Origin: a virus
Reading direction: 5' to 3' (one strand)
Virus record (IMG/VR): IMGVR_UViG_3300025941_000018
Span: 11,296-75,295 of that record
DNA length: 64,000 nt
The notes beneath the pieces were generated by a model. It searched no databases. It saw only the letters and a list, made by a program, of their open reading frames with translations, and was not told the DNA's origin. Below are positions 1-64,000 of the stretch, piece after piece. The number at the start of each line of letters is the position of its first letter. The first letter of the stretch is position 1. The position numbers and the translations under genes were made by a program.

Positions 1-47
1 AGTGAATGCTGCCCACCGCGAAGCAACCATTAACACTATCCAATAAC

Positions 48-404
48 ATGAAGACGAAAAGAAAGAAACGCAGATGGACAAAAGCCGACGAAATGAAGGC
101 GGAGATAGACACGCTCAAAGCCGAATTGACAATCGTGCGTAGGCGCTACAAAGAGACCTGCGAGCAAGAGTCGGCAGAGCGCAGCAGAGTCTATAGCCTT
201 ACTGAGAAGTACAGTCTGATCAAGCGGGTCATGGGAGATTTACTTCTACAATCTCATCGGTGCGCGACTTACAAACCTTTAGAAAAGTTGGCTGAGACAC
301 CCCGGATGCGAATCGCCGTTATCGGCACGTCTGGATTGGTTTGCGTCTGGATTGACGACCGGCCAGTGTCAGAAATGAAAGCCGACGACGCCCAGGAACT
401 GTGA
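48..404 (+). CDS. Hypothetical coiled-coil protein
   Basis: ORF coupled (GTGA) to integrase start; ATG at 48 preferred. Confidence 0.6.
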   Translation: MKTKRKKRRWTKADEMKAEIDTLKAELTIVRRRYKETCEQESAERSRVYSLTEKYSLIKRVMGDLLLQSHRCATYKPLEKLAETPRMRIAVIGTSGLVCVWIDDRPVSEMKADDAQEL

Positions 405-1324
405 AATTCGACGCCGCATTCGACAAGTGGCTTGCCGCCAACGACGCCGGGATGTCGGAGGGCTCGCGCTCTGCCTACACGTTCGCTGTCCGCAGGTTCG
501 CCGCGTTCTGCAAAGCGCATCGCCTGCAGGTCGAAGACGTTCACAAACGGCACATCGCGGCTTACATGGCTGAGGCGACTGACGAGATCAAGGGCTGGAC
601 CGTTATGGGCCAGGTGAAGCTTTTGAAACGGGTTTTCGAGTGGGCAGTGGCTGAAGGTCTGGCAGAGACAAACCCCGTCCAATTGAAGTCGCTGCCCAAG
701 CTAGTCCGCCATCGAGCCGATCGCACGGCCTTCACCGCCGATGATTACGCGGCCATCATGGAGCACGTCGGCGCGGCTAAGCCCTACTGGCGGCTTGCCT
801 GTGCGCTTGCCTGGCACACCGGGCTACGCATGGTGGACGTGGCAAATTTGCAGTGGGAGCATGTGGACTTTTCGGTGCGCGTGCTGAGCGTCAAGCCAAT
901 TAAACTTCAGCGCTTCGGACAGCAGCTCGAAATTCCAATGGCCGACGAACTGTATGAGGCGCTCATCCAACGGCACACTGAGAGCACGACCGAGGAACCG
1001 GGCGAGTACGTCCAGCCCGACATGATGATGGCCTACAAATACGGCCGCACTCGGTTAGTTGAGCAGTTCGAACAACTGCGGAAGCGCGCGGGTTTGAGCG
1101 GCGGCAGCTTTCACTCGTTCCGGCACGCAGTGGCCACGAGGCTAATAAATGCAGGCGCTGATTCCTTGGTTGTCGCCTCAATTACAGGGCATAGCCTGAA
1201 GCAACTGAAGGAATACACTCACGTTTCAATGGAAGCCAAAAGGAACGCCTTCAGCATAGCGCAAAAAGTATTGACCCCGCCTTTCAGAAATGAGAATCTT
1301 CGCACGGCCCTAGAACGGCTGTAA
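401..1324 (+). CDS. int: Tyrosine recombinase / integrase
   Basis: TGLR, central K, HSFRH, TGH and Y catalytic pattern; N-terminal core-binding region ending TNP. Confidence 0.93.
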   Translation: MKFDAAFDKWLAANDAGMSEGSRSAYTFAVRRFAAFCKAHRLQVEDVHKRHIAAYMAEATDEIKGWTVMGQVKLLKRVFEWAVAEGLAETNPVQLKSLPKLVRHRADRTAFTADDYAAIMEHVGAAKPYWRLACALAWHTGLRMVDVANLQWEHVDFSVRVLSVKPIKLQRFGQQLEIPMADELYEALIQRHTESTTEEPGEYVQPDMMMAYKYGRTRLVEQFEQLRKRAGLSGGSFHSFRHAVATRLINAGADSLVVASITGHSLKQLKEYTHVSMEAKRNAFSIAQKVLTPPFRNENLRTALERL

Positions 1325-1417
1325 AAACAGATGCGAATAAGATTCTCCATCTCCCTTCACGGTTGCCGCCAAGTCTGTGCGGGTTCTACTTCACGGTCGG
1401 GGGATGGCTTTTCTGTT
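1271..1417 (+). promoter_or_regulatory. Sigma70-like promoter plus structured leader of HNH gene
   Basis: TTGACC-17-GAATCT; hairpin GGCC-CTAGAAC-GGCT (1306-1320) whose loop is complementary to GTTCTA (1383-1388) inside a CCATCTCC/GGGGATGG stem. Confidence 0.55.
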
Positions 1418-2155
1418 ATGTCAAACGCAAAACACGCACGGAAGTACTATTGGAGCCATCGGGAGGAGGTCCTGAGGCGGGCTGTAGAGTATCGCAAGAA
1501 TAACTTGGAGAAATTTCGCCTCCGACATGCAGCAAACCACCTGAAGCACAAAGCTAAAAATAACGCCTATTCCGCGAGGTACTTAGCTGAGCATCGCGAA
1601 GCGATTAACGCCCGTAAACGCAGGTATTACGCGTCGAACAAAGAGAGAATATTACGAGCGAGAGCAGAGGAGAGGATTAATAACTTGGATGCTTTTCGCG
1701 CACACGGCAGGGCGAAATACTGGAAAAACCCGGAAAAAGGCAGGATAGCGTGTGCCGCCTACGCCAAGAAGTATCCAGAAAAATGTGTCGCTAGGGTTGC
1801 AAAACGTCGGGCTCGCATGGCCGCCGTAAGAACGTCAGAGGACGCGGCAACACTAATCTTTCGCTTAAAAAATCAGGCAAAAAAGATCCGATGCCACTGG
1901 TGTGGACGCCGATTAACTTCCTCCACTCTGGAAATCGACCATATCATTCCAATTTCCAAAGGCGGGGCTCACGAGGCTGACAACTTGTGCGCAAGTTGCA
2001 AATCGTGCAACACTAGCAAGGGAGACAGGGCTTTGAAGGACTGGCACAAAAAAGGCCAGCAAATACTCCCATTAGAGCCCTCTGGTTCAACCGCCATGGG
2101 CAACACAATTTCGCCAGTTCCAGTTGGAAACGCACAAGGCAACCAATGTTTCTAA
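1418..2155 (+). CDS. HNH endonuclease with long basic helical N-terminus
   Basis: CHWC...EIDHIIPISKGG...NLCASCKSCNTSKG. Confidence 0.9.
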   Translation: MSNAKHARKYYWSHREEVLRRAVEYRKNNLEKFRLRHAANHLKHKAKNNAYSARYLAEHREAINARKRRYYASNKERILRARAEERINNLDAFRAHGRAKYWKNPEKGRIACAAYAKKYPEKCVARVAKRRARMAAVRTSEDAATLIFRLKNQAKKIRCHWCGRRLTSSTLEIDHIIPISKGGAHEADNLCASCKSCNTSKGDRALKDWHKKGQQILPLEPSGSTAMGNTISPVPVGNAQGNQCF

Positions 2156-2213
2156 TTTCACGGGCTGCTTTGTCGCTGCTCGCCGGTTGGCGGGCGCTGG
2201 CGATTCCGAATTT

Positions 2214-2522
2214 ATGAGTTTGAAATATCACGGCAGATTTGGCGACGGATTGCTCTATACGCTTGGGGAGACTCGAATAATTCTATCCGGCCCAAAGGAA
2301 CGTGAAGCGATTGGCTGGCATTTCAGCATTTCATGCCCCGACAGGAACCCAACTTGGGAGGAACAGAAAAAAGCCAGATACGAACTTTGCCCGGACGACC
2401 TCTACATGGTCCAGATCATGCCGCCCAAGAAAGAGTACGTGGCCGTTCACGAATTCACATTTCATTGGCATGAGGCTGGACCTAAGTTTTTCGACGTTAA
2501 AACCGGAAGGCCATTAGGGTGA
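2214..2522 (+). CDS. Conserved phage hypothetical protein
   Basis: WHFSIS...PTWEE...PPKKEYV..H...H pattern typical of small phage proteins. Confidence 0.7.
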   Translation: MSLKYHGRFGDGLLYTLGETRIILSGPKEREAIGWHFSISCPDRNPTWEEQKKARYELCPDDLYMVQIMPPKKEYVAVHEFTFHWHEAGPKFFDVKTGRPLG

Positions 2523-2550
2523 AACCACCACACCACCCAGAAGCAGGATT

Positions 2551-3423
2551 ATGAAAATGCTTCTTGACCTTTCGGCACTCCCTTGGCAGCATCGTCTCGC
2601 TTTGCAGGACTCCGAGACATCTAAGGATTTGTCGCCCTCTCCGGGGGAATCTTCGCTTGTCGAGGCGTCCGCAAAGCACCCGGAGGGCGGCGATATTAAG
2701 CGTCAAATCCATTTGCGGAAGAAAGCGGCGCGGATGCGGGCCTGGAGGTTGAGAAACCCTGAAGTAATGAAGGCAAGAAACCGCAAGTGGTACGCTGAAA
2801 ATAAGGAGTGCATTTCAAACAAGGCGCGACTGAGATATGCGGCAAACCCATCTGTTAAAATATCGAACAACAGGGACTACTATCGACGCAATCGAGAAAA
2901 AGTTAACGCTTACAACAAAAGGCTTGTCGAAAGAATCAAGCGAGAGCAGCCCGAGCGCTACGCCGCGTGGCTGCGCAAGACATACGAAAACGCCAAGCCA
3001 GGCTTAGTGGAGTATAGACGCCGTCCAGAAATTAAGGCACGCCACCGCGTTGAGAGCAGGCGGTGGGAAGCGGCAAATCCAGAAAAGCGGAGAGCAATGA
3101 ATCGCTCTTGGGTTGAAAGAAACAAAGAAAAAGTAGCCGCAGATCGCAAAGCTCGAAAGGCGCTACCAGAGGACAGGCCAGGGGTTGATGAATTTCTTCG
3201 AAAAGTTTTTAGCAGGCGATTTATAAAATGCTACTATTGCCAACGAAGGACCAGCACGAAGGCGGTTCACGTTGACCATATTGTGCCGAGAAGCAAGGGA
3301 GGAAAAACAAAAGCCGATAACCTTTGTGCCGCCTGTCCAGACTGTAACCTTTCCAAGCACGCAGCGCTAATTCCAGATTGGCAGAAACGCCGCGACCACT
3401 CGCAGCAAATCTTGCACTTATGA
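2551..3423 (+). CDS. HNH endonuclease (true start probably near 2734)
   Basis: CYYC...HVDHIVPRSKGG...NLCAACPDCNLSK; similar to 1418..2155. Confidence 0.9.
   Translation: MKMLLDLSALPWQHRLALQDSETSKDLSPSPGESSLVEASAKHPEGGDIKRQIHLRKKAARMRAWRLRNPEVMKARNRKWYAENKECISNKARLRYAANPSVKISNNRDYYRRNREKVNAYNKRLVERIKREQPERYAAWLRKTYENAKPGLVEYRRRPEIKARHRVESRRWEAANPEKRRAMNRSWVERNKEKVAADRKARKALPEDRPGVDEFLRKVFSRRFIKCYYCQRRTSTKAVHVDHIVPRSKGGKTKADNLCAACPDCNLSKHAALIPDWQKRRDHSQQILHL
2564..2693 (+). promoter_or_regulatory. Promoter plus structured leader of HNH gene
   Basis: TTGACC-17-CAGCAT; hairpin GTCTCG..CGAGAC (2594-2618) carrying GCTTTGCAGGAC, complementary to GTCCGCAAAGC (2667-2677) within a long stem 2632-2693. 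Confidence 0.6.
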
Positions 3424-4070
3424 AAATATTTTCCTTCTATGGCGATGTCCCGGAACTGCCACGCGGAGACGAATTACGTTTAACTATCTTATGGCGCGAG
3501 AAATGGAAATCTGCCGGCTGGGAGCCGGTCATTTTGTCTGAGTGGCAAGCCCGACAGCATCCACACTTTGAAGAATACGATGCGGCAATTTCAAAGTTGC
3601 CGTCGTGCAATCCGCCAATTTATGAAAAATTCTGCTTCTATAGATGGATCGCTCTCGCCCAAGTTGGCGGTGGCTGGCTTGCCGATTATGATCTTTTTGC
3701 GACACCCAACGGAAACCCACTTTGGCACCGACTAACCGGTGCAGAGATGAACAAAGTCATCATCATGCAGCAACCATGCTGCCCATGCCTTGTGTGGTGT
3801 AGCGCCGACAACGCGATTCGTCTCTGTCGTGAGTTTGCGAAAGGCATCGGCAATAATCCCCAGGACGCACGCGCTCATTTTTCTGATCAGTATTCCCTTG
3901 AACGTCTGGTGCTCGACGGTGCCGACTGGATCGAAGTGCGCAACGTGGTGAAGCAGTATCCAGATGAAGGCTGCAAGGATGCTCCTTTAATCCACTACCC
4001 TAATGCCGCCCTTGGACCTCGAAACCTCACCCCGAAATGGCGCCACATTCCGAAGCTCCTACCACTATGA
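3420..4070 (+). CDS. Putative GT-A glycosyltransferase (DxD, GT32-like)
   Basis: W...W...GW start, RWIAL...GGGWLADYD motif. Confidence 0.6.
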   Translation: MKIFSFYGDVPELPRGDELRLTILWREKWKSAGWEPVILSEWQARQHPHFEEYDAAISKLPSCNPPIYEKFCFYRWIALAQVGGGWLADYDLFATPNGNPLWHRLTGAEMNKVIIMQQPCCPCLVWCSADNAIRLCREFAKGIGNNPQDARAHFSDQYSLERLVLDGADWIEVRNVVKQYPDEGCKDAPLIHYPNAALGPRNLTPKWRHIPKLLPL

Positions 4071-4312
4071 AGTTCAACAAACACGACAACGTCAGCCCGG
4101 CGGCCCGAGCGCATCAGGCAAAGCGCAAAGCCGAATTTCACGCCGTCCACAAACACATCGGCACCAAGAACGCGCTTTACTGGAACATGCGCGTGCGCGG
4201 CTGGTGGACCAAAGCTGTCCTGAAGGCGCGAGGTCCTGCTGTCCCGACATCGCTTCGAGAGGCGGCTGAGTTTGCCCTGGCGCAGGCGCTTGAACAGCGG
4301 AGGGCGCGATGA
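4067..4312 (+). CDS. Hypothetical basic protein
   Basis: ATGA-coupled at both ends. Confidence 0.6.
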   Translation: MKFNKHDNVSPAARAHQAKRKAEFHAVHKHIGTKNALYWNMRVRGWWTKAVLKARGPAVPTSLREAAEFALAQALEQRRAR

Positions 4313-4995
4313 GCGCGATGAGCGACGATCTTCTCGTTGTGCTGGCGCACTCGAAGGCCAGCGACGCGCTGGCAAGGCACTGGCCATGGCTCCTGAAAGG
4401 TGAGTGCGACATCCTTGGGGTTGGCCGCGAGGACACGACCACCATTTGGCCGGCTGAAAAGGGGCAGGACAATTTCATCGGCGAGATAAGGGTGGGTGCG
4501 GAATCCTACGCCAGCGGCCAAAATCACATAACACGCTACCTAGATGTGCTGCGGTGGTGCACGGATCACGTCGCGCATCAGCGATTTTGTGTCATTGAAT
4601 ATGACTGCCTGATTTTCAAACCACTTTCCTTAGTTGCGTTCAAACCAGGATTGCTTACAACCTGCGCCGGCGGTCGCAGTGAAGGCTTTCGCGGCTCGCT
4701 GTTCTTCCATACGCCATGGTGGTGCGACCGAACGACAGCTTGCGACATAATGCGTTACGGCGGACGAATGCTTCGTGCGGGTCTCGACGAGCGGGGCTTT
4801 CTGGATCGCTGGCTGGGACTTCTCGCCGACCTTTACGATCTTCGGGTGCAAGACTTCGTGGATTTCTGGTACACGCAAAACACCATCGACACGCCAGAGA
4901 AAATTGCCGAGGCCCGCAGAGCCATCATCGCTGGGGCATGGGGTTTGCATGGCTGTAAGACCGCCGCGCAATTGGAGGCCATCACCCGTGGTTGA
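4309..4995 (+). CDS. Putative glycosyltransferase-like protein
   Basis: VVLAH start, VIEYD (ExD) motif, late HGCK. Confidence 0.45.
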   Translation: MSAMSDDLLVVLAHSKASDALARHWPWLLKGECDILGVGREDTTTIWPAEKGQDNFIGEIRVGAESYASGQNHITRYLDVLRWCTDHVAHQRFCVIEYDCLIFKPLSLVAFKPGLLTTCAGGRSEGFRGSLFFHTPWWCDRTTACDIMRYGGRMLRAGLDERGFLDRWLGLLADLYDLRVQDFVDFWYTQNTIDTPEKIAEARRAIIAGAWGLHGCKTAAQLEAITRG

Positions 4996-5185
4996 ACCTT
5001 TGCCATGCCCAATCTGCGGAAAGCCGCCGCGCACACGCAACCCATTCGGCACCCATTTGTTCGAGGTCCTGTGCGACGACGGGCATAAAGAATGGTGCTG
5101 CTTCTCCATCCTCACGATGGAAGACGCGATTGAGCTTTGGAATAGTGAGTGCGAAATTGCTACTCAGGAAAGAAAGCTATTATGA
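4988..5185 (+). CDS. Lar-like small zinc-finger protein
   Basis: LPCPICG...C...AIELWN pattern. Confidence 0.5.
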   Translation: MVEPLPCPICGKPPRTRNPFGTHLFEVLCDDGHKEWCCFSILTMEDAIELWNSECEIATQERKLL

Positions 5186-5817
5186 ACTTAGACGAAATGA
5201 GCTTGGATCAGATCGGCCTTGTCCATGGCACAGATCAGGCTTCTAGCCACCATGGATTTTTGTCCCACATGGAATCTTTCCTTGAACCTATGCGCGAGAC
5301 TGCTTCGAAGGTAGTCGAAATAGGTGTGGCGGGAGCGGCTGGGACGCGCACGCTTCGAGACTATTTTTCTAACGCTCATATTTTCGGCATCGATCACAAT
5401 CCAGAGAGCTGCAAATTCGACTTAGGACCACGGGTTACACTCATCCATGGCGATGCGAGCCACGAGGAATTCTGGAAGCAATTTGAGAATGAAAACGGAG
5501 GCAACCTAGATTTGATAAGCGACGACGCGAGCCATAATGTCTGGGCAACCTGGGTGGCATTTCACCAAGGCTGGAAGTTGTTGAAGCCCTCGGGCCTCTT
5601 TCTGATCCAAGATATTCACGCGGGCTGGGACCCGGCTTATCGCCGCGACAATGAGCCAAATGGCCTACCTAAATACATGACCGTTCACGATTGGATCTGC
5701 GATCTAGCCATCACGCGCTTGCACGAAGGCGGAGCGAACCAATGTGGCAAACCCACAACGGCAGACTTCGAGTCCATTTACCTATCCAAAAGCCTGGCCG
5801 TCATAAAGAAACGCTGA
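5182..5817 (+). CDS. Class I SAM-dependent methyltransferase (sugar O-methyltransferase-like)
   Basis: HGTD, VVEIGV, IFGID, GDAS, DLISDDASH, LKPSGLFLIQDIH. Confidence 0.85.
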   Translation: MNLDEMSLDQIGLVHGTDQASSHHGFLSHMESFLEPMRETASKVVEIGVAGAAGTRTLRDYFSNAHIFGIDHNPESCKFDLGPRVTLIHGDASHEEFWKQFENENGGNLDLISDDASHNVWATWVAFHQGWKLLKPSGLFLIQDIHAGWDPAYRRDNEPNGLPKYMTVHDWICDLAITRLHEGGANQCGKPTTADFESIYLSKSLAVIKKR

Positions 5818-5820
5818 CCT

Positions 5821-6069
5821 ATGATAGACGCCGATGACGAATTTCGATACGCGCAACTCGATATCCTTGAGGTCGTGCAGCGCAAACTAGCAATCATCAA
5901 TGCCCAGCGGAACGAAATCATGGAAGCCTTTATAGCCAAGCATGGCTTCGACGCGGACGAGGCAGTCCAAGTCGTTCAGCGGATGCGTGATGGAAGCGAG
6001 AAGTTCTTTATTCGCAAGCGCACGCCAGAGGAAATGGAAATGCTCAATAGGCTTAGTTCAGAATTATGA
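5821..6069 (+). CDS. Hypothetical protein
   Basis: In-operon ORF coupled to next gene. Confidence 0.65.
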   Translation: MIDADDEFRYAQLDILEVVQRKLAIINAQRNEIMEAFIAKHGFDADEAVQVVQRMRDGSEKFFIRKRTPEEMEMLNRLSSEL

Positions 6070-6851
6070 AGAAACTTTTGGTCAGCTATTCAAACTGTCA
6101 AGGGTCGGGTGCCCTGTTCTTCCTCAAGCGCACGCACCTTGCCGAGGAATACGAGATGCGGCAATGGAACAACTGGCAGTGCATGCTCGATGAGGTAGAT
6201 CCGCAGGCGATGCTAAAGGACGCCACCCAGGCGGATGTGTTTCTCTATCAGCCAACCGACCGCTTCGAGAGTCGGGCGGGCTTCAACGTGCCGAGTACGG
6301 ACGAAATAAAGAGCCTGCTAGTTCCAGACGGATGCCAGTGCATTTCGTTTGCCTACGCATACAACGATGGCTTCTTCCCCCTCCTCAAGCACGGCGACTG
6401 GAAAACCGGCAATCGCGCTAAAGAACTCGCCGCCATCAGCCCCTACCGTCTCTTCGCTGCCTACAACGCTGATCTGACCTACGACTGCGCGCGTCGGTTC
6501 GTGGAATGTTTGAGCGAGATGTCCAAGCGCGAACAACTCTGCGACATCAAAATGGTCCCGTTCATCCTGAACACCTACCGCGATACTCGGCTCTTCCTAA
6601 ACGAGAACCATCCATCATCATTCATGTTCTGCCACCTGGCGCAGCAAATTTACATTCAGATCAAATCCGAGAGTCCCGACGTGACGAAGATGCTGACTGC
6701 CGACGAGAACGAAGTGAACCTGCCGATGGGCATTAACCCAACGCATCAGTCAGTGGTCAACGAACTGGGCCTGCGCTATCTCGCCGACGAACGCGCCCAC
6801 GAGTTTTACCGCAACTGGTTTGAACAGTATTTGAAGGAGATGAAGCCATGA
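6066..6851 (+). CDS. WcbI-like polysaccharide biosynthesis protein (putative acetyltransferase)
   Basis: SNCQ N-terminal motif, DVFLYQP, LFLNENHPS. Confidence 0.7.
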   Translation: MKKLLVSYSNCQGSGALFFLKRTHLAEEYEMRQWNNWQCMLDEVDPQAMLKDATQADVFLYQPTDRFESRAGFNVPSTDEIKSLLVPDGCQCISFAYAYNDGFFPLLKHGDWKTGNRAKELAAISPYRLFAAYNADLTYDCARRFVECLSEMSKREQLCDIKMVPFILNTYRDTRLFLNENHPSSFMFCHLAQQIYIQIKSESPDVTKMLTADENEVNLPMGINPTHQSVVNELGLRYLADERAHEFYRNWFEQYLKEMKP

Positions 6852-7051
6852 CACCAGAACAAGAAATCATAATTATCAAAGAACGGTTTGAAGCCCTCGA
6901 AAAACTTGTGCTCAATTTAACGCTCATGCACCTTCGCCCTAACGAGCACATCCCCCAAGCAGACCGAACAGCACTGGACCACCTGCTTGGCAACCTGCAA
7001 TACGCAGGTGTTAAGAATTACGAAGAATTCAACTATAAAGGGGAACGATGA
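6848..7051 (+). CDS. Hypothetical protein
   Basis: ATGA-coupled ORF. Confidence 0.6.
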   Translation: MTPEQEIIIIKERFEALEKLVLNLTLMHLRPNEHIPQADRTALDHLLGNLQYAGVKNYEEFNYKGER

Positions 7052-7206
7052 GCGACACCGAAACCAAAAAACCGGACTGCGCCTGCGCTACGGATGATCC
7101 AAGGGAATGCGCCAGGATGAGAGACAGCCGAACCCAAGAAGGGGATTATGGCCGTCTGTGTGAATGCCCCTGCCACGATGAGTTTGAATACGAGGATGAA
7201 ATATGA
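7048..7206 (+). CDS. Small Cys-rich protein (52 aa, not in ORF track)
   Basis: MSDTETKKPDCAC...ECAR.RD...CECPCH; ATGA-coupled on both sides; similar to 63378..63647. Confidence 0.65.
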   Translation: MSDTETKKPDCACATDDPRECARMRDSRTQEGDYGRLCECPCHDEFEYEDEI

Positions 7207-8042
7207 GCATGTGCATCAAATGCGGTATCGCCTTCATTAATCGACCTGAGTGTCCCGCGCCAGAGAATCAGCTTTGCCTTTGGTGTGAGCGCGATGGGTT
7301 GAAGGAATTGAACGCGACCTTGTGTGCCGCCATCAAGCGTTTGGAAATCACGCACGTTGAGCTAATGAAAACGAACGGGATTCTTATGCAATTCGTGCCT
7401 TGCGGAGATTGTGATCCGTGTCTGGTTGGCAAACCGGCACAGTGCGCAATGATTCCGCTAGATGAGTTTGTAAAGCAAAAGGAAAAGCAAGTGTCCGATC
7501 TTCAACAGCAACTCGAATCCGCATTCAAAGGCGTACTGTCCATCCGCTGCACCAAGCACTACACCGTGCCACAACAGAACAAAAACGAGCACGGCGGCGG
7601 ACAGTGCGGCGGGTGCATCGCGGGCGAGCGGGACAAGTTCGCTCGTATCGCAGACCGAGAAATCCAATTGCGGGTGCAACTGGCCAATATGCTTTTCGAG
7701 TGCCAAGAGGCTCTGAAAGTCGCCATCAACACCGTTGAGTGCGCGAGTATCGACACAAGGACAGGCGAGGAATTGCCGTGGTATAAAATGGCCAAGAAAG
7801 CATTGCTCCCAAGAAAGCTCACCGAGGCCGAGGAGAAACTGTGCGCCGATTCCTTTCACAAGTCCAAAATTGCCCAATTAGAGCGCCATGTGAGAAACTT
7901 GGAAATCGCCTTGGCTGAGTCGGTAAAATTACAGAGCTTCTATGGGCAACTGCTTAACACCTACGATGGCGGGAGCAGGCTCAAATTTGATGACTCCCAA
8001 GGCTGGATTATGCGACTGCAACAAACTGGAACCCTGCCATGA
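7203..8042 (+). CDS. Hypothetical Cys-rich coiled-coil protein
   Basis: Several CxxC pairs; coupled ORF. Confidence 0.65.
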   Translation: MSMCIKCGIAFINRPECPAPENQLCLWCERDGLKELNATLCAAIKRLEITHVELMKTNGILMQFVPCGDCDPCLVGKPAQCAMIPLDEFVKQKEKQVSDLQQQLESAFKGVLSIRCTKHYTVPQQNKNEHGGGQCGGCIAGERDKFARIADREIQLRVQLANMLFECQEALKVAINTVECASIDTRTGEELPWYKMAKKALLPRKLTEAEEKLCADSFHKSKIAQLERHVRNLEIALAESVKLQSFYGQLLNTYDGGSRLKFDDSQGWIMRLQQTGTLP

Positions 8043-8353
8043 TACAACTCCAAAACGACACCAAGATCCGCTTCGTAAACGCCGTCGATGCGCTGCTTAC
8101 CCATGCCCGCGAGTGTGAAGCTTGCACCGAATACATGCAGACCGGAGAGGGCGACCTTTGCGACTGGGCCAAAATCAGCCTTGCTCACGAGATGGCTTTC
8201 GCCGACATGAAGCCGATCATCGACGAGAACTTCGTCTTACTCCCCGACGCGGCGACAGGCCCCTGCCCGCCCGCATCGTTGTCAGAGAGCGTCCTACCAT
8301 CCGCGGTGACAACCCTCGCCGAGAACCCACACGGGCACCTCGACTACGAGTAA
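8039..8353 (+). CDS. Hypothetical protein; 3' end overlaps giant ORF antisense
   Basis: ATGA-coupled; H...CxxC...C motif. Confidence 0.55.
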   Translation: MIQLQNDTKIRFVNAVDALLTHARECEACTEYMQTGEGDLCDWAKISLAHEMAFADMKPIIDENFVLLPDAATGPCPPASLSESVLPSAVTTLAENPHGHLDYE

Positions 8354-11300
8354 GGCCGCCGCCTAGTCCGCCGCCCAAGGTTGTCCCGCGTGATGCTGTG
8401 GCCAGCCTGGGAGTGCCTGAAGCCCCGCCAGGCCCACCCACAGCCGGTGCCACAGCCGCACGGCTTGCCGCAGGCGCTCCGCCGCCGCCTATAGATGCCA
8501 CACTAACCCCAACCGACTCCAAAGCGTCTTGATTCGCCCGCTGGAACGCTTTAGCGACGGCGACCTTGTCACTGCCATCCAATCCTTGAAGTTCCTGCTT
8601 GAAATTCACCCCTCGCTGCACCGTGTAATCTTGTAACTCCTGATTCGTCATCGGCCTGAAATCGTTGCCGATGGCGTAGCCCTTATTTGGATTGATGGAC
8701 GGTGGTCGATAGCCGCTTTCAAACACTGCCACGTAGGGTGCCTCTTCCAGTTGCGCTTTCACCGGCAGGGGATACGTGCCTGACAGCATCGTCTGGACGT
8801 AGTTCTGAACGGCATCAGGAGTGCCCACAGGGTCGCCCATGAAGTTGACTGCCTTGTGCCCGCTGGTTGGAAGCGCGACCAGGAAGTCCATGAATGTCGC
8901 CTGTCGAGGATCGAGATGCACGCCGACCGCCCGCATCTGTTCTTGCCAGCCAGGGAGCCCGGGGACCACGGGGCTGATATACGACGCCGCGAGCTTGGTC
9001 GGACTGAAGCTGCCTGCCTCCGTGAACGACTGCGCGGCACCGGTCAGGGTCTTGCCGGACATCAGCAGAGCCAGCGCCGATTCGGCCGCAACTTGGAAGC
9101 GCTCCATGGTAGTAGGAGGCGGGATTTTGCCAGGGGTAAGACCCTTCTTCTCTGCCTCTTGGTTCATGGCGGTCTGCTGCTGTGTGCGCCGCTCAATCAA
9201 ATCCTTTGCTGCCTGCGCGCCGCCGGCATAGGGAGCCAGGAAAGTGCCGACGCCAACCGTCGTGCTCAGTCGGTAAACATGGTTGTCGCCCAGGTTGATC
9301 TCGATGGTTCCCCATTTGTGGCCTGCCTTCTCAGCCAAGTCACGTTCAGCACGATCCATCGGTGGCCGGCCAAAATATTTCATCAGGTTGTTGAACACGG
9401 CCCAAACTGCGATTGCGCCAAAAGCGGTGCCAAGCAAGGCTTGAAAACGGCGCTGCCAAACGTCCTCCTCGGTGGTGAAATAAGGCGACGGTTCAGCCCC
9501 GCGTGGCCGCATGTTAGCCATCGCGTACAGCGGCGTGTTCATAAACGCCCAGTTGATGCCGGTGCCGATGGCATTCGAGAACTGGGTAAAGAACCCCGGC
9601 AGCCCGGCGCCGCGCAACATGCTTTGCGCGTACTTCAGCGGCACGGTAACCAGCGCGCCCGGGCCAGTCTTCACCGGTTCCTGCCATGCGGACAGCCGTT
9701 TGAGCAGGTCGGCGCGCTTCTGGAACTCATCGGCGGGCAAATGGGCCATCCGAATCTCGTCATACATGCGGCTGAGAACGAGCGCCGATGCCCGCTCGAC
9801 CAGTTCAGCCTCAGTCAGCGTCTCGCCAGCGGCTGCCGCTATCCTGCGAGCATCGGCCAGGGCGGCATCTCGCTTCGCCGGCAGTCCCTTGAACACCCTG
9901 TCGCGAATCACTAATCGGTCAGCCAGCAGAAAGCCCTTCTGGATGAGGCTCGAATCGACAAGGTTGGACATTTCAGTCATCTCGACCGCCGTACCCTGCC
10001 AGGCATCCATGGCGCGGATGAAGTGCAAAGACCACTTCACGAGTCCCAGGAAGCGCAGTGCCCCGGCCTGAGCAGTCTTGCCTTGGGCATCCAATTCCTT
10101 AGCCTTGAGTTCCATCCGCTCGAAAGCCTGAACTCCGGACATCAAACGCTCGACGTTTCGGGTCTCGCCGCGATTGAGCAATCCTGCCCTGAACGCCAGC
10201 AGCCCTGGCTTAATGGCATCCACGGTCTCTTTGAACCCTTGGACCATCGTGCGCCCGAGGTCTCCCCATGCCTGCCCGATGGACTCTTCGCCGCGCTCCA
10301 CCCTTGCTGCCACGAATCCCGCAGCCCGACTCGGAACGTGCATCAAGAACTGTGTTGCCATGTGGAGTGGTAGCCGGAAGCCGAACCCGGTCTTGAGCAG
10401 CAGATTGGCAATCTCGAACTCGTTGGTCGCCGCAGCGATGTTCTGCCGTGTAGCCCAGAACTTCGACCATTTGATGGGCTGCGTGAGCCGTGCCCAGCGT
10501 GCCGCTAATTCCCGGTTGGCTGCCCCGATCTTCCCTTCCATGGTCACCATGCGCTCACGGCGGGCCTTCTCGACGTCGCCACCAGCGTCTTTGATTTCTT
10601 CCGGGGTAGGTTCGGCCAGCCGCTGGGCTCGCTCGCTCAACTCCCGCATGATGCGGATCTCCGCTGGGCTGGGTGGCGTGTAGCCGTTGGCCTTCGCAAT
10701 CTCGGCGATGATGGTCGTCGGATCGGCACCACCAGCATTGAACATTCGATGCAGTTTCTCGACCACATTGCGCCTGCGCATCTGTTTGCGCTCCTGTGGC
10801 GTCAGAGCGTCGATAGCCTGCTTTCCAGCCGCTGCCAGCGCTTTGGTCATCGGGAGCTTAAACGCCGCCTGGAACATCGCCTTGACCTTGTCCACCTGCG
10901 CTGGGTCGATGCTCAGATCGCGGACCATGTGGTCGGCAAACCTCTCAGCCAGCTCGTCCTGGCGGTAAAACGGGGTTTCCAGCACTTGCTTGGTCAAACT
11001 GCTGACATTTGGCACCAACCGCTGAACCACGCCCTTAGCCGCCACATTGTCAATCATGGGCGTGTCGATGCCACCGGCGCGGATGATGCCTTCCAGCTTG
11101 CCTTTGGCCTCATCAAGCCGCTTGGCGCGCGCCTCCGGGGTGATCGGCGCCACGTCGAAGGTGCGATCTGCACCCTTCAGGAAGCTTCGGGTAATCCGTT
11201 CTTCCGCTGCCTGCAGCCGTTCGGCCAGGTAGGTCCAGGTCACGGCTTCCAGATACGTGCGGGTTGGCTCATCTAAGGCGTTGAACTTCTCGGCCGTAGC

Positions 11301-14300
11301 GATTTCCTCACTCTTGCGCTCAATCCATTGCTGCTTTTCAGCCCTTGTCGAGGTTGCCAGGCTTTCCAATTCCTTAGCCGACACGTATTTCGAATCGACG
11401 CTGCGAATCAGACGGCGCGTTCGGTCGGTCTGGAAGCGTGGGTCTCGCGACACCCCGGCGTTAATCAGCCCGCGCAGACGCTCGGATGCCGTCTTAGGCA
11501 CGTTCGCCTTCGGGTCGAAGAAATTATCCACGACTCGCTGCTGGGCTTTCTTCAATTGGGCGAGCATCTGCTGCTCGATGGCGTTGTAAACCCGAAGCTT
11601 GGTCTCCGGAGATGCAGCGGACATATCCACCACAGCCTCGATATTATCCATGAAAGCACCCATCACGCGGGCTTTCTCTTCATCCTCGGACTTCGCCAGC
11701 TTCACCAAGTCAATGCGGGTGTCAGCGGGCTTGACCTTGGGGTCCTCGAACTTCGTGCCTTTGAAATGTTCACTAAGCACCTGCCGCACGAGCCGCATGG
11801 TTGTCGGGTTGTAGCCAAGGTCTTCGCCAATCTTCTCCCAGTGCGCGTACTTCGGCAGCTTCATACCTTCGTCGATGAACTGCTGTGGCGGCATCACACG
11901 CTCATTGCCTGGTCCTGCCAGGTCGATTTCCGTCAGCATGTCCTCAAGGGCGGCCTTGCGCTCCGGGTCTTTCTCGCTGGTCGCGTACTTCTTCAGGATG
12001 ACACGGCCCGCATTCCACTGCGCTTCTTCCAACGCCCATTCGAGGGATTGCCCAATCGCATCAGCGGTCTTCGGATCGAGCATCAAATGGAGTTCTTCCA
12101 TCGCCGTCAACTTGGTCTTGCCTGGACGCGGCTTTGGCTCAATGCCGTATTTGGCTTTCAGCCGCTCGAGTACCTTGTCGTAAGCCTCATTCTCTTTGCT
12201 CTTGAGCGCGAGTTGTTCTGGGGTCAATGGTTGCTTGGGTGCCAATGCTCGCTGCAAGCGTCGGTACAACCTGCCGCCTTGGTCCTGAGCACTCAGCCGA
12301 ATCAGTGTATTGATGAATGTCCTCGCGTCGGGATGGCCATTAAGCGCGTCCTCGATCTCTTTGGGCGTGAACAGATCGCGGAAATGGGTCAGCGCCCGCT
12401 CAATCACTTTGCGGATGCCGTCGCCATTGAATGCCTGCGAAAACTCTTTGTGCAGATACACGTCCACGTTGCGGCCAATCACGTCCAGCCCGGGCTTGAG
12501 GCGGGAGAGGGCCGACAGCGCGGCGCCCACGCTGCTAATCTCGCCCTGAGCCACGGCAAATAAATCATCGCGCAGTCCGGTCGGTAGTGTTGCCATCGCT
12601 GAGCCCGGCACGTTGCTGTAGTTTAGGCGCACGGAATTGAGCAGGTGCATCAGCAACCCATTAGCCTTCCCGGGTTCATTCTGCGCTCGAATCTCAGCCT
12701 TCATCCGTTCCAGCAGCTTCTCGAATTGCTCCCGTTGATCCTCGCCACTGGCGTCAAACCGATAGACTTCCTTCTCCATCTTGCCCGTCTCGGGGTCCAT
12801 GACGGCAGTATCGGTGAACGGGATCTTAAGCGAGTCCAGCACGGTCTTGCTGAAATCCTTCATTGTGGCGATCTGCGCAGCGGTCTGTCGGCTGAGCACG
12901 CCGAAGTCCGTGCCCATGACCTTCGTCTCCGTGTATGGGCTTGGCGGCTCTTCTTCGCTCGGGCCGAGAGACGCCATCAATCGCTCGTGCTCAAACTGAT
13001 TGCCGCTCTCCGGTGTGGTATCAAATCGCCCAGCCATCACCGCATCGAGCACATCGTTCTGCCGCGGCCGCATTCGCAGGGCTTTGCGAAGTGCCGACAG
13101 GAATTGCTGCCAAATCGCTTTGACCCTGGCCCAGAAGCCCTCGACGACAGAGCCAGCCTTTTGCTCAAACCTGTCGCTGAACGAGTGCGCGAAATATTCT
13201 TCGTCGTTCGAATGGTGATATAGCAGCTTCTCGTAACGCTTCGGATAGTTGCGGGACAAGAAGTCCTTGGTGTCCACCGTCGGATTGTCGCGCAGGTCAG
13301 TTAGCGCAGCGGTCAGTTCGGCGTTGCCCTCATTCTCTTTCAGTAAGACCTCAATGCTCGCCAACTTGAGCCTGTTTATCTCTGCCCGAATGTCTTCTGG
13401 AAGGACGTTCTGGTAAAGCCAGTGCGCAAATTCATGTGGCAGAGTCTTCGGGTCGGCGGTTCGACCGAACTGAATCAGATTTTGAAGTGTACTTCCAGCG
13501 TATCCGTTCTCCACTGCGTCAGTGATGACAACTCGAACACCTTCGAAATCTTTCGCAACGGGCAAATCCAGCAGCGCATTCGCCAGCCTGACAACTTGCG
13601 GAGATAACCCCGCGTCCTTGGCGTTGATCGCCGTGCGCAACTCTTCGACGGTGCGGGCTTCGACGGGCTGACGCTCGCGCAACGGCGAAGTCAACTCTTC
13701 CGTCGGAGTGCTGGCCATTGCGCCAGGTTCGCGCATCGCAGGCGTGATGGCGATAGCGTGAACCGGAGTCGTTATCGGCACTCCGATTTGCTGCATGGCT
13801 TTTTCAGCATCAGCCCTGCTCGAAAACTGCGAGGACAGTTGCTCTCGCACCCCGTCGGGGGTTCTTCCGTAAACAACCCAAAATCCTTGGAACGAACCCG
13901 GCTCAACTTTGAGGTCGGTCATCCCTTCTCCTTCGCGCTCGCCAACCGAAATGCCCTGCGTTCCAACCTTCACCCCCGCCTTCTTCACCGGAGCCAGATT
14001 GTTGACGACGTTGGGTAGGTCTTGGTCGTAGAGTTTTTTGAGGCCAGCGCCACCGACTCTAAGATCCAGACCGGTGAAGTCCTGTTGCTCTCTGCCGTCT
14101 CTGGCAGCGGCAGCGGCCTTCTCGCCAAGTTCTTTGCCGATGTAATCGGACAGTTTGTCTGCGGAAATTCCAGAGGCAATCTCATACCAGTTGCCCTCGG
14201 TTTCGTGACCCACGCGCCTGACGGAAACGTCCACTTTCTTTCCGTCGCCTGAAATATTCTCGACGCGGATAGCCGACACATGCTTGCTGAGATCATATCG

Positions 14301-17300
14301 TTCCGCTTGTTGAGTCCCCGTCGTCCAACCAACTGCTTCAAACCCATTCTCTGCCGCATGACGTAAAGCCCAACGCATCGCAATCTCGCGCCAGTGCTTT
14401 TGAAACAGGGCGGGCATCTTCTCGAACTCGCCTTTTTGAGGGGGTTGGACCTCCTCAAGAAAAAGCATTCGCTTGCCGTCTGCCGCGGCACGTTCGTTAT
14501 AGCGGAGGCGAACGATGGGATTTGGAATGGCGGCGTACTGCGAGTGGCCGTCGCGCCAGCCGGGCTTTCCCGTGATGGATTGAATTGCATCCTGCTCCGT
14601 CGCTCCGCTGCCTCTATTTAGACCGCTTTGACCCCTGACGATCCATAATCCCCTGCCGTCTGCCGTCTCGACCTTTTCAAGCGTGAATCCTTTCGGAAGG
14701 GCTTGCGGTGTTTTTACTTCCGGCACGGTCAACAGTACTTCGCGATAGCTGCCCTCCTTTGCGCCAGGGAGTGTGTATTGGGAGAAGTGGGTGTCGGTTG
14801 TCACTGGCCCCATCTCGACCTCGGCGCGATCAGCGTCTATGTTCTGTAAAGCTTCGGTTTCATCGTAATGCCCCGGAGCTGATCCGACGTAATTCCCATC
14901 AACGAAACCAACCCAGTCCTCTGGCTTGTGCCAGTCGTGTCCGGGTATCTGCGACTGCTCGTCCGGAGTGAGTGAACCGAATCGACGCAGTTGCGCGGCA
15001 AACTTTTTCTGTCCCAACGTCACATCCTTCACTTGAATCTCATTCGCCTTGAGATAATCCAGCACGTCGGTCTTGGTGTAGGTCTTACCGTCCTCCAAAC
15101 CATCGACGCGCATCAATGCCCATTCGTCTTTGAGCACACCAGGACGATTGCGCAGTTCAGCTTTCCACTGTGCGCCGGTTGCTTTGCCTGTGCGACTGGC
15201 CATCGCCTGCTTGAGAATGTCGCCCAGCGCGGCTTTCTCGCCTTCTGTCGGTGGTTCTTCGGCGGCTGGTGTCGGCGCTTCCGGCTCTGGCTTGGTTGGT
15301 TCAATCTTTGGTTTCAGGTCGGGGTAGTCCGCGAGAACTTCTGCGGGCACGTCCTTACCTTCGCTTAGGGCTTGTTGAACGGCGAGCTTGTGGCTCTGCG
15401 CTTCGCCCGCCATTGTGAGTTCTTCGTTTTTCACAATGCCAGCCCGCATCCCGGCTCGATTCACACGATCAAAAGCTCTGGCGTTCGCGGCCTTTATCCA
15501 GTCGCGGCCTTTCTGCGTTTTGGCTTTTAGGTTCGATCCGCCCTTTACCTTCTTGGCCTCAAGGTCTCCCGATTTAATAAGGGCTTCTGACTCAGATCGC
15601 AGGGTTTCTCGAAGTTCTGATTCAGTCTCAACTTGCGGGCCTGCGTCCGTTCGCGGAAAACGTGCTTGGTAATCTGATTTCGTCATCTGCCATGGCTCTT
15701 TGGACGGTTCGACGTTGGGCGTGACAGGCGCACTCACAACCTCCTTTCCAATGTCCGAAAGGTCGGCTGCTGCTGGTGGCATCGGCTTCTGCGCGGGTGG
15801 AGGCGGCACTTGGCTGACAATCGTTTCGCCAGGATAAAGGCTCGCTGTTGACCATGCTCCATCTTTCACACGGCTAATCATCGGCGGCACACCGGGCACC
15901 TGCTCCCAGTAGCCACCGAATGCGGCTTGGTAGGTCGAACCGTCGGGCCGTTGGATGGTGACTGCGGTGTGGTTTGGTGGCAGTGGCGGGATGCTGGCCG
16001 CGCCTGAAATCTCTGTTATTTGTGCTTTTGGAATTACGTCCGAGTAATTGATTCTCGCAAGCCTTTGTTGAACGATCTTACCGTCATCGAGGAACACATC
16101 CAATTGGGCGGGGTGATTAAACATCGCCCTGCCACCGGCGTTATGTTTTTCTGGGCGCAGTCTCGCTATGTAGTTCTTTCCGCCGGAGGAAAACTTCATT
16201 GCGTGTGTGTATTGACCCTCGTCGCCCACTTCGGTCGAAAGCACGTATGGGTCGGATTCAATTGTCCGCTTAATGTCGGCTCTAAACACCGGATTGTCCG
16301 ACATTGAAGCCAGAGCTTTCTGCCGATTTGACAGAGGCTTTGGTGGTGCGGGAACTACCGTCGGCTGGGTCGGCGCTTGGGTGACTGGCGAGATTTCTGG
16401 CGTGGCTTCGGGCGCGACGACAGGCGGCGTCCCTTGACCACCTTGCCCACTTTCTCTGGCAGGCTGCGGTACGACACTGGGGCTTCCTTCTGCCACTTGT
16501 GCAGCAGGTCCGGGCGGTTGACCGCCGCCCACTTCCACTGGTGCTTGCTCTTGATTGGCATTTGGTCCTTGATTTAAGAGGCGCGTGGCCTCGGGTTGAA
16601 CTGTCGGCACTGCTGACGGTTGGGCTACTGCCGTGGCCTGACCTTCTGGCGTCACTTCGACCGTGCGTTTACGGCCGCCTTTGATGCCCAGCATCTGCGC
16701 AAGTTTCTCAGGCCAGCCTTGCTCGACAATGTTGACGCCTTTTGTGCGGGCCTCTTTGATATTGCCAGGACCGCCGCCAACCTGTCGGCCAAGTTGGTCG
16801 TTGATCATCTGGACAAGATCCTTCTCTGACTGTGTGGCCGATTCATCACCGCGTTGGACTCGCGTGTAAATGTCTCGTAGTTCTTCGGGCGAATAACTCT
16901 CGATCACCTTGCGAGTTGCTAGCGTGTCGGCATTGCGTTCGACCCACGCGCGAGTCTTGCTCGGCACTTTCTTGCTGAATCTGCCGATGCCAAGCAGGGA
17001 GAAACCCAAGTTTGTGCCGATGATCTCAGCCAAGTGCAAAGCCGCGCCCTGCGGGTCGGACTTCATCTGCGCCAGCAGTTCCGGAGTCTGGGTTGCTGTC
17101 ATGTAGCCATCGAGCGCTACCTGTTCGCCGATTGTTTCCAGCACCTTCTGCGCCGTCGCATTGATCGGTGCGGCCCCGCCTTTCGCCAGCGTCTTGCCAA
17201 TCGCCGCGGCGACCGCCGTCTTTCCGACCAGCCCAACGCCTGGCAGCAGGGACGCGATCAGCGCCTCCTTTGGATGGAAATTCCCCTCGTCGTCTATGCC

Positions 17301-17948
17301 GAACAATCCGCCAGCGGCAATTGACTGCGCGATCAACCCCTCGGGAGCCACGGCGAGCAACGCGAAGTTTGGCGCGGCCTTGGCCAAACTGAGGGCTGTG
17401 GCGCCCATCGCCGTTGCAACTGGAAATTCGCCACGGTCTTTTTGCTCCTGGGCTGAGGCTTGTACGGCCTGCTCGACTGGCAGCGGTTCTTCTAACGGTG
17501 CCGCGATATTCGCCTTCGTCAGATTCGGTGCCGTCGCGGTGCTTGGCCGCATGACATTGGCGATGTCGCCGAGTCCACCCATGACCGCTTTACCAGCCAG
17601 CCGCCGCGTCTCCGTGAAACTCAATGGCCGCGCATTCGGGGCTTCCGTCCCGCGTATGTCCGATTTATCCGGTGGCTCTGGTGGCGGCGGGTTCGACTCC
17701 CAACTGCTGCTAACGGGCGGGATGAAGGCTGTCGGGGTTGGGGATGGCCGCGATGAAACCCTTGCTTTGACTGGCGCTGGCGTCTCAACCGGGGTGCCGA
17801 TGTCGCTAAGGTCGAACGGGTCTGGCGCTTTGGCTGTTGGCACCGGCGTCCCAATATCGCTCAAATCCGTGGGCTGCATCTCGCGCCTGGGAGCAGGCAA
17901 AACCTCAGTGCCAATGTCGCTCAGGTCCGTTTCGTCCATTACTGCCAT
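8217..17948 (-). CDS. Giant polyvalent (probably ejected/internal virion) protein, 3243 aa
   Basis: Last gene of virion arm; zincin HEFAH...EEYFA metallopeptidase motif near 13.2-13.4 kb; large-polyvalent-type block (YREVLL..GH..RLR..LFLEEVQ); DLSDIG repeats; Arg-rich tail. Confidence 0.8.
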   Translation of the reverse strand: MAVMDETDLSDIGTEVLPAPRREMQPTDLSDIGTPVPTAKAPDPFDLSDIGTPVETPAPVKARVSSRPSPTPTAFIPPVSSSWESNPPPPEPPDKSDIRGTEAPNARPLSFTETRRLAGKAVMGGLGDIANVMRPSTATAPNLTKANIAAPLEEPLPVEQAVQASAQEQKDRGEFPVATAMGATALSLAKAAPNFALLAVAPEGLIAQSIAAGGLFGIDDEGNFHPKEALIASLLPGVGLVGKTAVAAAIGKTLAKGGAAPINATAQKVLETIGEQVALDGYMTATQTPELLAQMKSDPQGAALHLAEIIGTNLGFSLLGIGRFSKKVPSKTRAWVERNADTLATRKVIESYSPEELRDIYTRVQRGDESATQSEKDLVQMINDQLGRQVGGGPGNIKEARTKGVNIVEQGWPEKLAQMLGIKGGRKRTVEVTPEGQATAVAQPSAVPTVQPEATRLLNQGPNANQEQAPVEVGGGQPPGPAAQVAEGSPSVVPQPARESGQGGQGTPPVVAPEATPEISPVTQAPTQPTVVPAPPKPLSNRQKALASMSDNPVFRADIKRTIESDPYVLSTEVGDEGQYTHAMKFSSGGKNYIARLRPEKHNAGGRAMFNHPAQLDVFLDDGKIVQQRLARINYSDVIPKAQITEISGAASIPPLPPNHTAVTIQRPDGSTYQAAFGGYWEQVPGVPPMISRVKDGAWSTASLYPGETIVSQVPPPPAQKPMPPAAADLSDIGKEVVSAPVTPNVEPSKEPWQMTKSDYQARFPRTDAGPQVETESELRETLRSESEALIKSGDLEAKKVKGGSNLKAKTQKGRDWIKAANARAFDRVNRAGMRAGIVKNEELTMAGEAQSHKLAVQQALSEGKDVPAEVLADYPDLKPKIEPTKPEPEAPTPAAEEPPTEGEKAALGDILKQAMASRTGKATGAQWKAELRNRPGVLKDEWALMRVDGLEDGKTYTKTDVLDYLKANEIQVKDVTLGQKKFAAQLRRFGSLTPDEQSQIPGHDWHKPEDWVGFVDGNYVGSAPGHYDETEALQNIDADRAEVEMGPVTTDTHFSQYTLPGAKEGSYREVLLTVPEVKTPQALPKGFTLEKVETADGRGLWIVRGQSGLNRGSGATEQDAIQSITGKPGWRDGHSQYAAIPNPIVRLRYNERAAADGKRMLFLEEVQPPQKGEFEKMPALFQKHWREIAMRWALRHAAENGFEAVGWTTGTQQAERYDLSKHVSAIRVENISGDGKKVDVSVRRVGHETEGNWYEIASGISADKLSDYIGKELGEKAAAAARDGREQQDFTGLDLRVGGAGLKKLYDQDLPNVVNNLAPVKKAGVKVGTQGISVGEREGEGMTDLKVEPGSFQGFWVVYGRTPDGVREQLSSQFSSRADAEKAMQQIGVPITTPVHAIAITPAMREPGAMASTPTEELTSPLRERQPVEARTVEELRTAINAKDAGLSPQVVRLANALLDLPVAKDFEGVRVVITDAVENGYAGSTLQNLIQFGRTADPKTLPHEFAHWLYQNVLPEDIRAEINRLKLASIEVLLKENEGNAELTAALTDLRDNPTVDTKDFLSRNYPKRYEKLLYHHSNDEEYFAHSFSDRFEQKAGSVVEGFWARVKAIWQQFLSALRKALRMRPRQNDVLDAVMAGRFDTTPESGNQFEHERLMASLGPSEEEPPSPYTETKVMGTDFGVLSRQTAAQIATMKDFSKTVLDSLKIPFTDTAVMDPETGKMEKEVYRFDASGEDQREQFEKLLERMKAEIRAQNEPGKANGLLMHLLNSVRLNYSNVPGSAMATLPTGLRDDLFAVAQGEISSVGAALSALSRLKPGLDVIGRNVDVYLHKEFSQAFNGDGIRKVIERALTHFRDLFTPKEIEDALNGHPDARTFINTLIRLSAQDQGGRLYRRLQRALAPKQPLTPEQLALKSKENEAYDKVLERLKAKYGIEPKPRPGKTKLTAMEELHLMLDPKTADAIGQSLEWALEEAQWNAGRVILKKYATSEKDPERKAALEDMLTEIDLAGPGNERVMPPQQFIDEGMKLPKYAHWEKIGEDLGYNPTTMRLVRQVLSEHFKGTKFEDPKVKPADTRIDLVKLAKSEDEEKARVMGAFMDNIEAVVDMSAASPETKLRVYNAIEQQMLAQLKKAQQRVVDNFFDPKANVPKTASERLRGLINAGVSRDPRFQTDRTRRLIRSVDSKYVSAKELESLATSTRAEKQQWIERKSEEIATAEKFNALDEPTRTYLEAVTWTYLAERLQAAEERITRSFLKGADRTFDVAPITPEARAKRLDEAKGKLEGIIRAGGIDTPMIDNVAAKGVVQRLVPNVSSLTKQVLETPFYRQDELAERFADHMVRDLSIDPAQVDKVKAMFQAAFKLPMTKALAAAGKQAIDALTPQERKQMRRRNVVEKLHRMFNAGGADPTTIIAEIAKANGYTPPSPAEIRIMRELSERAQRLAEPTPEEIKDAGGDVEKARRERMVTMEGKIGAANRELAARWARLTQPIKWSKFWATRQNIAAATNEFEIANLLLKTGFGFRLPLHMATQFLMHVPSRAAGFVAARVERGEESIGQAWGDLGRTMVQGFKETVDAIKPGLLAFRAGLLNRGETRNVERLMSGVQAFERMELKAKELDAQGKTAQAGALRFLGLVKWSLHFIRAMDAWQGTAVEMTEMSNLVDSSLIQKGFLLADRLVIRDRVFKGLPAKRDAALADARRIAAAAGETLTEAELVERASALVLSRMYDEIRMAHLPADEFQKRADLLKRLSAWQEPVKTGPGALVTVPLKYAQSMLRGAGLPGFFTQFSNAIGTGINWAFMNTPLYAMANMRPRGAEPSPYFTTEEDVWQRRFQALLGTAFGAIAVWAVFNNLMKYFGRPPMDRAERDLAEKAGHKWGTIEINLGDNHVYRLSTTVGVGTFLAPYAGGAQAAKDLIERRTQQQTAMNQEAEKKGLTPGKIPPPTTMERFQVAAESALALLMSGKTLTGAAQSFTEAGSFSPTKLAASYISPVVPGLPGWQEQMRAVGVHLDPRQATFMDFLVALPTSGHKAVNFMGDPVGTPDAVQNYVQTMLSGTYPLPVKAQLEEAPYVAVFESGYRPPSINPNKGYAIGNDFRPMTNQELQDYTVQRGVNFKQELQGLDGSDKVAVAKAFQRANQDALESVGVSVASIGGGGAPAASRAAVAPAVGGPGGASGTPRLATASRGTTLGGGLGGGLTRSRGARVGSRRGLSPRMVGRSLTTMRAGRGLSPRRGVRRSSRR
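16355..16561 (-). CDS. Nested small basic protein in alternative frame
   Basis: AAGGA 4 nt before ATG; MPIKSKHQ..W...P...LPEKV resembles the small phage MP(F)KSxAQ proteins. Confidence 0.55.
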   Translation of the reverse strand: MPIKSKHQWKWAAVNRPDLLHKWQKEAPVSYRSLPEKVGKVVKGRRLSSRPKPRQKSRQSPKRRPSRR

Positions 17949-17982
17949 TCCCGCTTATAGCACCCAATGACGAATGTTCCAA
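17946..17982 (-). promoter_or_regulatory. Leaderless-type promoter of giant gene
   Basis: TTGGAA-17-TATAAG then 5 nt to ATG. Confidence 0.55.
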
Positions 17983-17995
17983 AGAAAGAAATTCT

Positions 17996-18538
17996 TTGAC
18001 AGTAGGCGCGAGACGTGGAAAAGTCGAAATGTTCAGGCGACTGACGCCAATACAAATGCAAACCAAAGCTCAATTTAGACTCCACTGGCCATCCGGTCCA
18101 AGGTCGTCTGAACAATGCCCTACCATGCGTTTGTGTGGGGGCCGGACCCATCGGATCTAACCGAGGCGGATTAAACCCCGTCCTCGGTCATTTTCTTTTT
18201 CGCCCGAACCGTTGCCGTTCAGCGGTGAGAAATGGACGCGAGGGTCGGCAATGGATTGCGGTACTCGGGAACTGATTACTACCGCACACGTGGGCGCGAA
18301 TGGGCCAGAGCGTGATTCAGCAGCCTTATACCCAAGGCTGAATAGTCTAGCCCCACCGCTCAAGGTCAAATTTTCGAGCGGAGCCAAAAGCGAAGCGAAG
18401 CGACCGACGGGCTTTCGTAAGAGCAGAGGCAGTAGCGCGTCCCTTAGGGGGCGCTCTGCCTTTTGCTCGCTCTCTCCCTCAAGGCTTTCATCAGTACAAG
18501 GCGGGGATCAGGGAAGTACAGGGGATCTTAACCCGTCC
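17996..18538 (+). ncRNA. Candidate structured non-coding RNA
   Basis: TTGACA-17-AAAAGT; TGTTCAGGCGAC/GTCGTCTGAACA pairing; hairpins ACCGAGG..CCTCGGT, TTCAGC..GCTGAA, CCGCTC..GAGCGG, GCAGAGGCAG..CTGCCTTTTGC; no convincing ORF. Confidence 0.4.
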
Positions 18539-19843
18539 TTACTGAATAATCTTCGCCCCTCTCCGCAAAGCAATCGGCACATTGACGCCCAACACGTCGT
18601 ACACCCGGCCATCAGCCGAGAGCATTCGAACGGTGGCATTTGTGCCAGCGGCTTTCGGAGACTGGACGGACATGATGTTGGGTGCCTGAGCGGTGACCGT
18701 CGTTGTCGGCATTGAGGCTTGCTGAGTGTTGTCGATCATCGGAGCCATCGCGGGATCCTGAACGAGACCGCGTGATGCAACGTCAGGCAATCGGCCAAAG
18801 CGAGATTCGCCGTACATCTTGGCAACCTGGGCGCGAGGAAGTCGAACCAGACCAGCGCTCGTCGGCCCATAGGCCGCAGCCTCATAATCGGCAGGCTGAA
18901 CATTTGCCTGCACGTCAATTGGAGGCTGCATCATCCTAGACACTGTATCAGCGATATTGGTGCCCGATTGCATTCCTCGCCGATCCGCCGGGTGCGTCAT
19001 TTGATACGTGACTCTGTCAGCCTGGGACATGGCCTCATCTCCGCGTGCAGGACGTTCCCACACGCCGCCCGTCGTCGGAGTCCAGCCATTGGGCGCAATC
19101 ACATCGGGAGTTGGGGCACTGCTTGTGCCGGAGTTGCCCGACGGATTTAAGTTTTGGGATTGTGATACGTTTCGATGTGAGATTTGCATTTGCCGTTTAT
19201 CCGGATGCATGGTGGGCGGAGGGTTTAAGGCGCTCATCCAAACCCCAGTTTTCGGGTCCTGATAAACTGTTGCGTGAATCTCTTTGTAAGTCTGATCTTC
19301 CGGGTGAGGAGAGGGTAGAGCGTCTAGTTCAGTTTTGTACTGTTTTTTGCTCTCGACCGCGATGGATAACGGGTCGTTCTCGGCACCGTTTATAAGCTTG
19401 CTAAGCGCGTGACCAATTCCACCATTTTCTTTTATAAATTTATCAATCTCCGCAATATTTGACGTTAGTTCATTTCTTCGGTTCAACACATTGGCGTGCG
19501 CGGTAGAAACGTGGAAATCGCGCTCAAGATTCGCGACTGCATCGGAGTTTATGGCATTTAGACTGCGATCAATTTGCGGGTGCAATCCCGGATATGCACT
19601 GGAAGCGTAGCGCCCGGCTTTTGCGTCCATCAATGCCGAGCGCTCAATCGCCGGAGAATTGCCGGCGCCTTGCATGATTCCCAAAACTTGAAGTGCTCGC
19701 CCGCTAGCTACTCCCATTCCGCGCCCCATCGACTCAAGAGCCTGTTGGTCCATTTGCGCGTATTGAAGTTCACGCTGCTGTCGAAGGGCGGCTTCTCGGT
19801 CTGCTGCTGTTTGCGCAGCGCTGAATGTGTCGCCATAGGCCAT
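18539..19843 (-). CDS. Putative ejection / internal virion protein
   Basis: Position before giant gene; Q/A-rich; C-terminal VRMLSADG..YDV....V..A...GA motif. Confidence 0.6.
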   Translation of the reverse strand: MAYGDTFSAAQTAADREAALRQQRELQYAQMDQQALESMGRGMGVASGRALQVLGIMQGAGNSPAIERSALMDAKAGRYASSAYPGLHPQIDRSLNAINSDAVANLERDFHVSTAHANVLNRRNELTSNIAEIDKFIKENGGIGHALSKLINGAENDPLSIAVESKKQYKTELDALPSPHPEDQTYKEIHATVYQDPKTGVWMSALNPPPTMHPDKRQMQISHRNVSQSQNLNPSGNSGTSSAPTPDVIAPNGWTPTTGGVWERPARGDEAMSQADRVTYQMTHPADRRGMQSGTNIADTVSRMMQPPIDVQANVQPADYEAAAYGPTSAGLVRLPRAQVAKMYGESRFGRLPDVASRGLVQDPAMAPMIDNTQQASMPTTTVTAQAPNIMSVQSPKAAGTNATVRMLSADGRVYDVLGVNVPIALRRGAKIIQ

Positions 19844-19851
19844 GGTTGCTT

Positions 19852-20298
19852 TTAATCCTTCTTCATGATGTTTGCAAGTGTGGATTCGTGTTGCACCGTC
19901 CAGTTGATCTCGCGCAAAAGAGGGCTGAGTTCGCGCACAAGCTCAAACCCGCCGCAAATCGACGCCACCGCCAGCACCATCTCCGAACCAGCGAAGCGCA
20001 GGGTATCTGACCATTGCCGCTTCCAATCACACTTCTCTCCCTCCCACTTAACGCTATCGGCGTAGGCACTGGTGATCGTGGCAACCACCAGTTCTAATTC
20101 TCGGGCGTGTCGATTATAGAAGTTTGCTGAGTATAAAACATTGGCATGAATCAGAAGCTTGATCCAAATCTCAGTCGATTGGACTCGATTGTCGATAAGA
20201 TCATCAATCTCGTGGCAATAGTCACCCCACAATCCCAGCCAGTCGCGTGCTTCTGGATTTCCTGCCGCGGCTCGTTCGTGAAGTTCAGGCAAGGTCAC
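19852..20298 (-). CDS. DDxxD helical protein (class I isoprenoid-synthase-like half domain), paralog 1
   Basis: HEIDDLID; FY.RH; DSVKWE...WKRQW.D.LR; ICGG. Confidence 0.55.
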   Translation of the reverse strand: MTLPELHERAAAGNPEARDWLGLWGDYCHEIDDLIDNRVQSTEIWIKLLIHANVLYSANFYNRHARELELVVATITSAYADSVKWEGEKCDWKRQWSDTLRFAGSEMVLAVASICGGFELVRELSPLLREINWTVQHESTLANIMKKD

Positions 20299-20765
20299 GA
20301 AACGAGTTTCCTTTCCGGGGTTCCTGGCACGCCATGTTTATCAGCGTGGTAAACGTAACACATTGCCATCAACGGAGCGCTAATCCGGCGCATGCCCTCC
20401 CATCCGCCACAAATCATAGCCACTGCCAATATCACCTCGTTTCCAGAGTGCCGCAGCACATCGGCCCATTGCCGCTTCCAGGGTTCTGGCTCCTTTTCCC
20501 AACGAACGCTATCGGTCCACAAGTTCGTTGCGATCAAAACCGGCATTTGTAACTTGGCTACGTGCCGCACGTAAAACGGGTGCGAATAGAATTGGCACGC
20601 CATCATTAACACACGCAAAATATTTTCAGGTTCCCATTTCTGCTCATCACAAACATCATCCACTGCCCGAAGGTAGCACCCCCAGAGCCGCAAGAAATCT
20701 TCCGCGCCAGCCACGCCATTGGCAATTATTCCGTTCAGTTCCTGAATCGCGCTTGGCTCTTTCAT
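20295..20765 (-). CDS. DDxxD helical protein, paralog 2
   Basis: RAVDDVCD; FY.RH; DSVRWE...WKRQW.D.LR; ICGG. Confidence 0.55.
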   Translation of the reverse strand: MKEPSAIQELNGIIANGVAGAEDFLRLWGCYLRAVDDVCDEQKWEPENILRVLMMACQFYSHPFYVRHVAKLQMPVLIATNLWTDSVRWEKEPEPWKRQWADVLRHSGNEVILAVAMICGGWEGMRRISAPLMAMCYVYHADKHGVPGTPERKLVS

Positions 20766-21538
20766 GCCGCGTTGGCCCGATAAAATTGCTCCTGCACCTT
20801 CCATGCGCCTTTGAGTAGTTGTGGATTTTCAAACACCGCGAAATGATTCTCGCGCCAGTGGGTTTCGGGATAATGCGGACACACTAGGTCGGAGATGGTC
20901 CCGAAATTCAGATGGTCGTAAGCATCCAGGATGTCAGTCGTGAAAGGTTCTCCTCCAATCGCGTGGTACAGCAGCGAACATGTGTCGTAGAAATAATTGG
21001 TTTGCGGCATGGCCTTGCCGAATAGTTCCGGTGGGCCAACTGGATGAAACATTGGATAAAATAGGTTCGGCCTGGGATTGAATTGTGTTTCGGGAAACTG
21101 GCTGAAATATTTGGCTGTTTCCTCTTTAATCCGCTGCGGGTTCAGCCATAGTAGCGAAGTGTGCAGGCGGGGTCGCGTAATGCATTTGGTGAAGCTATCT
21201 CGAAACTGAGGAATGTAGCGTCCTGCCATAGGCACGGCGTCAAATTTGCAGTGCTCCACCTTATCCCAGAATACTACATCTGTATCGCATATCCAAAATG
21301 GAGCGTGCTCAATGTGCAGCAGATGCTCAATCCATTCATGGTGGATCGTCACGCCTTTTGGCAGTGGATTAAGTTCCGCCCCCGCTAGAAGTTTCGAGTC
21401 TCCCACGGCGAACTTTTGAATGTTGTCCCATGGAACAATCTCCGCTGATGGAAAACCGATGCGGATTGTGTCAAAAACCATCGTGCTAGCGCGGACTAAC
21501 TCCAGGTTGCGCAGGGTAACTAGAACATGAACATTCAT
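20762..21538 (-). CDS. GT-A glycosyltransferase-like protein
   Basis: WDN, HHEWI, WICDTDVVF (DxD), RLHTSLL, YDT, late H. Confidence 0.6.
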   Translation of the reverse strand: MNVHVLVTLRNLELVRASTMVFDTIRIGFPSAEIVPWDNIQKFAVGDSKLLAGAELNPLPKGVTIHHEWIEHLLHIEHAPFWICDTDVVFWDKVEHCKFDAVPMAGRYIPQFRDSFTKCITRPRLHTSLLWLNPQRIKEETAKYFSQFPETQFNPRPNLFYPMFHPVGPPELFGKAMPQTNYFYDTCSLLYHAIGGEPFTTDILDAYDHLNFGTISDLVCPHYPETHWRENHFAVFENPQLLKGAWKVQEQFYRANAA

Positions 21539-21885
21539 TGCTCAATATCGTCTGTCGCGCTGGCTGGCTTGCCATCGCCCGTCCACCATTCGAAATTAAG
21601 GAACCAGCCGTCCCCGCGGTCGGCATGAGCGCCATGCGCTTGCGCAGCGGTAACCGTATAGAACCGCACCCACGGCAAGGGGCGGTGTTTATTGGAGCCA
21701 TCGCGCGCAACGGATAGGTTTCGGTTTAGGAATACGAAACGGCTGATGATATTGGGGTGCCGGTGCGCTGGGATGGAGTGACCGAATGGACATGTCCAAA
21801 GTTCAATGCGGAGTCGGCCAATTGCCAAAAACAGCCAACCACTGCATTGTGGAGCTATGCTCGGTGCTGGAAGACGGGGAAACAT
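21535..21885 (-). CDS. Cupin-domain protein
   Basis: IPAHRHP and second-motif AHGA; beta-rich. Confidence 0.65.
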   Translation of the reverse strand: MFPRLPAPSIAPQCSGWLFLAIGRLRIELWTCPFGHSIPAHRHPNIISRFVFLNRNLSVARDGSNKHRPLPWVRFYTVTAAQAHGAHADRGDGWFLNFEWWTGDGKPASATDDIEQ

Positions 21886-22658
21886 CAGTAGGATTGCGCT
21901 GCGCTGCTCATAGTGGAAGCCATTTTGGCTTCGTCCTTATCCTGATAGCTCTGCAAATCGTTCAGGAATTTGCCCCAGCGCTGCATCCCTGTGGTTTTCT
22001 GCTGTACCCCGTAAATGTTGTTGGCCTCATCTATGGCGGTGAGGCTTCCGAGATTTCCAGCGTTCGCTCCGAACATTTGTTGGCGTGCGGTGGCAGGGAC
22101 GAGGCTGCGCTGCGCTAGAGTGTCAGCCATTCCCTGACGAGTACCAGCCATGCCGGTTTGCAGGCCCAACCGGCGATAATAATCCTGGCTTGCCTGATCT
22201 GCATCCTGCACCTGGGCTTGTAGTTGATATGGCAGCACCACCCCGGCGAGCAATCGGTCTCGGTAGGTGCCCCCGCTCCCATCTGATCCGACCATTGAGC
22301 GGTTGGCGGTAGCTTGCGCAAATCCCGACCGCCATTTGTTCATGTCCGTTGCAGCGCTCAATCTCCGCGCTCGAAGCCCCGCTTGGTCAGTTTCAAAACC
22401 ACCGTCATATAGTCGATTGAGCGGGGCCATCTCCTCTTCGGTGCGCTTTCCGGCATCGGCGCTGCCTGCCAGGTATTTGGAGATATAATCTCCCAGAGCC
22501 GCCTGTCCTGCCGTGCGGTTCGAGTCAAAATCCCCCAGCAGCGCATTCTCGCGGGAGGCAATGCCAGGGCTCTTGGTATTCCTCAATGTGCGAAACTTCG
22601 GGTCTCCCGAAAAATCGTTAAACGCGCTGCCGCCGATTCCGAAAAGACTTCCAGTCAT
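21885..22658 (-). CDS. Putative DNA ejection / pilot protein
   Basis: Gly/Ala/Gln-rich, follows GNAT and nozzle as in podoviruses. Confidence 0.55.
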   Translation of the reverse strand: MTGSLFGIGGSAFNDFSGDPKFRTLRNTKSPGIASRENALLGDFDSNRTAGQAALGDYISKYLAGSADAGKRTEEEMAPLNRLYDGGFETDQAGLRARRLSAATDMNKWRSGFAQATANRSMVGSDGSGGTYRDRLLAGVVLPYQLQAQVQDADQASQDYYRRLGLQTGMAGTRQGMADTLAQRSLVPATARQQMFGANAGNLGSLTAIDEANNIYGVQQKTTGMQRWGKFLNDLQSYQDKDEAKMASTMSSAAQSY

Positions 22659-22723
22659 AGATTAGCCTTTGACGCTCTGAATCATGTGCTCATTTAGCCC
22701 GATAATGACTGCTTGGCAATAAA

Positions 22724-23140
22724 TTAAACGTCAAAGCACCAACTGCCTTCAAATTCCCGGCCAGCTAATTTACGGTAATACTTGCCGATCCTGTGGTTGG
22801 GCGGATGACTAGCGGCAATAACGCGCACGGCCCCGCCACGCTCGCATTCATCCATCAACGCCTCGAAAATCATTATCTCCCGTGCTCGTTCAAAACACCA
22901 AAATTGAACATACGCAAACTTTACCGACTTGTTAAATGGAAACTGGTGTGCAAAAGCGCCAGCGCAGGAACGCGGACCGACCAGGCAGATACCCCGCAAT
23001 ACTGTATCCTTTACCGTCTCGACCGCCGATGGGTAATCGAACGGAACCTGGTAAGCCGCAATCCCAATTTTGGCGTAGAATCGGCCAAGCATCTGCGCCA
23101 CTCGCTCAACGTCGCCGAGTTGTGCGCGGCGAAACGTCAT
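22724..23140 (-). CDS. GNAT-like acetyltransferase
   Basis: FRRA..GD start, FW, E..GA, YYRKL; usual position after podovirus nozzle. Confidence 0.6.
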
Positions 23141-23400
23141 TCGGCAGGTTCGTAGGTTGCCGCGAAGATGTCAGGCTTGCAAGGATACAGCTCGCCTTTC
23201 ACCCCCCTGATTATCCAGTCGCCGACGTTGGCAGTCATGGTTCCTTCCATCGTTTTAATGGAAAGAGTGTCACCACTAAGTTGAATCACATCGCGTTCTT
23301 CCGCTTCAGCAAACCACATTGGCCCAGGAGGGCAGACTATCTTTTTGTTGAGCCATTGGACGGCTTCGATGACGACGGGTTTCTTGCGATATTTTGCCAT
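23137..23400 (-). CDS. Conserved phage protein (RKKPVVIEA / PGDYG-like)
   Basis: [12 protein letters not shown]...TMEG...[22 protein letters not shown]. Confidence 0.85.
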
Positions 23401-23406
23401 ATAAAA

Positions 23407-23616
23407 TTAAGGCTTACTGACTGCCGCCTGTCCCGGCACTCGCTCGACGAGTTGGCGCTCGAAGTTTTGTCGCCAAACTTCCATTTCGGTGTTGAACTTC
23501 GCGACATCGTCGGAAGTTAAAACCTTTCCGTTGGCAACCGACAGCTTCGGCATAGCCGGCACGCGCAGGGCGTTGGTGGCGAGCGGAGACGAGAATTTGG
23601 CGAGCGGGTTAGCCAT
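23407..23616 (-). CDS. Hypothetical virion-region protein
   Basis: In-operon ORF. Confidence 0.55.
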   Translation of the reverse strand: MANPLAKFSSPLATNALRVPAMPKLSVANGKVLTSDDVAKFNTEMEVWRQNFERQLVERVPGQAAVSKP

Positions 23617-23974
23617 TGCAGACGGGCCTTCCGGTGTTTGGAATTACTTGAACACAGCGGTCGTCCCAGAGTTCGACCATCCCAAAATCCTTGACGTTTG
23701 TAATCTCCAATACCTGACCAACGTGCTTTGCGCACCAGTTCTGAATAGGAGTTATCGCATCCTCAACGCCTCCACCGACCAGCGGCGCTCCATGACCATG
23801 AACGCGGGCTGTGAAGATTTTTACGGTCTTACCTTCCGACAACCACCCCTTTACACGATCGAGCATTGCGGGAATGGGTTCTCCTATGTCCGTTACGCCC
23901 TTCCACCCGCCGTAGAAGGCGAGAGTGCCATCGAGATCCACGCCTATCCACCCTTGATTCATAGTCATCCCCAT
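23609..23974 (-). CDS. HAD-family phosphatase-like protein
   Basis: GVDLDGTLA, IFTAR, TNVK, WDDR. Confidence 0.85.
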   Translation of the reverse strand: MGMTMNQGWIGVDLDGTLAFYGGWKGVTDIGEPIPAMLDRVKGWLSEGKTVKIFTARVHGHGAPLVGGGVEDAITPIQNWCAKHVGQVLEITNVKDFGMVELWDDRCVQVIPNTGRPVCNG

Positions 23975-26241
23975 TTGTTGCCGATTTCAATTCTTCCCAC
24001 CGAACCGATGACCTTCGAAAGCAAGGCGTTGCCGCCCGTTCCGGCAATCTTCAATTCGAAATGTAGAATCGGTCCTTTGCGGAAGAATCTCCAGGTCAGG
24101 TTCTCCGCCGGGATGGTGTTCGCCGTAAGATGCTGCGCTGGCGTGCGTGCGGTCAGAATCCGCAAAGGCTGCAGGCTGTGCTGAAACCAGACTATTCGCG
24201 CCGTGTCGAAATTGGCATCCGCAGGCTGGCCTGAAATGCCGATGCGCAGCCCGATGTTAGTAGGGGTCGCCTGAACTTCCGCGACGTAATCCAACTGGAA
24301 TTGGTTCGCTTCCACCCAGGCGCCGTCCACGAAGACCTGCGCCAATCTCAAAATCGAATCATACCCGGCCAGGATGTAACTGCCCACCGAGGATGTATAG
24401 CCATCGGTGCCGACATCACCGGTCGCCGTCGGGTTAGCGCAGTTCTCGCGGTAAAACACCGTCGCGCCAGCCATTTGCTTCAAACACCAGTCCACTGAAT
24501 CAGCCATGACTAACAAGCTGGGGCCTTCGCACTTCGGGCATTGGTCATCCAGCTTGCGATCTCCCAGCAGGGCGCAAAGCGAATGTTCACTCGGGTTCGC
24601 CTGGTTCCAGTCCTCCACTGTTATCGCCGGGTCCAATGACTGATCGACGTCCGAATAAAACCGGTCAGGCACAAATGCCGCTGTGGTCGGCGGAAACACG
24701 CGGGGGAGACCTTCTGACACGTAATCGTAGCCCAATGCTCGAAGGCCTGCCAGATCGCAAATCTGGTTCTCCAGGATGAAATCGCGAATGGTCGGCACGG
24801 CGGCCGGGCGATGGTTGCACAGCGCCGTAAACCCGTGGTCGATGACATCCGCCACTTCATACTTCAGATTTAGCCTTATTCCGCGATTCGGGCAGTTATT
24901 GGCCACGCCTTCGTCTGCGCTGAAAATCAGAATTTCATCCCCTAACTGTCCTGCGATATGAACCTGGCAGTTGGTCGAGTCGATGACGTATCCGCTGTCA
25001 TCCGGCCCGTACAGCCATTTGCCGGCGCGATCCATCCATTCCACCCGCTCAGGTGCCGACATGAACTGGCTGAAGGAATAGATGCCATCTTCGGCCATGT
25101 AAATGTGCCCGTGCGAAATCGTGTTGCTGAGCGTGTTCGGATACTTCAGCAGGCCTTTGCCCTTATTGTCTTCGCCGTTGTAACAGCGCCGGAAGGCAAA
25201 GCTTTCTTCACCGCCGACCGCCGTCATCTCCCAGATGCCGTGGGTCGTGTAGATCAGGAAACCGTTCACCGACGGTGCGCCGCCTAGTATCCGCTCGTGG
25301 GTCTGAAGGTCGAACGAACCAGTGATGCTGTCGGCCTGCGCCGGGTCAAATCCCAGCGGGTTTAAGTAGTCGCTCCACAATAGCCGATACCCGTAACGCT
25401 GGTTGTCCATCGTGACATCGGCAAAGAACAAACAGTTTTTCCACACCCAGACCACCGCAGCGCGCGTCAGGTTAATAAGGTCCAGGTCGGGGAAAGTCTG
25501 CAGCCCGGGGATGACCTTGGGCATGATATGGCCACCACCGTCATAGACAAACGTGCCCGCCGGGACCGTCGCGCCGCCCGCTCCAACCGAAAACCGATTC
25601 AATGTCACCGGGTTTACTCCTGGGCCAAACGTGTCGTAGGTAATCCCATTGATCGTAAATGCCGTGGTGATTGGAATAGCCTCGGGATAATTGAAGTTCA
25701 CTGCCACGGTCCCGCCACCAGCCGGCTCAACGAAGTTCTCCGTCACCATGACATCGAGACTCGGGGGCTGCTCGAGGATGTGATACATCGGCTTGTCGTA
25801 GTCATTGGTGAAAATCAAGTAATCGCCGAGCTGAGCAGCCTTGAACCGTGGCGCCGCAGCACTGGTCACCAGGTCGCCACCGTAGCCGCTGCCAATCATC
25901 TTCCAATTGCCGCTATACCCGTTCAGCTTGAACACTGCCCCTTGTTTGGCCGCCCATAATGACCGGACCTTTTGTGTCGATTCAGCTTCGAAGAGCAGCG
26001 TCAATGGTTGGCGGATCGAGTTGCTATCGAACGCCAGCAGTTGGTCGTGGAAATCTTCGTTGTTGTAGTCGCTGGTGCGGTTCAGGAACTTGTCCCAGCC
26101 GACCCCTCGGCGAAGCTTGCCCTGGCCGACGCATTGCAGGTTCTGCCGCATCCGTAGCCCATTGGGTGGAATTGCGTCAGGGCTGGACTTAACATCCAGC
26201 GGACCAGTCAGTGGGGCCAGTGGGATGCCGCGGACGCTCAT
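23965..26241 (-). CDS. Tail nozzle / stabilization protein (P22 gp10-like)
   Basis: 758 aa beta-rich, LLWSD..NP propeller-type motif, position between fibre and ejection genes. Confidence 0.65.
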   Translation of the reverse strand: MSVRGIPLAPLTGPLDVKSSPDAIPPNGLRMRQNLQCVGQGKLRRGVGWDKFLNRTSDYNNEDFHDQLLAFDSNSIRQPLTLLFEAESTQKVRSLWAAKQGAVFKLNGYSGNWKMIGSGYGGDLVTSAAAPRFKAAQLGDYLIFTNDYDKPMYHILEQPPSLDVMVTENFVEPAGGGTVAVNFNYPEAIPITTAFTINGITYDTFGPGVNPVTLNRFSVGAGGATVPAGTFVYDGGGHIMPKVIPGLQTFPDLDLINLTRAAVVWVWKNCLFFADVTMDNQRYGYRLLWSDYLNPLGFDPAQADSITGSFDLQTHERILGGAPSVNGFLIYTTHGIWEMTAVGGEESFAFRRCYNGEDNKGKGLLKYPNTLSNTISHGHIYMAEDGIYSFSQFMSAPERVEWMDRAGKWLYGPDDSGYVIDSTNCQVHIAGQLGDEILIFSADEGVANNCPNRGIRLNLKYEVADVIDHGFTALCNHRPAAVPTIRDFILENQICDLAGLRALGYDYVSEGLPRVFPPTTAAFVPDRFYSDVDQSLDPAITVEDWNQANPSEHSLCALLGDRKLDDQCPKCEGPSLLVMADSVDWCLKQMAGATVFYRENCANPTATGDVGTDGYTSSVGSYILAGYDSILRLAQVFVDGAWVEANQFQLDYVAEVQATPTNIGLRIGISGQPADANFDTARIVWFQHSLQPLRILTARTPAQHLTANTIPAENLTWRFFRKGPILHFELKIAGTGGNALLSKVIGSVGRIEIGNKWG

Positions 26242-26242
26242 A

Positions 26243-26983
26243 CTATGTTTTAATATAGTGGTATGCGCCTATCAGTGGCGGAAGGTTATTGTGCCCAGAA
26301 ACAGGCGGCACCGGGGAAGGCTGGTTCATGGTCGCCGTGCGAGCGTAATTGCCCAAGGTGTGACCGAGCAAACTGTCAAGCGTGCTGACCGCTGGAGAAT
26401 CTCCCGCGCCCGTGCGTTCGCAGGTTCCGGTTGGGGGGACCGCTCCCGGGCTTCCGGTCAGCAACCATGCCGCAGTGTTACCGCCAGACAGATCGAACCG
26501 GCCAACGATATGCACGTGGTCCGGAGTGACCGATTCCTCCGCCGGCAGAAGCACATGCAATTCTTCCCCCTTCTCTTCGCCAATTCCGATTGAGTCACCA
26601 CTGTCGTAAGTGCCCACCCCGGCCAGGGACCGAGTGCGGCAGTCCGGAAGCACGAATTCCAACGGGTCGCTCGATGTTCCGAAGCTGTCGCCGATCGCGG
26701 CATACAATAGCGGGTAAGTTGCTTTGACCACTTGCCGCCCATCGCACAGCAGCCAGTTGTCGTCGTCTCCGAGCAGCACGAAGCTGCTCATAATCATTCC
26801 GGTCGCGAAGATCTCGCGCTTTGCGGCTGGGGAAATTTTTCCCGTCTCAGTAGTGAACCAAGACATCCACTGAAAAATTCGCACGGGGAGTTGGAGTAAA
26901 GTCTTAACGAAGTTCGAACACATCGTTGCCGACGGATCGCTAATCATCGATTTCCAAACGGAATTTACAACAGGTGCAGCCAT
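26243..26983 (-). CDS. Tail fibre protein with phage tail-collar domain
   Basis: WLLCDG...YPLLYAAIG...FVLPD.R...GEE.H.L...H.H...HNNLPP..IKT. Confidence 0.88.
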   Translation of the reverse strand: MAAPVVNSVWKSMISDPSATMCSNFVKTLLQLPVRIFQWMSWFTTETGKISPAAKREIFATGMIMSSFVLLGDDDNWLLCDGRQVVKATYPLLYAAIGDSFGTSSDPLEFVLPDCRTRSLAGVGTYDSGDSIGIGEEKGEELHVLLPAEESVTPDHVHIVGRFDLSGGNTAAWLLTGSPGAVPPTGTCERTGAGDSPAVSTLDSLLGHTLGNYARTATMNQPSPVPPVSGHNNLPPLIGAYHYIKT

Positions 26984-27017
26984 GTCCGCTTATACGCCCT
27001 TGCGCCAAATCGCGCAA
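26981..27017 (-). promoter_or_regulatory. Leaderless-type promoter
   Basis: TTGCGC-17-TATAAG, 5 nt to ATG. Confidence 0.55.
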
Positions 27018-27067
27018 CTGATTTTACCACATCATCTCATCGCCAGCCTTGGGGATTTGGTCATTGT

Positions 27068-27532
27068 TTAGGGATAGACGAGGATTTCGATACCATCACC
27101 AATCACTGCATTAAGATGACCATCGGCGGCATCTCCGTTTTCATCGGATGTAAAAATCTCCACAACATCATCGTTTTCTAAATTTACAGTCTGATTTCCG
27201 CCGTTGAAGCTCATTCTAGTCGAAGCCAAAACCATGAATACTTTTCGGCTAGCAAATACTCCAGCGAGCGTTCCGTCATAAGTCCCTGCGGACGCTCTGG
27301 TCCAGACTAATGTTCCACCCAGAGAATTCTCCAACACCGTTGCCACCGGAGCATCTGTCCCTGATTGAGAGAGCAAAGCTCGGTAAACTTTGACGCCACC
27401 GTTGAGCAGGGATTTGAGTTCGTCAATCGTCATGTTATCGACTGCTGGCGCTCCGTCTGGATTGGTTACTTTGGTGATGAGATCGGTGAGCGCAAAGGTC
27501 GTCGCGCGCGGCAATAGTCGCATCTTCGGCAT
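27068..27532 (-). CDS. Fibre/decoration-like protein
   Basis: K..LLP.ATT start; YRALLSQSGT.AP...LEN.LG motif. Confidence 0.6.
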   Translation of the reverse strand: MPKMRLLPRATTFALTDLITKVTNPDGAPAVDNMTIDELKSLLNGGVKVYRALLSQSGTDAPVATVLENSLGGTLVWTRASAGTYDGTLAGVFASRKVFMVLASTRMSFNGGNQTVNLENDDVVEIFTSDENGDAADGHLNAVIGDGIEILVYP

Positions 27533-27536
27533 AAAA

Positions 27537-27764
27537 TTATTCGATTAAAATGGGTTCTCCATCCTCGGTCAGAATTTCCTCACCGTCTTCGGTAAGAATC
27601 GCGTCGGGATCGACATCGCCTTCATCAGACCCGCCGCCAGCCGCGCCGGTCCATCCAGTTGGAGGACTTTGCGACTCTCCGCCCGAATGACGAGCACACT
27701 CATGGGCGGGGTCTGGATGCCGCAAAGAGGGCACATAGTTGATCCCATTACCGTCGCCGTTCAT
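27537..27764 (-). CDS. HPDPA-family small protein with ILTEDG repeats
   Basis: YVPSLRHPDPAHEC..HSGGE; ILTEDGE x2; own promoter TTGCCG-17-TAATGT 6 nt before ATG. Confidence 0.75.
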   Translation of the reverse strand: MNGDGNGINYVPSLRHPDPAHECARHSGGESQSPPTGWTGAAGGGSDEGDVDPDAILTEDGEEILTEDGEPILIE

Positions 27765-27788
27765 GGCGGCACATTACGCCGCTCGCGG

Positions 27789-29288
27789 TCAAGCGGCAAC
27801 AGTTATCTCGGCGCGCGCATAAAGCCCGTGCCAGGTCACGCTGATCGTCGCCGTCCCAACTCCAATCGCGGTTACCAACCCCCCATGCGCGGTCACGGTC
27901 ACAATGTCCGAATCGCTGCTGCAATATTCCAAACCGTTGGCTGGCTGAAAGTTATTCTGCCCCTGCTTTACGGTGGTGGTCATCTGCAATGAGTCGTCCA
28001 CGGCAAGAACGCGGCCATTGGGCGTCAACACCAGGGCGAGTGCGGGTCCCGCAGCATCGCAGGGATCGCAGACCTCTGGCGCAGTGGCGAACACTGGCAA
28101 GTCATCGCCGCCCAACGTCGGTAGCGCCAATCGGTCAGGCTCGCCAGCGTTTGGAAATTCAATCGGCGTCGGGCATGGGACGATTTCGGTTGGCGGGCAG
28201 TCGGGGTTGGTATCAGCTCCGGTCACGGTTTGCGGAAAGCCTCCAACTTGGTAGCCGTGTGAATCGTCCCCAACGGTATAGCCCTCACGGTCTGAGGCAT
28301 GCAGCAAGCCTGTGGCTGGATAGTTTCCAGAGTAGTACGCGTGAATCAAATGGTCGCCAACCGACAATGTAGAAATGTCGAACTCAGCCCAAGCATAAGG
28401 CATCGTTCCAGTCGGAGCATTTAGAGTCACGGTTCCAAGCACGGTCGCGCCTTCGCGAAACTCGACGGTGCCAGTCGCATCCACCACTGGACCACCAACA
28501 AGGTGTCTCGCCCAAACCAAAATTCTGACCTGCTGGCCAAACACTGACGGATTGTAAATTCCCCAACTCTCAATGTCCGTTCCCGGATATATCGGCCCGA
28601 GCGTAATCGGCGTGGCGATGAGCTCCACAAAACTATTCGTGATGATAGGAAAGTCCAGAGTCGCGGTGGACGGTCCAAAATTAGAGTCCCCAGCGTAATC
28701 CGCTTGGACGGTATGCGTTCCAACTTCGAGTATTGCGAAATATGATTCTGCCGAGTCCCAAGTGAAAGTCGCCTGTCCGGAGGAAAGTGTGCCGGTGAAA
28801 TAAAAAACTCCGTCAATCGAAAAGTCCACCGTTCCTGAAGGTGTGCCGCCGCCTGTTAGCGGAGAAACTGTAGCCGTGAACGTAATTGATCCGTGCGCCG
28901 TTGGAGGAACATCCCAAACGTAATATGCCGCATCGGGGGCAAGATTAAGGTTTGTGCCCGGCTTATCAACGACCTGCGCGACGGTGTTCGACGTGCTTGG
29001 ATCGTAAACCGTGCTGCCGCCATCACCTGTGTCGTCGTAGCCCTGATATTCCGCTGTGATGTTGTGAGTCCCTGCGGTAAGGGATGAGGTATTGAAGGTG
29101 GCAACACCAGAACCATTTACCACGCGGGTTCCTAATGTTGTGACGCCATCCTTAAAGGTGACAACCGATGAGAATGTGCCGCCATCTATCGGCACGCCGC
29201 CGACAGTGACGGTTGCGGTGAAGCTTACGAGTTGTCCAAACGTCGAAGGGTTTACCGAACTAAGAAGGGTCGTGACGCTTGCGCTCAT
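27789..29288 (-). CDS. Ig-like repeat virion protein (3x Big_3-like plus C-terminal Big_2-like)
   Basis: SSVNPSTFGQ.V.FTATV..VTFKDG..LG..L.AG.H.ITA.Y.G repeats; SSDSDIVTV..GLVTAIG.GTATI. Confidence 0.88.
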   Translation of the reverse strand: MSASVTTLLSSVNPSTFGQLVSFTATVTVGGVPIDGGTFSSVVTFKDGVTTLGTRVVNGSGVATFNTSSLTAGTHNITAEYQGYDDTGDGGSTVYDPSTSNTVAQVVDKPGTNLNLAPDAAYYVWDVPPTAHGSITFTATVSPLTGGGTPSGTVDFSIDGVFYFTGTLSSGQATFTWDSAESYFAILEVGTHTVQADYAGDSNFGPSTATLDFPIITNSFVELIATPITLGPIYPGTDIESWGIYNPSVFGQQVRILVWARHLVGGPVVDATGTVEFREGATVLGTVTLNAPTGTMPYAWAEFDISTLSVGDHLIHAYYSGNYPATGLLHASDREGYTVGDDSHGYQVGGFPQTVTGADTNPDCPPTEIVPCPTPIEFPNAGEPDRLALPTLGGDDLPVFATAPEVCDPCDAAGPALALVLTPNGRVLAVDDSLQMTTTVKQGQNNFQPANGLEYCSSDSDIVTVTAHGGLVTAIGVGTATISVTWHGLYARAEITVAA

Positions 29289-29291
29289 TCA

Positions 29292-31061
29292 TCAGTGCCA
29301 GCCATTCGAAGACGAAATTCCGTCGTTTTTCTGCCAAATAACCCCATTCGTCGTGTCGATTGTGATAGCAGGCGAAACGCTGTAAACATGCCCATTCGGG
29401 TCCCCAGCCCAGCTATGCACCTGACGAATCGTCGGGTCGCTGCTGTAAAGCGGCAGCACGGCAGCCGCAGGGCCAACCACAGTGTCGGTCGTCGTGGTTT
29501 CCGAGCAATCAGCTTTGTTGATCTGGATGCTGTCCACGATCTCGCCAGCCAGATTGACCAGCTCGTACCGCAGTGAACAGGTCGTCGCGATGATGCGGCC
29601 AGCACCGAATCCGTCGGCGTTTCGAAACTCGCTGTGGCTGTCAGCACCGCCGCTCACCGGTAGAATGGTTCGGCCTCCGAGGCCGTTCAAAATGTAGGGG
29701 ATGGCATCGACCGTCAGGCGCTCATACTGCCCAAGGTCGCCGCTGAGCACCATTGACGCGCCCCAGGTTGCGAATGGCCATTGCAGACCGACAACGCCGC
29801 CTTGAGAAGCGAACGGGCTGCGATTCAGCACGACTATTTTCCACGCCGCGGCAGACAATGCGAGCTTTGCCTGTAGCCAGTTGCCTTGAACCGAGGACGA
29901 CGTGTTGCCGTCGGGCTCCAAATCATCATCACTCAGGAAGAAGAAATGCACCTTGCCAATTACCACGTCGTAGTAGCGCTCGTTCCCGGGCAGGGTGAAG
30001 AAGTCCTGGTAAGGCACCAGAGCCGCATCAGCCCAATCCACGGACCCAGGAGACGGCCAAAAGTAGTTGGTGTCTGAGCCAGAGCCGAAGGCCCCAGCGT
30101 ATCCTTTCAGGAAGTCGTGATAGAACTGGCCGACATCGAGATCGTAGTCGCCACTGCCGCTGTTATTGCCGCTGGTGATGATGGCTGAAGGCGGAAACCC
30201 ACGTAACAAGGCTGCCACTTGCTGGGCATTGGTATCACCGCTGCCATAATTGCCGATATGAGCAATTGTGAGCATGGTGGCCGGCACGTCGTCAGCAATC
30301 TCGCTGAACCATCGGTTGCGCTCAATGCCGCTCTCGTGAGTCGGCCGTAGTTTGGTTTCCTCGTTGCACTGCCACATGAGGTCCGCGAGTGCCTGGTCAA
30401 AGCCACCAGTCCCCGGAGGGTCGCCCATCTTGTAGCGCCTGGCATCCGCAGCGTCTCCGTAATCGCGCTCGTGCCCATGCTGATAATACATCTTCAACGC
30501 CTTCTTGTAGTCCTGGGCGTCGTTTACTGGGTCGTCGTCAGTCCACTCGGCCTTGATGCCTTCCCACTCGATGACCACGACCTCGTTGCTCTGAATCCAG
30601 GGCGCGATGTAAATGTTGCCGTCGTGAACGCACCACACACCGGCCCGCGCGCGACCGCATAGACTGTCGTTGGTGGCGTCCGCGTAGGCGAAACCGAATG
30701 GCAAGCGTTGGGGCAGTCCGGATGCCGCTGGGCTGACGAAAAGGTTGCGTGCCCAATCCTCGGGGACGGGCCAAAGAGTTTGGCGCAGGAACACAGGATC
30801 ACACCACTGCTTGTTCGCCAGCGTGTAAACCCTCTTGATAATCCCACGCGGCGCCCGCACAACCGTCATCCCGCACTTGTAGTTCGTCTTACAGAACTCG
30901 ACCACGTTGACGTTGCGGTCCTGCTCGCACTTGACCCACTTGGCGATCTCCGCGGCGCCCTCTTGAAAAATCTGGTTGTGGGCATCGACAAGATTCTCCG
31001 CTTGGCCTGATGGGAAGCACTGAGCAATGATCTCGGCGCGAAGTTCGGAGTAGGTTTTCAC
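29292..31061 (-). CDS. Putative head-tail adaptor fused to degenerate metallophosphoesterase domain
   Basis: TYSELRAEI adaptor-like start after capsid genes; C-half with YYD..G.VHFF.L, QGNWL..LA.S.A.WKIV, WGA..VLSG...YER. Confidence 0.7.
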   Translation of the reverse strand: MKTYSELRAEIIAQCFPSGQAENLVDAHNQIFQEGAAEIAKWVKCEQDRNVNVVEFCKTNYKCGMTVVRAPRGIIKRVYTLANKQWCDPVFLRQTLWPVPEDWARNLFVSPAASGLPQRLPFGFAYADATNDSLCGRARAGVWCVHDGNIYIAPWIQSNEVVVIEWEGIKAEWTDDDPVNDAQDYKKALKMYYQHGHERDYGDAADARRYKMGDPPGTGGFDQALADLMWQCNEETKLRPTHESGIERNRWFSEIADDVPATMLTIAHIGNYGSGDTNAQQVAALLRGFPPSAIITSGNNSGSGDYDLDVGQFYHDFLKGYAGAFGSGSDTNYFWPSPGSVDWADAALVPYQDFFTLPGNERYYDVVIGKVHFFFLSDDDLEPDGNTSSSVQGNWLQAKLALSAAAWKIVVLNRSPFASQGGVVGLQWPFATWGASMVLSGDLGQYERLTVDAIPYILNGLGGRTILPVSGGADSHSEFRNADGFGAGRIIATTCSLRYELVNLAGEIVDSIQINKADCSETTTTDTVVGPAAAVLPLYSSDPTIRQVHSWAGDPNGHVYSVSPAITIDTTNGVIWQKNDGISSSNGWH

Positions 31062-31261
31062 TTCGGAAATGCAGCGATGCGCTCGCCGAGGATGTCTGAG
31101 TAAGTGCCCATTGCCTCAAGTTGCCGCTCAAGCCGATCCCGCTCAGAAGCGTCGAGCGAGTGGTAAACCGCTCCGCCGGTAAAACTCCGAAGCTTCTGGC
31201 ATCTGTCGTCCAGTTGCTCCTTCTCGGCTATAACTCGTTCCTGGTATGCAAACATAATCAT
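31058..31261 (-). CDS. Conserved small coiled-coil phage protein (crAss001_48-like)
   Basis: QERVIAEK..L.....KL..F...L..QL.AM..Y..IL..RI. Confidence 0.75.
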   Translation of the reverse strand: MIMFAYQERVIAEKEQLDDRCQKLRSFTGGAVYHSLDASERDRLERQLEAMGTYSDILGERIAAFPK

Positions 31262-31764
31262 TCTCCTGCCGGTGGAACCGCCAACCCATCCTTCGTGAAA
31301 CTTGCCAGCTTCGACTTACGCTTGCCGACCGTCGGTTTGAACTCGGCTTTCTCACCAGTGGCAGGCGGCGGGTCGTTCACCCGAACCTGTTGCGAGACTG
31401 GCGCGGGCGTATCAGGACCACTAACCCCCACCACAGCAGCGACTCTTTCGCTTCCCAGCGCCTGGACTGGCGACAGTGACTTTAACGCTCCCTTGCCCAT
31501 CTCCTCTCTCCAAAGCGGCTTTGATGCTCCCGACGGATTCTCTTTTTTTTTGTCAATCCATTCGGTCTTGAACTCTTCGGCGCTGACTTCAGTCACACCT
31601 GAGCGGCCCTCTCTAATGCACGCCTCTAGTTCAGCTTGAACTTGCGGATTATCGTGCGCAAACCAGCCGACCAGATTGTCCAGCGTCGGAAACTTGATTC
31701 TTCCAACCGTCGGGCAAAGGACATCATTCGAGGGACCCAGCTTTTTGAAATAGCGCATTGCCAT
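31258..31764 (-). CDS. Hypothetical capsid-region protein
   Basis: Own promoter TTGACG-17-TAAAGG 6 nt before ATG 31764. Confidence 0.65.
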   Translation of the reverse strand: MAMRYFKKLGPSNDVLCPTVGRIKFPTLDNLVGWFAHDNPQVQAELEACIREGRSGVTEVSAEEFKTEWIDKKKENPSGASKPLWREEMGKGALKSLSPVQALGSERVAAVVGVSGPDTPAPVSQQVRVNDPPPATGEKAEFKPTVGKRKSKLASFTKDGLAVPPAGE

Positions 31765-31802
31765 GGGCAACCTTTAGACCTTCCTCTATCCACCGTCAAA
31801 TG

Positions 31803-31836
31803 AAAAACCGGCGCCCCTTTATGCGAGAGGCGCCGG
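31803..31836 (-). terminator. Intrinsic terminator
   Basis: CCGGCGCC..GGCGCCGG stem followed by TTTTT on minus strand. Confidence 0.75.
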
Positions 31837-31872
31837 AACCGACCTCAGTTCACCCCAACCATTCAGTTTTGG

Positions 31873-32688
31873 TTACGCGATCTGGGGAGGGTTGGCAAGG
31901 GGGATTGTGGCGCCTTTTGACAGATTATCAAATTCCCAAAGGGGCTGGATATTAGAGAAATGAAAGCAAATTTTCTGCTGCTCTGGGTCCGTCAGATCAA
32001 AAGAACTACATGGTCGCTTATGATCCAGATGGATTTTCCCGCTCATTATTCCCTCCATGCTCATGCCCTCGGTAAATTGCGATTCAAGGTGGGCGATGAG
32101 TTCTGGAATGGTACAGCCAATCAGTTCCATGGTTTTCTTTGCTTTCTTGGCCCGACCTCGGAGCGCGTGCCAGAGACGCGAACGAAGTCGGTTGCCGATA
32201 TTGTACTGCGGATCGGTTTGCCTTTTGTGGCGTTGCCAGAGCTTGATGTATTCACGGTCGCGATCAGCGGTGATGTGCTTCCGTGCTTTTATCCGATCGT
32301 ACTGCTTCTGTTTGTTGCGCATGAAATAGTCCATGCCTCGCTTTTTGCACTCGGCGTTGTAGAAAAGGTCTCCGTAGTACTTGTCGTTGCGCTGCTTTAT
32401 TCTCCTCTCCCTAATTTTCGGCTGCATGTTTTCAGCCCTCATCTTGGCGAGCACGTCTGGGTCGCTCATCCTGCGGTGGATGTACTGAATGTTCCAAAAT
32501 TTCTCCCGATTGAGCAGGAGTATCCAGACGTATAACCGGGAGTTTTTATTACATAGAATTGCGGGCCAAAGCGGCGACACGTCTATAAAATCCACGGCGT
32601 CTGCGCGTTTGTTTTTCCTCCATGCTCGAACGATGGGCGACCAATCAACGGGTTCCGAATTTGGCTTTCTTAATGGGTGCGACATAAG
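31873..32688 (-). CDS. HNH-type endonuclease inserted after capsid gene
   Basis: LRSRL...LIGCT...HLESQF..GM...HLDHKRPC..FDL....CFHFSNIQPLW..DN..KG. Confidence 0.88.
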   Translation of the reverse strand, partial: LMSHPLRKPNSEPVDWSPIVRAWRKNKRADAVDFIDVSPLWPAILCNKNSRLYVWILLLNREKFWNIQYIHRRMSDPDVLAKMRAENMQPKIRERRIKQRNDKYYGDLFYNAECKKRGMDYFMRNKQKQYDRIKARKHITADRDREYIKLWQRHKRQTDPQYNIGNRLRSRLWHALRGRAKKAKKTMELIGCTIPELIAHLESQFTEGMSMEGIMSGKIHLDHKRPCSSFDLTDPEQQKICFHFSNIQPLWEFDNLSKGATIPLANPPQIA

Positions 32689-32830
32689 TTTTTGAAGCGC
32701 CCCGTGATGCGTGTCGCACCTTGCAGCAGGGAGCCGCAAGCACGTAACACGGAGCGAAGTTGTTCGGTGACGAATTCATTCGGGTGCGAACCGAGGGAAA
32801 AATAATGGCCGCCATCTCGAACAAACGCAA
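32689..32830 (-). promoter_or_regulatory. Promoter plus structured leader of HNH gene
   Basis: TTGCGT-17-CATTAT; hairpin CGG-TTCGCAC-CCG with loop complementary to GGTGCGA inside GCTCCGTG..CACGGGGC stem. Confidence 0.55.
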
Positions 32831-32831
32831 C

Positions 32832-32860
32832 AAAAAACCCTCGCCAATTACGGCGAGGGT
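32832..32860 (-). terminator. Intrinsic terminator after major capsid gene
   Basis: CCCTCGCC-gtaatt-GGCGAGGG-TTTTTT. Confidence 0.85.
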
Positions 32861-32880
32861 GTGAATAGTTTGGTTTGAAC

Positions 32881-34833
32881 TTAGACCAAAGAACTCAGCG
32901 CAGTGAATGCAACCGAGAGTCCGATTAGTAGCCAGCCTAATCCGGCGTAAAGGTTACTATAAGATGGGTTCAAACTGCGCCCTGAAGTTGAAGGCACCAC
33001 GTCTGCGATCCCCAGAATCGCCAGCGAATTTGCGGGGCATTCCACAATGGCCGTTTTTGTGACGCTAGTAAGCGTGATCTCCTGCGTCACATTCTCCATC
33101 GTGCAAGCAAATGTCGGGTCGAGCCTTGCGAGGTTTTCGAGTTCGCCGAGCGTGCGATTCTTCCGGTTGCTGTCGATCATGCCGGGATAGATCGTGCCGC
33201 CTTTAGGTCCAGGCTGGCCGATGTCGAGCACCAGCATCATACGACCTTGCGAACTGATATTCTCCGTCGAGAACGCGTTGAACCAGTCGTCGAAGTATTC
33301 GTGCGTGATGATGTTGATCGTCACACCCTGCGGGAACTTCGGCTGGAAGCTGGTCCAGTGGAAGCCGAGTTCGTTCTTGCCGGTCTCGATGTTGAGCCGA
33401 ACGATGTCGCCGTATTCGAGCTTCATGTAGTTCACAAAAGCGGTTTCGAACAGCGCGGCCATGCGCGAGTCCGTGTAAACGTCGATGGAGTCCGAGTTGC
33501 GGCCCTGGCTCTTGCGAGCACGCATGATGTTGTAAATCTCGTCGAAGAACTCGTAGAGATTGAGCGCGTTGTTTTGCAGGTCGCGAACACGGTCGCAGGC
33601 TCGTAACTGCTCGATGACGCCGATTTGATACGCCTCGTAGGCGACCAGCTTGCCGCCGGTGCCGGGGTCGATCTGCGAGCCGGTAACGGTCAGGATCTGG
33701 CGCAGGGATTGCCAGAGCGCCATCGTCTGGTTCGAGGACACAGCCTTACCCCAGAAGAACGCATTGACCTGCTCATTCTGGAACTGCATTTCATCCTGGC
33801 GATTGCGTTCGGCCATCGGGAGGTCCCCGAGTTGACGCCAGGCTTCGTTGGACTCCATCAGGCGGGCGAACACTTTCTTATATTCCGAATCCACGCAGCG
33901 GGAGCGGCGGACGGTTTCGATCCAGAACGGAATGCGTTTGCGAGGGTCGAGCGTTGGCCGGTTATGGCACCAGCTTTCGAAGTCGTTCGCAAATGCGCCG
34001 GTCTTGATCAGCACGCCCGAAGTAGGCGCGGTGTCGAAGGGAGTCGCGCTGCCAGAGTTTTGGCTGGTGATCAGCACGTCAACGTAGGACGAGTCAGCGG
34101 CGGCCGCCGATGCCAATACTTTCCACTGGCCTTGAGTGCCGACACCACTGCCGGCGCGGCCAAAGATTTGCACGCGATCGCGGTCAACGAACCAGTTGGC
34201 ATCGAGGTCAACTCCGTAGCGGCTGACAACTCGGACGACGCGGTCGCCAGCGGCGCCCAATGCCTTCTGTGCGGTCGTTAGCGGCCCGGTAACCAAGGCG
34301 GTGTACGCGGAATTCGCCTGACCTTGAGTGATGGCCCAGAAATCGACGTTGATGACGCTGTCCTGCCGAGCGAGCACGAATGGCTGCAACAGCGAAGGCC
34401 CGCGGTCGAGCTTGGTCGTGTTGATGAGCGACTTCATGTTGCGCGCACTGGACATGATCCAGTCATACACGCCATTGGTCTTCACGCCGCACGCCTGCAT
34501 TTCAAACGCGGTTCTCCACCAGGCATCCATATCGGCGTATAAGCCACCGGGACGGAATAGGGTGTCGAGGTCAGCGGGCGTCAGGTGGGCGACCGTAGCG
34601 CGAGTCACGGTGCCGCAGGTATCGTAGTTGTTTCCAACCACGACTTGGCACGGGGTACTCTTGAAGCGCGTGGCGAGTGCGGTAACAGCCATCGTGACGC
34701 CTTTGACGGGCGTCAGCAGCTTGGCGAGGAATAAGCCGGCAACTCCCCAAGCGGGATTGTCGAGCGTGAAAGCGGCTGCGGCGAGAACCAGCAGCGCGCT
34801 GAGGATAAGTAGCGGTCGTAATGTTCGTTTCAT
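32881..34833 (-). CDS. Major capsid protein (putative), with hydrophobic N- and C-terminal segments
   Basis: Follows portal and scaffold, followed by strong terminator; spine-helix-like E...NAFFWG then GVIEQL pattern. Confidence 0.72.
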   Translation of the reverse strand: MKRTLRPLLILSALLVLAAAAFTLDNPAWGVAGLFLAKLLTPVKGVTMAVTALATRFKSTPCQVVVGNNYDTCGTVTRATVAHLTPADLDTLFRPGGLYADMDAWWRTAFEMQACGVKTNGVYDWIMSSARNMKSLINTTKLDRGPSLLQPFVLARQDSVINVDFWAITQGQANSAYTALVTGPLTTAQKALGAAGDRVVRVVSRYGVDLDANWFVDRDRVQIFGRAGSGVGTQGQWKVLASAAAADSSYVDVLITSQNSGSATPFDTAPTSGVLIKTGAFANDFESWCHNRPTLDPRKRIPFWIETVRRSRCVDSEYKKVFARLMESNEAWRQLGDLPMAERNRQDEMQFQNEQVNAFFWGKAVSSNQTMALWQSLRQILTVTGSQIDPGTGGKLVAYEAYQIGVIEQLRACDRVRDLQNNALNLYEFFDEIYNIMRARKSQGRNSDSIDVYTDSRMAALFETAFVNYMKLEYGDIVRLNIETGKNELGFHWTSFQPKFPQGVTINIITHEYFDDWFNAFSTENISSQGRMMLVLDIGQPGPKGGTIYPGMIDSNRKNRTLGELENLARLDPTFACTMENVTQEITLTSVTKTAIVECPANSLAILGIADVVPSTSGRSLNPSYSNLYAGLGWLLIGLSVAFTALSSLV

Positions 34834-34882
34834 CTTGTTGCGTTTTGCCGGCGCGACATGCGCTCGACTTACGCAACAAGAA

Positions 34883-36394
34883 TCACTTAAACATCACGTC
34901 AATGATCTGCTGCTGCGTGGTTTTCGCCGGGGTAGGACCATTATTTGCCGTAGTCACGATGTCGGACGCTGAGGCAACTGAGGGCGAACGCGGTTTTCCC
35001 GCTGGCGTTGGGGCAATTGGCGCGGCTGGACGCGCAACTTGCGTGCCCGGTCGGACGCCATTTGTGGGTGGGGCCTCGGGTTTATACTTCCTTTTAGCCA
35101 GCGCATCGGTTTGTTGGATGAGATTTCGTGCCTTTTTCCCGTAATCGTCGGTAATAAGGTCCACCACATTGTCGATTGTCAGCGTCCAGTGGCGGGCATC
35201 GTATTCCTGAAGCTTGCGTTGCTGCTCCTGGCCGGTCGAGGTATCGCGGATCTGTTTGAAGTCTTTGGCCTTCTGCTCAAGGCTCACCCATTGCCGCCCA
35301 TTGACGTTCTGCACTTCTGCCGGGGCCTGCCGCAACTGATTCTCAGCCTCCCACCGATAGCCGTCGATGATTGCGTGGATCTGATTCTTGTCCGGTTGAA
35401 GCTTGAACGGGTAATTGCCATTGGCATCGCGCACTGTGGATTTTTCCAACTCGCGAAGGATAGGGTCAATCTCGGCCGCAGTCGCGTCGAGGACGGTTGC
35501 GGCGATAGCGTCGGCCTCGTGAACCTTCTCGACTGCTTCGGTGCTCAGGTTGGGATTCTTGCCGTCTGCCGCGGTGACCAGCGCTACCAGTTCGGGCGCG
35601 GCCACAGCCACAAGCTTGAGAATTCCCCTGGCAACGTTCATTTCGATGCTCGGGCGCGCCGATTCTAAGGCTTTTTCGGCATCCATCATGTCAATGCGGG
35701 GCTTCACCTTCTCGGCAAACCGCTGCTCGACGCGCTGCTCGACCTTCATGTCAATCAGCCCGTTTTCGATGGTCTCCTTGTCCACCGGGATCGGATTCGA
35801 AGCAAACCAGTCCGCGTGCTCGTCAGCTGATGGGTCCCATGTCTTGTCGGGATTTTCCTTCTCCCATTTGTCCTGGTAATCGTAAACAGACTTCACGTAA
35901 TCGAGGAAAGCTTTAGCCTTGCCGCTGAACTTCGCGGGGTCCTGCTTCTCCAAAAATTGCAGCACTGCGTATTCCTGGGCATCGGAAGCGCTCATTTCGA
36001 ACGTCACCATGGTTGGCTCTGGCGTGGCAGGGGCGGCGGCAGGTTCCGGTCTCCGCATGGCCTCCGCAGTCTCGCGCGCCGTGCGCGTAATCAGGTCCTG
36101 GGCGTCGAACGGGCGTGCCTGCGGCTCAGGCTCTGGTTCTGGCTCAGGTTCGGCTTGCGGCTGCGGCTCAGGGGCGGCAGCGGGCTCTACGGGCGCAATG
36201 GCGGCGGGTTCCGGCTGCGGCTCAGGCTCTGGCGCGGGGTCGCCGAATAACGAATCAACGGCCACTTTGGCCGCTGCCTTTAGTTCCTCGGCATTAGGCA
36301 CGTCTTTTGGGTCGGGTTCGGCAGGGGGAGCAGGCTTCACAATCGGCGCTGCTTTAACGAAGTTTATCGGCATAAAAGTTCGGCGTTCAATCAA
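34883..36394 (-). CDS. Capsid scaffolding-like protein
   Basis: PEPEPE/Ala-rich N-terminus, helical, Pro-rich tail; between portal and capsid. Confidence 0.6.
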   Translation of the reverse strand: MIERRTFMPINFVKAAPIVKPAPPAEPDPKDVPNAEELKAAAKVAVDSLFGDPAPEPEPQPEPAAIAPVEPAAAPEPQPQAEPEPEPEPEPQARPFDAQDLITRTARETAEAMRRPEPAAAPATPEPTMVTFEMSASDAQEYAVLQFLEKQDPAKFSGKAKAFLDYVKSVYDYQDKWEKENPDKTWDPSADEHADWFASNPIPVDKETIENGLIDMKVEQRVEQRFAEKVKPRIDMMDAEKALESARPSIEMNVARGILKLVAVAAPELVALVTAADGKNPNLSTEAVEKVHEADAIAATVLDATAAEIDPILRELEKSTVRDANGNYPFKLQPDKNQIHAIIDGYRWEAENQLRQAPAEVQNVNGRQWVSLEQKAKDFKQIRDTSTGQEQQRKLQEYDARHWTLTIDNVVDLITDDYGKKARNLIQQTDALAKRKYKPEAPPTNGVRPGTQVARPAAPIAPTPAGKPRSPSVASASDIVTTANNGPTPAKTTQQQIIDVMFK

Positions 36395-36720
36395 TCGGTC
36401 TTGGCTACTTCTAGCACTGGCATGGGCTGCAAGTCAACCCCTTGGAAAGAAAACGGGCCTTCGTCTGGCTGACGGTTGCCCTGTGTCGTCTGGATGAACT
36501 TGATCATGAACTGAATCTGGCGGGCAAGTTCGCCAGCGGCTTCGGCGTCCTCTTTGTCCCCCTGCTCGTTCTTCACCAGAAGGTTTCCAGCGTCGGCGGT
36601 GAGTTGCGCTGACTGCTCGGAAAGGTATCGGAGGAAGAGGGCACAGGCTGGCAATCGTAGCCAATCCTGAAGCTGTTTAGCGCGGTCGTCCGGGTAGGCT
36701 GTGGTCTCGACTTGGATCAT
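36391..36720 (-). CDS. Hypothetical head-region protein
   Basis: Coupled ORF. Confidence 0.6.
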   Translation of the reverse strand: MIQVETTAYPDDRAKQLQDWLRLPACALFLRYLSEQSAQLTADAGNLLVKNEQGDKEDAEAAGELARQIQFMIKFIQTTQGNRQPDEGPFSFQGVDLQPMPVLEVAKTD

Positions 36721-36968
36721 GCGCTTGTTTTAGCAACTAAGTCAGCCAGCTTTTTCTCAGCCTCGACGGGGTCCATTCTAGCCCACGGTCGGTCTTCAAT
36801 TACGGCAAGGGCCTCGCAGGGGCTAAGCCCGTGGCGTTCCTCTAATCGGCGCAGTGTTTGGCTGTGGTTAAGCTGGGCTTGACGCTCATGTCCTGCTATC
36901 AGCGACCACGGAATAGAACGCAGGACTTGCTTGTCGTGACCTTTCTGGATTGGAAAGTCGCCGATCAT
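36717..36968 (-). CDS. Conserved phage hypothetical protein
   Basis: IPW...HE.QA..NH.QTL.RL.ER.GLS..EA. Confidence 0.7.
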   Translation of the reverse strand: MIGDFPIQKGHDKQVLRSIPWSLIAGHERQAQLNHSQTLRRLEERHGLSPCEALAVIEDRPWARMDPVEAEKKLADLVAKTSA

Positions 36969-39481
36969 GCGCCGTTAGCCATCATCGGCTGATTCACGGG
37001 CGGAAGTTGCGGCGTTAGCGGTGGCCCTGGCTCTCGTCCTGGCGGCATCATCGGCGGCGTCCCAGGCATCGGCGGCCCGCTCGGCGGCATCATCGGCGCA
37101 ACAATCATTCCGACCATCTGCTGCAACACCTTCAGGTCATCCGAGTTTTTCTTAGTCGCCTCAAGCAACGGTTGCAACTCAGGTTGAAGCTGCTGCATCA
37201 CTTGGTCCACGACCTGTTTTAGCTGCTGCTCAGCCTGTGCCTTCTGTTCCTCGGGCGTCGTGTTTGGCCCGACGTTCCGGAGTTTGAAGTCCCGATCCAC
37301 GCCAGCCTTTTGCGCGATCTGGTTGGCGATGTCAATGAGCTGGTCGGCACCCAATGCCTGAACCATGCCCGGGATTTGAAGCAACGGTTGCATAAGTTGG
37401 CTCATGGCAATTGCGACCTGGGCGTCGTTCGTGCGGTCTTCGCCGTCGCGGGTCGAAGCAAAGAGCCACATGTCGATAGCGGTGGCCTGCTTCTTCACGC
37501 GCGCCGTGTGGTATTTGTCCCGCACGTTGAGATCCTTGTCCACGAAAGTAAAGCCCATGGCGTTCAGTTGCTCCTTGGTCAGTGGGGTCTCAGCGGGGAT
37601 ATGCGCGTACATGTCGTCGTCGCCGTAGGCCATCAGGCCGCAGTAGATTTGCCGCTTCCAAGCCTCGCAGAGAATATCGACTGGCGTAGCGGTGAACGTC
37701 TGCCGGCTGGAAGTGCTCTGCGCGATGTTCCGGACCTCTTCGCGCGTCTGCTCATGGCTGGCGGCCTGAGCGACTTCGTGGCTGCTCATTACCAATAGCC
37801 GTTCGAGTACGTCGAGGATGGTCTTTAGGACGTTGATCAACTCGGCGGTGTTGCCCTTGGGCAGCGCGAAAGTCTGGACGGCTTCACTGACCTTGTTCTG
37901 GCCACGGCTGGCTTTCTTGCCTGAGTAGCCGAACACGTTCAGAAAACGGTAAAGCCCCTCGCCGATGCCTGCGATGCGCTTCTTCGTGTCCTCCGGTATC
38001 TGGTCCTCATCGACCATCGTGATGTTGGCGAGGTTCTGCTTCGCCGTCAGGATGATCTGGTTGAGGACATTCGTGAACTGGTCTTGGAACGGCAGGATTT
38101 CCAGACTCATTGAGGCATTGCGGCTGCGGCTTTCGTCGGCGTCATACCCGGCGTAGAGCACCGGGCAGTAGGGCAGGGGTGCCGCGTAGATGATCGTGCA
38201 ACCGTCGCCGGCAAGGACAAACCTGAACCAGACGGGATGGTCGTAGTCGCCAAGCCCGTTCTCACTCGGCACCAACTTTTCGAAATATTCGGTCACCAGA
38301 ACGCCTTGGTCCAAGTGGTCGGTGCCGTAGTATTGATTAGCCAAATCCTTCTCACGGTCGAGTTGGCCGGTGCCGACTCCAGCCGTGTAAACCGGGGCTG
38401 CGCCGTCGATTGCTGGCGCCGGGGCTGGTGGAACAGCCACGCCCATTTTCATCGTGCAAGCGGAATAGACAGAGGTGAAGAACAGGCGATTGTTGACCAG
38501 CAGATCCGCGGTGCCCAGGCTCACCTTGTCCGTGTTCCAGAAGCCGCTGGTGAGAATGTCGCGGTAACGCGCCACGCGCCAGGCACCGAAAAACTGGCAG
38601 CCGCTGTCCGAGTTGTAGGTATAAGCGCCGTGGGCGAGGTCTTTGAAATATCGGGTGGGATGCCAGTGCTGGTAGCGCAATCCCTCGCGGGTGGTCACCT
38701 TGATTTCATCCCCGGCATTGACCGGTGTGCCATCCTCCTTCTTCTTTTCCATCAGGACATCTTCCTGATCGGCAATCTTCACCTGCGTCTCCGAGTGCCA
38801 CTCCTCTTTCGGAGTCATAAAGCACTCGCCGTAATGGAGCATTTTGAAAACGCCCTGCTTCAGCACGTCGAAGTAACTGTATTGCGTCGAGATGCCCTGG
38901 ACGCGATCGGTCAGCGCCTCGCACTTTACCCGCAACTGCGTCGTGGCTTTCACCGGCTCGTACTTGAGGAACGGTATCAGCCGACGGTCGTTCATCAGCT
39001 TCGCCCAGCGGATCGTCAGGTAGGCGCGGACCAGTGGAACGAAAACATTGAAGAAAATCGGCAGGTTGAAAACCTTCTTCCCGGTGTCGGCGCCGGTTCT
39101 CGGGTCCTTCTGCTGCTCGATTAGCGACGTCAGTCCCCAGTCCTGAAGCTGTTTGTAAACCGTGTCCTCATCGGGGTTGCTGTCGATCAGGGAAGCGATC
39201 AAGGTCGGGCTTATTTGCCGAAACGGGGTGTCCCATGCCTGGTCGAGCGCGTAGTAGGTTTTCCAGTCACGAAAGTTTCGGTCCATGCCCTCCTGAACAC
39301 GCGACCTGATTCGGTTCCACAGCGCCCAGCGTTTGTCCTGCTGTGTTGCGGTCAGCGGGTCGTAGCCAGGATCGCCGAGTTTTGCGCTGCCGTGCTGCAG
39401 GTCCTTCGGGTCGCCCTGCAAATTCTGGCGCAGGGTTTCGGCGGTGATGCCCCGCTTGGTAAGGATTGTAAGATCGATCAT
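36965..39481 (-). CDS. Portal protein (putative, P22-like)
   Basis: 838 aa, first large head gene; LPFQDQFTN, T.EEV motif, Gln coiled-coil and Pro-rich tail. Confidence 0.72.
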   Translation of the reverse strand: MIDLTILTKRGITAETLRQNLQGDPKDLQHGSAKLGDPGYDPLTATQQDKRWALWNRIRSRVQEGMDRNFRDWKTYYALDQAWDTPFRQISPTLIASLIDSNPDEDTVYKQLQDWGLTSLIEQQKDPRTGADTGKKVFNLPIFFNVFVPLVRAYLTIRWAKLMNDRRLIPFLKYEPVKATTQLRVKCEALTDRVQGISTQYSYFDVLKQGVFKMLHYGECFMTPKEEWHSETQVKIADQEDVLMEKKKEDGTPVNAGDEIKVTTREGLRYQHWHPTRYFKDLAHGAYTYNSDSGCQFFGAWRVARYRDILTSGFWNTDKVSLGTADLLVNNRLFFTSVYSACTMKMGVAVPPAPAPAIDGAAPVYTAGVGTGQLDREKDLANQYYGTDHLDQGVLVTEYFEKLVPSENGLGDYDHPVWFRFVLAGDGCTIIYAAPLPYCPVLYAGYDADESRSRNASMSLEILPFQDQFTNVLNQIILTAKQNLANITMVDEDQIPEDTKKRIAGIGEGLYRFLNVFGYSGKKASRGQNKVSEAVQTFALPKGNTAELINVLKTILDVLERLLVMSSHEVAQAASHEQTREEVRNIAQSTSSRQTFTATPVDILCEAWKRQIYCGLMAYGDDDMYAHIPAETPLTKEQLNAMGFTFVDKDLNVRDKYHTARVKKQATAIDMWLFASTRDGEDRTNDAQVAIAMSQLMQPLLQIPGMVQALGADQLIDIANQIAQKAGVDRDFKLRNVGPNTTPEEQKAQAEQQLKQVVDQVMQQLQPELQPLLEATKKNSDDLKVLQQMVGMIVAPMMPPSGPPMPGTPPMMPPGREPGPPLTPQLPPVNQPMMANGA

Positions 39482-39485
39482 GAAA

Positions 39486-39767
39486 TCAGTAGGCTTCGGC
39501 CTTCTTGCCCGTCTGCTTCGACTTCAGGTAGTCCATCGGCTTAATCGGCGCGGCTTTTGGTTTGGCGGGCACAGCTTTGACCTTGGTAATGCTCTGCACG
39601 TCGGCCATGATCTGCGCCTCGCCTTCTGGCTCTGCCTCGGAGTCCGCTTCTTCCCCCTCTTCACCAGGGAGGGTTTTGACTTTTACCATGAGCACATCGC
39701 CGGGCAGACAACCTTTGAGTGCGGGATGGTCACTTGGCAGCGCAATCTGAATTGGCGGCTTCATCAT
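39486..39767 (-). CDS. Hypothetical protein
   Basis: First gene after minus-strand promoter. Confidence 0.6.
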   Translation of the reverse strand: MMKPPIQIALPSDHPALKGCLPGDVLMVKVKTLPGEEGEEADSEAEPEGEAQIMADVQSITKVKAVPAKPKAAPIKPMDYLKSKQTGKKAEAY

Positions 39768-39821
39768 GGGCTACTCCTACGCTTGCAACTGGCCACGCGC
39801 AAGCTTAATGTTTCCGCCATG
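39765..39821. promoter_or_regulatory. Overlapping divergent promoters
   Basis: Minus TTGCGC-17-TAGGAG to ATG 39767; plus TTGCAA-17-TAATGT to ATG 39819. Confidence 0.6.
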
Positions 39822-40025
39822 ACCGACGAATGGCAAGATAACACGCAAGAAAATCCGTTCTTCAAATCCCGTCAGCCAGTTGAAGTTGAATACACAGACG
39901 GAAAAACCCGCGTGATTGGCTGCCCTCGTTGCGCCACCGGCAGCTTTCTTTTAGTCAAACGCTGGCGCGTCAAACCTCAAACCACCCAACCAAATGAAAC
40001 TACTCGGCAACCGAATCCTCATTGA
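39819..40025 (+). CDS. Small CxxC protein
   Basis: ATG 7 nt after -10 box; GCPRC. Confidence 0.45.
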   Translation: MTDEWQDNTQENPFFKSRQPVEVEYTDGKTRVIGCPRCATGSFLLVKRWRVKPQTTQPNETTRQPNPH

Positions 40026-40257
40026 ACCCATCGAAGAAGCCTCTGGCCCTATCGAAGCCCCGCAACTTTCCAAGCGCGTCACGCCTTTTGGCCGGGTCGC
40101 GATGCTCGGTGATGGGCCTCACATGCCACCCGAACTCGCCATCGGCCAGCGGGTCCATGTCGATGTTGACCGTGGCCACGTCGCCGTCGCTCACGAAGGC
40201 CGCCCGCATCGCATCGTCTCCGTGCTCGACGTGCAACTGATCTTCGCCGATGCCTAA
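39994..40257 (+). CDS. GroES/Cpn10-like co-chaperonin
   Basis: LGNRILIEP...G.I..P...GRV..LGDG...IGQRV; 87 aa. Confidence 0.75.
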   Translation: MKLLGNRILIEPIEEASGPIEAPQLSKRVTPFGRVAMLGDGPHMPPELAIGQRVHVDVDRGHVAVAHEGRPHRIVSVLDVQLIFADA

Positions 40258-41809
40258 CGACGCCGATGGTAATTGGTATCCCGACTTGTTCGATAAGCAG
40301 TTGGAAGTTCTAAATTCCCAGGCGCGCGCCCTTCTTGTTAGCGGCCCACGCCTGAGTGGCAAAACTCGAGGTACCCTTCACCGTATCGTTCGCCATCTCT
40401 GGGAAACTCCAGATGCCCGTGTGGCGATGTTCTCGCGCACGGTCAAAAACTCCAAAGAAGGCGGCACTTGGTCCCTGCTGCACGATGTCGTTCTAAAGGA
40501 GTGGATCGACGCAAAAATCGGCTTGCGATACACGACCCTGAGTGCCGAGAAGCGGCCCGGTTTCAAGCTCGACAGCCTCAGCCGCACCCTTTACTTCCGC
40601 ATCCGCAATGTCCATGGCGGCGAGTCCACCTGCATGTTGTTCTCACTCGACCATGACCCGGACATCGAGGACAAGCTGAAGGAGATGGAGTTTTCCATGA
40701 TTTATTTCTCCGAGCTTTCTAAATTCCACGACCGAAAGATCCTCGGGGTGTCGCTGCTTTCGCTTCGCATGTCCCATATTCCTTACGAAAGCCACATGTG
40801 GATTGCTGATACCAACCCAGCCGACGAAGGCGAGTTGTCGTGGATCTATCGAGTGTTCTACGTGGAACGTGTCCAAGATTACGCTGAGTATGTTGTCTGC
40901 CAAAAGAAACTCGGCTTACCGGTACTTGAAGAACGGTTGTTCCTGGCACAGCAACGCGATCTCGCGCTCATTGAGATTAAGCCCGGCGAAAACCCCAGGT
41001 TGGACCCGAGGCAACTCGACGAACTCAAGTCCCAGAACGCCTACGATGCCGGGTTGTGGGCTAAGTACGTCGAAGGCAAGTGGATTTACGGCGAGGGCGA
41101 TGCCTCAATGCACTTCAGGGCTTATTTCAAGCGCAACCTGCACATCGTCGGGGACTGCACGTCGCCTAATGAAGAAGACTGGACCTACGCGAACCCATCA
41201 CCCGGAGCCTTCGAATTAGTGCTCGGCCTGGACATCGGCGATGTAAACCATGCGGGCGTTATCCTTAACCGGGATGTCATTAACGGTCGCTCACACTTCA
41301 CCCTTATTGACGAACTGGTTTACCTCAAAAAGGAAATCGCGGTCACCACTTTCACCGAGGATTTCATGGAGTTAATTGAGGCCCACGAGAAAGCGGCCGG
41401 GCGGCAGTATAATCTCGACCGGGCCTGGTCGGACAGCAACTCCATCGAAAAGTACAGCGCGGTGGCCGCTACGTTTCCCTACCTGCAAGTCTATGCAGCG
41501 TCGGGCAATCGCATATTTCTCCGCGCGCTGCCCAAAGCCCAGTCCAAGGGCGGAGTGCGGCAGCGAGTGTCATTGGTGAAAATGCTGCTGCACACTGGCC
41601 GGCTAAAAGTCTCCGCTCATTGCCATTTCGCCATCGCCATGTTTGAGGGTCTTAAAAAGGGGAAGGTGGATTATATCCCGACAGAGGACCCGATGAAGCA
41701 CATTTTTGACGCGCTCAGTTATGCGCTCTTTATGGAATGTGCCGAAGAACTCGAAGAGATGCCAGAATCCGGCGGGAGATCAACCGGGATGATTGTGCAT
41801 GTCCGTTAG
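40250..41809 (+). CDS. terL: Terminase large subunit
   Basis: Q motif, Walker A SGPRLSGKT, ADTNP coupling motif, ENP.L, G.W, nuclease LGLDIG and HIFDALSY. Confidence 0.92.
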   Translation: MPNDADGNWYPDLFDKQLEVLNSQARALLVSGPRLSGKTRGTLHRIVRHLWETPDARVAMFSRTVKNSKEGGTWSLLHDVVLKEWIDAKIGLRYTTLSAEKRPGFKLDSLSRTLYFRIRNVHGGESTCMLFSLDHDPDIEDKLKEMEFSMIYFSELSKFHDRKILGVSLLSLRMSHIPYESHMWIADTNPADEGELSWIYRVFYVERVQDYAEYVVCQKKLGLPVLEERLFLAQQRDLALIEIKPGENPRLDPRQLDELKSQNAYDAGLWAKYVEGKWIYGEGDASMHFRAYFKRNLHIVGDCTSPNEEDWTYANPSPGAFELVLGLDIGDVNHAGVILNRDVINGRSHFTLIDELVYLKKEIAVTTFTEDFMELIEAHEKAAGRQYNLDRAWSDSNSIEKYSAVAATFPYLQVYAASGNRIFLRALPKAQSKGGVRQRVSLVKMLLHTGRLKVSAHCHFAIAMFEGLKKGKVDYIPTEDPMKHIFDALSYALFMECAEELEEMPESGGRSTGMIVHVR

Positions 41810-42127
41810 CAGGCGGGCGAACATCCTGCGCTGCTGCGGTGTCGCCCGGTCGAGATAGGCCAGCTTTTTCTTCCTCCAAAACCTGAGTTGCCGGCCAGGT
41901 GCCAGCAGGTTCACGCCACAACCCTCACTGAACGCAGCCACCACACGCAAAGTCATGCCGTCCCACCGTTCGCACGTCGAGATTTTGCAGATGGTGGATA
42001 GCGCCAGTCCCGAACGCCGCGCGATCTCGTCGTTGGTCATCGGGGACAAACCGTGGCTTTTGCGGGCCAGAAAGCGGCACATTTTCGGCGTGAGCAGATT
42101 CAGGTCTGAGAGGGTGCGGACTTTCAT
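41780..42127 (-). CDS. HTH (Xre-like) DNA-binding protein
   Basis: MTNDEIARRSGLALSTICKI. Confidence 0.6.
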   Translation of the reverse strand: MKVRTLSDLNLLTPKMCRFLARKSHGLSPMTNDEIARRSGLALSTICKISTCERWDGMTLRVVAAFSEGCGVNLLAPGRQLRFWRKKKLAYLDRATPQQRRMFARLLTDMHNHPG

Positions 42128-42173
42128 GGCACGAGGCTAAGGCGTTCTGGCATGGAAAGAGTTTGGCTCGCAC

Positions 42174-42479
42174 TTAGGCGGCGAGAGCTTTAGGCAATGG
42201 CTTCCTGCGGGTCAGATGATGAAGGCGGCACTGCAATCCAGTTGTTATCACCCCACAGTTTGGATGAGAGCAGCGATTGTAACGACTTGGGGTCTTAAAG
42301 AATTGCTTCACCTGACTAAGCTCGGCGGCTAGTCGGTCATCGCCTGCGCGTCTGGCCGCGATGATTTTGTATTTGACCAAGCGAGCTAAACCCGCTCGGT
42401 TTGCTTCTCCCGAAAAGCTGACTCGTTGTTTATGGGGAAGGCCAAGCAGAGACTTGACCCGCATATAGCTGATTTTCAT
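42174..42479 (-). CDS. Hypothetical basic protein with C/H motif
   Basis: Coupled ORF; CSHPNC..C..HH. Confidence 0.5.
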   Translation of the reverse strand: MKISYMRVKSLLGLPHKQRVSFSGEANRAGLARLVKYKIIAARRAGDDRLAAELSQVKQFFKTPSRYNRCSHPNCGVITTGLQCRLHHLTRRKPLPKALAA

Positions 42480-43180
42480 TCCCGAATCTGATAGGGGTCC
42501 ACGTTGTTGGTACGAACAAAGCCAACCCGATAGTAGCCCTGACTCCCCGGAGCATTGGTCACTACCACACTTGCCGCCGGCAACTTAGCCCAGTTGGTCG
42601 TGTCGTGGGTGATTTCCACTGTTACTGGGTCGTAAGTAATGATCGGCTGCGGCCATTGGAACGGCATTGAAAGGTCGCTGTTGGTGCCCGGTGCCAGTGT
42701 CTCGGCTTGAATCCAGTATTTTGAGCCATACAGCAAGTGTGGAATGGCATTGAAATTGGTTGGTGTGAAAAAGTTGGTGCTCACGTCCACTGCTCGGCCT
42801 TGGGCTATTGGCGTGACGAAGATTTGATAGCCACTCGCGCCGGGCACCGGGTCGAACTTTAGATACTTCAACGAATACGTCGCTGGATTGGTCGCGCCAA
42901 CAACCACCACATCGGGCGGCATTGGTGGAAGTTCTATCGCGGCAAGCCTTGCCGCCTGTGGGTCGGGTAGGTGATGCGCAGTTTCTTCCTGAGTGTAGAT
43001 CGGCGGATTCCACTGCACCGGCTCAGAGGTCACGGAATGAAACTGCGCTGGTGGCGTGAACGGCTGCCCCATCGCAACCACTTGGAGCATGACAGGTGCC
43101 GCGATGAAGGCTGGGTTAAATGGAACGATGCGCGGGATAGCCCTTATGCTCTCCCACAAGATGGCTGCAAGCGTAATCAT
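42476..43180 (-). CDS. Putative membrane/exported protein with FN3-like segment
   Basis: Hydrophobic N-terminus; FDPVPGASGYQI...L..G..Y. Confidence 0.5.
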   Translation of the reverse strand: MITLAAILWESIRAIPRIVPFNPAFIAAPVMLQVVAMGQPFTPPAQFHSVTSEPVQWNPPIYTQEETAHHLPDPQAARLAAIELPPMPPDVVVVGATNPATYSLKYLKFDPVPGASGYQIFVTPIAQGRAVDVSTNFFTPTNFNAIPHLLYGSKYWIQAETLAPGTNSDLSMPFQWPQPIITYDPVTVEITHDTTNWAKLPAASVVVTNAPGSQGYYRVGFVRTNNVDPYQIRE

Positions 43181-43491
43181 TTGGCCCCTTTCACCGCCCC
43201 AGCGACCGCTCCTTGCACGATGAGGCCAATCAGTTGATCCAAATTTGAACTTGTCACAGAGGCATCATAAGCGCCGATGGTTGATCCACTCGGGTAAGCC
43301 CAGACATTGCTTCCGGTCCCCGCTTGACCCGTGGTGTTCCTGAATTTCGTCAGCGACGATGTGCTGTCAAAGAAAGTGCAAACCCTTACAATGGTGTTTT
43401 CAGAACCGTCCGGCTTCTTGGTGGTGCTTGAGCGGAGATAAGCGCAGCCGCACAGCAGGGCCAGTGGTAGGATTAGGGCGAGTCTTTTCAT
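43177..43491 (-). CDS. Lipoprotein
   Basis: MKRLALILPLALLCG-C lipobox. Confidence 0.75.
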   Translation of the reverse strand: MKRLALILPLALLCGCAYLRSSTTKKPDGSENTIVRVCTFFDSTSSLTKFRNTTGQAGTGSNVWAYPSGSTIGAYDASVTSSNLDQLIGLIVQGAVAGAVKGAK

Positions 43492-43493
43492 AA

Positions 43494-43715
43494 TCAGTAG
43501 TCGTCTGCGGTGTAAGGGTAGGATTGTCGTTTCGTATTTGCCTGGTTCAGCCCAAGGCGTCGAATTAAGCTGGATTCCGTGCGCTTGACTTGCTTGACGG
43601 TGGTTCGAAGCTCGCGGGCGGTTTGCTCCGGGGGTGCGCCGACAAACATTGCTTGCAGAATTCTCGCCTGTCGCTCATCGGAAGTTAGATGTTTTCGGGC
43701 GCTCAATCTGTACAA
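43494..43715 (-). CDS. Small LuxR-like HTH protein
   Basis: LT...ARIL....G.....ARELRTT.K.VK. Confidence 0.45.
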   Translation of the reverse strand: MYRLSARKHLTSDERQARILQAMFVGAPPEQTARELRTTVKQVKRTESSLIRRLGLNQANTKRQSYPYTADDY

Positions 43716-43721
43716 GCAATA

Positions 43722-43741
43722 CGCCCGTCCGAAGACGGGCG
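43722..43741 (-). terminator. UUCG-capped hairpin, possible terminator
   Basis: CGCCCGTC-TTCG-GACGGGCG on minus strand, weak U tract. Confidence 0.5.
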
Positions 43742-43766
43742 CAAGCTTTGAATTGAACCGATTGGC

Positions 43767-44249
43767 TTACGGCTTGGCGGTTGGCGCGCCGAGCGTCAAT
43801 CCCAAGTTTGCAGCATTAGCTCCGGTCGTGTGGACCAGGATCGTGTCCTGAACATCCACAACTCCAGATCCGAGATCGGCATCGCCATCGACCAAATAGG
43901 TCGTATCGTCCGGGGAGTCGGGCGTTACCAGAGTCGCGGACATGCCATCAGCGGCGGGTGTTACGGTGCCAGCGCCGGATACCACAGACCAGACGGGAAT
44001 GCCGTCGAGTTTTGCAGGCTTTCCGGTGGCAGTTACGGGCTTTAGTGTGGCAACAACTTGCTGCTCATTTGTCAGTGTGATTTCTGCGGGCATATGATTT
44101 TGACCTTTCTTATTGAAGGGAAGCCCGAAACCGAAATTGAGCCGGGCGGCCCGTCGTTTTTTGTTCTTCTTACACTTCGCCTCAAGTTGTGAGGCAAATT
44201 CTTTAATCGCTTTACGCATGGCCTTTTTCATTCGTTCAATCCAGTCCAT
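43767..44249 (-). CDS. Small Ig-like beta protein (start may be 44093)
   Basis: G.PA.LDG.P.W...ADG.SA...DADLG.GV. Confidence 0.6.
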   Translation of the reverse strand: MDWIERMKKAMRKAIKEFASQLEAKCKKNKKRRAARLNFGFGLPFNKKGQNHMPAEITLTNEQQVVATLKPVTATGKPAKLDGIPVWSVVSGAGTVTPAADGMSATLVTPDSPDDTTYLVDGDADLGSGVVDVQDTILVHTTGANAANLGLTLGAPTAKP

Positions 44250-44272
44250 TCGGAGAGAGCCAGAATCTAGCC

Positions 44273-44515
44273 CTAATCATGGCGCTTGTCACGCGGGGGA
44301 TTGTCCTTACCTTTCTTGCCGTTGGGTGTTACCTCCCCGCGCATAAGTTCACCAGCCGGAAAGATTGCCAGCGGACGATATTCCCGCCCCGCCTCGCCCG
44401 CCCAATGGATTACCGCGACGGCGACCTGTCCATCGCGCTCACTTTCCCAAACGACGCCAGCCCCACATTGCGATGCGCCCTTGAGTCGGAATATGATTTT
44501 TTCACCGCGAATCAT
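44273..44515 (-). CDS. Hypothetical protein
   Basis: TAATG-coupled to upstream small membrane gene. Confidence 0.5.
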   Translation of the reverse strand: MIRGEKIIFRLKGASQCGAGVVWESERDGQVAVAVIHWAGEAGREYRPLAIFPAGELMRGEVTPNGKKGKDNPPRDKRHD

Positions 44516-44688
44516 TACGAGTGAACTGGCTGGCCGAACACTTTCCAACCCAGCAATAAAAGCAGGATGAAAAGCAGCAGTGTGCCGCCGAGTGGTTTGA
44601 ACGGGCTTCCGGTCGCTGGCCAGTTTGACCAGAGGCCGAACACCAGCCATAGAAGCATTAAAACCCAATAGATTAATTGAAAACTCAT
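44515..44688 (-). CDS. 57-aa two-TM membrane protein (holin-like; not in ORF track)
   Basis: MSFQLIYWVLMLLWLVFGLW...GGTLLLFILLLLLGWKVFG. Confidence 0.75.
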   Translation of the reverse strand: MSFQLIYWVLMLLWLVFGLWSNWPATGSPFKPLGGTLLLFILLLLLGWKVFGQPVHS

Positions 44689-44752
44689 AATTTGCCTTTC
44701 GTTGTTGTGTGCAAGCCTAAGCCCTAATCGCCTTTTGGCAATGGGGCCATTT

Positions 44753-45100
44753 TCATATCAGCTTACTCTTGATCTCAGCAACCATGCGCTTAGTTTCCTG
44801 GGCGGCTGCTTCCATTCGGACAACCGCGTCCAGCGTCTCCTCTGCCTTTCGGATGCGGGTATGATAATTGTCTAGCCGATCCTCAATGCGGGTTAGCGTG
44901 ACGGCATTTTCCTGCCTGACTATCACCGCAGACTTGTCGTTCTCCTTCATTTCCCGTTCCAACTCGGCGAGTTGTTTGCTCATGGATTCTTGGTTGAATT
45001 GAGAGCGAAACCAGGTAGCCGCTCCAGCGAGCAGGATGCCGATCCAAGTAACCACGTTCCCAATCGTGATTTCCAAAAAGTTCTTCGGGTCTTGTGCCAT
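44753..45100 (-). CDS. Single-TM coiled-coil protein (holin/spanin-like)
   Basis: ITIGNVVTWIGILLAGAATW then coiled coil. Confidence 0.6.
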   Translation of the reverse strand: MAQDPKNFLEITIGNVVTWIGILLAGAATWFRSQFNQESMSKQLAELEREMKENDKSAVIVRQENAVTLTRIEDRLDNYHTRIRKAEETLDAVVRMEAAAQETKRMVAEIKSKLI

Positions 45101-45135
45101 GCGAGCGTCATGTTAATCACCGTGTTTGATTTGGG

Positions 45136-45453
45136 CTAAGGCTTTTTCTTAGAGAGAGCTTCATCGAGTTTATTCTGTGATGCGAGATGCGCCTTATATT
45201 CTTTCTCTGCTTGTACGGCTCGTTCCTGATAGGACTGATTCTCCGGGCTGCTGTCGGCAAGCTGCCGAAGCGCAACCGCGCCCACCCCAAGGGCAGCGCC
45301 CATTGCTTTGTTGCTCAGGGCGTGAATCGCAACTGTGTCGGTCTTCACGTCCTTAATGTCGTCGCCGTTTCGCCAGGATTTGATGAAGCTTCCCAACGCC
45401 AGAATGGTCGGCGCTATGGCAACGATTAGAGCGGTTTGAACGGCGTCGGTCAT
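45136..45453 (-). CDS. Single-TM membrane protein (holin-like)
   Basis: ALIVAIAPTILAL N-terminal TM. Confidence 0.6.
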   Translation of the reverse strand: MTDAVQTALIVAIAPTILALGSFIKSWRNGDDIKDVKTDTVAIHALSNKAMGAALGVGAVALRQLADSSPENQSYQERAVQAEKEYKAHLASQNKLDEALSKKKP

Positions 45454-47387
45454 TACCGCACCCTCCTTGCGCGAATCGATCCGTAGGCGGAAACGGTGCC
45501 TGCGCTGAAGGTCGCCTTGCCAATTAAATACACCGTAGTGGTCGCGCTCACATTGATTTGCTTAGCTGGAACCGTCAGTCCATCAGTAACAGATACGGCG
45601 GTGAACTGAGCGCCGGAATTGACTTCCGTTCCGTCGGTCGCAAGCGTGGCTGACGTGGTGCCAATTGACCCCGCCGAACCTGTGTAGGTCGCCGTGCCGC
45701 CTGCGAAGCTGATGTTGCCCGATACGTCCCAATCGCCTGCGGTGAGTGAGATGCTGGTGACGTTTGCTGCGGTCGCCGTCGTTAAGGAAACCGCACTTCC
45801 CGAGGCTACCAGCGATGAAATCACTTCGCCCACTATCCCCGAGGCGGCGCTGCTACCGGCGACGTAGCCGATGATGCCGTTGGAGAAACTTCCCGTGTTG
45901 GTGGCGATGACATTGCGAGCCAGCAAGTCTCGGTAATTGGCAGTTGTACCGTTATTAACTTCTACAATTCCAGAGTTTGCCGCATAAAGCCCCGCTTGAA
46001 CTGTCGAGAAAGAAGTGTCGTTGTAGAAAAGTACTTTTGTGTTCGGTAATCCTATACCGCCCGCAGTAAAACGGCCAGCAACACCACTTCCGGCTGCGAA
46101 CCAAAGTTGGCTCCCAAACGGGTTATACATACCCGTTCCGGGGTCAGCCCCAAATGCGAACCCAGGCCGTGACGTGCTTCCAATTTGAGCTAAGAAAATG
46201 CCGTTTGTGATCCTGGCTTCCAACCCCAAAGATCCATTGCTGATACTCAGGCTATCGTTCGTTGCAAAAATAAACCCCTTAGTCGCCGCATTCGTAACCG
46301 AAAACCCATTAGTAACCGTTGTTGATCCGAGTGTTACTGGCGCCCCAAAGCTAGTAGCCACGCTCTCTCCATTGGTAAGAATATTGCCTGGTGCCAGGAT
46401 ATTCGCAATGTTCGTCGCCGTGCTGCTCAGCTTGAGCGTGTTCGCGCTGAAGGTAAAGTCCGAGGACAAGTTGATGTTGCTCACCGTGTTGTCGCCTTCG
46501 AGTGCGAGGAGAGAGTTGACCACTGCGTTACTCAAGCTCAACTGATGCGCCGCATCGAGTGTGAAATTGTTGGACCCGCGCACAACGAAGGTGAAGGTCT
46601 GGGTGACGATGGTTCCGGGGCTCGCAATCGATGCTATGGTCAACACCCCGCCACTACTCGCGCCGGTATGCGTATGTTGCGCGCTCGTAAAATCCGAAAT
46701 GGCAGGCTGGTTCAATAACGGATTCGCCGCGAATACCGCCGCTCCGCTCCCTGTCTCATCCGTTAACGCCGTCGCCAATTGCCCCGAACTCAATGATAAC
46801 CTTGCCGGCGGCAATATCCCACTCGTCAGCTGCGAAGCATTCAGCGCTGTCAATCCAACTCCGATTCCTGCGATCTCCCCCAAGGAACTGATAGTGGCTA
46901 ATCCTCCAGCAAAACTGGCCAGCCCCGTCCCATTTCCATCTCCAAGGACAATGGCGCTGTTGTCCACCGACATGCTGCGCTTGTTGGTGGTGTAATTATC
47001 AAACACCGTTCCGGTAATGTGAAGGTCGTTGCCAGCGTTACCGTTGGTTACACCTCCAGAGAGCGCGTTGGTCTGGAAAAACGGGTAGGAAGATGTGATC
47101 CCGTTAGTTGCCGCCTGGGCTGCGGCCGCGGCTACATTTGTTACCAGTAATTTCGAAACATCGGCCGACACCGTGACAAGATGGCCGTTTGTAATCAGGA
47201 TCACGTTTGTTCCTGAACGAACAAAATAACCAGCCGATCCGACCAGCGCTACTCGATTGGTATTCACTAGAATGAATCCCCCATTCGTCCAAACGAAGTC
47301 ATTGGTCGAAAAAGACTGATAAGACGGGTTTGCCGCACGTCCACAAAGGCAGGACAGCAACAGTAGGACCGACAATAATTTCTTCAT
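45453..47387 (-). CDS. Fibre-like T/N/S/G-rich protein with Sec signal peptide
   Basis: MKKLLSVLLLLSCLCGRA; LTDETGSGAAVFA, P.F.F..D.GTGMY, G.VGE...SISLTAGDWDV...ARRVR fibre motifs. Confidence 0.75.
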   Translation of the reverse strand: MKKLLSVLLLLSCLCGRAANPSYQSFSTNDFVWTNGGFILVNTNRVALVGSAGYFVRSGTNVILITNGHLVTVSADVSKLLVTNVAAAAAQAATNGITSSYPFFQTNALSGGVTNGNAGNDLHITGTVFDNYTTNKRSMSVDNSAIVLGDGNGTGLASFAGGLATISSLGEIAGIGVGLTALNASQLTSGILPPARLSLSSGQLATALTDETGSGAAVFAANPLLNQPAISDFTSAQHTHTGASSGGVLTIASIASPGTIVTQTFTFVVRGSNNFTLDAAHQLSLSNAVVNSLLALEGDNTVSNINLSSDFTFSANTLKLSSTATNIANILAPGNILTNGESVATSFGAPVTLGSTTVTNGFSVTNAATKGFIFATNDSLSISNGSLGLEARITNGIFLAQIGSTSRPGFAFGADPGTGMYNPFGSQLWFAAGSGVAGRFTAGGIGLPNTKVLFYNDTSFSTVQAGLYAANSGIVEVNNGTTANYRDLLARNVIATNTGSFSNGIIGYVAGSSAASGIVGEVISSLVASGSAVSLTTATAANVTSISLTAGDWDVSGNISFAGGTATYTGSAGSIGTTSATLATDGTEVNSGAQFTAVSVTDGLTVPAKQINVSATTTVYLIGKATFSAGTVSAYGSIRARRVR

Positions 47388-48343
47388 AGGTAACCTCCAC
47401 CAAGAGCCACGCGCAAAGCCTGTACTCGGTCGGCGTGCTTTTGCACCTGCGCCGCGCTCATCCCCTGGGTCACGCCCAGGTAAGAATTGCGGCCGTCAAT
47501 CCAGCCGCTGATACTTCCAAGACTGTTTAGCGCAAAGGCTACGATCGGGTAAGTGGCAATCGTCGTTCCGGTCTGTGCCGAACTTCCAGAGATCACGCTT
47601 TTAATAGGTGTAATACTGCTGTTTTGCCGATAAAGAGTTAAGGCCCCGGAGCCCGAAGCCGCAGTCCGCATTCCTGCCGAATAACCTCGATACCCAAAGC
47701 TACCCACTGCTGAGTCAGAGTCCTGGACAAAATCAGTGTTCGCGTTCTGGAACCTCCAGCAATAAATCCCTTCGATGTTGCTGGCGTAGTAAAGGGCAAA
47801 ATGCGAACTGTCATTAACCCCGCCGACGCCAAAACTATAGCCATGCCCGGTGGTGTCCAACGTGTGGATGTAAGCCGCCAGTCCCGCATTGGTCGCGGTC
47901 ATCGGCGATGCGCTGCTGGTGATGATGCCCGTGTCGAGATACTTGCTGGTGCCATCACCCTTGAGCCCGTTAATCGTCAAGTCGCCGCCGACAAAGCTAT
48001 GGTTGGTCCACGGGTCGCTTCCGACCGAATGGAAAAATGGCGTAGTCGCCCCAATCAAACTGCTCGAGACTACGAGTATGTCGCTCAGTATCATTGAGTC
48101 GATGCCGTCCGTGACACAGCCACGGTAGTAGGCATCTGCCGCCAGCAGCTCGCCGGCAGTCGGGTAGGTTCCACCGTTGGCCACCACCCGCGCCGCCCAG
48201 GCCAGCGTAAATGAGGCCAATGGTCGCACATTACCCATCCACGGCTGGTCTCGAAACGTGTAGGCCTGCGCGCGCAGCAACTTCGGGATGAAGAGTGTGG
48301 GCACAAACAAAGCGCCGCGTTTTATAAAGGATCGGCGGTTCAT
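47384..48343 (-). CDS. Tat-signal protein with lectin/beta-sandwich-like body
   Basis: MNRRSFIK twin-arginine motif; GLKGDGTSKYLDTG; ends VQAL..ALG. Confidence 0.72.
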   Translation of the reverse strand: MNRRSFIKRGALFVPTLFIPKLLRAQAYTFRDQPWMGNVRPLASFTLAWAARVVANGGTYPTAGELLAADAYYRGCVTDGIDSMILSDILVVSSSLIGATTPFFHSVGSDPWTNHSFVGGDLTINGLKGDGTSKYLDTGIITSSASPMTATNAGLAAYIHTLDTTGHGYSFGVGGVNDSSHFALYYASNIEGIYCWRFQNANTDFVQDSDSAVGSFGYRGYSAGMRTAASGSGALTLYRQNSSITPIKSVISGSSAQTGTTIATYPIVAFALNSLGSISGWIDGRNSYLGVTQGMSAAQVQKHADRVQALRVALGGGYL

Positions 48344-48423
48344 GGTTGCATCACGAGAGCGACAGGGTTAAAGTGAAAACGCTCGCCCGGGCCTGTAACC
48401 CAAGCGAGCATCAAACTAACACG

Positions 48424-48999
48424 ATGCAAAAGATTACCGCTGAGTATCTTGCTGAGCAAGGACTTTCCGCAAACTTCCCCTCTTACTTTTTTGAACGAGT
48501 TGAAATTACTGGAAGTTGTTGGTTTTGGACCGGCTCCCACAGGAAGAAGGGAGTGGCTTATGGAAACGTTTATCGAGGTCTTGGCCGATCTGGCAACAGT
48601 GGCACAATTCTCGCGCATCGAGCGTCCTGGCTCTTGCATTTTGGTCCGGTGCCGAATGGGCTTCAGGTCTGCCATGATTGTCCTGACGGCGATTGCCCCT
48701 ATTGCGTTAATCCAGGTCATCTTTGGCTTGGCACCATTACCGAGAACCTTCAGGACATGGCCAGAAAAGGAAGGCACTGGAGTCCTGTCGGTCGCTACAC
48801 TGGGCAGAAGAGCGCCAATGCGGCGTTCACCGATGCGCAAGCCGATAAGATCCGAACGGAGTATAAGCCGCGTCGAGTGACACTGGATTTCTTGGCGACC
48901 AGATACCAAGTTTCCAAGCAGGTAATCTACCGTATCGTTCATGCCAAGACTTACAACAACACTGGCGCTGCCGATGTGGGATCGTTCAAGCATAAGTGA
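48424..48999 (+). CDS. HNH endonuclease inserted antisense in fibre cluster
   Basis: CWFWTG..YG..AHRASW...VCH.C...CVNPGHL.LGT..EN..DM..KGR; C-terminal HTH; upstream TTGCAT-17-TAAAGT. Confidence 0.9.
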   Translation: MQKITAEYLAEQGLSANFPSYFFERVEITGSCWFWTGSHRKKGVAYGNVYRGLGRSGNSGTILAHRASWLLHFGPVPNGLQVCHDCPDGDCPYCVNPGHLWLGTITENLQDMARKGRHWSPVGRYTGQKSANAAFTDAQADKIRTEYKPRRVTLDFLATRYQVSKQVIYRIVHAKTYNNTGAADVGSFKHK

Positions 49000-50031
49000 T
49001 CACCAAATGGGAAGCGCGATGGCATTCGTCCACTTTTGGGCATGTTGGCTGAAGGTAATAGCGGTCAGGTTAGTACAAAACCAAGTGCCAACCTGATGCA
49101 CATTTGCTGGAGCGGTGATCGCGATTGCGACCGCTGTGCTGTTAGTTACGTAAAAAACTGTCGTTTGGTCCAAGGTCTTTGTCGTATCCACGCCGACTGG
49201 GGCCAGAACCGTAAACGCCGCATTGGTCGAGACCAGCGTGTAGCCTTTGGTGAAGTCTGGGGCGGTCGCCGTGGCACTCACGTTGGTTGTGTAATGCGCC
49301 TGCGTGGTCACCAATGGAACGCTCAGCGTGAGTGAATTGGTGGACAACAAAGCCATCCGCGTTTCTTCCGTCCCGTTGTCATCGCTGCTCTGCGTGAATT
49401 CCAGAAAGCGCTCTGCGTTGTTGGTGGTCCCTGGAACGATGCCGCGCAGCGATAGCATAAAGTCCTGCGCACCAGACCCGTTCCAAACACTGGTGTTGAA
49501 GTTGAACCGCTTGGTTGGTCGATTTGATCCATTGCTCGCGCTTCCATCTTTCTGAATTTTTACCGTGCCGCCGTTCGCGCCAGCAAACCCGAGCTGGATG
49601 ATACTGTTGTTTCCCTCTGACGTGAGCGAAATCGATTGAGCATCGAAAATCAACTTGCCCGCTGAGTCGCTCACAAACACTTTCGCCAAGCAGTTCACGC
49701 CATCCAGTGTGAACATAATTCCGCGGTTATTTTGGTCGGTCCAAAACAGCAGGTTCTCGCCACGAAAAACTTCAGTCATTACCCCCAGCGTAGCCGTGAG
49801 CCCTGAATCGAAGGCGCGACCGTTTCCAATAACAGTCGTTCCCAGAAACGTCGCGTTGGTTCCGAAGCCCGACTCCTTCGCGATGGCGTTTCCGCTAACG
49901 ACGTTGGTTGCCAGCGATTTGTTGATGTTGGTGAGCACTGTCCCACTGTTGGTTGTGCCAAACTGCAACCTAACCGGCTGAGCCGAGAGCAGCAGCGGCC
50001 ATAAAGCGATGAGTGCAAAAAGTTTCTTCAT
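49000..50031 (-). CDS. Fibre-like protein with Sec signal peptide
   Basis: MKKLFALIALWPLLLSA-QP; T/N-rich beta sequence. Confidence 0.7.
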   Translation of the reverse strand: MKKLFALIALWPLLLSAQPVRLQFGTTNSGTVLTNINKSLATNVVSGNAIAKESGFGTNATFLGTTVIGNGRAFDSGLTATLGVMTEVFRGENLLFWTDQNNRGIMFTLDGVNCLAKVFVSDSAGKLIFDAQSISLTSEGNNSIIQLGFAGANGGTVKIQKDGSASNGSNRPTKRFNFNTSVWNGSGAQDFMLSLRGIVPGTTNNAERFLEFTQSSDDNGTEETRMALLSTNSLTLSVPLVTTQAHYTTNVSATATAPDFTKGYTLVSTNAAFTVLAPVGVDTTKTLDQTTVFYVTNSTAVAIAITAPANVHQVGTWFCTNLTAITFSQHAQKWTNAIALPIW

Positions 50032-50035
50032 AAAA

Positions 50036-50284
50036 TTAAGGTCCGATGATTTGATCCCAGGCCGTGTTGGTCAGTCCCGTCGATTGCCAGACGCTGTGGG
50101 GCACGTTCTGGTCGGTGTAAAGTTGGCCGATTGACGTCGGGGTCACTACGCCTACCGGAGAACCCGTTCCGCTGAGATTTCCAGTGCCGGTGCCATCGCT
50201 GCCGCCGTTGTCTTCGCAGCAGGTGGTCATATTCGCAGGGTCGGGATGATGTATTCCGGTCGTTGGGTCGTAAGAATCACTCAT
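50036..50284 (-). CDS. HPDPA-family small protein with GSPxGVV module
   Basis: IHHPDPAN; GTGSPVGVVTP..IGQLYTD...W...W. Confidence 0.7.
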   Translation of the reverse strand: MSDSYDPTTGIHHPDPANMTTCCEDNGGSDGTGTGNLSGTGSPVGVVTPTSIGQLYTDQNVPHSVWQSTGLTNTAWDQIIGP

Positions 50285-50290
50285 AGGTTT

Positions 50291-50707
50291 TTATATCAGT
50301 GTGATGGTGAACTCGCTGGAATAGTCGCTGACCCGAGAACCCCCGAGGGTCCATGCGGCTTCAGCTGCAAATTGGTCTCCCAGCCCTGCGTCGGAAATTA
50401 ACGTAATTGCCCCAGGTGACCCCGGAACATCAGGCACTGAAAAATCGCCACTGGGAAAAGGTCTCCAGCGAAAACTTATCCCGTCCGCGCCGGCGGGAGC
50501 GCTGGTAAGCCAATTGGCAAGCACGTCTGCCCCAAATTGTTGCAGTGTCCAGTCAGTTCCGTGGACCGGCGCAGGTAGTAGCACTGAATCCGATTCCGGT
50601 GTGATGCCAGCCCATCCCGTCGGCGGACTCTGAACTTCTCCGCCGCTGTGAGATTGGCACTCATGCGCGGGGTCTGGATGGCGTAACGATGGAACATATC
50701 CGCTCAT
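50291..50707 (-). CDS. HPDPA-family protein with FN3-like domain
   Basis: YVPSLRHPDPAHECQSHSGGE.QSPPTGW; W..W...SDYS. Confidence 0.72.
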   Translation of the reverse strand: MSGYVPSLRHPDPAHECQSHSGGEVQSPPTGWAGITPESDSVLLPAPVHGTDWTLQQFGADVLANWLTSAPAGADGISFRWRPFPSGDFSVPDVPGSPGAITLISDAGLGDQFAAEAAWTLGGSRVSDYSSEFTITLI

Positions 50708-50709
50708 AA

Positions 50710-50868
50710 TCAATCAGGAGGATTGTCATTAATCGGCGCTTCTGGATCGCCATTCCAGTCCGATGGATGAGACTGCGGTTCGCCTCCACTATGGGACGTA
50801 CATTCATGCGCTGGGTCTGGATGCTTCAACCCGGGCACGTAAAGGAAGCCATTGCCGTCGCCGTTCAT
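50710..50868 (-). CDS. HPDPA-family 52-aa peptide (not in ORF track)
   Basis: MNGDGNGFLYVPGLKHPDPAHECTSHSGGEPQSHPSDW; promoter TTGACC-17-TAGGGT 6 nt before ATG. Confidence 0.75.
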   Translation of the reverse strand: MNGDGNGFLYVPGLKHPDPAHECTSHSGGEPQSHPSDWNGDPEAPINDNPPD

Positions 50869-50948
50869 GGGCGCACCCTATGCCGCGAACGGCACGGGGT
50901 CAAAGGCTATTTTTGGAACTGGGCGCCTTGGCACGCCCGTAAAGAAGA

Positions 50949-51305
50949 CTACTTTGAACCGTTTTTCTCGCCTTCGGCAGGCTCTGCAGGCGCGGGATCT
51001 CCTTTGCGGCCACCCCGTCCGGTGTTCTGCATGATGCTGAATGTGCCCTGAGCGTTGTCCACCGTGGACGTCCGCTCGTCGGTGTAGGTCTCGCAGAACC
51101 GGATCTTGGTATTGACCACCGGCTCGCTCTCGGAGCAGTCAATTTCATTGCTGAAATTGACGTTGATGGACTTCTTTTGAGCCCGATTGCGGATGTTCTG
51201 AATCTGCTCAATGTGCTCGTCATAGAGCGCTTCGATCTGCGCCATGATCGCCTCTTTGATGCCTTCTTCGCTGATGTTTTTAACTGGGTTTTCTGTAGTC
51301 GCCAT
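50949..51305 (-). CDS. Hypothetical protein
   Basis: In-operon ORF. Confidence 0.6.
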   Translation of the reverse strand: MATTENPVKNISEEGIKEAIMAQIEALYDEHIEQIQNIRNRAQKKSINVNFSNEIDCSESEPVVNTKIRFCETYTDERTSTVDNAQGTFSIMQNTGRGGRKGDPAPAEPAEGEKNGSK

Positions 51306-51323
51306 GGGTTTTGTGTTGATGGT

Positions 51324-51563
51324 TTACTGGTCTAAGAAATCGACTTCTTCGTGCTCCAATATCCCGATAACCGGGTTCGCTGGTGAAAACGAGTGCGTCC
51401 AGAAGGGGTGCTTTACGAGCATCACAATTTCAGGAGCGGCTGGATCCGGATGCAGTCCAGTAACGATGGCAGCGCCTCCTGGGTATCCACCGATTGCTTC
51501 GGTCATTATCACGCGGCCAATCGCCGAACGTCCGTAGATGTTTACGAACGATCCGGCGTTCAC
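51324..51563 (-). CDS. Hypothetical protein
   Basis: GTGA-coupled to YqaJ stop. Confidence 0.5.
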   Translation of the reverse strand: MNAGSFVNIYGRSAIGRVIMTEAIGGYPGGAAIVTGLHPDPAAPEIVMLVKHPFWTHSFSPANPVIGILEHEEVDFLDQ

Positions 51564-53341
51564 GGCGTCACCCCAATATCCTCGTAGCTTTCTCGGGATC
51601 GGCCTGCTGCGATGTCGTCGGCAAAAGCCATCTTCACTCGCGGCGGAGGCGGGCCACCGTTCAATTCGATCAGCCGAGCCATCGCACGGTCGAACTTGCC
51701 GAGGAAGATTTCGAGGGCTTCGGCGAGTTTTTCCTGAAAGATTTCGTCGCGTGGAACGGTGATCACCAGCGCAGGGAAATGCCTTCTGTAACTTATGAAC
51801 TGCCATTCCTTGCGGCCCGTGACGAACATCGCTCCCTGAATTTGGCTGATGTGTTCTTTTGGGACCTCGTTCTTGAGCAGATATTTGACGTGTGTTTCGG
51901 CGGCGGGGCACTTTATCTCCACGCCCGAGTAGTCGCCGATAAGGCCGTCGGGCGAGCAGTTGCCAACCCAGGTAAACCGACCACCTCTTCGAACCAAAAC
52001 AATCCCCGTATGGGTAGTTACGCAAAACACATCATCGTCGTGCTGGATTACATTGAACCCAAGCGCTCTGTTTGGGTCTTTGGAAATCACATGATAAGCC
52101 TTTCCAGTTTTCCGTATGTTAATGTGGTATTGGATCTTAGACCATCCGGTTCTGCCGCGAATATTCCAACGCCGCGGCGAACGGATGTGTAATGATGGCC
52201 ACCAGCCGGCCCGGATTACCAACTCGCACAAATCATCGGCGAGCGCTTTATTTGATGTGAATAAAGACCTCTGACCGTTACGACCGGTCCATCCGTCGCC
52301 TATCATAAATCCGCCCAAGAAGGCTCGAATGGCCTTTCGCGATCCGAAACGAATGTAACTCGGGACTCGCTTTCCAAACGTCCCGCTTCCGCAAGATAAT
52401 ACGAGCGCCTCGGCGAGTGCCCGGCGTTCGGTTGTCCAGCCATTCTTTTTTTGGCACCATCTAACCGGAATTGCTTTTATGATCTCTTTTGCAGCATCAA
52501 GTTTTCCTGCTGCAGTTTGAGCTATTCCAACTTTTCCTAGGTTGGTGCCTTGGCGGTTTTTCTCTGTCCACCCTTCCGCTATCCATAGACCTACAAATCG
52601 AGCCCAGTCAATAAACGGAACTCTGAATCCCAGTGGCCCTTTGGGGTGATTTTTTACGGGTGTAAGTTCTTGGACTTCATATTCCTTAGGGTCAACCTGC
52701 TCCTGGTGCCATATCTCAGGAACCTGCACAAATTCTCCGCTTCCTCCAAGATCCTGGCTTTCGATGAACCCCGTTCTCTCGGTCCTGCGCCTTCCTCCAA
52801 CCCATTTCACAATCGTTCCCCAAAGTCGATGATTGGGCGTAACAACAAGATTCACTACAGCATCCCCGTAGTGGTGCATTGGCCCTGTGTAATGATAGCG
52901 AATCAAACGAAGAACGGGCGACCACTTGATTTTGTTGCTGTCGGGATCAAGATTAGCAATTAGATCAGTGCTTTTTACGTCCTGCACGGGAACAAATCCA
53001 CGGTGTGTAAGAATATCTGTTTTTCTATCAAAACACCCAATGCGTCCGTCATCGGTCGTCACCAAGCCGACGCGCTCGATCTTCCAGCCAAATTCAAACT
53101 CAGCCCACGGGATGGCTTCGCCTTCGAGGATTTGGCCTTGCTCGGTCGCGAAGGAGCCGAACCCGGGCAGCGGTCCATTCCATGCCTCGGCGAGTTTGCG
53201 GCAGAGAAAGGTTTTGGGAGTTTCACCTTCCCTCGGCTTGCCGTCGGGGCTAATGAGGCAATCGAACTCGCTGGCAGTCGGAATTCCACATCGAGCTTCT
53301 ATCCATTCTACGGACTGCTGTTGACATTCTACGATCTTCAT
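51560..53341 (-). CDS. YqaJ / lambda-exonuclease-family protein interrupted by intein
   Basis: EW..AR.G.PTAS, G..LE, (G|C)SPDG, EIKCP, QIQG. Confidence 0.92.
   Translation of the reverse strand: MKIVECQQQSVEWIEARCGIPTASEFDCLISPDGKPREGETPKTFLCRKLAEAWNGPLPGFGSFATEQGQILEGEAIPWAEFEFGWKIERVGLVTTDDGRIGCFDRKTDILTHRGFVPVQDVKSTDLIANLDPDSNKIKWSPVLRLIRYHYTGPMHHYGDAVVNLVVTPNHRLWGTIVKWVGGRRRTERTGFIESQDLGGSGEFVQVPEIWHQEQVDPKEYEVQELTPVKNHPKGPLGFRVPFIDWARFVGLWIAEGWTEKNRQGTNLGKVGIAQTAAGKLDAAKEIIKAIPVRWCQKKNGWTTERRALAEALVLSCGSGTFGKRVPSYIRFGSRKAIRAFLGGFMIGDGWTGRNGQRSLFTSNKALADDLCELVIRAGWWPSLHIRSPRRWNIRGRTGWSKIQYHINIRKTGKAYHVISKDPNRALGFNVIQHDDDVFCVTTHTGIVLVRRGGRFTWVGNCSPDGLIGDYSGVEIKCPAAETHVKYLLKNEVPKEHISQIQGAMFVTGRKEWQFISYRRHFPALVITVPRDEIFQEKLAEALEIFLGKFDRAMARLIELNGGPPPPRVKMAFADDIAAGRSRESYEDIGVTP
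51959..53035 (-). mobile_element. Intein (359 aa) with LAGLIDADG homing endonuclease
   Basis: CFDRKTDILT..G start, VTPNH block B, GLWIAEG and FLGGFMIGDG motifs, ends VGN before extein Cys. Confidence 0.93.
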
Positions 53342-53967
53342 ACGCTTGCCCATCTTCGAACAGGTGCCGTTAGCGTCTTTTCCACTATCCACCCGCTTCT
53401 CATTCTTGAATTTACGATCTGACGCGGGAGATTGAGATGCCTTTCCCACTGAGCGGGGGTCATCGTAAGCCCAGAGAAGGTGATTTTTTTGGAATTGCGG
53501 TGGTTGTTGGCCTGGGTAATCGCGTCTGCCCAGCGACAATTTTTAGGCTCATAGTTGCCATCAGGATCAATCCGATCTATGGAGTGTTTCGGCGTTGGCT
53601 TTGATCCCATGTCTGCGTAGAATTGAGCGAAGTTATCCCACGCGCCACAGATCGTTACGCAGCTTCCTCCGTACCTGTGAAACTCGTTATTATTGGGATC
53701 TTTGCAGCGACCTCGCATTTTCATCCAACTTCGCCATTCTGGACTTCTGTGCATTCCGTGCCGCCTGGCGCGGTTTCCAATCATCTCGTTAGCGAGGCAT
53801 CCGCACGACTGTATTTTGCCTGCGCAAAGATGGCCAACTCTAACCTTTGTGGTTTTTCCACAATCGCACAAACAGAGCCAGTACGTATCGTAGCCACGTC
53901 TCTCGAAATCAGCGGTAACGGCAAGCCTTCCAAACCTCTGCCCAGCCAAATTTTTGAATTTGTGCAT
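53338..53967 (-). CDS. HNH endonuclease
   Basis: GQRFGRL..WLCLCDCG..SCGC..SIDRID.DGNYEP.NCRWA. Confidence 0.9.
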   Translation of the reverse strand: MHKFKNLAGQRFGRLAVTADFERRGYDTYWLCLCDCGKTTKVRVGHLCAGKIQSCGCLANEMIGNRARRHGMHRSPEWRSWMKMRGRCKDPNNNEFHRYGGSCVTICGAWDNFAQFYADMGSKPTPKHSIDRIDPDGNYEPKNCRWADAITQANNHRNSKKITFSGLTMTPAQWERHLNLPRQIVNSRMRSGWIVEKTLTAPVRRWASV

Positions 53968-53968
53968 C

Positions 53969-54706
53969 CTAAGTCTTCTCCTTTTTTGCCAGCGTCCGAT
54001 CCAGAAGATCGTACTTCGCCGACGGGATTTCCTCGTAGGTTTTCGCGCCACTAAATTTCAGGAACGCAGCTTCGTCCGACCCTGTGGACATTACGCGCTC
54101 GCGCAAATTCTTCGCCTGCTCTGGCGTGATGGGAGCACCCTCCATTCTCGCGTCGTTGTCCTGCCTCACGACAATATTGAGCGCGTCGCAAAAGACGCCG
54201 CGTTGCGCGTAGCTGGCGGCGCTACCGTCGGCCTGGCTCTCACTTGCTCCTGGCGGGCCTTGACCGATTCGCACCGTGAACTCGTTGGTGACCGAATGGC
54301 CGGCAGAGTGCATGAGCGTACACATCATCGTCACCTTGCCGCTGTCGATTTTGGAACTGAAACGAACGCTGAAACCGTGCTTGTTCAGGTACGGCTGCAC
54401 CTGCTTCATGATCGCTTCGAACGGCGCGTATTTGTATTTGATGTTGCCGTGCTTGTCAGGCACGGGCTTGAGTGCTTGAACGGTCGGCATCTCCTGCTGC
54501 AAGAGCGTGAACGCCCGATTGAACTCGCGCGCGGCATTCCTGTCCTCCATGCGCTCGCTCAGCTTCACCAGTTCGGTAAAGGCAGCGACGTTCGACTCCG
54601 TGATGCCTGCCTTGATCATCGCCTGCATCATCTCGCCTGGGGCCGGTGTCGCCAGCGGCATCGGTTCCATGCGCGTCAGGGATTGGTTTTCGGTTTCGTC
54701 GCTCAC
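53969..54706 (-). CDS. erf: ERF-family ssDNA annealing protein
   Basis: YKYA....I, L.H.AGH, Q..GSA.SYA.R...NI...D.DA. Confidence 0.85.
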   Translation of the reverse strand: MSDETENQSLTRMEPMPLATPAPGEMMQAMIKAGITESNVAAFTELVKLSERMEDRNAAREFNRAFTLLQQEMPTVQALKPVPDKHGNIKYKYAPFEAIMKQVQPYLNKHGFSVRFSSKIDSGKVTMMCTLMHSAGHSVTNEFTVRIGQGPPGASESQADGSAASYAQRGVFCDALNIVVRQDNDARMEGAPITPEQAKNLRERVMSTGSDEAAFLKFSGAKTYEEIPSAKYDLLDRTLAKKEKT

Positions 54707-54885
54707 AGGAAACTTTCCTCCTTCTGCGCCTTGACGGGAGCTTCAGGTTTCGATTTCTCCAAAGCCTCATAAGTCAAATCCAGCGCGGTCTTGATGGCCG
54801 TGACTGGAATGTCGTTGTGCGTGACAGCCAAGTCTAAAGCCTGTTTAAGTCCGTCCTGAAAGCCTTTGTTGTAATCCTCGCTCAT
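54703..54885 (-). CDS. Hypothetical protein
   Basis: Coupled ORF. Confidence 0.55.
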   Translation of the reverse strand: MSEDYNKGFQDGLKQALDLAVTHNDIPVTAIKTALDLTYEALEKSKPEAPVKAQKEESFL

Positions 54886-55172
54886 GCGGCACCCACTTTC
54901 TCTGGTGCGACGGCCGGGACGACTTTGGGTGTGCGCTTTCTCGTTCCGCCATTTATCTTCCTGGCGCTTGGCTTCGACGAAGGCTTCATCGTGAGGCAGT
55001 CGATTACTTTTTCGCGCAACGATAGAATGGCGTCAGCAATTTCCCTGTTGGTCTCTGGAACCGTTTTGAGCGCCGGGGCAAGGAGAAGTTCCAGCGAATG
55101 CTTTTGCGCTTCCTCGATGGTGTTGAACATTTGACCGTCGTCAGTTTTGAAAGATGTTGCTTTTTGGATCAT
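54882..55172 (-). CDS. Hypothetical protein
   Basis: F.T.DG..F.T.EEA..H motif; coupled. Confidence 0.6.
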   Translation of the reverse strand: MIQKATSFKTDDGQMFNTIEEAQKHSLELLLAPALKTVPETNREIADAILSLREKVIDCLTMKPSSKPSARKINGGTRKRTPKVVPAVAPEKVGAA

Positions 55173-55624
55173 GTGTTTTTGGTCTGTTTTTTGTGTTGTT
55201 CTACAGTTCTCTTGCCGTGACACGACAAGCAAAGCATTACGGTGTCCTCCTTCGTATAATCTTCGTGATGTCTCGATAGCCCGACGCCAAGTTTTCCGCA
55301 GTCAGAGCATTTTTCTACTTTGCGTTCCGGCCCGCGCCTTTGCACTAGGACATATTGTTGAGCCCGCTGATGAGAAAAACCGAAGTGTTTTCCTATTTGG
55401 CTGTAGCTAAGACCCCTCGCCTTCATTTCCATCACCCGCTCGCGAGTCTCTGTGTTCTTAAAGCCTCGCGGCCTTCCTGCTTTGAACGGGGGTATGCCTA
55501 ATTTTCTCCGGACGTAGCATATCGAAGAACCGGTCGTTTGGACTGATTTTTGAATCTCTCTCGGTTTCTTGCCTTCGATTAGCAACTTTTCAATCTGATG
55601 ATAGGTGGTCCTAGGGCGAGACAT
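55169..55624 (-). CDS. HTH plus HNH-like zinc-finger protein
   Basis: GLSYSQIG..FG.S.QR..Q; CSDCG..HHEDY...LCLSCH. Confidence 0.7.
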   Translation of the reverse strand: MSRPRTTYHQIEKLLIEGKKPREIQKSVQTTGSSICYVRRKLGIPPFKAGRPRGFKNTETRERVMEMKARGLSYSQIGKHFGFSHQRAQQYVLVQRRGPERKVEKCSDCGKLGVGLSRHHEDYTKEDTVMLCLSCHGKRTVEQHKKQTKNT

Positions 55625-55627
55625 AAA

Positions 55628-55802
55628 CTAGAATACCTCTGGTAGGTCTTTGGCTTGCTCGACGAATGGAAGTTGTGCGACAAGGCAGTAGCGGACCATC
55701 GCGCCAAGACTTTTTGCGTGCCGCTTGCAGGCGGTTTCCAGCCGCTGTTCAAGCTTTTCGTTAATTTGAATCGTGATTCTCCGTCTGTTCTTCTTTGCCA
55801 TG
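55628..55802 (-). CDS. Ribbon-helix-helix regulator
   Basis: RRITIQI...L...L...S...VR; upstream TTGACA. Confidence 0.55.
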
Positions 55803-55899
55803 CCGAATACTGGTAACACGGTTGTCAGACAAATGTCAACACTTTTGCTGAATTATTTTTTACAGAGACTTTTTGGACAGAATCGACTAAGTTGCCCAA

Positions 55900-56292
55900 A
55901 TGATACCGGTTCGCTACTGGTTACCGATGCTCTGGGCTGCTGCCGTGGCCACCCTGGTTTTGCTCTGCCGACTGCGGTTTCGCACTCTGGCGGGTAAGAT
56001 CCTCGACTTCCTGTCGCTGCTGATTTCCTACGACTGGGTGTCCAATTTGCGGCACTTCCGCATGTCGCATTGCCGCCGGTGCGAACTGTTCGACGCCAAG
56101 CGACAAACCTGCGGACGGGCATCGCTGACAAAAGAAAGCTGGTATGAATCCCCAAGGACTGGGCGCTCCGAGCCCTACGGGTGCTGGTGCTATCTCCCGG
56201 TCAAAGCCGCGACTCCCTGCAACTGCTGGCTCTACGAACGCACCAATGGCGAATCTGGCTGGCCGGCGGCGCTCAACAGCTTTCCGTTATGA
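55900..56292 (+). CDS. Cys-rich hypothetical protein
   Basis: R...CRRC...C...GCWC.L..KA....C. Confidence 0.55.
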   Translation: MIPVRYWLPMLWAAAVATLVLLCRLRFRTLAGKILDFLSLLISYDWVSNLRHFRMSHCRRCELFDAKRQTCGRASLTKESWYESPRTGRSEPYGCWCYLPVKAATPCNCWLYERTNGESGWPAALNSFPL

Positions 56293-56723
56293 GCGAATGT
56301 TGGGGTGTCACACTGCGGTTGCCGGGCGAGTCCGACCAGGATTACAAGGCTCGGCTGCAATCCAAAGCGGCAAACGCGCGCGAGGCCCTGGCCCGCAAGC
56401 ACAGGGACCTGAAAGAAAACCCGCGGCCTGACATGATCATGATGCTGGAAATCGCCGCGACCGCTGTTTTTCGCAATATCGAACGGCTCAGGGCTAAGCC
56501 ATCGTACCAGACCAAGCACAGCGTCGAGTTACGCGCGCTCACCCGGGAGCTGACGACCATCACCGCCAAGATCGTCGATTACAAGGAGTCCCAGAAGCCC
56601 AAGAAGTATAAGCCTCGCAAGGGCAAAGGCGAAGTGGTCGAGGAAGAGGCCCCGATTCAAAAGGCGTTCTCGCCTGGCCGCGTGATTCAGCCGGGGAATG
56701 GGTCTGGCGCTCCGGCGGAATAG
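56289..56723 (+). CDS. Hypothetical basic helical protein
   Basis: ATGA-coupled. Confidence 0.55.
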   Translation: MSECWGVTLRLPGESDQDYKARLQSKAANAREALARKHRDLKENPRPDMIMMLEIAATAVFRNIERLRAKPSYQTKHSVELRALTRELTTITAKIVDYKESQKPKKYKPRKGKGEVVEEEAPIQKAFSPGRVIQPGNGSGAPAE

Positions 56724-56975
56724 CCCATGTCCATTTTTGCCTCCTCATCGGAGACAGAAAAAATGGAAACGCTCAGCGCCGTCCGCCTTTCACACGATTC
56801 AAATTTGGATTCCTCTTCCGGGCCGCGCTGCTGGCCCGCCTGGTTGACGCGGCCAACTCCGCGCTCGCACGTTTCGTCGAAATGCCCTGGCGCCGCGCCA
56901 TGCTGCTTGCCACGCTCTTAAAGCTCATGCCCGCATCATCCTCGGAAAAAAAGTTGCGTCAACACCAGATTTTTG

Positions 56976-57158
56976 TTGCGTATGGCGAAATACGGACGCA
57001 GAATCGGCGGCGTCACTTGTGACACGGCGTCGAACCGCCAACAAAAATGAACGTTCTAAATTCAAATCCGCACCCACCGATGGGCCTTTTGGTACGCGCG
57101 CCCGCGCTTCCTTTTTTGGCCGTTCGCATCGGCTGGGTGCGGTTTCGAGTTTAGAACC
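56976..57158 (+). promoter_or_regulatory. Promoter plus structured leader of replication operon
   Basis: TTGCGT-17-CAGAAT; hairpin GGCG-TCGAAC-CGCC (57026-57039); long stem 57053-57157 ending just before ATG with bulged GTTCG. Confidence 0.65.
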
Positions 57159-57539
57159 ATGACCTACTCCGATAAACTGCGCGACCCGCGCTGGCAAAAA
57201 AAACGCCTGGAAATTCTCCAGCAGCGCAATTGGACCTGTGAGGATTGCGGAGACACAAAGTCCACGCTGCACGTGCACCACTGTTATTACGCACGTGCCT
57301 TCGAACCATGGGAATATTCAGATAATGCGCTGAAGTGCCTTTGCTGGAGCTGCCACGAACAAAGGGAGGACTTGGAAGCTGACATCAGAATGGAGTTGTC
57401 CAAATTCAGCAAGTCCTCCCTTGTTGATATTCTAACTTGCGTGCTTCAGGTGGCGAAGAAAATTGGAACGCCTGAACTTTGTAACACACTCTGTGAATTA
57501 GAGGCTTCGCAGGTGGAGCGTGCGGAGACAAAGCCGTGA
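57159..57539 (+). CDS. HNH-like protein
   Basis: DPRWQKKR..I......CEDCG...LHVHH..Y...LCWSCH. Confidence 0.85.
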   Translation: MTYSDKLRDPRWQKKRLEILQQRNWTCEDCGDTKSTLHVHHCYYARAFEPWEYSDNALKCLCWSCHEQREDLEADIRMELSKFSKSSLVDILTCVLQVAKKIGTPELCNTLCELEASQVERAETKP

Positions 57540-58492
57540 AACTATATCGCATCCGCGACTGGTCTGACCACTTCGAAAACAACCGCTCGAAGACCGTGGT
57601 AAGCCTCTCCTGGGTCGCCATCCCGAATCGGCATGACGGCGAAAACTATTCTTCCATCGTCACTCACGAGGACGGCGCCAAGATATTCAGCGCCTGGATT
57701 TTGATGCTCCAAGTCGCCAGCAAGTGCGACCCTCGCGGAACGCTCATTCGGGACAACAAGACCCCCCACACCCCCCTCTCCCTCTCCCTTAAAACCCGCG
57801 CTCCACAGGAATGGTTCGAAATTGCCCTCGACTTTCTCGTATCCAACACGGATTGGCTTGAATACGAGGAACTTGCAGGAGACTGTCAGCCGACTGTCAG
57901 GCAACTGACGCCCGAGTGCGCCTCGCGCGCGCGCGCGGAATGGAATGGAAAGGAGGGAATGGAAAGAAAGGAAGTGGAGTCTTGCGCTGTCGCGCCTCCT
58001 CCTGAAAAAACTACTAAAGAAGCGAAAAACTCAGAACACCAGAAGTTTATTGATTTCTGGTGTCGGGCGTTTCAAGACAGGTTCGGGCTCCCTTACGCTT
58101 TCGCTGGTGGAAAAGACGGAATGGCGGTGAAATCTCTGCTTTCCATGAAAATCCACCCGAATCAGTTAATTGAAATCGCGAGACGTGCTTGGGCCAAGAC
58201 GGATGGGCGGCTCTATTGGGCTTGTTGCAACCAAAGTCAAACCCTGGCTGGGTTTAACGGTGCGCTGAACAAAATCAACGCGGAACTGGCTAAAGACGGC
58301 GGTGGTGGACCCTCCATCTCCACTGATTCACTTCCCGACATCTACGAAATCGACGGCCACAAGTGGGCGATGAACGGTCCTGGACCCCAACGGAGCGACT
58401 TTGGCCCCGGGGAAGAGGGCGACGGCAACTTCTCGGGGTTCACTAAAGCGTTCGCGCATCGAAAGGAGAAATGGCTAAACGCGCGGAAATAG
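57536..58492 (+). CDS. Replication initiator (replisome organiser)
   Basis: Directly upstream of DnaB; internal repeats and low-complexity linker. Confidence 0.7.
   Translation: MKLYRIRDWSDHFENNRSKTVVSLSWVAIPNRHDGENYSSIVTHEDGAKIFSAWILMLQVASKCDPRGTLIRDNKTPHTPLSLSLKTRAPQEWFEIALDFLVSNTDWLEYEELAGDCQPTVRQLTPECASRARAEWNGKEGMERKEVESCAVAPPPEKTTKEAKNSEHQKFIDFWCRAFQDRFGLPYAFAGGKDGMAVKSLLSMKIHPNQLIEIARRAWAKTDGRLYWACCNQSQTLAGFNGALNKINAELAKDGGGGPSISTDSLPDIYEIDGHKWAMNGPGPQRSDFGPGEEGDGNFSGFTKAFAHRKEKWLNARK
57881..57975 (+). repeat. Candidate iteron/ori inside initiator gene
   Basis: GACTGTCAG x2 plus variant, (CG)n run, then purine-rich GGAAT/GGAAA repeats. Confidence 0.45.
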
Positions 58493-59859
58493 ACCGGTTA
58501 CCGCCATGGGACGATGCCGCTGAGCGCGCCGTCCTGGGGTGTGTCTTTTTGTCCCCAATCGACTCAATGACCGAGTGCCTGCTGAAACTACGCGCCGGCG
58601 CGGAGATGTTCTACGACCTGCGCCATCAGGAAATCTACAGCACGTTCCTTTACCTTCACGGCCACTCGAAGCCGATAGACCTGATTCTCGTGCATGACTA
58701 CCTGAAAACCAAGGATTTACTCGACCATGTCGGAGGGGTGGCCTACCTGTCACAGCTTCCAGACGCCTGCGCGAGCGCGCTGAACCTTCCGGAGTATATC
58801 GACATCGTCCAGCGCAAGCACCTACTGCGAACGATCATCCGGACCTGCACGGACACCGCGGCGGCCGCCTACGAGGTAAACGGGGAAGCCCGGGAGTTTC
58901 TCGACAGGTTCGAAGCCAAGTCGCTGTCCATCCGCGGTGCCACCGAGCCGCTGAGTGGGTTCATCGACCTCCTGGCCATTCGCGGCAGTTTACTTCAGGA
59001 CTACGATAACGCCCAGACGAAGCAGCGCCCGATGGGGATGCCAACCGGGTTCGATGACCTGGACCGCATATCCGGTGGGATGATGGATCAGGAAATGATT
59101 GTCCTGGCCGGATTGCGCTCGACCGGAAAGACATCGCTGGCGACCTCTATCGCGTTCAACGTCGCCCGTTCTGGCACCGGAGTTGGATTCATTTCCCTCG
59201 AGACTTCCGGCAAGAAAATCGTTCATCGCATGGCCTGCGCCGCCGGGCACGTCGATGGCAGCAAGCTCTTGGCTGGTTCGGTGAGCGCCGCTGAGAGCCA
59301 GGCGACCATGGCTGGGTTTAGTAGATTGATTTCGTGCGCGGATAAGTTACTGATTTCCGATGCTGGGCCCCTGAGCCCCGAGCAACTTTGCTCCGTCTGC
59401 CGGCGCATGTATCAGAAGGGTGCCCGCCTATTCATCGTCGATTATCTTCAACTTCTCAACTGCCCCGGGCAGAAGGAGTATGATCGGGCGACCTACGCCT
59501 CGCGCGCTATCAAAAACCTCGGCAAAGAAATGAACTGCCCAGTCATCGTGCTGTCGTCGCTGAATCGTGAGAGCGACAAGGACCAGCGGCGCCCGCGACT
59601 CTCTGACCTGCGCGCCTCGGGCCAAATCGAGTACGACGCCGACAAGGTCTGGCTGCTGTCGAACGATTCGAAGCAGCAGCAGGACGAACTCGCCCGCCGG
59701 GTGATACTCGATGTTGTGAAGAACAAAGACGGCCCGACCAAGGACTGCCGATTGATGTTCTTCGCCTCGGAGTTTCGAATGCAAAACGCAGCCAGGATTG
59801 ATGACCGAGACGTTCAGGCCGAATTTATTGACGCTCCAAATACCCCATACCCCGATTGA
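58471..59859 (+). CDS. dnaB: Replicative DNA helicase
   Basis: AERAVLG, PTGF.DLD...GG, GLRSTGKT, SLE, IVDYLQL, SLNR, RP.LSDLR.SG.IEYDAD, KNKDGPT. Confidence 0.96.
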   Translation: MAKRAEIDRLPPWDDAAERAVLGCVFLSPIDSMTECLLKLRAGAEMFYDLRHQEIYSTFLYLHGHSKPIDLILVHDYLKTKDLLDHVGGVAYLSQLPDACASALNLPEYIDIVQRKHLLRTIIRTCTDTAAAAYEVNGEAREFLDRFEAKSLSIRGATEPLSGFIDLLAIRGSLLQDYDNAQTKQRPMGMPTGFDDLDRISGGMMDQEMIVLAGLRSTGKTSLATSIAFNVARSGTGVGFISLETSGKKIVHRMACAAGHVDGSKLLAGSVSAAESQATMAGFSRLISCADKLLISDAGPLSPEQLCSVCRRMYQKGARLFIVDYLQLLNCPGQKEYDRATYASRAIKNLGKEMNCPVIVLSSLNRESDKDQRRPRLSDLRASGQIEYDADKVWLLSNDSKQQQDELARRVILDVVKNKDGPTKDCRLMFFASEFRMQNAARIDDRDVQAEFIDAPNTPYPD

Positions 59860-59903
59860 CCAATGATCATCTCCCCCAAACGCCTGCTTGGTGACAGCCC
59901 GCT

Positions 59904-60164
59904 ATGAACAAAGACGAGCACTTGGCACAACCCCCTGTAAGTTCGGTTGCCGACTTGACGAATGAACTTCACGCCCGAAGGCATGCCATGAATGAGATTT
60001 GTGACGCCGTGGGATCTGACAATCCTGAGCGAGTGAGCGAGTGCTTTCGGTTAATGGAGGCCGAGTTGTTCAGTCTCAGGAAAGAGCTTAAAGTTTTCAA
60101 ACAAAGCAGACCGCGCCCGCATTGCGCAGGAACGGGATGGGTGAAGATGACACCGCCGCTCTAA
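59904..60164 (+). CDS. Hypothetical protein
   Basis: ORF in co-directional operon. Confidence 0.45.
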   Translation: MNKDEHLAQPPVSSVADLTNELHARRHAMNEICDAVGSDNPERVSECFRLMEAELFSLRKELKVFKQSRPRPHCAGTGWVKMTPPL

Positions 60165-60278
60165 ACTTTTCTCCGCCTGACCAAAGAAAACCGTTGACAC
60201 TTTCCCCAACCTCGCGTAAAACAGCCGCACAGTGAACGCCGAAATTATCAAAATCTTCGAAACAAACCCCCGCTTCCT

Positions 60279-60785
60279 ATGAGCCTCTACAACATTCTGT
60301 TCGGTAAAAACCAATACGCCGATCTTCTGCTGGCCACACTTGGACTAAAGCAATCAGATTGCGGTCGGTTTCGTGACTGCTACCCGTCGGAGGACGGCAC
60401 AAAAATAATTGTCCATACACGGAACGGCGGCGGGAACCGTGAGGAGTACCAAAGCGTGATTGATGAGCTTGCCGATCATCCTTGCTATGTGAGCGACAAT
60501 GACGACGATTTCGATTGCACCTACGCGGACATTATTTTCCGCGTGCCCGATGGAGCTGAGGCGTTTGTCAAAAGCGTGGCTGATGCGACCGACACAACTC
60601 CGCCAGCCGAACGCTGGAAAAAACTCCTGGCCGACATGCAATCTGGAAAGGACAGCGCCGTGGTGTCTCGTGCTATGGATGTTGGCAAACAAATATTCAG
60701 CGCGATTGATGCTGCGGCACCCACAGCAGAAGTAAAAACACCAGAGGGTTCGGTGATCATATCCTCCATTGAATCCAAGCCGTGA
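60279..60785 (+). CDS. Conserved phage hypothetical protein
   Basis: SLYN.LFG, RFRD, TRNGGGNR, DDDFDCTYA; upstream TTGACA-17-TAAAAC. Confidence 0.75.
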   Translation: MSLYNILFGKNQYADLLLATLGLKQSDCGRFRDCYPSEDGTKIIVHTRNGGGNREEYQSVIDELADHPCYVSDNDDDFDCTYADIIFRVPDGAEAFVKSVADATDTTPPAERWKKLLADMQSGKDSAVVSRAMDVGKQIFSAIDAAAPTAEVKTPEGSVIISSIESKP

Positions 60786-61348
60786 AGCCCAAGGTCACCG
60801 CCGCTCACACAATGAATTCTCTTTCCGAACTCCTGTTTCCTTTGCTTCGCGGCATGGTAACCGATCCGCAGGGACTCAAGATTGTCGAACAACCGCCGGT
60901 CAATCGCATGGCGCTGATCGCTGTCACGCCAGCCGCTGCGGATTATCGCATCCTCTGCGGGACCGGAGGCCGCACCATCCGCGCGCTGTCGGCCCTCACG
61001 TCGCTCCTAGGCCATGCGCTCGGCACGCCGGCCAGGCTCGAATTGCGGGAGAACTTTCAGTATAACCAGGCACCCAACGTCCCGTTCATCCAAAACGACG
61101 ACTTCGACAAGCGGGCCTGCATTGACAACATCAAACAGTTCTGCGCCGTGCTGTTCGACCGCGAAGTGCCGATTACGTGGAACCCGAATGCGCCAGGGGT
61201 ACTCGAGGTTTGGATCGACGCAGACCTTGACGACGCTAAGGAAGTCTCGACGGTGTTTGCGCTCGGAGAAAGCTTCTACCCATACGGCTATCGGCAGGGG
61301 ACTATGATCAAAATCAAGACCCTCAAGAAGTCGCTCAAACGAAAATGA
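60782..61348 (+). CDS. KH-domain (KhpA-like) RNA-binding protein
   Basis: MVTDP..L.I, D...LCGTGGRTIRAL..L. Confidence 0.7.
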   Translation: MKPKVTAAHTMNSLSELLFPLLRGMVTDPQGLKIVEQPPVNRMALIAVTPAAADYRILCGTGGRTIRALSALTSLLGHALGTPARLELRENFQYNQAPNVPFIQNDDFDKRACIDNIKQFCAVLFDREVPITWNPNAPGVLEVWIDADLDDAKEVSTVFALGESFYPYGYRQGTMIKIKTLKKSLKRK

Positions 61349-61623
61349 AACCAAAACCCATCATCATCGCGCTCACCGGCTCTCTCAGTCAGGTTCAGAA
61401 AAAGGAACTCTCGGATTCTGGCTACATTGTGATCATGGCAGAGCGGCCAGAGGACGTGCGGTTGATTAAACCCAGTTCGCTTGGGTTCGACGCCGACATG
61501 CTGTCCATGGCCGCGCTCGGAGCCATTATGGGCAACGAGTCGAGTGCTGAGAGATCCGCTTTCGTGCGACTGCTCTTTGCCGCGCTGAAGGATGAACAGG
61601 TCAAAAACGAAAATACCAAATGA
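61345..61623 (+). CDS. Hypothetical protein
   Basis: Coupled ORF. Confidence 0.6.
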   Translation: MKPKPIIIALTGSLSQVQKKELSDSGYIVIMAERPEDVRLIKPSSLGFDADMLSMAALGAIMGNESSAERSAFVRLLFAALKDEQVKNENTK

Positions 61624-62057
61624 GCCGTGACGAAATCATCTCCAAGTTTCCAAGAGCCACAGAGGACTTTATTCGACTCAACGCCACAGACGTTGACCAT
61701 CGAGATCAAGGGCATCGGGAAAGTTCCATCATTCAAAACGGGCAAGCGGGCGTTCGGCTGGCTGGACAAAAAGACCAAGAGGATAATGGCCCGACCGATA
61801 ACCCAGCCAGAGCACCGTATCTGGATGCAAAAAGCACTGCTGCTTATCGAGTCGAAATTACGCTCCGATTTTCAGATCGGAGACGCATCGACTCAGACGG
61901 TTGCGTCTCTACGATCTTTGATGTGCTTACTACCGTCCGACGATTGCTGGTCCGTGATCCCAGAGCACTCCGTAAGCTGCGAACTGTGCGAACCTGGAAG
62001 CGAAGGGGCGACGATCAGGATAACCCGGATACTGTGAATGAAGCGGTGCCATTTTAG
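61620..62057 (+). CDS. RusA-like overlapping ORF A (carries central DRRRxDxD..FDxL motif)
   Basis: ATGA-coupled start; VEITLRFSDRRRIDSDGCVSTIFDVLT. Confidence 0.6.
   Translation: MSRDEIISKFPRATEDFIRLNATDVDHRDQGHRESSIIQNGQAGVRLAGQKDQEDNGPTDNPARAPYLDAKSTAAYRVEITLRFSDRRRIDSDGCVSTIFDVLTTVRRLLVRDPRALRKLRTVRTWKRRGDDQDNPDTVNEAVPF
61627..62037 (+). CDS. RusA-like overlapping ORF B (carries N-terminal PS and C-terminal DD motifs)
   Basis: TIEI.G.VPS.K; LPSDDCW...GATIRIT. Confidence 0.6.
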   Translation: MTKSSPSFQEPQRTLFDSTPQTLTIEIKGIGKVPSFKTGKRAFGWLDKKTKRIMARPITQPEHRIWMQKALLLIESKLRSDFQIGDASTQTVASLRSLMCLLPSDDCWSVIPEHSVSCELCEPGSEGATIRITRIL

Positions 62058-62095
62058 TTATTGACAAAAACCCCAGCGGTGCGGATTATTTATGA

Positions 62096-62659
62096 ATGCA
62101 AAAAATCAATATGCGGTTCAGCTCGGAAGACTTGGCGGAAGCCGTGCAACCAAAGCTCAAAAAGAAGCGGCAAGGAGGAACGGTAAAATGGGTGGCAGGC
62201 CAAAAGCGAAAAAGCCTGTTCGACCGATTCACCGAAAAAATAACCCCGGCAGAAAATAGTTGCTGGTTATGGCAAGCCAATATCCTGCCAAACAGTTATG
62301 GGACATTTACAGCCTTTCAAAAAACCCAATACGCACACCGATTCGCTTACGAATTGTTCAGGGCAGAGATACCAAAAGGGCTGACCTTAGATCACAGATG
62401 CCGCACTCGGCATTGCGTAAACCCATTTCATTTGTTTCCGGAGACCCGGGGAAACAACGTAATAATCGGAGATACCATCGCCGCAAGGAATGCGGCAAAA
62501 ACTCATTGCCCAAAAGGGCATCCATACAGTGATGAAAACACTTACAGGCCCAAACGCGGAGGCAGAATGTGCAATGAGTGCCGAAGGATTCGAGATAGAG
62601 CAAAGAGCCAGAGCGAATCAGAATTGAAATCTACAGGACTGAATAAAATTCCGTTTTGA
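62096..62659 (+). CDS. HNH endonuclease
   Basis: CWLW..YG.F..AHRFAY..LDHRCR...CVNP.HL; THCPKGH; promoter TTGACA-17-GATTAT. Confidence 0.9.
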   Translation: MQKINMRFSSEDLAEAVQPKLKKKRQGGTVKWVAGQKRKSLFDRFTEKITPAENSCWLWQANILPNSYGTFTAFQKTQYAHRFAYELFRAEIPKGLTLDHRCRTRHCVNPFHLFPETRGNNVIIGDTIAARNAAKTHCPKGHPYSDENTYRPKRGGRMCNECRRIRDRAKSQSESELKSTGLNKIPF

Positions 62660-63381
62660 CCATGAAAGCCATCACCGCAACGCAGACCGTCATCGAGAAG
62701 CCGATCCTTTTCAGCGGCCCGATGATCAACGCGATTCTGGAAGGCAGGAAAAGTCAAACCCGCCGCGTCATTAATCCGCAGCCAATCATCGACGACAGCC
62801 TCCTCGAAGGCGGCACTTCTTCCGAATACGGCGTCCATGTGGGCGAGCGTCGCAGGAACCACTTAATTTGGACGGGCAAGCGGGGATGTCATACCACGTT
62901 CGGCCAAGGGCTGAAGTGGATGGCAGAGCGCAGCCCATACGGCGGAGTCTCAGATAGGCTTTGGGTGCGGGAAACTTTTGGGTATGCCGACGAGAGCGAC
63001 GGAAAACAGGTAGTCTATCGCGCCGACTCAGGTCCCGTTCACGAAGCCACAACCAAATGGAAACCGTCAATCTTCATGCCCCGATGGGCATCGCGCCTCA
63101 CCTTGGAAATTGTCAGCGTGAGAGTTGAGCGGTTGAAGGACATAAGCGAGGAAGATGCGATAGCTGAGGCCATCGAAGGCCGATGGCACCCAAAAGACCC
63201 GAAGTGCTGGACTTGGAAGGACTATGGAAGATCGGTGAGATTCAATGAGGACATTTTTCACTACGGTTCTGCGGTGACTCCTATTTCTACTTTCGAATCA
63301 CTCTGGAATTCTATAAACGGAAAGAAGCATCCTTGGAACTCTAACCCGTTCGTTTGGGCCATCACGTTCCGACGGCTATGA
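62656..63381 (+). CDS. ASCH/PUA-like conserved phage protein
   Basis: PILFS.PM..AILEGRK.QTRR, LWVRET, WKPSIFMPRWASRL.LEI, NP.VW. Confidence 0.85.
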   Translation: MTMKAITATQTVIEKPILFSGPMINAILEGRKSQTRRVINPQPIIDDSLLEGGTSSEYGVHVGERRRNHLIWTGKRGCHTTFGQGLKWMAERSPYGGVSDRLWVRETFGYADESDGKQVVYRADSGPVHEATTKWKPSIFMPRWASRLTLEIVSVRVERLKDISEEDAIAEAIEGRWHPKDPKCWTWKDYGRSVRFNEDIFHYGSAVTPISTFESLWNSINGKKHPWNSNPFVWAITFRRL

Positions 63382-63647
63382 AAGACGAGCACGACATCCG
63401 CAAAGAGAAATTGGTGGACGCCCAGATCGCCCAGGCCGAGCACAAGGCCGAACTGGAAGCCAAGCCCGAACTCATCCCCTGCGCCTGCGTCCATCACGAC
63501 GCCTACGAGTGCGCGCGGATACGCGACCGCATCGACGACGCGCCAGACCCATTCGATGATCCAAACCCGCGAGACCAAGAACGTCGCGCCTGCGAATGCT
63601 GCTGCCACGAGAAAGACCAGGACGAATTGGAGGACGTGCCGTGGTGA
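63378..63647 (+). CDS. Small Cys-rich protein
   Basis: CAC...D..ECAR.RD...CECCCH. Confidence 0.65.
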   Translation: MKDEHDIRKEKLVDAQIAQAEHKAELEAKPELIPCACVHHDAYECARIRDRIDDAPDPFDDPNPRDQERRACECCCHEKDQDELEDVPW

Positions 63648-63961
63648 GTCGAACACCGAATTACGTCACCGGAGGTCCTGAGATTTACCCTCGCCATGAA
63701 GAGGTTGATTTCTCCGACGACCAATGCCCGAACTGCGGCCATGAGTGTTTCACGTGCCCCTGTTCGGATTGCGGCGGCGATGGATGTCACGACGGATACG
63801 AAGAAGACCCGCTGCTGTTTGACCCTGGCGATGTATTTGAGTGTCACATGTGCCGAGGCGAAGGACATTTTTGTTGGTGCCCAAGGTGCGGCTGGGACAT
63901 GAACCTTCCCGAGAAATATAACACGCCCCGTCATCGCGGGGTTGAACTGATGAAACCATGA
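63641..63961 (+). CDS. Multi-CxxC zinc-finger protein (DnaJ-type CxxCxGxG repeats)
   Basis: CPNCG, CSDCGGDG, CHMCRGEG, CPRCG. Confidence 0.65.
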   Translation: MVSRTPNYVTGGPEIYPRHEEVDFSDDQCPNCGHECFTCPCSDCGGDGCHDGYEEDPLLFDPGDVFECHMCRGEGHFCWCPRCGWDMNLPEKYNTPRHRGVELMKP

Positions 63962-64000
63962 TCAAAATCGAAATCATCATAGAGGAGCAAGCTGATAGAG

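Follow-up and report, generated by a model that had tools for sequence, protein, structure and literature searches.

Why would a tailed phage encode fibre-like and lectin-like proteins that carry the signals of bacterial protein export? Tailed phages are built in the cytoplasm, and we know of no tailed phage that exports parts of its virion and of no tailed-phage fibre with an export signal; our literature search for a publication on exported fibre or lectin proteins of tailed phages found none either. The question is raised by a 75-kb IMG/VR record from rhizosphere, a temperate phage according to its integrase gene, of which a window of 64,000 nucleotides was analysed here. All the open reading frames of the original prediction were confirmed at their coordinates on the minus strand. 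Three adjacent genes stand at the centre of the block and encode a 343-aa protein with a Sec leader (A-type, 49000..50031), a 319-aa ConA-like lectin with a Tat-type leader (B-type, 47384..48343) and a 644-aa fibre with a Sec leader (C-type, 45453..47387), and they are followed by small membrane proteins and a lipoprotein.

The leaders were called by a crude heuristic filter (n-region charge, uncharged core, small residues at -3 and -1) together with reading of the sequence. It passes 18 of the 510 ORFs in six frames (3.5%) and 3.2% of N-termini after shuffling, and among 106 likely genes it leaves five strong leaders, four of them inside this 7.5-kb block. Both Sec-type leaders are canonical in charge (net +2), core (about 7-15 residues being typical) and cleavage site and stand far over that background: the leader of the 644-aa protein (residues 1-18, nt 47334-47387) consists of MKK, a 12-residue uncharged hydrophobic core and the small-residue site GRA/A, and that of the 343-aa protein (residues 1-17, nt 49981-50031) of MKK, a 14-residue core and LSA/Q. 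The start of the 644-aa gene is backed by a GGAGG Shine-Dalgarno sequence 9 nt upstream and by an ATG overlapping the stop of the upstream gene (ATGA coupling). A Cys in position 13 of its leader fails the lipoprotein spacing rule, and so signal peptidase I is more likely than signal peptidase II to process this leader. The 104-aa protein encoded at 43177..43491 has a fitting lipobox (L-L-C-G-C after a 16-residue core). The twin-arginine leader of the lectin (residues 1-27, nt 48263-48343) is present as described, with N-R-R-S-F-I-K at residues 2-8, which is of the Tat motif type S/T-R-R-x-F-L-K, a moderately hydrophobic stretch of 11 residues, a c-region with basic residues, and A-Q-A; related loci (G1, L016 and P0019) have this motif type too. 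Its h-region is nevertheless short, 11 uncharged residues compared with the usual at least 12-13, and the Tat-signal models of Pfam and NCBIfam gave no match to this protein at E 0.1 or 1.

Could such hydrophobic N-termini be uncleaved docking or oligomerisation peptides of cytoplasmic fibres, or mis-called starts? The lack of a Tat HMM match for leaders judged by heuristic agrees with this, as does the Tat-like N-terminal module, which is unusually conserved between phages (50-83% identity), as in fibre attachment modules: in its first 60 aa the lectin shares 50% identity with the leader module that another lectin has in G1, and 83% with L016 over 18 aa. The leaders nevertheless have a canonical n-region charge, h-region length and -3/-1 sites, their starts are supported by Shine-Dalgarno sequences or coupling, and they behave as exchangeable parts. 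Lectin homologues have a Tat leader, a Sec leader or none, and one mature motif, [YF][TS][FL][RA]D (in the window the conserved peptide (Q)A-Y-T-F-R-D-Q), begins where cleavage is predicted, following Tat leaders (window, G1, L016, P0019) or unrelated Sec leaders (L018, P0016, P0022), and forms the extreme N-terminus of the leaderless P0017 and P0018, the latter coming after a leaderless tail fibre. The family of the 343-aa protein, defined by a domain that is always at the extreme C-terminus, comprises at least 339 protein clusters with proteins of up to 1513 aa; a leader was flagged in 104 of its 139 full-length representatives, and many of the remainder are visibly leaders too. Across more than 100 clusters these Sec leaders have a common physicochemical pattern and no common sequence, and the AxA/Q site is present in 33% of cases against 11% in later windows. 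A reading of the N-termini as something other than signals appears to us very improbable. Because the filter flags just 3.5% of ORFs, unrelated leaders precede one mature motif, leaderless homologues begin with that motif and leaders are widespread in the 343-type family, the leaders are not due to chance, and export of all three proteins through Sec and Tat is, as far as sequence can indicate, well supported and highly probable. Leaders are carried by at least 75% of the 343-type full-length representatives examined.

The bodies behind the leaders carry fibre-type modules, as was originally claimed. Residues 495-644 of the 644-aa protein (nt 45456-45905), whose body also carries phage-fibre motifs, match residues 390-534 of the tail fiber gp47 (PDB 8vbx_R, E 7e-14) of the podophage PhiM1, a protein with a solved tip structure (PDB 8vbx, PMC11440229). 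This tip also matches phrog_11393 'tail fiber protein' and the tail fibres of cultured podophages of the KP34-like type, with 35-41% identity to those annotated in phages of Dickeya, Klebsiella and Enterobacter, and recurs with 72% identity behind another Sec leader in the relative G2. The C-terminal domain of the 343-aa protein (residues 228-343, nt 49003-49350) was modelled by AF2 as a beta-sandwich (pLDDT 87) whose best fold matches are all phage virion parts, namely the Pa223 capsid spike (Z 7.5, Foldseek 3e-4), the XD domains of CBA120 TSP4 (residues 79-180 of TSP4, Z 6.5) and the KP1 baseplate (Z 6.1), with T4 gp9/gp10 also among them, these Z values (6-7.5) being middling. The T4 gp10-like or TSP4 XD beta-sandwich serves to dock other fibre proteins, and we propose a docking-type role for this domain as well. 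It is predicted to be of a soluble type, with no Pfam match to the YadA-type C-terminal anchor of trimeric autotransporter adhesins; a Por secretion tail of T9SS was found neither by Pfam or NCBIfam nor among the fold matches. For the lectin, Pfam gave no match and our own AF2 model was poor (pLDDT 50); its ESM Atlas structure (pLDDT 0.74) aligns at TM 0.86 with a viral cluster, 24% of whose members carry Laminin_G_3, and by this model its core (residues ~40-319) is a ConA/LamG-like lectin fold. Such lectin cores occur inside the tail gene clusters of L004 and L005.

In their architecture, a short N-terminal module, a variable body and a C-terminal tip, encoded in multi-gene sets as in anchor-branch systems, these proteins resemble podophage fibres and branched complexes of the PhiM1 gp47 and T7 gp17 type. 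Unlike those, they have a predicted cleavable Sec or Tat leader in place of the virion-anchor N-domain, and their genes lie outside the structural operon. No virion-attachment N-terminal domain was found in the 644-aa protein, where the match is confined to residues 495-644 and no fibre-anchor family matched.

Signal peptides on fibre-like proteins are also a feature of the MAT (mosaic adhesive trimer) fibres of Bdellovibrio bacteriovorus, which combine them with a phage-tail-fibre-like body and exchangeable C-terminal tips and act outside the cytoplasm (Caulton et al. 2024, PMC10769870). MAT fibres are encoded by chromosomal genes of the predator, all of them have a beta-rich N-domain of ~130 aa, and in many the C-terminus is an S74 chaperone-protease (PMC10769870), whereas here the genes are phage-borne, only short N-terminal peptides are conserved, a Tat-exported lectin is included and no S74 domain was matched by Pfam in the exported proteins. 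Another comparable protein is the tailspike-like WceF of Pantoea stewartii (PDB 6TGF), a beta-helix hydrolase with a Tat signal, encoded by a host gene of an exopolysaccharide operon, which acts on envelope polysaccharide after export (PMC7949094); our Tat protein is instead a ConA-like lectin in a phage genome. By analogy with both, the fibres and the lectin might be lysogenic-conversion cargo that the lysogen displays or releases, as adhesins or matrix modifiers, to the benefit of the host cell, with no role in the phage cycle. The integrase and the MAT-like architecture agree with such a role, and so does the plasticity of the region: an HNH homing endonuclease (48346..48999, plus strand; Pfam HNH_3 1.6e-6, phrog_1872 5.7e-24) is inserted between the 343-aa and 319-aa genes, L018 has an HNH-like ORF between genes of these two types, and gene content differs in G2. 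Yet the genes are translationally coupled inside a long same-strand block and have no promoter or terminator pattern of their own above chance, the conserved MAT-like anchor domain of 130 aa is absent, and the family members that were looked at come from metagenome contigs of phage size (at most 55 kb), with none on a named bacterial genome. The same unit, moreover, occupies the tail-fibre slot of G1, a podovirus in which no integrase was seen. We consider conversion cargo unlikely. The combination of leaders with fibre and lectin modules, conserved and modular across many uncultured phages, is no ordinary host-type cargo.

The unit of a 343-type protein, a lectin and a Sec fibre or beta-helix was found repeatedly in unrelated phage backbones. 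In the complete 45-kb genome of G1 only one fibre gene is leaderless, a stub of 164 aa that covers no more than the first ~130 residues of the tail-fibre families (650-1080 aa) it matches. The stub is ATGA-coupled to the first leader-bearing gene, and every distal fibre, beta-helix and lectin gene has a leader. By its gene content, the leader-bearing genes of G1 are the sole candidates for distal fibre parts, which fits the part of the original prediction that saw exported appendages attached later. Two phages with a 72%-identical major structural protein have at the same position a leaderless fibre in one and a leader-bearing fibre in the other. The tail module of the window is without the tip-bearing fibre and the lectin, both of which come after a homologous 758-aa protein in L003 and L004. 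Since leader-bearing and leaderless lectins have one mature N-terminal motif, the same kind of partner is suggested for both.

From the observed leader features, their conservation and interchangeability, the homology between the bodies and fibre parts of virions, and a gene unit that is conserved, we infer, with a probability of roughly 40%, that the three proteins are distal receptor-binding parts, exported as pre-proteins and joining the particles at lysis. Host Sec (343-aa and 644-aa proteins) and Tat (319-aa protein) would move the pre-proteins to the periplasm late in infection, where signal peptidase I would cut the leaders and expose short conserved N-terminal peptides, often Gln-first (Q-P-V-R-L-Q-F-G-T-T-N is predicted for the mature 343-aa protein), as docking ends. 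The proteins may then fold and associate outside the cytoplasm, possibly binding envelope glycans as well before lysis, and would meet the cytoplasm-built particle only once the inner membrane is breached by the membrane proteins of the genes directly downstream. Reliance on lysis alone for this meeting seems inefficient, and the short h-region of the Tat leader with no HMM match weakens the proposal too.

The surroundings of the three genes offer a competing explanation. The genes stand apart from the structural operon, with recombination genes on one side and lysis-like genes on the other, in a temperate phage which has a tail-collar fibre of its own, and no sequence similarity was found between the exported proteins and any structural-module protein of the window. 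Related clusters, in which beta-helix members have Sec leaders, also encode exported proteins that look typical of the secreted or envelope kind and not of virions (a Beta_helix enzyme starting right behind its leader, an OMP-like protein and lipoproteins of 517-568 aa). The three small membrane proteins of the original prediction are all present on the minus strand: a 105-aa protein (45136..45453) with two hydrophobic segments, a charged C-terminus, a strong AGGAGG Shine-Dalgarno sequence and weak similarity to a 155-aa ORF of L016, which may be holin-like; a 115-aa protein (44753..45100) with one N-terminal TM segment and a coiled coil (phrog_1009, 7.6e-6; Pfam XhlA weak at 0.004, below the cut-off), which may be i-spanin- or XhlA-like; and a 57-aa protein (44515..44688) with two TM segments. 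Further along the same strand are a leaderless 160-aa ORF (43767..44249) that probably starts at an internal Met, giving 108 aa, and looks Ig-like by eye, with a terminator-like hairpin of 10 pairs behind it (43720-43743) from a hairpin scan that as a whole was not above chance; the 104-aa lipoprotein, a member of a small phage lipoprotein family with similar members of 96-100 aa at the corresponding place in L016 and L017; and a 234-aa protein (42476..43180) with a hydrophobic N-terminal segment (a possible signal-anchor), an FN3-like body and H-H-L-P-D-P-Q, which did not pass the leader filter and had no family match in Pfam, PHROG or NCBIfam. The membrane proteins and the lipoprotein have a shape suitable for a holin/spanin cassette, though no muralytic or endolysin domain was found within 41.8-45.5 kb by Pfam, PHROG or NCBIfam, and they resemble lysis or exit genes more than they do appendage parts.

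Phages commonly encode exported exclusion proteins, and T5 Llp, lambda Lom/Bor and signal-peptide and SAR endolysins use host Sec or lipoprotein routes, often near lysis genes, as the proteins of this block appear to do. Those are small lipoproteins, outer-membrane proteins and muralytic enzymes, unlike the receptor-binding modules of fibre and lectin type found here. There is, we estimate, a little over one chance in three that the exported proteins never enter the virion and are fibre modules put to a new use in the periplasm or envelope of the cell, infected or lysogenic, and co-expressed with lysis genes. Glycan binding there would mask receptors or remodel them (superinfection exclusion, shielding of progeny from debris) or aid exit through outer polysaccharide. 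WceF and the MAT fibres are precedents of phage-type trimers acting after export. This explanation, however, leaves the complete podovirus G1 with an anchor stub and no distal receptor-binding protein, and Sec and Tat alone take proteins no further than the periplasm of a diderm cell. Nothing in the structural module of the window corresponds to the exported binding domains, which gives no support to a masking of the phage's own receptor; an investment in very long proteins (up to 1513 aa), across hundreds of clusters, would be unusual for accessory genes, and the motif common to lectins with and without leaders points to one type of partner. Display on the lysogen surface, which the original prediction also allowed, or action in the envelope without joining the virion is about as likely as an exported appendage.

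Other elements which had been drawn into the same system fared less well. The 650-aa capsid candidate (32881..34833) has an internal Met at residue 48 that gives a plausible soluble N-terminus, and its signal-like hydrophobic start is probably an upstream in-frame extension, which makes a capsid link doubtful. Three small leaderless ORFs with the HPDPA motif, put forward in the original prediction as adaptors (82, 140 and 52 aa; 50036..50868, minus strand), lie directly upstream of the 343-aa gene, and a fourth member in the tail module (27537..27764) is 87% identical over 31 aa to the one at 50291..50713; the motif was absent from all related loci and is confined to this genome.

Virion-type parts with export leaders imply maturation outside the cytoplasm, the compartment of tailed-phage assembly. 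We tentatively suggest, at less than even odds, that a large group of soil tailed phages sends receptor-binding fibres, lectins and depolymerase-like spikes through Sec and Tat, to mature in the periplasm and to be added to adaptor-bearing particles when the envelope is breached. The arrangement is common to many uncultured phages, and we know of no description of such an export route for tailed phages; if our reading is true, it would constitute a two-compartment assembly pathway new for Caudoviricetes.

Tailed-phage assembly is taught as a wholly cytoplasmic process, and when a 'tail fibre' gene has a signal peptide, annotation pipelines put it down to error or to host cargo. The literature searched contained no account of tailed-phage fibres with export signals, and one preprint spells out the usual assumption for the P22 tailspike. 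The original prediction was that fibre-like genes of the window carry Sec, Tat and lipobox leaders, and this is confirmed by our analysis, since the leader features exceed the background of the filter applied and the starts are supported by a Shine-Dalgarno sequence or by coupling.

The genes in question lie downstream of the recombination genes as a minus-strand block. It opens with three small HPDPA ORFs (50036-50868), followed by the 343-aa gene with a Sec-type leader (49000-50031), an HNH endonuclease with Pfam and PHROG matches that runs opposite to its neighbours (48346-48999, plus strand), the 319-aa gene with a Tat-type leader (47384-48343) and the 644-aa gene with a Sec-type leader (45453-47387). 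Three small membrane proteins of 105, 115 and 57 aa come next, then an Ig-like ORF without a leader and an HTH protein of 73 aa, all assigned from sequence, a 104-aa lipoprotein with a lipobox (43177-43491) and, as the last member, a 234-aa protein whose N-terminal segment is hydrophobic (42476-43180).

Both Sec-type leaders, those of the 644-aa and 343-aa proteins, open with MKK, continue with 12-14 uncharged core residues and close with a small-residue cleavage site. The 319-aa protein begins with N-R-R-S-F-I-K, a moderately hydrophobic stretch (the h-region of this Tat-type leader is short, 11 residues), a basic c-region and A-Q-A, and none of the Tat-signal HMMs of Pfam and NCBIfam matched it. 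The filter considers n-region charge, h-region and the -3/-1 rule, and as a crude heuristic, not a trained signal-peptide predictor, it passes 3.5% of the ORFs in all six frames of the genome, and 3.2% when N-termini are shuffled. Among 106 likely genes it gave five strong leaders, four of them inside the exported block. A GGAGG Shine-Dalgarno precedes the 644-aa start, which overlaps the upstream stop as ATGA, and the remaining starts in the block come a few bases after the preceding stop. The 'leader' of the capsid candidate (32881-34833, minus strand) is probably an upstream extension produced by ORF calling, and an internal Met at residue 48 gives a normal soluble start. The last 20 residues of this 650-aa protein are hydrophobic; in G2, a distantly related phage with a complete 75,285-bp record and portal and terminase 46% identical, there is only a 75-aa fragment of it, matching residues 280-330 and lying beside an HNH-like ORF, and by sequence the gene may be split there. 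Promoter and terminator scans of the window gave nothing above shuffled expectation; a 16-pair hairpin (48378-48412, minus strand) lies just upstream of the 319-aa start, within the 5' end of the HNH gene on the opposite strand. Two cysteines are present in the mature 319-aa protein, two in the mature 343-aa protein and none in the mature 644-aa protein; paired cysteines are a weak lead. A glycosylation idea was dropped, N-x-S/T sequons being not enriched beyond composition (z 0.1-1.8).

Behind these leaders are bodies of the kind that phages put on their particles. Residues 495-644 of the 644-aa protein match the tail fibre gp47 of the Pectobacterium podophage PhiM1 (PDB 8vbx, E 7e-14), whose structure has been solved (PMC11440229), as well as phrog_11393 'tail fiber protein' and annotated tail fibres of Dickeya, Klebsiella, Enterobacter and Xanthomonas phages, and the rest of the body carries usual fibre motifs common to metagenomic fibres with classical leaderless N-termini (P0004-P0006). 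The 319-aa protein has no Pfam or PHROG annotation; its ESM Atlas model reaches TM 0.86 to a viral ConA-like/Laminin_G_3 cluster, its AF2 model, with a pLDDT of 50, is too poor to rely on, and its leaderless homologues sit within tail-fibre gene clusters (loci L004 and L005). With its relatives the 343-aa protein has in common only the last ~115 residues, which AF2 with a 67-row alignment folds into a confident beta-sandwich (pLDDT 87). The best fold matches of this C-domain are phage virion parts only, first the tip of the Pa223 capsid spike (VIA Z 7.5, Foldseek E 3e-4), then the CBA120 TSP4 XD domains (Z 6.5), a KP1 baseplate protein, an Acinetobacter tailspike and T4 gp9/gp10. Because the Z values are middling we label it cautiously, from its model, as a probable virion-type domain, possibly a docking domain. 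It is not a membrane anchor; YadA-anchor and T9SS tail models of Pfam and NCBIfam did not match the 343-aa protein. A suggested homology to the C-terminus of the leaderless L005 fibre was dropped (profile E 4.6), and the predicted complex of three C-domains with the mature lectin scored 0.03 and is counted neither for nor against.

It could be supposed that such N-termini export nothing and are docking peptides without any signal, and the homologues bear on this. A profile of the C-domain, run at E <= 1e-3 against 1.84 billion proteins, found at least 339 representative clusters of 86-1513 aa, with the domain always at the extreme C-terminus. The leaders of this family have no sequence in common, and an [AVSTIL]-x-[AGS]|Q site is present in 33% of family N-termini vs 11% of later windows. 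In the lectin family the mature motif [YF]-[TS]-[FL]-[RA]-D starts at the predicted cleavage site, usually after Gln, and stands behind Tat-type leaders in the window, in the related phage G1, in locus L016 and in P0019, behind unrelated Sec-type leaders in the 254-aa protein of locus L018, in P0016 and in P0022, and at the very N-terminus of the leaderless P0017 and P0018, the latter encoded directly after a leaderless tail fibre. P0019, with its Tat leader, and P0021, with a CxxC + FN3 N-terminus, have nearly identical cores, and therefore the N-terminal module has been swapped between close relatives. The first 60 residues of the window lectin, i.e. the leader and ~33 mature residues, are 50% identical to a different lectin of G1 and over 18 residues 83% identical to that of L016, with bodies behind this module in which BLAST finds no relationship. 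The 644-aa tip recurs in G2 at 72% identity behind a different Sec leader. Of the homologues, which the original prediction proposed to compare, the lectins P0017 and P0018 and three of the closest tip homologues, with classical fibre N-termini, lack leaders; three others of the closest tip homologues have Sec leaders, and 104 of the 139 listed C-domain family representatives starting with Met pass the filter, many of the other 35 being truncated or visibly leaders that it missed. Since the leaders are conserved in kind, interchangeable and placed ahead of the same mature motif, it is very probable, judging by sequence, that the leader-bearing proteins are really exported, and for the same reasons docking peptides without a signal are the least likely of the readings considered.

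The proteins also travel together. A C-domain gene followed by a lectin with the conserved N-terminal module is found in the window, in G1 (IMGVR_UViG_3300046642_000365), in L016 and in L018. In the first three of these a third Sec protein is next, in the window the fibre with the gp47 tip and in G1 and L016 a 425-aa right-handed beta-helix (Pfam Beta_helix 2.4e-7; the G1 and L016 proteins are 44% identical), and in all of them small TM proteins and lipoproteins come after the unit. The HNH gene lies between the C-domain gene and the lectin gene both in the window and in L018 (1515-2333), and because it holds the same junction in two different phages, its position suggests a homing site. The backbones differ: our phage and G2, both of 75 kb, have a giant ORF, the 45-kb G1 is a T7-like podovirus, and loci L015 and L005 represent a third type. 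Downstream of its exported fibre genes G1 also has a ~205-aa Sec protein with an aromatic last residue, outer-membrane-barrel-like by eye (L006:12836-13453), and a 517-aa lipoprotein (L006:13633-15186), the beginning of which resembles a 568-aa lipoprotein of L016; neither G1 protein has family matches.

Do these proteins become parts of virions? G1 is complete (CheckV) and encodes tail tubular A and B, portal and three internal virion proteins. In its tail-fibre slot there is a 164-aa ORF matching only the first ~130 positions of tail-protein/tail-fibre families of 650-1080 aa (phrog_1640 2.2e-15, phrog_13893, phrog_6518), this ORF ends in an ATGA overlap with the start codon of a gene for a Sec-leader protein, and all further fibre-, beta-helix- and lectin-type genes have leaders; these genes are therefore the distal receptor-binding proteins, or G1 has none. 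A scan with this anchor stub found only itself. Loci L005 and L015 share a 72%-identical structural protein of ~495 aa and a CxxC protein, after which L005 encodes a leaderless 599-aa fibre and L015 a leader-bearing 596-aa fibre-like protein. In the window, the tail module has a collar fibre and a 758-aa protein and is without the tip-bearing fibre and lectin that follow the homologue of the 758-aa protein in loci L003 and L004; enzyme-like genes come there instead. We prefer to think, at a probability of about 0.4, that the three proteins are exported receptor-binding parts joining the particles once the inner membrane is breached. Late in infection they would pass through Sec and Tat into the periplasm, conserved N-terminal docking peptides would be exposed by signal peptidase, and the proteins would fold there and perhaps associate; adaptor-bearing particles would be met only when membrane proteins encoded next in the operon breach the inner membrane.

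Almost as likely is that the exported proteins never enter virions and act on envelope glycans, by receptor masking or remodelling, phage exclusion or help in exit, resembling in this the Tat-exported WceF of Pantoea (PMC7949094), which the architecture recalls and which is a cell-owned gene. Several observations argue against virion membership: the block stands outside the structural operon of a temperate phage, related clusters contain proteins with the look of plain secreted or envelope ones, exported proteins of the window have no intragenomic similarity to those of the structural module, and the literature searched offers no precedent for exported tailed-phage parts. An unlikely alternative is surface display benefiting the lysogen, as with the MAT fibres of Bdellovibrio (PMC10769870); the architecture is equal, but MAT fibres are products of cell-owned genes with a defining N-domain and S74, both of which are absent here. 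The modules are the ones that phage tail fibres have, but the N-terminal anchor is missing here and membership in that family fails.

The phage itself is known from a linear IMG/VR virus record of 75,295 bp, 93% complete (CheckV), of which the window covers bases 11296-75295. A tyrosine integrase lies at 401-1324 (Pfam 1.5e-23), and DnaB, RecT and a YqaJ exonuclease are also encoded in the window, which has no tRNAs. The large terminase (40250-41809, plus strand) has no relative in 50,697 cultured-phage records, and neither the 319-aa nor the 343-aa protein has a match there. The long structural block on the minus strand includes the portal (36965-39481), the tail-collar fibre (26243-26983), an Ig-domain protein, the 758-aa virion protein and, at its end, the giant 3243-aa ORF (8217-17948), which over 976 aa shares 32% identity with a 3415-aa ORF of G2. 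In the YqaJ-type recombination exonuclease (51560-53539, minus strand) the Pfam YqaJ match (2.9e-10) is at the C-terminus, and the reading frame is broken by an intein-like insert that has a LAGLIDADG domain (LAGLIDADG_3 8.9e-6); the G2 counterpart of this exonuclease, 235 aa long, has no interruption. The sequencing runs listed are of DNA only, no RNA run among them containing the stretch, and the sole run with the whole stretch is a rhizosphere metagenome, perhaps the one from which the record came; a search of genome contigs gave one match, a 6-kb phage-like contig binned to an Anaerolineales MAG.

The HPDPA peptides, small leaderless ORFs, were considered as a general partner of the exported module and rejected, the motif being missing at all related loci. 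Their tail-module member (27537-27764) and a member upstream of the exported genes share 87% identity over 31 aa, a possible fifth ORF at ~51.3-51.5 kb (51324-51506) reads G-L-H-P-D-P-A-A, and the 234-aa protein contains H-H-L-P-D-P-Q. The motif G-x-P-x-G .. Y-x-D .. W .. G .. W ends both a metallophosphatase-like 589-aa protein of the structural module (29292-31061, minus strand) and the 82-aa HPDPA protein (50036-50284, minus strand), and in G2 the exported fibre has upstream of it a 141-aa ORF with a similar ending.

Phage-borne fibre and lectin modules that are exported by Sec/Tat and form a conserved unit of three genes have, to judge from the literature that could be searched, not been described before. 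Conserved and interchangeable export signals on true virion-type modules occur here in hundreds of soil-phage protein clusters, and the family is a source of natural Sec and Tat leaders already paired with trimeric fibre cargo. Should the exported proteins never enter virions, they would constitute a large undescribed class of phage envelope effectors made from receptor-binding modules and serving exclusion, exit or matrix remodelling. If virions are armed in the way we prefer, it would be a categorically new assembly route, with a bearing on host-range prediction, on the engineering of receptor-binding proteins and on how free and particle-bound depolymerases are to be interpreted.

Follow-up and report, generated by a model that had tools for sequence, protein, structure and literature searches.

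The locus and its two reading frames

The window, a stretch of 64,000 nucleotides that forms part of a 75,295-base soil phage record, contains a locus of approximately 440 bp in which two open reading frames are encoded on the same strand (Table 1). ORF B lies fully inside ORF A, in the +1 frame relative to it, and the two have 411 nt in common. The locus is closely packed against its neighbour, the GTG of ORF B being located 4 nt past the TGA of a 92-aa upstream ORF. On the 5' side the 92-aa ORF is itself preceded by a 188-aa ORF with a weak match to the KH domain, and on the 3' side there is an HNH endonuclease. In ORF B, TLTIEIKGIGKVPSFKTGK is found close to the N-terminus and LPSDDCW...GATIRITRIL close to the C-terminus, while ORF A carries YRVEITLRFSDRRRIDSDGCVSTIFDVLT, in which the first Asp of DRRR is at 61875. 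A sequence-only reading of this DNA had reported the extent of the locus, the length of the same-strand overlap, these motifs and the positions of the DD pair and of the 61875 residue, all of them correctly. It had recognised the motifs as those of a RusA resolvase and had left three explanations standing: that two polypeptides complement each other to form one enzyme, that recoding joins the two frames, or that compensating indels have inactivated an ordinary gene.

Table 1. Features of the overlapping ORF A/ORF B locus, in window coordinates
Feature	Coordinates	Strand	Remarks
ORF A	61620..62057	+	145 aa, ATG start
ORF B	61627..62037	+	136 aa, GTG start
TGA stop of the 92-aa upstream ORF (61345-61623)	61621..61623	+	overlaps the ORF A ATG as ATGA
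N-terminal peptide of ORF A, MSRDEIISKFPRATEDFIRLNA	61620..61685	+	same peptide type in L016, L021, L024 and L028; pLDDT 91-93
Putative strand 1 and VPSFKTGK motif, frame B	61690..61746	+	matches RusA profile positions ~7-25
Predicted helix 1, frame B, residues 61-81, PEHRIWMQKALLLIESKLRSD	61807..61869	+	AlphaFold2 pLDDT ~93; aligned to RusA helix 1 (hhalign)
Dual-constraint zone; frame A LDAKSTAAYRVEITLRF, putative loop and strand 2; frame B, second half of predicted helix 1	61821..61871	+	
Zone selected in frame A only, SDRRRIDSDGCVSTIFD	61872..61922	+	Asp91 and Asp93 of ORF A correspond to RusA D70 and D72
Predicted helix 2, frame A, ORF A residues 92-112	61893..61955	+	end overlaps ORF B LLPSDD
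Asp105-Asp106, frame B	61939..61944	+	invariant; matches RusA D90/D91
Putative strands 3-4, frame B, CWSVIPEHSVSCELCEPGSEGATIRITRIL	61945..62034	+	alignment, coding signature, ORF B model
C-terminal Val-Pro-Phe and stop, frame A	62046..62057	+	3' of the ORF B stop

The overlap is not the product of a faulty assembly. An independent assembly (Logan) of the likely source run, a rhizosphere metagenome, contains a 43.5-kb contig that is identical to the window over 61300-62300 at a depth of 19.6. Furthermore, short contigs from three other samples, spanning 61619-61797, 61878-62028 and 61935-62127, show zero differences and zero gaps. In this comparison 61810-61877 was covered by the likely source run alone. 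No indels were found in the source-run contig or in the contigs of the three other samples.

Conservation and selection in both frames

Relatives of the locus were collected through an alignment of ORF B, which led to eight viral and seven metagenome loci, and through a broader alignment, which led to two genome and 28 viral loci. The loci are mutually related, and the counts given below are not independent trials. The split layout was present in all 34 other distinct loci that were fetched, with both frames open and the RusA motifs divided between them; together with the window there are 35 distinct sequences, of approximately 25-80% identity and from many metagenomes. This recurrence of the split pattern is far beyond chance.

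ORF B has homologues along its full length. A profile built from 14 members matched at least 417 representative clusters, of which 316 had E <= 1e-10; these clusters bear no Pfam or PHROG name. A-type proteins, on the other hand, number only five in a collection of 5.8 billion proteins, one of them from this very record, and gene callers nearly always choose ORF B over ORF A. With so many unnamed B clusters and so few A-type proteins in the databases, the resolvase of these phages, if such it is, is therefore effectively invisible to annotation. None of 50,697 phage records was matched by the locus in a blastn search, a scan of viral contigs with the single ORF B protein was likewise negative, and an atlas look-up with the N-terminal 28 residues of ORF A returned scores of 0.81 or less, none of them usable.

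Frame A constitutes an independent gene and not merely a middle piece. Between the B start and strand 2 there are no frame-A stops in 33 of 34 loci, whereas synonymous shuffles of ORF B lead one to expect a total of 88, and the stop in the one remaining locus precedes the start codon of A. The Phe of PSFK in frame B is encoded by TTC in 35 of 35 loci; as TTT would create TAA in frame A, this fixed codon indicates that frame A is kept open. Each locus provides an ATG or GTG from which ORF A can start, in most cases 4-37 nt upstream of the B start, and in 12 loci this codon overlaps the upstream stop as ATGA or GTGA. The sequence-only reading had argued from the coupled ATG and the open frame that ORF A was not simply decaying, and this argument was borne out, since start and openness are both selected features.

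The two ends of ORF A that lie outside ORF B are conserved as peptides. At the N-terminus, the codons beyond the overlap were assessed in loci with a second peptide type, MPxWTxEEL, and there they are conserved at the amino-acid level, with an invariant Trp and with only third-position changes at the Thr. The idea that this similarity is no more than the end of the upstream gene was rejected, as each locus has a start codon and an upstream stop there. At the C-terminus, 10 of 10 members of the window's clade encode [VILP]-P-F-stop past the B stop; between them they employ every codon available for Pro (four) and for Phe (two), as well as each of the three stops. Such synonymous variation points to selection on the peptide, and hence to frame A being read to its own end. 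In the AlphaFold2 model of ORF A, residues 1-20 form a two-helix element (pLDDT >90), residues 28-70 a disordered linker (~50) and residues 71-110 an extended segment and helix (73-87; helix at 92-112), followed by a disordered tail.

For ORF B, an ATG is found ahead of strand 1 in 32 of the 35 distinct loci. A strong Shine-Dalgarno sequence accompanies 31% of A starts and 12.5% of B starts, compared with 22% of random internal positions (the host is unknown). Several loci have one before the ORF A start, and the B start is usually without one.

Purifying selection acts on both frames, in complementary segments, and on the two at once in a zone of approximately 14 codons. When 11 close loci were aligned by codon, the most variable position was the third position of B, except over ~61867-61905, where it was the second position of B, which is the third of A. 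Within that stretch, synonymous changes make up 0.38-0.54 of the differing codon pairs when these are read in frame A, and 0.04-0.23 when they are read in frame B; outside it, the corresponding shares are 0.00-0.13 for frame A and 0.2-0.66 for frame B. Taken with these shares, the variable positions place the switch to frame A at ~61873-61910. Over 34 loci, amino-acid identity is higher for B at 61693-61825 and 61930-62029 and higher for A at 61873-61918, with 61828-61870 being mixed, and the D and G of frame A in the frame-A-selected zone have a pairwise identity of 1.00. Within the mixed zone, frame B retains its coding signature at IESKLRS/IESQLRS, and the Leu of SQL is TTA or TTG in 29 of 31 loci as against approximately 0.2 of Leu codons genome-wide; frame A needs xTT at this place for Ile or Val. 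This signature and this codon bias together indicate that both frames are constrained in the mixed zone. The sequence-only reading was right to place the missing middle of RusA in ORF A, but it made the stretch too long: the part selected in frame A alone covers only ~61873-61920 and is flanked by dual-constraint zones.

Relationship to RusA

The resemblance to RusA that the sequence-only reading had pointed out holds at the level of profiles. Against canonical RusA relatives, the ORF A alignment gave an hhalign probability of 96.2% (E 2.3e-9) over a span comprising strand 2, DxD and helix 2; for the ORF B alignment the probability was 87.9% (E 3.2e-6), and a gap of 18 columns fell precisely on strand 2/DxD. 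We also built a canonical RusA HMM locally from 72 relatives of L045, a more distant match that has an ordinary single-frame RusA (28.9 bits with Pfam RusA, PF05866, for which the gathering threshold is 22.8 bits). This HMM matches the N-terminal part of ORF B at ~7-55, the middle of ORF A at ~55-90 and, weakly, the C-terminal part of ORF B at ~89-123. Homology to the whole canonical fold is reached only when both ORFs are taken jointly; a single polypeptide with all RusA elements is absent in 35 of 35 loci, and the elements are spread over two frames. Judged by these alignments, ORF B is predicted to hold strand 1, helix 1, the DD pair and strands 3-4, and ORF A to hold the block that ORF B is missing, namely strand 2, DxD and helix 2. 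When HMM matches were converted to base positions, the strand 2 block of frame A was found to start 43 nt (14 codons + 1) upstream of the collinear position in 8 of 9 loci, and 40 nt upstream in the ninth. Consequently, one and the same run of bases encodes the latter half of helix 1 when read in frame B and the loop plus strand 2 when read in frame A.

Neither ORF of the window matches Pfam RusA at E values up to 10, and no match to that family was obtained among 21 B-type or 32 A-type proteins. Pfam and PHROGs gave no family name for ORF B, and Pfam gave nothing relevant for ORF A; PHROG 34 (RusA-like) was matched by 8 of the 32 A-type proteins. The ORF B profile yielded only chance-level matches among PDB sequences. 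AlphaFold2 modelled ORF B from 114 sequences with a mean pLDDT of 82.7, giving a strand at 22-28, an inserted hairpin at 41-58, a long helix at 61-81, a low-confidence loop at 82-100, a confident but largely unpaired segment at 101-126 and a strand at 127-133. Of 48,161 chains compared with this model, the top match was E. coli RusA (1q8r_A), albeit a weak one (Z 4.3, rmsd 3.3 A, 80 residues aligned), and the next had a Z of 3.2. Foldseek found nothing in the PDB for the ORF B model at E <= 0.001.

The metal site of RusA is composed of D70, D72 and D91 (PMC1636454). By alignment, the equivalents of the first two are Asp91 and Asp93 of ORF A and that of the third is Asp105/Asp106 of ORF B. The D70-equivalent Asp in frame A and the DD pair in frame B are invariant across 34 loci. 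At the D72-equivalent position pairwise identity over the 34 loci is 0.78, and the Asp is missing in four of them (L007, L021, L032 and L033); it is also missing from some canonical relatives that are Pfam-positive. The block to which the frame-A residues belong, HP.FRVTV.L..SD.RRRD.DG..ST..DCL..A..RL, is conserved in every locus.

Canonical RusA, as represented by E. coli DLP12 RusA (PDB 1Q8R) and by single-frame phage relatives such as L045, has the same order of elements as the split locus: strand 1, PS.K/N, helix 1, strand 2, RR.D.D, helix 2, DD and strands 3-4. The setting is also typical, as the split locus sits in a phage replication/recombination region beside an HNH endonuclease. In contrast to canonical RusA, the split locus uses two overlapping frames, each with its own start, and reads approximately 14 codons twice; the split family has an invariant Gly where the DLDN motif has its Asn; and ORF A has an extra N-terminal element, a long linker and a tail, with neither ORF reaching the Pfam threshold.

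A proposed assembly of two proteins into one fold, and the alternatives

Both frames are open, possess starts, are conserved, are under purifying selection in complementary segments and jointly cover the RusA profile. That both proteins are made, that A and B bind one another and that their complex cuts Holliday junctions are inferences. With a little more belief than doubt, we propose that the proteins of ORF A and ORF B combine to form a single RusA-like resolvase whose active site is shared between them; complementation between two polypeptides is the best supported of the three explanations that had been offered from the sequence. According to this model, ribosomes reaching the ATGA site would make both proteins, ORF A from the overlapping ATG and ORF B from the start 7 nt later. 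ORF B would act as the scaffold, with a short unconstrained loop in place of strand 2 and the DxD loop. ORF A would consist of an N-terminal mini-element, a flexible linker, the hairpin of strand 2, DxD and helix 2, a disordered tail and, in this clade, a V/I/L-Pro-Phe end. The ORF A block would insert into the ORF B scaffold, Asp91 and Asp93 of ORF A and Asp105/106 of ORF B would form the metal site, and the A+B unit would presumably dimerise as RusA does.

Co-folding of B 18-136 with A 64-114 lends weak support only. The median ipSAE was 0.54, compared with 0.00 for the best of three controls; contact agreement among the runs was at least 72% and the partner pLDDT was at least 59. In calibration, 58 of 80 solved complexes attained the ipSAE mark, as did 2 of 110 mismatched pairs, and the band up to 0.60 contains 7 of the 80 solved complexes together with both of the mismatched pairs that passed. 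Several points count against the assembly of two proteins into one enzyme. Production and binding are without direct evidence and the co-fold score falls within this weak band; the first ~70 residues of A are mostly an unselected linker, which is unusual; the B start usually has no Shine-Dalgarno sequence of its own; neither ORF passes Pfam RusA; the D72-equivalent Asp is missing in four loci; and the evolutionary route from a single-frame gene is hard to picture.

Had only one sequence been available, its -1 ... +1 pattern would look just like that of an ordinary RusA gene damaged by compensating indels or sequencing errors. Given that the layout is found in 35 distinct loci, that the coding signature switches frame, that frame A is open where 88 stops are expected, and that other assemblies are identical and without indels, we give a broken gene or an assembly artefact practically no credence. 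Decay and assembly error are thus rejected, and the compensating indels that had been suggested from the sequence are excluded by the conservation of both frames in the 35 loci. Another alternative is that the locus encodes two real overlapping proteins that do not rebuild the RusA fold: B might be a non-catalytic RusA derivative, for example a junction binder, and A a separate small protein with a RusA remnant that makes other contacts through its N-terminal element and VPF tail. Selection on both frames would fit such a pair, as would a B protein that folds confidently alone, an A protein that is mostly disordered alone and a weak co-fold. However, the segment that B is without is precisely the one that A supplies, at the corresponding position of the profile, and residues of one RusA metal site (PMC1636454) are invariant on both ORFs. 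In addition, the ORF B model is confident yet unpaired at 101-126, as would be expected if a partner strand were missing. We regard a pair that does not assemble as unlikely.

It is also conceivable that programmed recoding produces one RusA chain, by a -1 shift from B to A before strand 2 and a +1 shift from A to B after helix 2, perhaps beside unshifted products. The conserved pieces, ordered B-A-B, do resemble one RusA, with frame offsets of -1 and then +1; a T-TTN tetramer is present at the B-to-A boundary in 9 of 11 close relatives; and RusA/RuvC are among the phage genes for which a review reports frameshifts (PMC10885494). Nevertheless, no slippery heptamer or conserved shift site occurs at either boundary across the loci, and the A-run CAAAAAG (61828-61834), considered as a -1 slip site, was rejected because it is not kept in relatives. 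Frame A has its own start codon and is kept free of stops for 45-95 codons before any shift site would be reached. Moreover, the VPF of ORF A is selected past the B stop, which means that frame A is read to the end with no +1 exit, and the position of the ORF A stop after helix 2 varies freely. Furthermore, a chain made by a -1 shift could hold only one of the end of helix 1 and strand 2, which use the same ~14 codons; as both are constrained, both readings are used. Recoding, the second of the explanations raised from the sequence, is not excluded, but it fits worse than two polypeptides, and we consider it distinctly unlikely; a recoded chain is possibly made as a minor extra product.

We thus return to the two-protein assembly, and the broader statement of it, which we likewise hold to be somewhat more probable than its contrary, is that one ancestral fold is encoded in its original order in two obligately overlapping genes, that A, with the catalytic hairpin, and B, with the scaffold, come together as a RusA resolvase whose active site they share, that ~14 codons double as strand 2 and the end of helix 1, and that this arrangement exists in hundreds of phage lineages in which gene callers have missed it. 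If the products do assemble, a single fold would be divided over two frames of the same DNA, with homologous pieces in ancestral order. It would follow that a small nuclease fold tolerates delivery as a scaffold plus an inserted hairpin, and one would have to ask how two successive structural elements came to draw on the same ~14 codons. In the literature, we found no description of a resolvase, or of any enzyme fold, that is split between overlapping frames.

A parallel is found in the embedded spanins of phage lambda, Rz and Rz1, two proteins whose coding sequences overlap on one strand in different frames and which work as a complex. Rz and Rz1 are unrelated proteins, one overprinted on the other. 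The split RusA locus is similar in having two same-strand frames with cooperating products, although here the cooperation is proposed. It differs in that the segments in its two frames are all homologous to a single ancestral fold and follow one another as in the ancestor.

Programmed frameshifting is known in phage and bacterial genes, for example dnaX, prfB and those of tail assembly chaperones (PMC10885494). In these cases too, one locus gives products from two frames. In contrast, the split RusA locus lacks a conserved slippery site, its second frame is open from a start codon of its own, and it would need two shifts, with part of the DNA read twice. In overprinting, according to two papers, an entirely novel protein arises from the second frame on top of an old gene, and the two products of overlapping genes have no functional relation to each other (PMC8227390, PMC6195259). 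The locus shares with viral overprinting a long same-strand overlap in which one frame is largely disordered over the segments conserved in the other, with selection switching back and forth between them. Unlike in overprinted genes, what the second frame of the split RusA locus contains is the catalytic core of the enzyme family to which the first frame belongs.

The active-site motif and a single-frame relative

In L045, a more distant relative on a viral contig, RusA is encoded in a single frame that shares its GNVPSLKN motif and helix 1 with ORF B and its RRHDLDN...MDAL block with ORF A, making this locus a helpful outgroup for dating the frame split. The Asn that closes DLDN is invariant among the aligned canonical RusA relatives, whereas the loci where RusA is divided between two frames carry an invariant Gly in its place (D.DG; 34/34).

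The start and the tail of ORF A

The upstream stop, the ORF A start and the ORF B start all lie within approximately 10 nt (ATGAnnnnGTG or ATG); therefore, a single termination-reinitiation site could supply both frames and fix their ratio. The conserved peptides with which ORF A begins are of at least two types: s.DEL..(F/Y)P.As..FI..N (type 1: the window and related loci L016, L021, L024 and L028) and MP.WT.EEL..Y..R (type 2: L019, L020, L033, L037, L043 and L044). AlphaFold2 predicted two short helices for that of the window (pLDDT >90).

At its other end, ORF A of the window's clade, which runs past the ORF B stop, has a disordered tail whose last residues are V/I/L-Pro-Phe-COOH, an ending absent from ORF A members beyond this clade. 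Bacterial SSB has a similar C-terminal tip (DDDIPF in the E. coli protein), which is a docking point for many repair and replication proteins. By analogy with SSB, the tail might bring the resolvase to partners of the SSB-docking type, or might compete with SSB.

Neighbouring genes

Features of the RusA region and of the L045 relative
Feature	Position	Remark
188-aa ORF	60782-61348	weak KH-domain match, PF13083 (KhpA/KhpB)
Upstream stop, ORF A start, ORF B start	61620-61629	equivalent site in 12 loci
ORF A N-terminal peptide	61620-61685	at least two conserved types among loci
Gly94 of ORF A	61899-61901	at Asn position of canonical DLDN
V/I/L-Pro-Phe-COOH end of ORF A	62046-62057	same position in L001-L015
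55-aa ORF	62092-62259	other frame, over HNH gene start
HNH endonuclease	62096-62659	PF13392, 28.1 bits; phrog_826, E 7.8e-48
241-aa protein	62656-63381	PHROG 874 (function unknown)
Single-frame RusA	L045:1486-1857	Pfam-positive; viral contig

The match of the 188-aa ORF to PF13083 (E 0.001, 19.3 bits) falls under the 32.1 cut-off. The HNH gene is followed by the PHROG 874 gene with a 4-nt overlap, and its own start is overlapped by the 55-aa ORF in a different frame.
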